34,210 nucleotides of DNA from Jimgerdemannia flammicorona. Taxonomy: Eukaryota. Below, piece after piece: positions 1 to 34,210 of this stretch. The notes below the pieces were generated by a model. It ran no database searches, was not told where the DNA came from, and worked only from the letters and a program-made list of their open reading frames with translations. The position numbers and the translations under genes are program-made. Position 1 is the first letter of the stretch, and each line of letters starts with the position of its first letter. The stretch lies in contig RBNJ01000283.1 of NCBI GenBank assembly GCA_003990765.1, positions 1 to 34,210 of the forward strand, in the 5' to 3' direction.

Positions 1-180
1 AAATTAATTTTTCAATATTTTTAATTTTTTTTTTTATCTTATATTTATTAGTAAAAGTATTAAAAAAAAATTTTTTTGAAAAAAAATTTTAAAAAAAATT
101 TTAGATTTTTTTTTTAACTTTATATTTATTAATAATTTTTTTTTTTTAAATAAAAATTATATATTATTTTTTTTTTTGCA
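1..180. repeat. AT-rich low-complexity tract
   Basis: Almost only A/T homopolymer runs. Confidence 0.8.
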
Positions 181-236
181 GGCAAATTTGTCTGTATTAT
201 AGCCTAAGAGTTAAGTAATATATATATTCTTTATAG

Positions 237-382
237 TGTAATATAGTAGATACATAACTATGTAAGTATGGTAGATTCTAAAATTCATGTAAAGAAAAAA
301 AGAGTATATAAAGAAAACTTGTTTTTGGAATTAAACTGACTTGATCTGAGGTTTATTCACTCTAGATACTAGAGATATTTAT
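237..382 (-). repeat. Element C 3' LTR, first part (continues at 8780-9049)
   Basis: Matches 10406-10476 joined to 17180-17254. Confidence 0.88.
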
Positions 383-1936
383 TGTAATGGTGATCCCAGA
401 ATGATGACATCAGTATAGGAGACAGCCTTTCCTTACAAGCCACCAGATCAGAGCACAAGAAGATCATATGGCATATGAGATGAGTAATGATGACCAACTG
501 TGAGTCATTGTGACTACAGTACAAGCATCCTGAAGAATATAAAAGAAGGATCAAGAAACTGTAGTAGCAGTAACCAATAAGAATCACCAATCTCAAAATA
601 GCTCAAAGACTTACCACAAATAAAATGCCTACTGCCCACTAAACCTCAAGATCAAGGAATCACTAAGATATCTCAGTTGAGGAAAGGATATTCCAAGACA
701 TCAGAAGAGCCATAGGGACCTGCTCAAGAAAGACTCCTAGTATCAACCTGGGTACTGCAGACCCTTATCACTTTATTCTCTACCACTGTGAGATGGAAAC
801 AAGGATCACCATTGCTACCGAATACCTCCAAATATGACAGAAGTATGAAATAGAAAACCTCCTCTGCCAGGAGTTCCCACAGGCCAGCACTCAAGAGCTA
901 CAAGATGCTATTCCCATAGATATATGTGAAACGAGAACAGCTAAGAAGATCCATCAGATCTTCAGGCATGCACCATGGTTGATTCCCAACTTGGAGTATG
1001 TTAGAGTCTCAGACTTCAGAGACCTGTCATCATGCCATATCAATGTATTAGAAGCCAGGGTAGCTATAGAAGCCCAGTCCACTATCACCCTCAACAGCAA
1101 AGAAGTAGAAGACTTCTGATATCCTATCCTTCAGGACAATCTAGATCAATTCCTACAAGGATTGATCTCAGTATTCCAAGGCCCAAGCATCCAGATTAGA
1201 TCTCCCCAAGATCCCACATTTGTTCTCTATTTTGTAGAAGAGAACCTCATAGACTAGAGAGCTCCAGATCTCCTTGTTCCTGATTTCTCTGCTACAGCCA
1301 AATGTGATGATGTCATTGGCAATGACATTATCTCATGCGACTTTGATATATACGAGACATGCAATCTGCATAATGAATTCATGGATCTCATCTCCTTTAG
1401 TGATGATGATGATGATGATGATGATAAAGCCCCTATGATTCTGAACTTTCTGCTCTAAGTTCTTTATTATACTGGATAATGCCAGCACTGGTATTCTCAT
1501 GTAACACTGGATAATACCAGCACCGGTATTCTGAGGTGATGCGAAATTGTTCCAGTACCAGTATTTTTGATATGACACTAGATAATACCAGCATCCTGAA
1601 CCTGTATAACCATCAGTACCAACTCTGGAACTTAGTAGTTTTAGTTATTAGAATTTATATTTAGCTTTATATCTTAACAATCATTGAATTATATTTTGTA
1701 TAAATACTCCTCTTATTTCCTCTAAAATAAAGTTAGTTCTAGTTTCATTTACACACACTTTCTTGCAAGCAATCTAAGAGATAACAAGACAGTTAAAGAT
1801 AAGAAGTTTGAGGACTATAAGACCTTGGGAAGACACTCCAATAAGAACTTGCTTATAACAAACTTGAGTTAGTCTAAGAGATATACCTTGAAGAGAATCT
1901 GGTATATTTGAAGGACTCAGTGACCACTATGTGATA
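383..1936 (+). repeat. Element A 5' LTR (1554 bp)
   Basis: Colinear with 7208-8775; TGTAA start; end TGTGATA (decayed CA); TATAAATA near 1699 and AATAAA near 1726. Confidence 0.93.
625..1458 (+). pseudogene. LTR-embedded accessory ORF, 5' LTR copy (~277 aa, poly-Asp tail)
   Basis: Same frame from ATG 625 to TAA 1458, interrupted by point stops; counterpart of 7450-8298. Confidence 0.65.
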
Positions 1937-1939
1937 ACT

Positions 1940-1975
1940 TGGTGCCCATTGGCTGGTGATTCAAGATGAATCCCT
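1940..1975 (+). promoter_or_regulatory. Primer-binding site plus conserved leader hairpin of element A
   Basis: TGGTGCCCATTGGCTGG 3 nt after the LTR, followed by GATTCA-AGA-TGAATC. Confidence 0.8.
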
Positions 1976-2056
1976 TACTTTCAAGCTGAAAAACAAACAA
2001 CCCCCACAACAACTATTCTGACTACAAGAGTCACCCCTGCAAGAATTCAAGATAAG

Positions 2057-5000
2057 ATAGAAATACACCCCCTCACATTCTATAGATATACTACTGAAGA
2101 GTCAATCCTGACCTTCATTGAAGACTTTAAACAATTCGCTGCCATATGAGCTCTTGGTGTGGATGCTCAATTGGCCCTTCTACCAGTCAGCCTCAGAGGA
2201 CCTGCCAGAGACAAGTTCAATGCAGCCACCATTGCTGATTCTGGTGCAGCCAAACTTGCCAACATGAAGGTCTTCCTCAGAACAACATATTATACCAAAG
2301 AGATCAAGCAAGCTCTTAAGGATCAACTCAATACTATCTGCCAGAGACTTAGTGAAGATCCTAACTCATTCTATACCCAAATTTGCTACCAGATTGTCTT
2401 GACTGGCTATGATGACTGCCTCAAGGAACAAATAGCGGATTCAACCTTCCTCAAAGGAGTTTACTCTGAAATTGCCTTAGCAATCTGGTCTACCTCAGCT
2501 GTACTGACCCTTGATCAGAAAGTGGTCTTTGCATAGAGATATTAGACTGCCAGACACCCTGCCAAACACTCAATAGAGAAAATAACTAGCATCAAGATGA
2601 AGCCATCAAAGCCAACTAGTATCTTATCTGCCACAGTTATAAACAGACAACCAACCCCACCTACTCCCAAGATAGCCAAAGCTGACCCAGTGGAAGAACT
2701 CACCAAGCGGTTTACTGAGATGACTGCATATCTTGGTGATATTGTTAGAGAAGTCTGAAGTACCAACAGGAGACCAGTGCAGAGATTTGCAACTGCTACA
2801 GAAGATCACAATATTATATACTTCAGATGTAGAGAAGAAGGCCACTATGCAAAGAGTTGTATGACTGAAACAAAATGCAAAGCCCAACCAAGCAATGCTA
2901 GTAGAACTAGAGAACAAACCAATGCAGTAGTCATCGAGGAGATCAGTGACACTGATGATGAAGAATACTATGAGGAGCTTGAATTCTACCCTGCTACTGA
3001 AGGTACCAGAACCCAGTCCAAGCCCTATGACAAGAAGAGCAACAGCAAGCCAGTTGGAAGACCAAAGAAGACCCCAGCTATCACTATTCAAAGCAAGACC
3101 CAACCCAAGGAGATTGATCAAGATATGGAGTTAGATGAAGCTGCTTGCCAAATCATAGAAGGCACTACTCCAGTCTCAGGAGAAAGTGAAAGCAAGAAGG
3201 AACAGAAGCTGCACAAGACCAAGATCCACCAGTATGACATCTACAAGGACCTCAAGGAACAGAAGGTCAATGCTACCTTTGGACAGCTAGCTGAAGTCCC
3301 TGTCTTCAGACAGCAGTTGAGAGTAGGACTTGCAACTACTGCCAAGAATCAAGAGTACAAGATTGTAGAAGCTCACAATGCACAGGAAGAATCCGAGAAC
3401 TCAGGTAAAGAATCCAAAGACCAGTGCAAGACATCAGCCTATACCCTCTGCCAGATCAAAGACTATATCTTTGATGCCATCATTGATACTGGTGCTGGAG
3501 GATGCCTCATGAGCAAGAAGGCAATTGACTGCCTAGGTTGGGATATTGAAGAGTCCACCAAGATAGTCTATGTCACAGCAAATGGTATACAAGCTACCTC
3601 CCTTGGCAAAATCTGAGAAGTCTCTATCAAGATAGGAGGAGCTACCATCTCAGTAGATGTGATTGTTACAAGTGCCACCAACTATGACATCCTCATTGGC
3701 AACCAATGGCTTCACAAGGCCAAGGCCATCATTGACCTCAATGCCCAGAAAATGCAGATCAACTACAGAGGAAGAAAGGTACAAGTCTCTATCAATGTCT
3801 ACAAAGGAGTCCTACTAGACATGGAGAAAGGAGATGAAGAGGACACAGAGGTCTTCATACACTCAGTGAACAAGAACAAGAACAAGACACTCAAGCTCAC
3901 AGATGAGCAGTGGTACAACAAGATCATCAATGGCTATGCCTCTCAAGGAAGATGCCCCCATGGTACTAGAATGTACTGCTCTGAATACTTGAATGACTGC
4001 TGGTCCTATATCAGTGAAGTCAGGAAAATCCACCAATAGAAATATGAGCAAGAAGCCGCCGAAGTAAAAAAGAAAGCTGAAGAAGATGACCAGCCCCCAG
4101 AGTTTCAAGCTGACAGTGATGATGAGGAGGAACAAGAATCAGACATCACCCTCAAGGTCAAGAAGTTTCACCCCAAAGCCAAAATCCCAGAATATAAGAC
4201 TGAAGGAGCCATAGGAATGGACCTTACCAGCATTTAAGATGCTACCCTTGAACCACAGACCACTACCCTACTTAGCACTGGAATTGGAGTCAAGCTGCCA
4301 GAAAACCATACCAGGATTATCAAGACCAGGAGCAGTCTGGCCAAAAGCAAAATCTCAGTTAAAGGAGGAGTAATTGACCCTGATTACACTGAAGAGATCT
4401 TCCTTATAGTCAGAAATCACAACTACACCACCCCCTTTGAAGTCAAGAAGTATGACAGAATTGGCCAGATGCTGATCCATGAAGTCAAGAAGCCCAAGAT
4501 CATAGAAGCCATTGAACTTATCAAGATCGAGAGAGGAGAACAAGGCTTTGGATCTACTGGAAGAGGAGCCTATACCATCACCAAGAAGGATAGGCAGCCC
4601 TTGCCGAATATTCAAGAAATCCTTACCACCCTTGGAAGTGAAGCCAAATACTACACTACCTTGAATCTGTTCTCAGGCTTCCATCAGATTGGTCTCACTC
4701 AAGATGCCAGTAAGAAATCAGCTTTCATCACACCTGATGCCACCTATATCTATCTGTGAATGCCATTTGGAATATGCAATACCCCAGTAAGTTTCCAGCA
4801 AATGATAAACAGAGTCTTCAGCAATGAGATTGGAAAATGGCTCTTTGTCTATGTTGATGATGTGATCATCTTCAGTAATACTGCACAGGAACATATCAAT
4901 TACATATAGGCTCAAGGAGCATGGCCTCTACATCAAGCCCAAGAAATGCTCAAGAAATTGCCTATCTAGGACACCTCATCAACCAGACCAGAATCCACAC

Positions 5001-5655
5001 AGACCCCATGAAGATTGAGGCTATTGCAGCCTACCCAAGACCCAGAATAACCACAGAAGTCCATGCCTTCCTTGGACTGGCCAGCTATTACAGAAGATTC
5101 ATCAAAGGATACTCCAACATTGTAGTACCTATCTATGAGCTACTGAAGAAGGAGACCAAATTCGAATGGACCAAAGAGCACCAAGAAACCTTCAATGAAC
5201 TCAAGACTAGGTTAATCCAAGCACCTATCCTCAGAAGACCAGACTGGAACCTAGAATTCATCCTGCAGACAGATACAAGTGCTATAGGACTTAGAGCAGT
5301 CCTGGCTCAGAAGAAAGATAGACATAAATATGTCATCTCCTATGCAAGCCAAGATACCTGCAGAGCAGAACAGAGCTATGAGTCATGCAAGCTTGAATGC
5401 TTAGCAGTAGTCTGGGCAGTAGATAAGTTCCACTACTACCTAGCTGGAAAACACTTCACCATTCAAACAGATCATTCTGCTCTTGCCTGGCTATTCCACA
5501 CTCTGAACCCCAAAGGAATATATGCCAGATGGATCTACAGGCTGCAAGAGTATGACTGTACTATCAAGTACTGCTCAGGAAAGACCAACACCAATACCGA
5601 TGTACTCTCAAGGATACCCCGAAACACCCCCATCAAGACTATTTAACATAAATAA
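2057..5655 (+). pseudogene. Element A ORF1: gag (zinc knuckle)-aspartic protease-dUTPase-RT-RNase H, with stops and deletions
   Basis: FRCREEGHYAKSC knuckle, AIIDTGAG, GFGSTG, YVDD near 4850, YLGH, LQTDTS, KLECLAVVWA, TDHSAL; fragments at 2159/2777/3659/4469 share one frame; start codon decayed to ATA. Confidence 0.9.
4151..4561 (+). pseudogene. dUTPase domain of element A
   Basis: AIGMDL, TRSSLA, GVIDPDYTEEI, DRIGQM, RGEQGFGSTG (trimeric dUTPase motifs 1-5). Confidence 0.92.
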
Positions 5656-6894
5656 GGAGCTATACTATGGATTAATCAGCTACCTTGGATAGCAGAAGAT
5701 GCCCAACCACCTTGAACCCTGGATAATCACCATCATCAACTGGACTTGGAAACAGTTTGAATTAGACAACACTACACTCAGAAAAGGAGGAAAGCTAGTA
5801 ATATTTTAATATAAGAAGTATCAAGTAATGAAGGAAGTACATGAGCAAGGACACTTAGGAGGAACCAACACATATGACAAGGCAAGAAGAACTATATAGT
5901 GGCCCAAGATGGAAGAAGACCTATGCCAATTTGTCAAAGGGTATAATAAGTGCCAAAAACAGAAACAAGATCAGTAAGACCAGGCACCTGGGTCATCAAG
6001 AATTGAGCCTATCCCCTTCCACCACATGCAATGGATATCATTGGACCACTACTAGTAACACTATCAGGAAACTACTATATTATAGTTATTGTAGACCTCT
6101 TCACCAAATAGATAGAGGTAGGAGTATTACAAGAAGCCAATGCTCTCTCTATAGCTGACTTCCTATACCAAGAAATCATCTGCCACTATAAGACACCAAA
6201 GCAAATCACAACAGACTGCAGAATGGAATTTGTCAATGGATTCCATAAGATAATGTGTCAGAAATACAAGATCCAGCACATCAAGACCACTGTGTACCAC
6301 CCTCAAGGAAATGGACAGATAGAGAGAACCAACAAGACCCTTAAGAACATACTAGCGAAGATCTCAGAGACATATGAGAATTGGGATAACTATCTCCCAA
6401 CTGCCCTCTCTATCCTACAAGACATATGGTCACAGAGCACACACTTTACCCTAAGGGAGTTGCTCTTCAGAGAAGAAGATTCTGATGAAACCTCAGCCAC
6501 AAATCTAGACCTAACTTGGAGATGGGTTGATGCAGAAATCCAGAGACTACACCAAATCAGGAAGAAGGCTGAAGATTATATCACCAAGCCACAAGCACTG
6601 ACAAGGAAGAATGCAGAAAAGAATCACAAGGCCCTAGAACCCATCCAAATTGGAGAAAAGGTTCTACTATATCAAAATATGGTAGAAGCCTCATGGTCAC
6701 GAAAACTGGAGCCCAAATAGGAAGGACCCTTCTATATGCAAGATATCAAGAGAACTACCTTCTGGCTTAGAAAAATCTCAGGGACTATACTGCCTACCAC
6801 AGTACATAGGAACAGACTCAAGAAGTACCACAAACCTATACAAGAGAAGCAAAACATGATGACTGCCTGTGAGGTTTGAGTCTGCGAATCATAA
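5648..6894 (+). pseudogene. Element A integrase ORF (HHCC, DDE, GPY/F-like), separate frame from ORF1
   Basis: HEQGHLG, MDIIGP, YHPQGNGQIERTNKTL, LEPK*EGPF; one internal frameshift; no chromodomain seen. Confidence 0.88.
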
Positions 6895-7197
6895 CAGTAT
6901 GTCCCATGACTAGTAGGCTATCTATCTGGATCATTCTCTAAGGAATATGGTACTAGCAACTACTCATCCATGAGACTTTCGAAGTTAGAGAAGTTCAAAC
7001 CATCAACTGATTAGTCAAGATCAGAATCAGGCCCTTGCTCTATATGAAGAGAGTGACCCTTCACCATCATGCCAAAATACAAAAGGAAGATACCAGCCCA
7101 TAAACACCACTTTTCGACCCCTTGCCAGAGGTTATGAGATCAGCAAATTTTTCAGGACTGGACCAATGAATAAGGACACTCAGGAAGATCCTTATTC

Positions 7198-7207
7198 AGG
7201 AGGAAGA
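7198..7207 (+). promoter_or_regulatory. Polypurine tract of element A
   Basis: AGGAGGAAGA directly before the 3' LTR TG. Confidence 0.85.
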
Positions 7208-7449
7208 TGTAACAGTGACCCCAGAATGATAACATCAGCACAGGAGGCAGCCTTTCCTTGCAAGCCACCAGATTAGAGCACAAGAAAATCATATGGCATA
7301 TGAGATGAGCAATGATGACCAACTGTGAGTCATTGTGACTACAGTACAAGCATCCTGAAGAATATAAAAGAAGGATTAAGAAACTGCAGTAGCAGCAACC
7401 AACAAGAACCACCAATCCCAAAATAGCTCAAAGACTTACTACAAATGAA

Positions 7450-8230
7450 ATGCCTGCTGCCCATCAAACCTCAAGGTCAAGGAATCACCAAGGTATCTCA
7501 GTCGAGAAAAGGATGTTCCAAGACATCAGAAGAGCCATGGGGACCTGCTCAAGAAGGACTCCTAGTATCAACCTGAGTACTGTAGACCCTTATTACTTCA
7601 TTCTCTACTGCTGTGAGATGGAAACAAGGATCACCATTGCTACTGAATGCCTCCAAATGTGGTAGGAGTATGAAATAGGAAACCTTCTCTGCTAGGAGTT
7701 CCCACAGGCCAGCACTCAAGAGCTACAAGATACCACTCCCATGGATATATGTGAAATGAGGACAGCTAAGAAGATACATCAGATCTTCAGGCATGCACCA
7801 TGGTCAATCCCCAACTTGGAGTATATTAGAGTCTCAGACTTCAGAGACCTATCATCCCACTATATCAATGTACTAGAAGCCAGGGTGGTTACAGAAGCCC
7901 AGTCCACTATCACCCTCAACAGTGAAGAAGTAGAAGACTTCTGGCATCTTATCTTTCAGAATAACTCATATCAATTCCTGCAAGAATTGATCTCAGTATT
8001 CTAAGGCCCAAGCATCCAGGTTAGACCTCCCCAAGACCCCACATTTGTTCTCTATTTTGTGGAAGAGAACCTCATAGACTGGAGAGCTCCAGATCTCCTT
8101 GTTCCCGATTTCCTCACCACAGCTGAACATGATGACATCATCAGCAATGATATCATCCCATGCAACTTTGACATATATGAGATATATAACTTGCATGACA
8201 AATTCGCGGATCTCATCTCCTTCAGTGATA

Positions 8231-8268
<38 letters not shown>

Positions 8269-8298
8269 GCCCCTATGATTCTGAACTTTCTGCTCTAA
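7450..8298 (+). pseudogene. LTR-embedded accessory ORF, 3' LTR copy (~282 aa)
   Basis: ORF fragments 7450, 7741 and 8059 are in one frame, separated by TAG/TAA at positions that read CAG/CAA in the other LTR. Confidence 0.7.
8226..8266 (+). repeat. (GAT)n microsatellite encoding poly-Asp; shorter copy at ~1401-1425
   Basis: Direct reading; the two ORF copies differ by 15 nt, preserving frame. Confidence 0.9.
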
Positions 8299-8779
8299 GT
8301 TCTTTATTACACTGGATAATGCCAGCACTGGTATTCTCATATAACACTAGATAATACTAGTACCAGTATTCTGAGGTGATGTGAAATTGTTCCAGTACTG
8401 GCATTTTGATATGACACTAGATAATACCAGTATTCTGAACCTGTACAACCATCAGTACTGACCCTAGAATTTAGTAGTTTTAGTTATTGGAATTTATATT
8501 TAGCTTTATATCTTAGTAACCATTGAATTATATTTTGTATAAATACCCCTCTTATTTCCTCTGAAATAAAGTCAGTTCTGGTTTCATTTATACACACTTC
8601 CTTGCAAGCAATCTAAGAGATAACAAGACAGTTAAAGATAAGAAGTTTAAGGACTATAAGACCTTGGAAAGGCACTCCAATAAGAACTTGCTTATAACAA
8701 ACTTGAGTTAGTCTAAGAGATATACCTTAAAGAGAATCTGATATATTTGAAGGACTCAGCAACCACTATGTAACATTAT

Positions 8780-9049
8780 ATAAGTTTGTGTACTAATTCT
8801 GCTACTAAATATACAGCTAAATAATAAGTCTTTTCATATAAATTTCCATTTATATCTTAGATAGAATTTCATGTGAAATCCTATCTGAATTTCATAAAAG
8901 TAATAAGAGTTTTACTGGTAATGTTTTAGATATAGTATCTGTAGTAAAGGTAATTTCTACACTATAATAAATCAGAAAATTGGATTCAGATATCATAATC
9001 AAATATCTATTTCCCTGATTCTTATTTCTATTTCATACTATATATTATA
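8780..9049 (-). repeat. Element C 3' LTR, second part
   Basis: Matches 17255-17525. Confidence 0.88.
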
Positions 9050-9419
9050 TCTTTCTTCTAAATAGGTTATTTTTGATACAAAAATACCTATTTAAATTCT
9101 TATATTGCAATGTTTATATATTTGTTTCCCTTATATAGACTTGTTTATAATATTGTATCCAAGTAATTGTTAGAATATTTTTTGAGATCTCAAAAGTCTT
9201 AATTCAGATAGCAGTTCAGACAAAAGTCAGGTGACAATATCTTTAAAAATCAGATAGCAGCATCTGATAAGTAACAGCATCTTCAAAGGTCAGGCAGTAT
9301 TCTTTACTTGGGTAGCATTTTTCACTTGGGCAATATTCTTTACTCAGATAGTATTCTTTAAATAATTAACTTGAGTGATGGTTTGTATATGACATCTTTT
9401 AATTCTTTATAGTGGTCCT

Positions 9420-10300
9420 TTATATAGTAGTTTGTTTAGTATTTTGGCAATTAATTCTTATAATGTTGTCTCTTAAACTAAGGAGCAACCTGGCTATTAA
9501 CTTAATGATATAGTCCTTTATAGAGTATCTATAGTTCAACACCAATAGTTTACAGAAATGAGGCTGATAACTAGAATAAGTAATTAATAGCAGATAATAT
9601 AAAAATGAATACAATACATGATGGGTAGTATTTGTATGTCACAGGATAACTTCTAGGCTTATTGAGTGCAGGTAATAGATCATATCTTCAAAAGTCAGAT
9701 AGCAGCAAATCATATATTACTAGACAGATCATATCTTCAAAAGCAGCAGATGACAGTAGTCTGTTTGATATAGTGGTTTATTTAGTATTTTTTAGTGATT
9801 AATTCTTGTAATATTATCTCTCAAACTAAGGAGTAACCTAGCTATTAACTCAATAATGTGGTCTTTTGCAGAGTATCTATTATTCAATACTGACAATTTA
9901 TAGAAATGAGGCTAATAACTAGAACAAGCAATTAATAGTAGATGGTGCAGACAAATAATATCTTCAAAAATCAGATAGCAGTGACAGTCCATACAGTAGT
10001 TTATTTATCTTTTTTCAAAATTGGATGACAGTGGCAGTCTATATAGTAGTTTATTTATCTTTTTTCAAAATTAGGTAGCAGTGGTGATCTGTACAGCAGT
10101 CTGTTCAGTATGGTGGTTTGTTTAGCATTTTTAGCAATTAATTCTTATAATATTATCCCTCAAACTAAAGAGTAATCCAGCTATTAACTCAATGATATGG
10201 TCTTTTGCAGAGTATCTATTGTTCAATATCAATAGTTTACAGAAATGAGACTGATAACCAGAATAAGCAATTAACGGTAGATGGTATAGACAAATACTAT
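9420..10300. repeat. Three copies of a ~180-bp unit with ~345-bp period inside element C
   Basis: GTTTGTTTAGTATTTT...AAACTAAGGAG...AGAAATGAGGCTGATAAC recurs at ~9424, ~9771 and ~10110; short ATCTTCAAAAGTCAGATAGCAG-like repeats lie between. Confidence 0.85.
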
Positions 10301-10405
10301 ATGTAATATAATAGTCTGTATAGTAGTTTAGCAGTCTGGCAGTTGTTCATTTTTTAGCTTAAAAGTGAGAATTCATCTTGAATTACCAGCCAATGGGTAC
10401 TAAGT

Positions 10406-10476
10406 TGTAATATAGCAGATATATAACTATATAAGTATAGCAGATTCTGAAATTCATATGAAGGAGGAAAGAGTAT
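10406..10476 (-). repeat. Element C 5' LTR, first part (continues at 17180-17525)
   Basis: Matches 237-307; adjacent to the minus-strand PBS at ~10369-10402. Confidence 0.88.
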
Positions 10477-10946
10477 TGTGATGGTATAGCCAGATTCAGA
10501 AGAAGGAAATAGAGAACAGATACTTAATCACACTCAGTTCCAAAGTAGTATAGCCACATAGTTAGCAGTTCCCGATTTCACCATTTGCTAAATATTTCGC
10601 AAAGTACAAGATCAAGCTTTTTGATATAGTATAGTATTTTGCAACTGGCAAAATATTTCGCAAAGTGTTAAATGACTCATAACTTAGCTATATAACTCAG
10701 TAACTATCTCATAGCTAGCAAACTTGTACATATAAATAACCCAGTATCTTTGAGTGAATAAACCTCAGATCGAAATAGTTCAAAGCAAAGAGATAGCAAA
10801 GGAACTAGTAAGCCTGTGGACAGATATACTTCGAACTCACCCACTCTCCCCTGCAACTCAAGAGACTCTGCAAGAGTCAGAACAGTTAAGTTTACAAGAT
10901 ACAGATATCTGACGTACTTTCAAGAGTAAGTGTCTGCTATGTTACA
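10477..10946 (+). repeat. Element B 5' LTR (470 bp)
   Basis: Direct repeat of 16710-17175. Confidence 0.93.
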
Positions 10947-11060
10947 ACTTAGTGTCCATTGGCTGGTAATTCAAGATGAATCCCTCACTTTCAAGCTGAA
11001 CAATGAACAACCACCACTACCCAAACAACCATACAAACTGAACCCCAATACCCAGACAAG

Positions 11061-14000
11061 ATGGATATGAGACTGCCAGTATTCCATAAATATACCTCAG
11101 ATGAATCAATCATCACCTTCATTGATGATTTCGAGCAGTATATCACTGTAAGGACCCTGACAGCAGTACAGCAAGTAGCCCTCATGCTCTTCAGCCTATG
11201 AAGTCCTGCCAGAGTAGCATTTATAGCCACAACCCATGCAGGAAATGATGCCGATGCTATACTGACAGCACAGAAGACCTGGCTCTGAAATACATATTAT
11301 ACAGATGAGATCAAGCAAGCCCTGAAGGATCAGCTCAATACAATATGCCAAGGAATAAGTGAGGATCCAAACACATTCTATACCAGAATTCGATATCAGA
11401 TAATCCTTGCAGATTATGCTGCTGCTATCTGAGATCAAGTAGCTGAAGCAACCTTCATGAAAGGAGTCTATCCAGAAATAGCCATGGCTATCTGCTCATC
11501 ACTAGTGATTCTGGATCTGCAACAAAAGATCACCTATGCTCAGTGATACTGGATAGCCAGATATCTACAAGATCATACAATGGAGAGAGTTATAAGAGTC
11601 AGAATTGAGGTACCTAAGTCAACCAGTGTGATTCCCACCACAATGATCAATCAAAACACACCTCAGCCAAAAGCCATAGAGCAGCAAAAGAACAGTGACC
11701 CTATGGAGGAACTTGTCAAAAGGTTTGCCGAAATGACTGCCCACCTGAGAGATGTGGTAAAGGAAATTCAAAAAAGAGACCACCACCCTGTTCAGAAGTT
11801 TGCTGCCACCTCAGACAAGAAGAAAGGTACCTGCTACAGCTGTGGAGAAGAAGGCCACTACTCCTATGAATGCATGAGTAAAACCAAGCACAAGGTTCAA
11901 CCAAGCAATGCTACATGAAACAAGGAGTAGGCCAATACAATTACCTTCGAGGAAATTGGAGATTCTGATGAAGAAGAATGGGAGGCCTATCCTGCTCAGA
12001 CTACCAAGAAGGATGTTCACAAGGAACCCTACAAGAGACCACCAGGAAGATCCAAGAAGAACCCAGTAGAAAAGCAGATAGAAATGGCCACCAAAAGCCA
12101 AGCTGAAGAGATAGACCAAAATATGGAGCTGGAATAAGCAGTTCAAGATATCATCCAAGGAACCACTCCAGCCAGTGAAGGAGAAAAAGAAAAGAAGCTT
12201 CGCAAGACCAAGACCTTCAAGTATGATATCTTCAAGGACCTCAGTCAATAAAAGGTCAATGCAACCTTTGGTCAGCTTGCAGAAATCCCAACATTCAGAT
12301 AGCAAATGAGGTTTGGACTTATCAAAACAACTAAGGAACAAGAATGGAAGATAACTGAGACCAATAATGTTCAAGAGGACTCAGGAGAAGAAAGTGAGAA
12401 CAATTGCAAAACCTCTGCTTATGCAACATACCAAATCGAAGATAGAATCTTTGAAGCCATCATTGATATGGGAGTAGGAGGATGTCTCCTCAGCAAGAAG
12501 ACAGTGGACCACCTAGGTTGGGATGTGAAAGAAGCAACTAAGCTGGTGTTCATCACAGCTAATAGCATAAGAGCCACATCTCTGAGAAAGATCTGAGATG
12601 TTCCCATCAAGATTGGAGAAGCAACCATCTCAGTAGATGTAATTGTAACCAATGCCACCAACTATGACATCCTCATCAGCAATCAATGGCTTCACAAAGC
12701 TAAGGCAGTAATTGATCTCAATGCCCAGAAGATGCAGATCACCTACCAGGGACAGAAGATATGAATTCCCATCAATGTCAACAAAGGAGTCCTGCCCAAT
12801 ATAGAGGAAGAAGAGAGTGAGCAAGAGGAAGCTTATATGGTGACTACTCTAAAGAAGAAGAAAGTTGGATGGATAAGTAAAGAAGAATGGTGCAAGAAGA
12901 TTGCAGAAGATTATGTCCCACAAGGAGTCTGTCCTCATGGAATCAAGATGTACTGTATGGAGCATATCAATGATTGCTACCAGTGTACCATCAGAATCAA
13001 GAAGATCCACCAGGAAAGAAGGCAGAAAGCTCTCGAAAAACAGATCAGGGAAGAAGAGAAGGAGGAAGATGACAAACCACCAGCCCTCCTAGAGGATAGT
13101 GATGATGATGAAGAAATCAAGGTTAAGATTTGAAAGATCCACCCTGATGCAGTCTTGCCAGAATACAAGTCAGAAAATGCAGCCAGAATGGATATCACTA
13201 CAGTAGAAGAGACTGTACTGGAACCCCAGACAACCACCCTACTCACAACTGGACTGGAAATGACCATTCCAAAAGACCATGTCAGAATCCTCAAGACAAG
13301 AAGCAGCCTGGCCAGAAGTGAAATTACTATTGAAGGAGGAGTCATCAATTCAGACTATACTGGAGAAATTCTGCTCATTGCCAGGAATCACAATCCTACA
13401 ATTCCATTCCCAGTCAAGAAGAAGGACCGATTGGCACAGATGTTGATCTTCCCAATCATATAACCAAGGATCATAGAAGTCAAGAATCTGGAGGAAATGA
13501 AAAGAGGAAAGAAAGGATTTGGATCTACAGGAAAAGGAGTATTTGCCAGCACCAAGATCACCGAACTCAAGTATAAGAAGGAGGAAAACACAAGCAAGCA
13601 CAGTTACACCATCGGAAATGAATTTCCACTCAAGAAAGAACTTAAGAAAATACTCCATGAATTCGAAGATATCCTTATCACAGATTTCAAGAATATCAAA
13701 GGAAAGACCCCATACTACTATTATGAAGTAGATACTGGAAACACCAAACCAATTTATCAGAAGACCCTACTGAGAATGGCTCAGAGAAGAAATCAAGCAG
13801 ATGGAAGAAGCCAGCATCATTAAAGAAGCCAGCAGCCCCTGGTCCTCACCTGTTGTACTAGCCCCAAAAAAGGGCAGCAAGCCTGGAGAATTTGCCCCAA
13901 GACTCTGTGTTGACTACAGAAAGCTCAACATGGTTACCAAAAAGGATTGCCAACCACTGCCCCTCATCAATGACATTCTCATAACATTAGGAGATAAAGC

Positions 14001-15036
14001 ACAGTACTACAGCACTTTGGACTTATACTCAGGATTCCACCAAATTGGACTCACAGACATGGTAAGTGAAAAGTCAGCTTTCATCACCCTAGATGGAACC
14101 TATGTCTACCTATGAATACTATTTGGAATGTGCAATGCACCAGCAAGTTTTCAGTGAATGATGAACAAAATCTTCCGCTATAACATGGGAAGATGGATGA
14201 TGGTCTATATTGACAATGTAATCATCTACAGCAAGACACCTGAGGAACACCTGTAGCACATCTGGCAGATAATGGAAAGACTGAGAAAGCATGGCCTATA
14301 CATTAAGCCCAAAAAATGCAAATTCGCAGAAATCGAGATCTTCTATCTTGGCCACATCATCAACTGAGATGGAACATACACAGACCCCCTCAAAATACAA
14401 GCAGTGGCAGCATACCTAAGACCCACCACTGTTACAGAAGCCCAAGCCTTCATGGGACTTGCCTCCTATTATTACAGATTTATTAGAGGATTTTCTAATA
14501 TTGCAGGACTAATCTATGAACTTAACAAGAAGGATACCAAGTTCCAGTGGACTGGTAGACAACAAAAAGCATTTGATGAACTCAAGGTCAGACTGACCCA
14601 GGCACCCATCCTCAGAAGACCTGACTGGACTCAAGAATTCATCCTACAGACTGATGCAAGTGCATAAGAACTAGAAGCAGTCCTAGCTCAAAAGAAAGAT
14701 AAAGTGGAGTATGTCATCACATACCTCAGCCACAGAACCCAAGGAGGTGAAAAAGAATATGAATCCTACAAGTTGGAATGCCTTGCAGTCATCTGGGCTA
14801 TAGAAAAGTTTCACTACTACTTGGCTGGAAGATACTTCACCATTCAAATGGACCACTCAGCTCTCATCTGGTTACTGACAACTGGACAACCCAAAGGAAT
14901 CTATGCCAGATGGATAATGAAGTTGCAAGCTTATGATGTAACCATTGTACACCACTCTGGAAGAACCAATGCCAATGCAGATGCCCTCTCACGGATACTC
15001 CGAACTACCTCCAATCAATAAATCAATCATAAATAA
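11061..15036 (+). pseudogene. Element B ORF1: gag-PR-dUTPase-RT-RNase H
   Basis: CYSCGEEGHYSYEC, AIIDMGVG, dUTPase 13116-13532, SPWSSPVVL, RLCVDYRKLN, LDLYSGFHQI, QTDAS; small frameshifting deletion near 13766. Confidence 0.92.
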
Positions 15037-16221
15037 GGAGCTCTACTACAGAATTATCACATACCTGGAACAGCGAAAGATGCCCCAACATCTGGAAGAA
15101 TGGACACAAACAATTATCAACAGAACATAGAAACAATTCAAAACTGACAGAGAAATACTGAAGAAAGGAAAACTACTAGTTATATCAGAATACAAGAAGG
15201 AGTAAGTGATGAAATCAGTACATAAACTTGGCCATCTAGGAGGAATGAATACATATAACAAGGCAAGAAGAACAATATGGTGACCAGGGATAGAGGAAGA
15301 TATTAGACAATTCATTAAGACTTGTGACAAATGCTAGAAACAGAAATAAGACCAACAAAATCAAGCCCCAGGATCAGCACACATAGAACTAATACCATTC
15401 GCCCATATTGCAATGGATGTAATCAGCCCTCTACCCTTGACTTTGACTGGCAACCGATACATCATCACCATCATAGACCTTTTTACAAAATGGATAGAAG
15501 CAGGACCCCTTATGGAAGTCAATATACAGTCAATTGCCAATTTCTTCTACAAAGACATCACCTACCAGTTCAAGACCCCAACCAAGTAACTACAGATAGA
15601 GGAATGAAATTTGTGAACCAGTTCTTCGAAGTTCTCTACAAGAAGTACAAGATCCAGCATATTCGGATCACAGCATATCACCCTCAAGGAAACAGATAAG
15701 TAGAAAGGACTAATAAAACCCTCAAGAATGTTATTACTAAGATCTGCAATAACTACGAGAACTTGAATCACTATCTGCCAATAGCATTATCTGCTCTCTG
15801 GAATATCCGATCACAAAGTATCCATTTTACTCCTCGAGAAATGCTGTTCAGAGAAGAATGTTCTCAGGGAACTCTATCATCCAATGGAGATGCTGTATGG
15901 AAACATGTGGACATAGAAATATGGAGACTACACCAAATCAGGAAGAAGACTGAGGATTACATAACTAAGGTGCAGATACTACAATAGAAGAATGCAGAAA
16001 AGACCCACAAACCCTTAGAGATTATCAAGATAGAAGACAAAGTCCTAGTGTATTGGAATATGGTAGAAGCTTCATGGTCACGAAAACTGGAGCCCAAGTG
16101 GAAAAGACCTTACCTTGTGCAAGATATAAAAGGGACCACCTTTTGGCTATGAAAACCCTTAGGCACAATAATCTCCACCACCATTCACTGAAACCAACTC
16201 AAGAAATATCATGGCCAGTAA
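15029..16221 (+). pseudogene. Element B integrase ORF
   Basis: HKLGHLG...CDKC, MDVISP, TDRGMKF, YHPQGN, LEPKWKRPY; +1 frame relative to RNase H. Confidence 0.88.
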
Positions 16222-16672
16222 CAAAAGTACTACAATGGCACTCAAGATCACTAGTGCTGCCCAAAGAGCCATTGAGAGACAATGGTATACCACTGAGCCT
16301 CTGACCATAGAGGAGTCTTATGACAGTATCCAAAGCATTGTGCAGACTCATCTCTCTCAGATCTCATACTTCAAGGCCTATCAGTATTGAAACGAATTTC
16401 AAAAGTACTTCAAACTTGGCCAAGTACTCAACCAAGACCCAGAAATGACCAAAGAAAATTGGATCACAGAATGCCAGCTCTCCTATTTCCAGATTACCAT
16501 TACTAAGAGAATCTACAAGCTATTCTGAGAGGATGAACCAGCACTAGCCCACCTATAAGGAGTGACTCCCTCAGACTTTGACTGAGTCAGGCAACACTAT
16601 TGGGAAATAGTAATGCAACAAATCACACAATACAAGACCATATAGACCATTGAAGCCTGGGAGTTTGAATAG
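16211..16672 (+). pseudogene. Element B ORF3, uncharacterised ~153 aa accessory protein
   Basis: 462 nt ATG to TAG, same length and frame as D 24976-25437. Confidence 0.75.
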
Positions 16673-16709
16673 ATACTTTAAGGATGAGATCATCTATTCA
16701 GGAGGAAGT

Positions 16710-17175
16710 TGTGATGGTATAGCCAGATTCGGAAGAAGGAAATAGAGAACAGATACTTGATCGTACCTAGTCCCAAAGTAGTATAGCCACATAGTTAGCA
16801 GTCCCCAATTTCGCCATTTGCTAAATATTTCACAAAGTGTAAGATCGAGCTTCTCGATATAGTATAGCATTTTGCAACTGGCAAAATATTTTGCAAAGTG
16901 TTAAATGACTCATAACTTAGCTATATAATCCAGTAACCATCTCATAGCTAGCAAACTTATATAAATAACTCAGTATCTTTGAGTGAATAAACCTCAGATC
17001 AAAATAGTTCAAAGCAAAGAGATAGCAAAGGAACTAGTAAGCCTGTGGGCAGATATACTTCAAACTCACCCACCCTCCCCTACAACTCAAGAGACTCTGC
17101 AAGAGTCAAAACAGTCAAGTTTACAAGATACAGAAATCCGACATACTTTCAAGAGTAAGCATCCACTATATTACA
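16710..17175 (+). repeat. Element B 3' LTR (466 bp)
   Basis: Direct repeat of 10477-10946. Confidence 0.93.
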
Positions 17176-17179
17176 GTAT

Positions 17180-17525
17180 ATAAAGAAGACTTGTTTTTGG
17201 AATTGAACTGACTCAATCTGAGGTTTATTCACTCTAGATACTAGGGATATTTATACAAGTTTGTATGCTAATTCTGCTACTAAATATATAGCTAAGTAAT
17301 AAGTCTTTTCATGTGAAATTCCCATCTATATCTCAGATAGAATCTTATGTAAAATCCTATCTGAATTTCATGAAAGTAACAAGAGTTTCACTGATAATGT
17401 TTTAGATATAGTATCTATAGTAAAGGTAATTTCTACACTATAATAAATCAAGAAATCAGATTCAGGTACTATGAACAAATATCTATTCCCCTGATTCTTA
17501 TTTCTATTTTATACTATATATCACA
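17180..17525 (-). repeat. Element C 5' LTR, second part
   Basis: Matches 308-382 joined to 8780-9049; ends TCACA followed by TSD ATAG. Confidence 0.88.
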
Positions 17526-18213
17526 ATAGTTATTCTATTAAATATTAATTATATAATCTCTATAATTTCAAAATTTGTAAAGTAAGTTCAATCTAATTAT
17601 TTAGTATACTTCTAGAGAAATAATACAAGAAAGGTTAGAGTTCTGTTTTTTTTTTTTTTTTTTTTTAATTATATTTCTAGATCAAGTCATCAAACAGCCC
17701 ATTGTATTTATTCAATGTTTAACCCATATTCTCAACATTAATAAGTACAAACATCCCATTCATTGTGCTCTTGCTTTTGGCAGCAGGTAATATTACCCTG
17801 CTGTAATATTGAATATAAACACATGCATCACGGATTCTAACATTCAGCAATGGATATATGTGATAACCACATATGGAGTCATTGAGAGAGCAATAAACAC
17901 TTACAATTATTTTTTTTTCTAATATTGAAGTACCGCCAGGGTGCTCTCCAAAAATAAGAGAACATTAAGAAGGTGGCTAGGTCAATAATACGGTTGAGCT
18001 CTAATCGTCATTACATGGGGAAAGGTCCGCGGCGGTCGCTGGAGAAACATCAAAGCGCGACTCTTAATTACGAGAAAGGACATCATTTCTCGGGCGCCTC
18101 TCCATCTATTGTCATTTCAAATCGTGAAAGGTACACGACATCAAGGTTGTGGGTAGTATCAAGGGAGGGGTTTTCGAGGTTTAAGGGATAGTCGGGAAGG
18201 ACGCGTTGGCGGT

Positions 18214-19594
18214 TTAGCAGGTAGAGATACTCATGTGGACGCTGAATACAAATAATAATAATAATAATAATAATACTCATGTCAAAAACCGCGCCAGTTT
18301 AACGCAATCGATATGTAGCATATGAGGAGAAATAAAATGATACGTACTTCCAGTATAGGCGATGGGCGGCAATACTAGTGAAGGGAACGACAGAGTTTGA
18401 ACAGGTAGAATCCTCATCGATGACGCAGTTCACTGTATAAAATAGGGAATTGGTGAATCGGTCATAACACATTGACGACAAATTATACGTCTTGTCGGTC
18501 TACCATACATACCAACAGTACCCGCAGAATCCTCGATCCAATACTCGCTGGCGTGGTGTTTGTACCCGAAAGACTCCGGAGGCAAGTGGGGGACGATGTC
18601 GTTCCGGTTGACAGTGCGGTAGAACGGAAGCTTGAGGCTATCGACATAGGTGGAGAAAGTAGGATCGCCGACGCGGGGTTCACCTTCATATCATCGGGAC
18701 AAATCATAATGTCGGTTAGCATCCGTCTCGCAATTTTTGGAATTAGCCAAAAGGTAGTTGTAAAGACCTACCATAAGTGTAGATCACCATATTCTTGCTG
18801 GTATAACCCGCGTTCTGGTAGAAATCCAAGGCCTGGAGGACGGTGAGAGCGCCACCCAAACTATGACCAACCATGTAAAGAGTGTAGCCGGGATGGTTGT
18901 TTATCTGCTCGACAACGGTAGGGTAAACGATACTGCGAGCATCCTGGAAGGACTCGAGGAAGCCTGAGAGATTTTGTGTGAAATTAGTGAGTTCGTGTGA
19001 TTGTATTTACAGATGTCAACGTATTGTCAATGTAAAATATTTCAGAATTATATTTCACTGACCAGTGTGAACATTGGCTCCAGGTACAGGGGGGTACTTA
19101 GAGTGAAAGAAATGAGAATCATGAATGAAGTTGTTGATGTTCGTCGAACCGCGGTACGCGACATAGATAGCTTTCTTGCCGTCGTTGCGAGCGATGAAGC
19201 CAATGGTGGCGGTCGCCGAGATGGAGAAAGTCTTAACGACGATGGTGTTTGGGAAGTTTCTGCAATAGGAATTGCAGGTAAGCTGACCACCGGCGCTGCC
19301 AACGCTGCAGTAAGCGGTGGAGGCGAGACGAGCGAAGTCTTGGAGAGTGCTGACCACGGCGCTTGTGACGGCGACACCGTTATTAGAGGATGAGAGGCGG
19401 GAAACAGCAACAGTGGAAGGGTAGCCGGTAACGGTCCAATTGGTTGCGAGGCCGTGCTGTTGCGGGGTCCCTGCTGGCAGCGTTTGGGTAGAGTGTTCAC
19501 CAGTCGTGGCGCGCCTTTCGAGTGGAGCCGCATTAACAAGCTGCACAGCAACGAGAACTGCAATTGCTTTAAGGACGAGGAACTTGAGAGTCAT
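18214..19594 (-). CDS. Secreted class 3 triacylglycerol lipase (Rhizopus/Rhizomucor-like), 335 aa; exons 19594-19063, 18963-18772, 18683-18513, 18432-18348, 18241-18214
   Basis: Signal peptide MTLKFLVLKAIAVLVAVQLVNA and APLERR; VAYRGS, VHTGF, GHSLGG (Ser), YGEPRVG, NDIVPHLP (Asp), CSNS..AAHRLYW (His); four GT-AG introns of 80-106 bp splice to a 1008-nt open frame. Confidence 0.93.
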
Positions 19595-21949
19595 TATCGG
19601 AGTCGGAGGAATGATGTTCAGGGAGTTGGAAAAGGGTAGCTACCGCTGGACCTACGAAGCTTCGAGTACATTGTGGCACGTCTATTTATCTATCTTGCAT
19701 ATTGTGGCTATGTACGTGGTCTATGTTGGTTGAGGATTTATTTGGATTTGTGAAATGCATGCAAACCACTTCGCTGCGAACTTCCAATTCACATTTTGTT
19801 GCACCTGGATCTACGGTGTTTCCCCCGCAAATTGCTCAACTTCACATTTAATTCATGCTGAGTAACAATGGCTGTGGCCGATTGACCGATATGGGACACC
19901 TTTGCCACAAAGAATCTGTATCGCCGTTGCTGTTGTGGTAGCTCTTAATCTATGTGGACACTTTCATGTCAGTATTCTTTATTAATAAACGTAGCAAATT
20001 CTCCTCTTATAGCAAATGCTCGTTCGTAATTGCCCAAAATAAAAATGCAGTAGGATATAATTATTACTAACTCTAGCTTGTACGATTAAAATTTATAGCT
20101 GTGGTAGCACGTAATCCCACGTTGGTTATGTGAATGAGCACGAGACATGAATAGGCTGTCGACGATCCTCGCTATGTAATACGGATTTGAAAGCAGAAAT
20201 GTCCTTCACATGCCTCTCTTCCGAACTGACAAAAAAGCAAAACAGTAATTAAGCATGCAGTAGCCAAGAGGACAAAACCAAAGCGAAAGGGCGCGGGATT
20301 GAAAGAAGTAACAAAGCATTTGTGGGAACTTCATTCATCAGCTGCCATGTTCAGTATTTCACATGGTATTCCATTATTCAAATGCTCGAAAAAAATCAAA
20401 GAGAGAAATGGTTGCTCTACACTCGATGGACATCGATTGAGACTAGGCCGGTTAAAGTTCGTGAGTAGAATGAATAACGACCCGCACTAGTAATATTAGT
20501 TGGTTCGCACCAGTAAAATTAGCGTAACTCATATGCTTGCCAAGAAAATTCGTATTTCTGCGATTTGAAGGGGATTGACCGTGAATAAGTTGAGAGCAAG
20601 ACTACTTCTTGGACCAATAGAAAAATAAATTTTGCAGGCTACAATTTTTCATCCATGCCCAGAAGAGAATTCAATGATAATGCTGCAGTAATAGCCACAA
20701 CTTCTTATTCAATCAAAGGAAACCGTGCTATATTGAGGATGTTTAGACCTTTTTTGGGAAAAAAAAAAAAAAAAAAAAGTGGCTGGTCGAGAAGCCGTAA
20801 CGACTCTCCAAGTCCAACATGAGTTATTTGCGATCCATCAATTATTATAAAAAATCTATGCTTCAAGGAGATGAATTAAATTCGTCGACCCTATCTATAT
20901 TCGAGTCTTTGGAGGTTCTTCGTCTAAGCAAAGATACTGCGGAGTTGAGCAGTATAAGCACAGTACGAATTGACATGGAAGTGTTATCCGTTCAAGCACT
21001 ATTATTCACTCTCAACTTAAAAATACCCCATTTTCGCTACATACTGCGGAACATTCGAGATATCCTCTGTTCATCATCTTCTCCGCGTCCAGCTCATCAT
21101 ATTCCTTCACTTCTCCTCCGGCGGCGTACGACATTACCAGAGTCACGTACGACGGCCAGTTCGATGGTGGCGTCGATGTGCGTTGGTGTGCGGCAGAATT
21201 TACCCTTGGTGCAAGTTCGTGCCGCATTTGAGATCGATGTTAGTGGGAGGCGTGAGTCTTCTCGTCGGTTTCGAGTGCAGCGTCGCGGTGGATCCGTTGA
21301 TGCAAGTTTGCTATGTAAGTTCTTGGCATTTTTTCTATTACGTTAGCAGTCGAAAGGTTTGATGGGGAACTAGCGATGCGCTTCTTATTACTCGGTGGGG
21401 TTGCCGCATCACGCCATCTTTAAATTTGTAATGGGAAGTGAGGAGACGGAAGGACAGAAGAAACAATAGGGGGGGTTTTTTTTTTTTACGTCTAAGAATG
21501 AGTGTCCCTACTACTCAAGACATGATTTCGTGTTTCATTCGCAATCTTGCTATCTCGAGACGTGAGCGTATTACAAGGTTCAATGGCACACATTGGCTGC
21601 GTGCTATATCAAGCAACACAGAAAATATCGTAGAACACAACAATTAAAGCCTTATAACTGTCTTCTGCATCTGCGCGTTTCGTCTGGTCAAAAAAGTACA
21701 TCTGCTTGACGAACCATTTGTCCTGCTCACCGGTTCTGTAGCAGGGACTTTGAATCAGCCAACTAATTATATGAGGCGAAGTTTATTAAAAAGTAATTAC
21801 CTTATGGCCTATCTGGATTGGAAAATATTTATCTCATGACTCGCACGAAAATAGAAAAGATTTTTTTTTTTGTGTTCCATATGATTGTGCTGGAGCCAGT
21901 CATTATTATTATTTAGGCAATTTTGTTAGTACCGATATTATCATTTAGT

Positions 21950-24462
21950 TCAATTTATATTTAAATTTGCAAGTTGATTATAATTTTATAATTTTATTTT
22001 TATAATTAAATTTTATAAGTAATTTATATAAAAAAATTATAATATAGTATTATATATATTTTACAATTATGAACTAAAAGATAATATAATAATAATAATA
22101 AATTATATTATCTATTTCTCTCATTATAATATAATTAAATTAAATTATCTGCTTGACTTATATTCTGAGGTTAGACCAATGTTGATATATTGTTCATAGC
22201 TTTTCTTCTATATTTGTCTGTTCTTAGTAAGCTTTTTGGTATTCTTTTCAGATTAGGTCTTTTTGTACCTTGATAGTTATATAAGCTTTCTTTAGAGTAT
22301 AGTTTCTCAGCACACTCTTCTTCTAGTTTATTAGAATTAGTAAAAAGTATATCAACATTGTTGTGAGCTTTTTCTATCTTATAAATAATAGTGATTTTCT
22401 AATCTTGTAAAATAAGGATCTAGCAGATAAAAATTTCAACAGTTGAATAGCTATTTGAGAATAGTATAGTTAGTTATCAAAGTAAACCTTTTTCTATTAA
22501 GAGAGAATTTCTAAGTATTCAGAAGATACTGAAATATTGTAGAATATTTAAGAAAGTGTAAGAGAAGACTAGAGAAAAGATATGAAAATATACTATAACT
22601 AAGATATGACTAAGAAATTGTTATAGTATTATTCTATTATTACTTACTAAATAATTATAACTATTCTAAAAAAAACCTGTAAATTAGCTATATCTATTTA
22701 ATTATCTAACTGGTTTTTGAAAGAAAGATATGAAAGGTATATCTGTTCTGAGTTTTTAGTTTCAATAATGAAGTTTTTGCAACAGAACTGATAGATAGAA
22801 CAAATGATTCACTCAGCAGATATATTTTGACTAGACAAAGATGCAGATATAAAAACAATTTTTCTCTTAATATAGCCACATATAACTATTAAGTCTTATA
22901 ATATATATAAGTCTCAAAATAGTATGTAAGATTATAAAATTATATCTTAAGTAAGAACAAAGTAGATTGGCTAGAGATATCTACTATAAAAATTTCTTCT
23001 ATATAGAGTTTGAGAAGGAGTTATCTCATAAGTATCAAATTGAAAAACTATCTACAATGAGAAAAGTAGAAATTAAATCTCTCTTACTTATTTAGCTAGT
23101 CCTTACTAACTAACTCCACTTATCTGATAGTTGTAAATAATTATTTATATTTGAGCAAATATCTATATGAGGAAGACTATCTCAAATATAATATATTGGT
23201 CAGTTTACTAAGATCTCAATAAGAAATATATTAGAAAAAGATAGAAGAGTGTGAAATTGCAAAGTAATATCTATATATTTGAAGTAAAATTATAGTATAA
23301 GTAAAGCAAAGTAAAAGTAAAAAAAGGTTAAACATTTATCTAAAATATATATAGCTAAGATTTTCAGATAGATAAGATATAATAGGTACTAAAGTCTGTC
23401 CCAGACTTTACAAGCTTTATAGAGGATCTTGAGGAGTTAGTTTCTGCTATTCTGAAAGTATTGGTGTATTTTATTTATCTTAAATATATATATATACATA
23501 GTTTTTCATCTATCTAAGACCTATATGTGAGATATGTAAAACATAGTAATAAAAGAATATCTCTCACTCTCATAGAGTTCCTTAGTTTAAAAAACTTGAT
23601 ATGTGAGCCCAGAAAAGAAAAACCCCAAAGAGAAAAAAGAAAAAAAGCTGAGTAGAAAGTGTAACTAGAAGAAAAAAATGAGTTGAGATAGAGTGAGAAA
23701 CTAACTCCTCATGGTCCTCTATAAAGCTTATAAAGTCTAAGATAGACTTCAGTACTTATAGTGCCTTATTTATCTAGGACTAAGTCTTACTTTATTCTGG
23801 ACTATTTTAGAGTTAGTTGTTTATAGACTAAAGGTGAGTAGAGTACCAAAGAAGTATCTTGCAGATACCCTAGCCTTTGTACCAGAGAACTATATAGACT
23901 AAAGAGAAAGCTTAAGCTTCTTCTGAAAGAGTAGATACCAAATAGAAAAGATGGTAATAGTGCTTGAAGATCATCTAAGAGCTCCAGTTACCACTCTTGA
24001 GGACCTTATTGATGGCATGCCCTCTTCTAGGGCCTTAGTAGAAGACACTTAGATAGAGTGTAGCAGTAAATAAGATCAATACTCACTACTGCTATATATT
24101 CAGAAAACCAGTTATGAAGGTAATTAGAGATAAGGTTGTAATATAGAGAGTGCATACTGATGAAAAGATAATTGCTATCAGTAGGAGGGTAGAGCAGCTC
24201 TATCTCACAAGTCCAACAGAAAGTCTAGTAGATGAAGTACAGATCTCTATCCTCTAAGAGGATAGAGATAGAGTGAGAGATCTTGATAGCAATGTTGAGA
24301 ATATATTTCTTGGTTATGTCTACTGTCAGAACTATCTTGGTTGACTAATCATCATGGTAGTCTAGCATCTGGTAAAATCACTGACTATCTTCTAAGATAT
24401 ACATAAGGTCAGTAGAGTATGAATCTTCTTACTATATAAGATCCAAGATTTGAGATTATTAT
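21950..24462. mobile_element. Highly degenerate repeat-derived DNA, family unassigned
   Basis: AT-rich, nearly no CpG, TAG/CTA-rich, no long ORF; interrupted by element D and continues at 31199. Confidence 0.45.
23365..23776. mobile_element. MITE-like element with ~80-bp terminal inverted repeats
   Basis: 23366-23445 aligns without gaps to the reverse complement of 23696-23775 (shared core AAGCTTTATAGAGGA...GAGGAGTTAGTTTCT); TSD not resolved. Confidence 0.65.
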
Positions 24463-24938
24463 TGTAACATAGCGGATGCTTACTCTTGAAAGTATGTCGG
24501 ATTTCTGTATCTTAAAAACTTGACCGTTTTGACTCTCACAGAGTCTCTTGAAGTTGTAGGGGAGGGTGAGTGAGTTTGAAGTATATCTGCCTGCAGGCTT
24601 ACTAGTTCCTTTGCTATCTCTTTGCTTTGAACTATTTTGATCTGAGGTTTATTCACTCGAAGATACTGAGTTATTTATACAAGTTTGCTAGCTATGAGAG
24701 AGTGGCTAAGTAATAAATGAGTCATTTGGACTTTGTCGAAACATTTGAACAATGTCTAAATGCTATACTAAATTGGGGTATTCGATTTGGATAATGTCTA
24801 AAATTTAGACAATGTCTAAGAATTTAGACAATGTCGAAATCGAGGACTGCTAACTATAAGGCTATACTACTTTGGGACTGGGTGTGATCGAGTGTCTATT
24901 CCCTATTTCCTTCTTCCAAATTTGGCTGTACCATCACA
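24463..24938 (-). repeat. Element D 3' LTR
   Basis: Direct repeat of 30719-31194. Confidence 0.93.
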
Positions 24939-24975
24939 ACTTCCTCCTGAATGGATGGTCTTATCCCTGAGGCAT

Positions 24976-25437
24976 CTATTCAAACTCTCAGGCTTCAATG
25001 GTCTGTATGGTCTTGTACTGTGCAATTTACTGTATGACTGTTTCCCAATGATGTCTCTTCACTTTCTCAAAGTCAGTGGGGGTTACTCCTCTCAGGTGGT
25101 CTATCGCTGCTTCATCTTCTTGGAATAACTTGTAGATCCTTTTGGCAATAGTGATCTGTGAGTGGGAGAGTTAACACTCAGCAATCCAGTCCTCTTTGGT
25201 CTTTGCTGGATCTTGATTGAGTACCTGTCCAAGCTTGAAGTACTCTTGGAATTCTGACCGATATTGATAGGCTCTAAAGTGCGAGATCTGAGAGAGATGA
25301 GTCTGCATGATACTCTGAATATCCTCATAGTATGCCTCTATGGTCGGAGGCTCAGTGGTGTGCCATTGTCTTTCGATGGCTCTTTGGGCAGCACTAGTGA
25401 TCTTGAGTGCCATCACAGTACTTTTGTTACTGACCAT
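24976..25437 (-). pseudogene. Element D ORF3, uncharacterised ~153 aa accessory protein
   Basis: MVSNKSTVMALKITSAAQ...IAKRIYKLFQEDEAAIDHLRGVTPTDF...EFE*; three point stops, no frameshift. Confidence 0.75.
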
Positions 25438-26620
25438 GATATTTCTTGAGTCGGTTTCGATAAATGGTGGTGGGGATTATTGTGCCTGAGGGTTTTTGTA
25501 GCCAAAAGGTAGTCCCTTTTATATCTTGCACAAGGTAAGGTCCTTCCCACTTGGGCTCCAGTTTTCATGACCATGAAGCTTCTACCATGTTCTGATATAC
25601 CAGGACTTTGTTTCCTATCTTGATAATCTCCAAGGGCTTGTGGATTTTTTTCACATTCCTCCATTGTAGTGTCTGTGTCTTGGTTATGTAATCCTCAGCC
25701 TTCTTCCTGATTTGGTATAGTCTCTGTATTTCCATGTCCACATGTTTCCATACAGCGTTTCCATTAGATGATAGGGTTCCTTGAGAACATTCTTCTCTGA
25801 ACAGCATTTCTTGAGGGGTAAAGTGGGTACTTTGTGATCAGATGTCCTGGAGAGCAGATAATGCTATTGGCAGATAGTAATCCCAGTTCTCGTAGTTATC
25901 GCAGATCTTGGCAATAATATTCTTGAGGGTTTTGTTGGTCCTTTTTACTTATCTGTTTCCTTGGGGGTGATAGGCTGTGGTCCGAATGTACTGGATCTTG
26001 TACTTCTTATAGAGAACCTCAAAGAGCTGGTTCACAAATTCTGTTCCTCTATCTGTAGTCACTTGTGTTGGGGTCTTGAACTGGCAGATGATTTCCTTGT
26101 GGAAGAAATTGGTGATTGACTGTGCATTGGCTTCCTTGAGAGGTCCTGCTTCTATCTACTTTGTAAAAAGGTCTACGATGACAATGATGTATTAGTTACC
26201 AGTCAGGGTCAAGGGTAGAGGGCTGATTACATCCATTGCTATATGGGCAAATGGTACTGTTTCTATATGTGCTGATCCTGGGGCTTGATTCTGTTGGTCT
26301 TGTTTCTGTTTCTGGCATTTGTCACATGTCTTGACAAATTGTCTGATATCTTCCTCCATCCCTGGCCACCATATTGTTCTTCTTGCCTTGTTGTATGTAT
26401 TCATTTCTCCTAGATGGCCAAGTTCATGTACTGATTTCATTGCTTGCTCCTTCTTGTGTTCTGGTATGATCAGTAGTTTTCCTTTCTTCAGTGTTTCTCC
26501 ATCAGTTTCAAATTATTTCCATGTCCTGTTGATAATCATTTGTGTCCATTCTTCCAGATATTGGGGCATCTTTTGCTGTTCCAGATATGTGATAATTCCA
26601 TAGTAGAGCTCCTTATTCAT
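25427..26620 (-). pseudogene. Element D integrase ORF (397 codons) with its own ATG
   Basis: MNKELYYGIITYLEQ..., HELGHLG, CDKC, MDVISP, TDRGTEF, LEPKWEGPY; 1194 nt in one frame. Confidence 0.9.
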
Positions 26621-29600
26621 AATTGATTTGTTGGTTGGAGGTGGTTCGAGGTATCCATGAGAGAGTATCTGCATTGGAATTTGTTCTTTCAGGGCAGTGT
26701 ATGATGGTTACATCATAGGCTTGTAACTTCATTATCTATCTGGCATAGATTCCCTTGGGTTGTCCAGTTGTCAGTAGCCAGGTGAGAGCTAAGTGGTCCA
26801 TCTAGATGATGAAGTGTCTTCCAGCCAGATAGTAGTGGAACTTTTCCACAGCCCAGATAACTGCAAGACATTCCAACTTATAGGACTCATATTCTTTTTC
26901 AGCCTCTTGGGTTCTGTGGCTAAGATATGTAATGACATACTCTTTTTTGTCTTCTTTTTGAGCTAGGACTGCTCCTAGTCCCTGTGCACTTGCATCTATC
27001 TGAAGGATAAATTCTTAGATCCAATTGAGTTATCTGAGGATGGGTGTCTAGGTTAGTCTGATCTTGAGTTCATCAAATGCTTTTTGTTGTATACCAGTCT
27101 ACTAGAACTTGGTATCCTTTTTGTTGAGTTCGTAGATTGGGCTTGCAATGTTGGAGAATCTTCTAATGAATCTGCAATAGTAGGAGGCAAGTCTCATGAA
27201 GGCTTGGGCTTCTGTAATGATAGTGGGCCTTGGATATGCTGCTACCGCTTATATTTTGAGGGGGTCCATGTGTGTTCCATCTCAATTGATAATATGGCCA
27301 GATAGGAGATCTCGATTTCCGCAAACTTGCACTTCTTGGGTTTGATATAAAGGCCATGTTGTCTTAGTCTCTCCATTATCTGCTGTATGTGCTACAGATG
27401 TTCCTCAGCCATCTTACTGTAGATGATTACATCATTGACATAGACCATCATCCATCTTCCCATATCATAGCAGAAGATTTTGTTCATCATTCGCTGAAAG
27501 CTTACTGGTGCATTGCACATTCTGAATGGCATTCATAGGTAGATGTAGGTTCCATCTGGGGTGATGAAGGCTGACTTTTCACTTGCCACTTCTGTGAGTC
27601 TGATTTGGTGGAATTCTGAGTATAAGTCCAAGGTGCTGTAGTACTGTGCTTCATCTCCCAGTATTATAAGAATGTCGCTGATGAGTGGCAGTGGTTGGCG
27701 ATCCTTCTTGGTGACTGCATTGAGCTTTCTGTAGTCAACACAGAGCCTTGGGACAAATTCTCCAGGTTTGCTTCCTTTTTTCGGAGCTAGTACAACTGGT
27801 GAAGACCAGGGGCTACTGGCTTCTTTGATGATGTTGGCTTCTTTCATCTGCTTGATTTCTTCTCTGAGCCATTCTCGGTAGGCTGGCGGGACAGGTCTTG
27901 CTTTCTGGTAAATTAGTTCAGTGTCTCCGGTATCTACCTTGTAATAGTAGTGTAGGGTCTTTTCCTTGATATCCTTGAAATCCGTGGCAAGGACATCCTC
28001 GAATTTGTGGAGTATTTTCTTGAGTTCTTCCTTGAGTGGGAATTCATCTCCAATGGTATAACTGTACTTGCTCATGTTTTTCTCCTTCTTATGCTCGAGT
28101 TCAGTGATCTTGGTGCTGGTGAATACTCCTCTTTCTGTGGATCCGAATCCTTTCTTTCCTCTTTTCATTTCCTCCAGATTCTTGACTTCTATGATCCTTG
28201 GCTGTATGATTGGGAAGATCAACATCTGTACCAATCAGTCCTTCTTCTTGACTGGGAATGGAATTGTAGGATTGTGGTTCCTAGCAATGAGTAGAATTTC
28301 TCCAGTATAGTCTGAATCAATAACTTCTCCTTCGATTGTGATTTCGCTTCTAGCTAGGCTGCTTCTTGTCTTGAGAATCCCAACATGATCCTTTGGGATG
28401 GTCATCTCTAGTCCAGTTGTGAGTAGGGTGGTTGTCTGGGGTTCCAGTACAGTTTCTTCTACTGTAGTGATGTCCATTCTGGCTGTATTTTCTGACTTGT
28501 ATTCTGGCAAGACTGCATCAGGGTGGATCTTTCAAATCTTGACCTTGATTTCTTCTTCATCATCACTATCCTCCAGGAGGGCTGGTGGTTCATCATCTTC
28601 CTCCTTCTCTTCCTCCCTGATCTGTTTTTCAAGAGCTTTCTACCTCCTTTTCTGGTAGATCTTCTTGGTTCCAATGGTGCACTGGTAGCAATCATTGACA
28701 TGCTCCATACAGTATATCTTGATTCCATGAGAACAGACTCCTTGTGGGGTATAGCCTTCGGCGATCTTCTTGCACCATTCTTCTTCACTCATCCATCCAA
28801 CTTTCTTCTTCTTTGGAGTAGTTACCATATAAGCTTCCTCTTACTCACTCTCTTCTTCCTCCATATCGAGCAGAACTCCTTTGTTGATATTGATGGGAAT
28901 TTGTATCTTCTGTCCCCGGTAGGTGATTTGCATCTTCTGGGCATTGAGATCGATTACTGCCTTGGCTTTGTGAAGCCATTGATTGCCGATGAGGATATCA
29001 TAGTTAGTGGCATTGGTTACGATTACATCTACTGGAATTGTTGCTCCTCTAATCTTGATGGGAACATCTCAGATTTTTCTCAGAGGTGTGGCTCTTGTAC
29101 CATCAGCTGTGATGAATACTAGCTTAGTTGCTTCTTCTACATCCCAACCTAGGTAGTCTGCTGCCTTCTTACTGAGGAGACATCCTCCTGCTCCCATATC
29201 AATGATGGCTTCAAAGGTTCTATCTTCGATTTGGCATATTGCATAAGCAGAGGTTTTGCGATTGTCCTCACTTTCTTCTCCTGAGTCCTCTTGAACATTA
29301 TTGGCCTCAGTTATCTTCCATCCTTGTTCCTTGGTTGTTTCGGCAAGTCCAAATCTCATTTGCTGTCTGAATGTTGGAATTTCTGCAAGCTGACCAAAGG
29401 TTGCATTGACCTTTTGTTGACTGAGATCCTTGAAGATATCATACTTGAAGGTCTTGGTCTTGCGAAGCTTCTTTTCTTTTTCTCCTTCACTGGCTGGAGT
29501 AGTTCCTCAGATGATATCTTGAACTGCTTGCTCCAGCTTGATATCTTGGTCCATCTCTTCAGCTTGGCTTTCTGTGTCAGTTTCCATCCACTTTTCCACT

Positions 29601-30604
29601 GGGTTCTTCTTGAGTCTTCCTGGTGGTCTCTTGTAGGGTTCTTTGTGAGCATCCTTCTTGGTGGTCTGAGCAGGATAGGCCTCCCATTCCTCTTCATCAG
29701 ATTCTCTGATTTCTTCAAAGGTGATTGTATTGGCCTACTCCTTGTTTTGTATGGTATTGCTTAGTTGAGTCTTGCATTTAGTTTCACTTATACATTCATA
29801 GGAGTAGTGGCCTTCTTCTCTGCAGCTGTAGCAGGTACCTTTCTTCTTGTCTGAGGTGGCGGCAAACTTCTAAACAGGGCAGCGATCTCTTCCTTGGATT
29901 TCCTTTACCATATCTCCCAGGTGGGCAGTCATTTCAGCAAACCTTTTGGCAAGTTCCTCCATAGGGTCACTGTTCTTTTGCTGCTTTGTAGCTTTTGGCT
30001 GAGGTGTGTTTCGATTGATCATTGTGGTAGGGATCACACTGGTTGCCTTGGGTGGCTCGATTCTGATTCCTGTAACTCTTTCCATTATATGGTCTTGTGG
30101 GTATCTGGCTATCCAGTATCGCTGAGCATAGGTGACCTTCTATGGCAGATCCAGAATCACTGGTGATGAGTGGATGGCCATGGCTATTTCTGGATGGACT
30201 CCTTTCATGAAGGTTGCTTCGGCTATTTGATCTCGGATAGCAGTAGCATAATCTGCAAGAATTATCTGATATTGAATTCTGGTATAGAATGTGTTTGGGT
30301 CCTCACTCATTCCTTGGTATGTTGTGTTGAGCTGATCCTTCAGGGCTTGCTTGATCTCGTCTGTGTAATATGTATTTCGGAGCCAGGTCTTCTGTACTGT
30401 CAGTATAGCATCAGCATCATTTCCTGTATGAGTTGCGGCTGTGAATGCTGCTCTGGCAGGGCCTCATAGACTGAAGGGCATGAGGGCTACTTGCTGTGCT
30501 GCTGTCAGAGTCCTTACAGCAGTATACTGCTCGAAATCATCAATGAAGGTGATGATTGATTCATCTGAGGTATATCCATAGAATACTGGCAGTCTCATAT
30601 CCAT
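26613..30604 (-). pseudogene. Element D ORF1: gag-PR-dUTPase (28133-28549)-RT-RNase H
   Basis: One frame from ATG 30604 through RT; 1-nt deletion near 27300; motifs as in B. Confidence 0.92.
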
Positions 30605-30718
30605 CTTGTCTGGGTATTGGGGCTCAGTTTGTATGGTTGTTCAGATAGTAGTGGTTGTTTGTTGTTTAGCTTGAAAGTGAGGGATTCATCTTGAATCACC
30701 AGCCAATGGGCACCAAGT

Positions 30719-31194
30719 TATAACATAGTGGACGCTTACTCTTGAAAGTACGTCGGATTTCTATATCTTGAAAACTTGACCATTCTGACTCTCGCAGAGT
30801 CTCTTGAAGTTGTAGGGGAGGGTGGGTAAGTTCAAAGTATATCTGCCTGCAGGCTTACTAGTTCCTTTGCTATCTCTTTGCTTTGAACTATTTCAATCTG
30901 AGGTTTATTTACTCAAAGATACTGGGTTATTTATACAAGTTTACTAGCTATGAGAGGGTGGCTAAGTAATAAATGAGTCATTTGGACTTTGTCGAAACAT
31001 TTGGACAATGTCTAAATGCTATACTAAATCGGGATATTTGATTTGGATAATGTCTAAAATTTAGACAATGTTTAAGAATTTAGACAATGTCGAAATCGAG
31101 GACTGCTAACTATAAGGCTATACTACTTTGGGACTGGGTGCGATCAAGTGTCTATTCCCTATTTCCTTCTTCCAAATTTGGCTGTACCATCACA
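30719..31194 (-). repeat. Element D 5' LTR
   Basis: Direct repeat of 24463-24938. Confidence 0.93.
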
Positions 31195-31198
31195 TTAT

Positions 31199-34083
31199 GT
31201 ATAAAAGCCCAAAGAAGTCAGTTACTATATAAGAGAGACTATATTCCATTTAGCTGAACTTGTTCTTGAAAGAAGAGATACAAAGATTAACAGTACCCCA
31301 GATAAAATAAGTAATAGAAGGAAGAGTGAAAAAATAGATACTATATATTATAGACATCTACTATCTGATAGTTATATAAATATTGCAAAATTGGTAAGCA
31401 CTCATTTCCTTCTGAAAGAGCTGAGCCAAGTAGTTGATATACTTTTCAGTAGTAATATACATGAGATTGATATGTTATCAATGATATCAATAAGTATAGT
31501 ATTAGAAGATATACTCATAGTTCTTATAGGAGGAAGTCTAAATACTAGTCTAGATAAGTTAGTGAGTCTATAGTACCAACATAGTAGCATCAGAGGATTG
31601 CCACTGATTTGCTATACTAGGGTAGTCTAGTGTATCATTTTGATTATAAATGTCATTATCAGAAGATAAGAAGAAAGAAGAATAGGAGATACTATATGTA
31701 TATAGCTATGCTGAGAAGTTTGGACCACTAGCTCTGCTGTATCCAGAATAATATAATGAGAATGAGATATTGGCAGTAATCTAACTTAATTCTGCATAAG
31801 ATACAATTAATGAGAATTCAGAGTGGATTGATATATACTCTATAGGCTGACCAGAGGTATCTATCTCTAGAGCCTTGGGATCCATCTAGCAACTGTAAAA
31901 GAGAAGAGTTTGGGCTATTATCTGAAATATAAAAAGACTCAGAGAGATAGAGCTCCACTGAAGAAGGTGATAGAAGATTCAAGGATTCAGTTGCCAGTTA
32001 TCAGAGTAGAGGCAGATATGGCTGAGGAAGTTCATCTATATATTATTAGTATTAGAGATGTGTTCAGTAAAGAGAAAGATTCTTCTCATCAGATAGAGGT
32101 AATGGATCTGGACTATAATAGTATTCAGATAGTGGAGGAAGTTCTCCTACTTATTGATGAATATCTTTGTAGTTATATTGTCTATCTGTATGTAGACTAT
32201 GTAATCCTCCCAATAGTGGCTATTGATCTGTAAGACAAAGAGAACCATCTTGAGCTCTCAGTAATTAATAAATTAGTCCCTCTCTCATAGAGTCCAGGAG
32301 CCCACATAGTCTATGAGGTACTGGCGATAGAGATGATATCAAAACCCCACCCATAGTTGCTTGTTAGTAACTTCAGAGTACTCAGAGAGCAGGAACTTGC
32401 CATTCTACTCAGCCAGATTAAGAGACCACTACTGTAGATCATTGTGTAATATTGGAGAGATGGTTATCAGGCTGTTCTAATTATTATTACTTGTTATCAG
32501 AGCTCTCTAAATATCTTAAATCAGAGACCAGACCCAGAAATAGGCTGAGAAGACCACCTGAGTTATAGAGTTACACAAGCCCACCAGTAATGTGATCTTA
32601 TAGATTGAGATTAGAGCTGCACAGTTGTAATAACTCTCACTTCTATCCCTCTCTTATCCTTAGGATATTTAGGGAAGTGGACTATTACTTAGGGACTTAG
32701 TACACAATGTGTACCAAGAAGCCTTCAGTTGAGGAAGCGCTCGCTTAAAGTAGTTGTAGTGGCAGTGCCTTATCTTTCAAAGGTCTTTCTGGTTTGCCTT
32801 CTGTTTCAAAGGTCTTTCTCTTGTACCCTATTTCGAGGGTCTTGTTCTTTGCTGTGCACAGACTGAATTTGCCTTGGAATTCAGGTTCAATGGGTTTGCT
32901 TAAGTTTTTGGGGATTTATATACTGGTCTCAGTTCTGGCAGAAGTTAGCTAGGCTTCTGGAGTTTAGTCAGAAACACTAGAGTCACTTAGATGTCATTAC
33001 TAAGACTCAGGGGAAATGTGTGTGTGTGGGGGGGCTTGATTCTTGTATCAAGGACTGAACTAAAACTGCTTTATTTCGGATGGAAACTGGGGGGTATTTA
33101 TACAAGTTGGTCCGCGATTTCTGACTAAGTATGAGTGACTAATTTGGTAACTATAATGAGGTTTGTGATCACGACCTTTGTCAGGTGGTTTTTGGCAAAA
33201 ACAACTTTGTGATCAGGACCTCAATTACTAGGCAATGATCAGCTGCTGTGGCAACTGTTGCTGCAGCGCTGGCTGTGGCGCCGATTGTTGGGGGTAAGCT
33301 GGATATCGTTTTCCACGTCGTTTCACATCGTTCGTACTCGCTATTCATATGTCGCGCTTCGATTGTATGGTGACGTCATCGCTCGCCGGGTCACGTGATC
33401 GCTCGTCGTTCGTCGTTCGTCGTTCGTCGTTTGTCGCTCATCGCGTCCCATCTGTTCCCTTGTTCGTTCGTTCTATTACAACAGTAGAGAAAAGAGACAA
33501 ATCTTGCATATCTTATTCAGTAATAGATATAGTTTTATCTTGATAGTGTTAACTAGGAACCCAAGAAAGTCTGTTATTAGTGAAATTTCTAGATATATTT
33601 AGTAAAATCCCAGTACTTTCAAATAGTAACAGATGATCTCCTCATAGTGAAGAGTCTCCTTCTATGAAGAGGTCAGAAAATAGATATCATCAATATAGTA
33701 GGTCAGCTAGATGCTCTATAATCAGAGGAGTATCAGAACAGCTACCATTATCTTTATCCATATCTAAAAGATGGATGATAGTCTAAATAGTATACCTAGA
33801 ACTTCTAATTGATCTGGTATTAGCAAAAGGCCAGAAACTGTTAATTGTCTAAATAAAGGAGAATATAAAGATAGATATTCTTGATATCAATCTTGATAAG
33901 ATAGTTGTTCAGGCAAACTATATGGCAAAGAGTTTGGATTCTCTCTATCTTGAAATATAGATACTATATAAATTTATTTAATAGATATGTATTGAAATAT
34001 ATCCAAATCTTATTGATCTGGAGAATAGTAAAGATGTTAGAAAAGTATAGTAGTTCTCCTTATAAGATAGTATAGATAGTGTC
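31199..34083. mobile_element. Continuation of degenerate relic DNA, interrupted by the solo LTR
   Basis: Same CpG-less, TpA-rich composition; joins across the TSDs of D and of the solo LTR. Confidence 0.4.
32626..33480 (-). mobile_element. Solo LTR (855 bp) of another family
   Basis: Inverted termini TGTAATA...TATTACA; 5-bp TSD ACAGT (32621-32625, 33481-33485); minus-strand TATAAATA near 33100 and AATAAA near 33070. Confidence 0.85.
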
Positions 34084-34210
34084 TGTAAGAGGATTACTTT
34101 TTAGGGTAACCGTTACGTAGTTCTGGAAGGGTTTTCTGGATATTCTGGATATTCTGGAAGACCGTTTTCTTATGGTCAAGATCAATTTCGTATGGAGTAC
34201 GTCCTCTACG
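34084..34210. repeat. Possible start of a further, younger LTR truncated by the window end
   Basis: TGTAAG start, CpG reappears, TTCTGGA(TA) short repeats. Confidence 0.3.

Follow-up and report, generated by a model that had tools for sequence, protein, structure and literature searches.

Accessory genes in LTR retroelements

Accessory genes divide 'complex' retroviruses from simple retroelements. Some of the retroviral accessory genes, MMTV sag and lentiviral nef, are located in or across U3. The acidic transactivator Tas/Bel1 of foamy viruses, which are complex retroviruses, is encoded at the 3′ end, next to or in U3. Targeting in Ty3 is a property of the integrase itself. To our knowledge, very few accessory genes are known from Ty3/gypsy elements outside env.

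For fungal Gypsy elements, an 'add. ORF' is drawn in a figure of Novikova et al. (2010; PMC2864245). The passage on dUTPase-bearing elements of bdelloids describes diverse non-env ORF3 types (PMC5408684), and that on rice Retrosat2 gives similarities above 60% for ORF1 and of about 10% for ORF0 (PMC3485330). Cer1, a Ty3/gypsy element of C. elegans, encodes CERV, a non-env protein regulating the element's own RNA; according to the passage on this protein, it is made from a spliced mRNA and needs phosphorylation (PMC10309623).

The window, i.e. the whole stretch of 34,210 nt analysed here, contains three Ty3/gypsy elements, A, B and D. B and D carry a third gene, ORF3, between integrase and polypurine tract (PPT), while A has an ORF in U3 of its LTRs. 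The main reading combines three statements: ORF3 is a genuine gene, the A ORF is homologous to it, and both hold the same position. Jointly, they are given a probability of roughly 0.75. A preliminary description, made from the sequence alone, had proposed a conserved, uncharacterised accessory family carried by two gypsy families. Selection on ORF3, intact copies, the profile match of the A ORF and the equivalent slot all agree with this proposal.

Like the fungal add. ORF, the bdelloid ORF3s and Retrosat2 ORF0, the gene is an extra one beside gag/pol, domainless, lineage-specific and evolving faster than pol, as far as the passages on these ORFs go; the comparison is one by description, not by sequence. 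The bdelloid ORF3s named are enzymes or env-like, unlike this gene (PMC5408684), and Retrosat2 ORF0 is located upstream of gag, whereas ORF3 lies downstream of pol (PMC3485330). In the passages on the add. ORF, the bdelloid ORF3s and ORF0, no gene appears that precedes the PPT in one family and resides in U3 of a sister family. Like sag and nef, the gene sits at the 3′ end of the genomic RNA, behind all structural and enzymatic genes. In A, where it lies wholly inside U3 (in B and D not at all), the gene is duplicated along with the LTR. It differs from sag and nef in the non-vertebrate host and in an element without env. No likeness in sequence or fold was detected (PDB sequences, Foldseek and VIA-align, with models of pLDDT 54-60), and the superantigen function of sag and the trafficking functions of nef are not expected for ORF3. 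As with CERV, a novel non-env protein of a Ty3/gypsy element is concerned, and the passage on CERV indicates that such elements can carry Rev-like regulators (PMC10309623); an HMMER search of a protein library gave no likeness between the two. Tas/Bel1 is resembled in composition only, as a small 3′-encoded, modular protein with a putative binding domain and an acidic hydrophobic tail.

Extra ORFs in LTR retrotransposons are already known. Full-text searches of the literature yielded neither a description of this protein family nor a gene straddling the PPT boundary between sister gypsy families, the scope excluding the supplement of PMC2864245, a table of which may cover such ORFs; that supplement aside, the family and its PPT/U3 shift appear to be undescribed in the full texts. 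What emerges is a compact, strongly constrained third gene without known fold, with four subfamilies and an apparent exchange of modules between lineages.

Elements in the window

Self-comparison of the window revealed three Ty3/gypsy LTR retrotransposons, each with a 4-bp target duplication:

383-8775, plus strand: element A, with LTRs at 383-1936 and 7208-8775 (1.55 kb)
10477-17175, plus strand: element B, with LTRs at 10477-10946 and 16710-17175 (about 470 nt)
24463-31194, minus strand: element D, with LTRs at 24463-24938 and 30719-31194 (476 nt)

All LTRs have the termini TGT...ACA, and the target site duplications (TSDs) of A, B and D are TTAT, GTAT and TTAT, respectively. Identity within the LTR pairs amounts to 90-94%. 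Downstream of the 5′ LTR comes the primer-binding site (PBS), TGGTGCCCATTGG, and the 3′ LTR is preceded by the polypurine tract, CAGGAGGAAG. Pfam searches on A and D identified RVP/Asp_protease, dUTPase, RVT_1, RT_RNaseH, Integrase_H2C2 and rve in Ty3/gypsy order. Paired LTRs, TSD, PBS, PPT and the order protease-RT-RNase H-integrase are those of Ty3/gypsy elements (Metaviridae). The dUTPase is placed between protease and reverse transcriptase in pol of the ORF3-bearing lineage. No chromo domain was matched in the pol frames of A and D (Pfam, E ≤ 0.001). A class-3 lipase gene is located between B and D on the minus strand (about 18.4-19.7 kb), and the elements were also met in soil-metagenome contigs.

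Judging from pol, A and B/D are sister families, with a DNA identity of about 70-75% in pol and a protein identity of 66% over 278 aa at the integrase C-terminus. The preliminary description had spoken of two divergent gypsy families. This is right for the accessory protein, with an identity of about 14-25% between A and B/D, but not for the families themselves, which are not very divergent in view of the integrase value.

ORF3 as a third gene

ORF3 and its surroundings comprise the following features:

24976..25437, minus strand: ORF3 of D, 153 codons and the terminal stop, interrupted by stops at codons 89, 137 and 150
16211..16672, plus strand: ORF3 of B, 153 codons and the terminal stop, interrupted by stops at codons 60, 106, 116, 125 and 145
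25427..25429, minus strand: stop codon of pol in D, lying 8 nt within ORF3
24939..24975, minus strand: spacer with the polypurine tract CAGGAGGAAG, from the ORF3 stop to the 3′ LTR of D
16673-16709, plus strand: equivalent PPT spacer of B

A 462-nt ORF3 of equal length between integrase and PPT had been noted previously for B and D, with stops largely at different codons. Indeed, the two copies differ by zero indels, and none of the three internal stops in D coincides with any of the five in B. An HMM built from database homologues only recovered both copies in a six-frame search (E 4e-65 for D, 4e-66 for B). The ATG of ORF3 overlaps the pol stop (ATGGTCAGTAA), with an overlap of 11 nt in B and D and in a different frame. 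Its context, A(-3)/G(+4), is a strong one and is conserved in 3/3 DNA copies. From the end of ORF3 to the 3′ LTR, the distance is 37-38 nt, the PPT lying within.

Intact natural homologues served as reference for the coding capacity of ORF3. In a word-indexed search of 5.8 billion proteins, 7/7 candidates proved homologous at E ≤ 6.5e-33, including one intact 153-aa protein with 76% identity to ORF3 of D. A metagenome scan returned a sole locus, the contig L001 (6479 nt), which holds a near-intact element of the order gag(CCHC)-PR-dUTPase-RT-RNase H-integrase, followed by an intact ORF3 (5795-6256) overlapping pol by 44 nt. The Pfam order was matched up to Integrase_H2C2, with rve absent from the matches at 1e-5. 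Downstream of this ORF3, the same polypurine tract and LTR start as in the window elements were found. The expectation that homologues lie beside gypsy integrases elsewhere is thereby borne out for L001. Scanning IMG/VR with the ORF3 and A alignments gave 0 loci.

The length of 462 nt is kept indel-free in D, B and L001. In frame, dN/dS was 0.114 for D-B and 0.08 for B-L001 (Nei-Gojobori), versus 0.9-1.8 in the other two frames of the same nucleotides; in the D-L001 comparison, synonymous sites were saturated. Third codon positions hold 52/95 of the differences between D and B. A dN/dS check had been suggested beforehand, and its outcome is a ratio far below 1, with no frameshifts among the copies. 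Soil-metagenome contigs from four public runs (DNA or of undefined kind) have a sense codon at the position of D stop codon 89 in two of the four runs. The window copy mostly shows A/T where the other contigs have G/C, and among the indels listed, all are located in the LTR and none in ORF3. Judged by its codon substitution pattern, ORF3 is under purifying selection and is a genuine third gene of a dUTPase-bearing Ty3/gypsy lineage.

The protein and its relatives

The ORF3 product is predicted to be a soluble, all-helical protein of about 153 aa. A transmembrane helix had been denied in the preliminary description, and the maximal 19-residue Kyte-Doolittle means of 0.19-0.82, calculated for 5 proteins from all subfamilies, lie below the value of about 1.6 usual for a membrane helix. 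This profile is not that of an env-like ORF3 of the errantivirus or Athila type. AlphaFold models are all-helical with a mean pLDDT of 60 (11 sequences) and 54 (23 sequences). Since these models are poor (pLDDT 54-60), fold comparison carries little weight: with them as queries, Foldseek gave 0 matches against the PDB at E ≤ 0.001, and a wide VIA-align search reached a best Z of 5.6 with generic helical hairpins. The ESM Atlas returned only unnamed or unrelated clusters for the ORF3 protein P0001 and the A-type protein P0009, the Atlas model of P0009 having a pLDDT of 0.35. A PDB sequence search with the 23-sequence profile found spectrin as best match (E 0.05).

Pfam searches with the ORF3 and A proteins gave no hit at E ≤ 10, chromodomain included, which agrees with the earlier statement that the protein is not a chromodomain. 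On the 23 aligned members, no Pfam family was matched in more than 2/23 (best E 0.016), and no DNA-binding or RNA-binding domain was recognised by Pfam. A hit to an already described retrotransposon ORF or to a Pfam family was not obtained. When 1.84 billion representatives were searched in full with the ORF3 profile (HMMER), 6 proteins reached E ≤ 0.001. Among these, P0015 and P0016, with lengths of 165 and 154 aa and E-values of 1.2e-5 and 3.2e-4, are distant relatives with the same core motif; they sit on contigs of 0.9-2.3 kb, their retroelement origin being assumed. Altogether, four subfamilies of the accessory protein are recognisable. A likeness to helical proteins of Glomeromycotina, mentioned in the preliminary description, received no support, the relatives being metagenomic where a source was shown, bar one cockroach protein. 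This protein, P0014, is a tandem-repeat protein of 455 aa; its match (E 1.7e-6) arises from 6 repeated stretches and, since these do not count as independent of one another, is probably spurious.

Relationship of the A ORF to ORF3

The ORF of family A is present in both LTRs:

7450..8298, plus strand: A accessory ORF in U3 of the 3′ LTR, 282 codons, 3 internal stops (A-family HMM, E 1e-119)
625..1458, plus strand: A accessory ORF, copy of the 5′ LTR, 277 codons, 5 internal stops
7672..7875, plus strand: core shared with ORF3 (profile positions 68-134), from six-frame hmmsearch and hhalign; copy of the 5′ LTR at 844-1050

Between the two LTR copies, there is no frameshift and no stop in common. 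The A peptides quoted in the preliminary description were located in both LTRs in a single frame. Of 195 candidates, 5 matched the A ORF at E ≤ 1.6e-30, among them intact proteins 247 and 271 aa long, and intact A-type ORFs elsewhere comprise 215-271 aa. By these relatives, the A ORF is itself a real protein family. The N-terminal part of about 140 aa corresponds to ORF3 and is followed by a family-A-specific extension of about 130 aa with an acidic tail. An HMM scan of B and D detected no trace of the C-terminal half specific to A, nor did an HMM reveal a remnant of ORF3 between pol and PPT of A (6880-7207).

The two genes had been reported to share a protein core despite no obvious DNA similarity, and blastn gave no in-register match between them. 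BLASTP of ORF3 of D against the A frame yielded 23 bits (E 0.003) in one comparison, which is weak alone. A first hhalign run gave a probability of 28% (E 6e-4). After addition of the two distant ORF3 relatives, the HHalign comparison of A and B/D proposed earlier turned out positive, with a probability of 80% and an E-value of 1.4e-5 over 85 columns, obtained from shallow profiles (Neff 1.5-2.3). A rerun scored 38.2, versus 13.0 +/- 2.3 (maximum 20.3) when the columns of the A alignment were shuffled 100 times; reversed alignments scored about 16.

Three profiles from disjoint sets of database proteins were applied in a six-frame scan of the window (about 68,000 translated residues, stops read as X). 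The ORF3 profile, which contained no window or A sequences, retrieved B, D and then both A LTR copies (i-E 2.3e-4 and 1.2e-3), with noise from 2.5. Using the A profile, ORF3 of D was found at 0.0094 (noise 1.5), but that of B only at 3.7. When the profile was restricted to the two distant families, it matched D, B and both A copies, and nothing besides. The matches of all three profiles stand in one register. A MAFFT alignment of the four subfamilies displays the common motif [IT]A.[KR][IV][YH]..F......[AS][IL]..[LF]......D[FW], in which F105 is invariant across 23 sequences and D122 across 17. Towards the N-terminus, the alignment extends to DSIRSIV / QDIRRAM and HF..Y. A further A-type member of 247 aa, visibly the most divergent A-type protein, shows about 32% identity to P0001.

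Thus read, the profile data make homology between the A LTR ORF and ORF3 very probable. The opposite assumption, that two unrelated genes were captured independently and match in the motif by chance or convergence, would fit the identity of only 14-25%, the missing DNA similarity and an A protein longer by 130 aa; furthermore, the E-values of single tests range between 1e-5 and 1e-2, and the structure models are too poor for a fold comparison. It would, however, have to explain why three disjoint profiles choose the same segment and register, as the only extra matches in 68,000 residues, and why hhalign scores 38 where 100 shuffles reach at most 20.3. Both genes moreover occupy the same slot, from pol to a shared TATA box, in sister elements, and independent capture is held to be improbable.

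Gene position and LTR boundary

The layout of the LTRs is defined by these features:

8536..8545, plus strand: LTR TATA box TGTATAAATA of A, also at 1697-1706 in the 5′ LTR
16958-16967, plus strand: same TATA box in B, with 1 mismatch
24672-24681 and 30928-30937, minus strand: same TATA box in D
8565 and 1726 (A), 16986 and 10757 (B), 24648 and 30904 (D): AATAAA, 27-29 nt after the TATA box
8299..8775, plus strand: tail of the A LTR, which runs colinear with the complete B/D LTR of about 470 nt (blastn, alignment)
about 7190-7207, plus strand: polypurine tract of A, upstream of the A ORF
7363..7368, plus strand: second TATAAA in the A LTR, preceding the ATG of the ORF by 87 nt; copy of the 5′ LTR at 538

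The tail of the A LTR and the B/D LTR have in common the TATA box, AATAAA, a further conserved block and the terminus. As this tail is colinear with the whole B/D LTR, the A ORF is located upstream of the promoter, in U3. The PPT and the first 20 nt or so of the LTR can also be aligned (A 7167-7225 with B 16666-16727, 71% identity). Pol of A stops at 6877-6879, 570 nt upstream of the A ORF. The order in B and D is pol, ORF3, PPT and the LTR with U3 start, TATA, R and U5, while that in A is pol, a 330-nt spacer, PPT and the LTR with U3 start, ORF, TATA, R and U5. According to this order, the slot of the gene relative to pol and promoter is kept, and the LTR boundary has moved across the gene. 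In both arrangements, pol is followed by the accessory gene, TATA and AATAAA, and the gene therefore belongs to the 3′ part of the genomic RNA. The A gene has been copied into the 5′ LTR as well, upstream of the promoter. The second TATAAA could serve the A LTR as its own, candidate promoter for the gene.

With the gene ahead of the PPT in B and D but within U3 in the sister family A, the elements constitute a clean natural experiment. It documents how a gene of a retroelement can come to be duplicated with the LTR, and it warns annotators that real genes can hide in long LTRs.

Evolution and decay

Between B and D, the integrase end shows a dS of 0.27 and an omega of 0.34, ORF3 a dS of 0.96 and an omega of 0.11. 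The identity of the two elements falls from about 0.9 to about 0.76 near position 16276, just within ORF3. The simplest reading would be an exchange of the ORF3 module between lineages by recombination. This signal, together with identities of 14-25% in the accessory protein vs 66% in the integrase, shows that the accessory gene has evolved much faster than pol and has a separate history.

Differences within the LTR pairs comprise 214 transitions vs 4 transversions. The CpG observed/expected ratio is 0.08-0.23 in the elements vs 1.12 in the neighbouring lipase gene. All four copies of the accessory gene in the window are dead, killed by transition mutations; since each of them carries stops, nothing functional is encoded at this locus now.

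Possible functions

The C-terminal 30 residues have a net charge of -2 in the B/D type, of -11 and -5 in two further subfamilies and of -7 to -9 in the A type. In every subfamily, W, F and L abound in the acidic tail, whose last 30 residues include 7-11 aromatic or aliphatic ones. The N-terminus of the A type is arginine-rich, the first 60 residues of P0009 having a net charge of +8. A small regulator of nuclear type, encoded beside U3 and built from a helical binding domain plus an acidic-hydrophobic tail, may fit the appearance of an LTR transactivator. This mechanism, in which a helical binding domain is joined to an acidic, aromatic-rich effector tail, is preferred, if tentatively. Most likely, the protein regulates its own element; it would be produced from a subgenomic or LTR-initiated mRNA and would act in trans on the element's own expression. 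The B/D tail is short (net -2 per 30 residues), so the argument for an activation domain is a matter of composition alone. Any function found, be it transactivation, RNA export, anti-silencing or targeting, would add a class of regulators to the biology of LTR retrotransposons and offer a handle on how the elements cope with a methylating, mutating host.

A gene 3′ of pol normally needs a subgenomic, often spliced mRNA, and the unspliced RNA must then leave the nucleus. A post-transcriptional regulator of the Rev/CERV type, made from spliced RNA, nuclear, binding the unspliced genomic RNA and promoting its export or use, would suit this situation. The arginine-rich start of the A type (net +8 in 60 residues) and its leucine-rich end LNFLL point in the same direction, and the passage on Cer1 CERV provides a precedent among Ty3/gypsy elements (PMC10309623). 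However, Pfam recognises no RNA-binding domain, the arginine-rich stretch is missing from the B/D type (net +3 or less), and HMMER and PDB searches gave no sequence likeness to known proteins; such a regulator is considered rather doubtful. Somewhat less credible again is an antagonist of host silencing, directed against small-RNA or DNA-methylation pathways. Evolution far faster than that of pol (14-25% vs 66% identity between families) and the apparent swapping between lineages are expected of a factor interacting with the host, and the host has evidently attacked the elements (transitions to transversions 214:4, CpG depletion). Within the subfamily, though, selection is strongly purifying (omega about 0.1) and not diversifying, no likeness to known suppressors was seen in Pfam or among PDB sequences, and the case is circumstantial throughout. 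That ORF3 is a C-terminal extension of the integrase, translated by ribosomal frameshifting, agrees with its overlap with the pol end in another frame (11 nt in B and D, 44 nt in L001). It is nevertheless very unlikely, given an ATG in A(-3)/G(+4) context kept in 3/3 DNA copies, database proteins of all subfamilies starting at the same alignment position, and an A gene 570 nt past the pol stop, beyond stops in all frames and the PPT.

The remaining alternatives concern the choice of the insertion site. As an integration cofactor, the protein might tether the preintegration complex to TATA-box or TBP-bound DNA, which is thought improbable. The integrases lack a chromodomain, and 3/3 insertions are within 6 nt of TATAAA or TTTATA vs 5.7% of non-element positions, a comparison of n=3 with a motif picked post hoc in AT-rich DNA. 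Moreover, the integrase of Ty3 does the targeting itself, and ORF3 is without any link to integrase. Activation of the LTR, as in the preferred transactivator, and insertion into TATA boxes could also be combined in one factor directed at promoters. By recognising the TATA region of the family's LTRs, or the TBP complex on it, such a factor would both activate the LTR and steer new copies to TATA boxes, the ones in resident LTRs among them. With the A gene in U3 behind the second TATA, each LTR, solo LTRs included, would form a self-contained gene supplying the factor in trans to the whole family. This idea ranks slightly below the simple cofactor in probability. In favour of the cofactor, element A itself interrupts the TATA box of a B/D-type LTR in inverted orientation, as a paralogue of the empty site at 17222-17285 shows.

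Insertion sites

The three Ty3/gypsy elements of the window, A and the members B and D of its sister family, are each bounded by a 4-bp target-site duplication (TSD). The duplications and the sequences next to the elements are located as follows.

379-382 / 8776-8779, TSD flanking A
10473-10476 / 17176-17179, TSD flanking B
24459-24462 / 31195-31198, TSD flanking D
9419-10300, tandem array between A and B, three units of ~340 nt, 76-86% identical
10342-10419, inverted fragment of a B/D-type element (LTR end plus leader region), adjoining the tandem array
17222-17285, empty-site paralogue of the A target, adjoining B
~18400-19700, minus strand, host class-3 lipase gene (Pfam Lipase_3, E 2e-12 and 2e-6, two frames)

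Both flanks of A are matched beside B, 303-382 by 17175-17254 and 8776-9045 by 17251-17521, and the overlap of the two matches is the 4-bp TSD. The target of A was the TATA box in an inverted LTR of the B/D type. The inverted B/D-type fragment at 10342-10419 shows that B, too, lies within an older inverted relative. TATAAA or TTTATA lies within 6 nt of the insertion point in all three insertions, compared with 5.7% of non-element positions in this post hoc test (n = 3).

Sequence decay

The elements decay almost exclusively by transitions. Paired LTRs of the three elements differ by 151 transitions versus 3 transversions, 36 versus 1, and 27 versus 0, respectively. The CpG observed/expected ratio is 0.08-0.23 within the elements (383-8775, 10477-17175 and 24463-31194), whereas the adjoining lipase gene, which one or more frame changes or introns split, has a normal CpG content (1.12 in 18300-19800). 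Transition bias and CpG depletion together form the signature of repeat-directed deamination of the cytosine-methylation type. Because of this decay pattern, LTR divergence is unusable as a clock for these elements.

Coding regions

ORF3 is a 462-nt accessory gene 3' of the integrase in B and D. When 15576-16826 (B) is compared with 24822-26072 (D), dS rises from 0.27 at the end of the integrase to 0.96 within ORF3, and identity drops from ~0.9 to ~0.76 at ~16276, just inside ORF3, a jump that looks recombination-like. Six repeats of P0014, a cockroach tandem-repeat protein (455 aa, public insect genome record), match the ORF3 core motif (E 1.7e-6 summed), with a resemblance discernible by eye. 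This match is probably due to chance, inflated by the repeats.

A dUTPase domain is located between protease and RT in pol of A, B, D and the related, near-intact element of metagenome contig L001 (Pfam E 1e-20 to 3e-28); in D, for example, reading from 31195 places it at frame residues 895-1020. PMC2864245 and PMC5408684 report the protease-dUTPase-RT layout for some gypsy elements, fungal and bdelloid.
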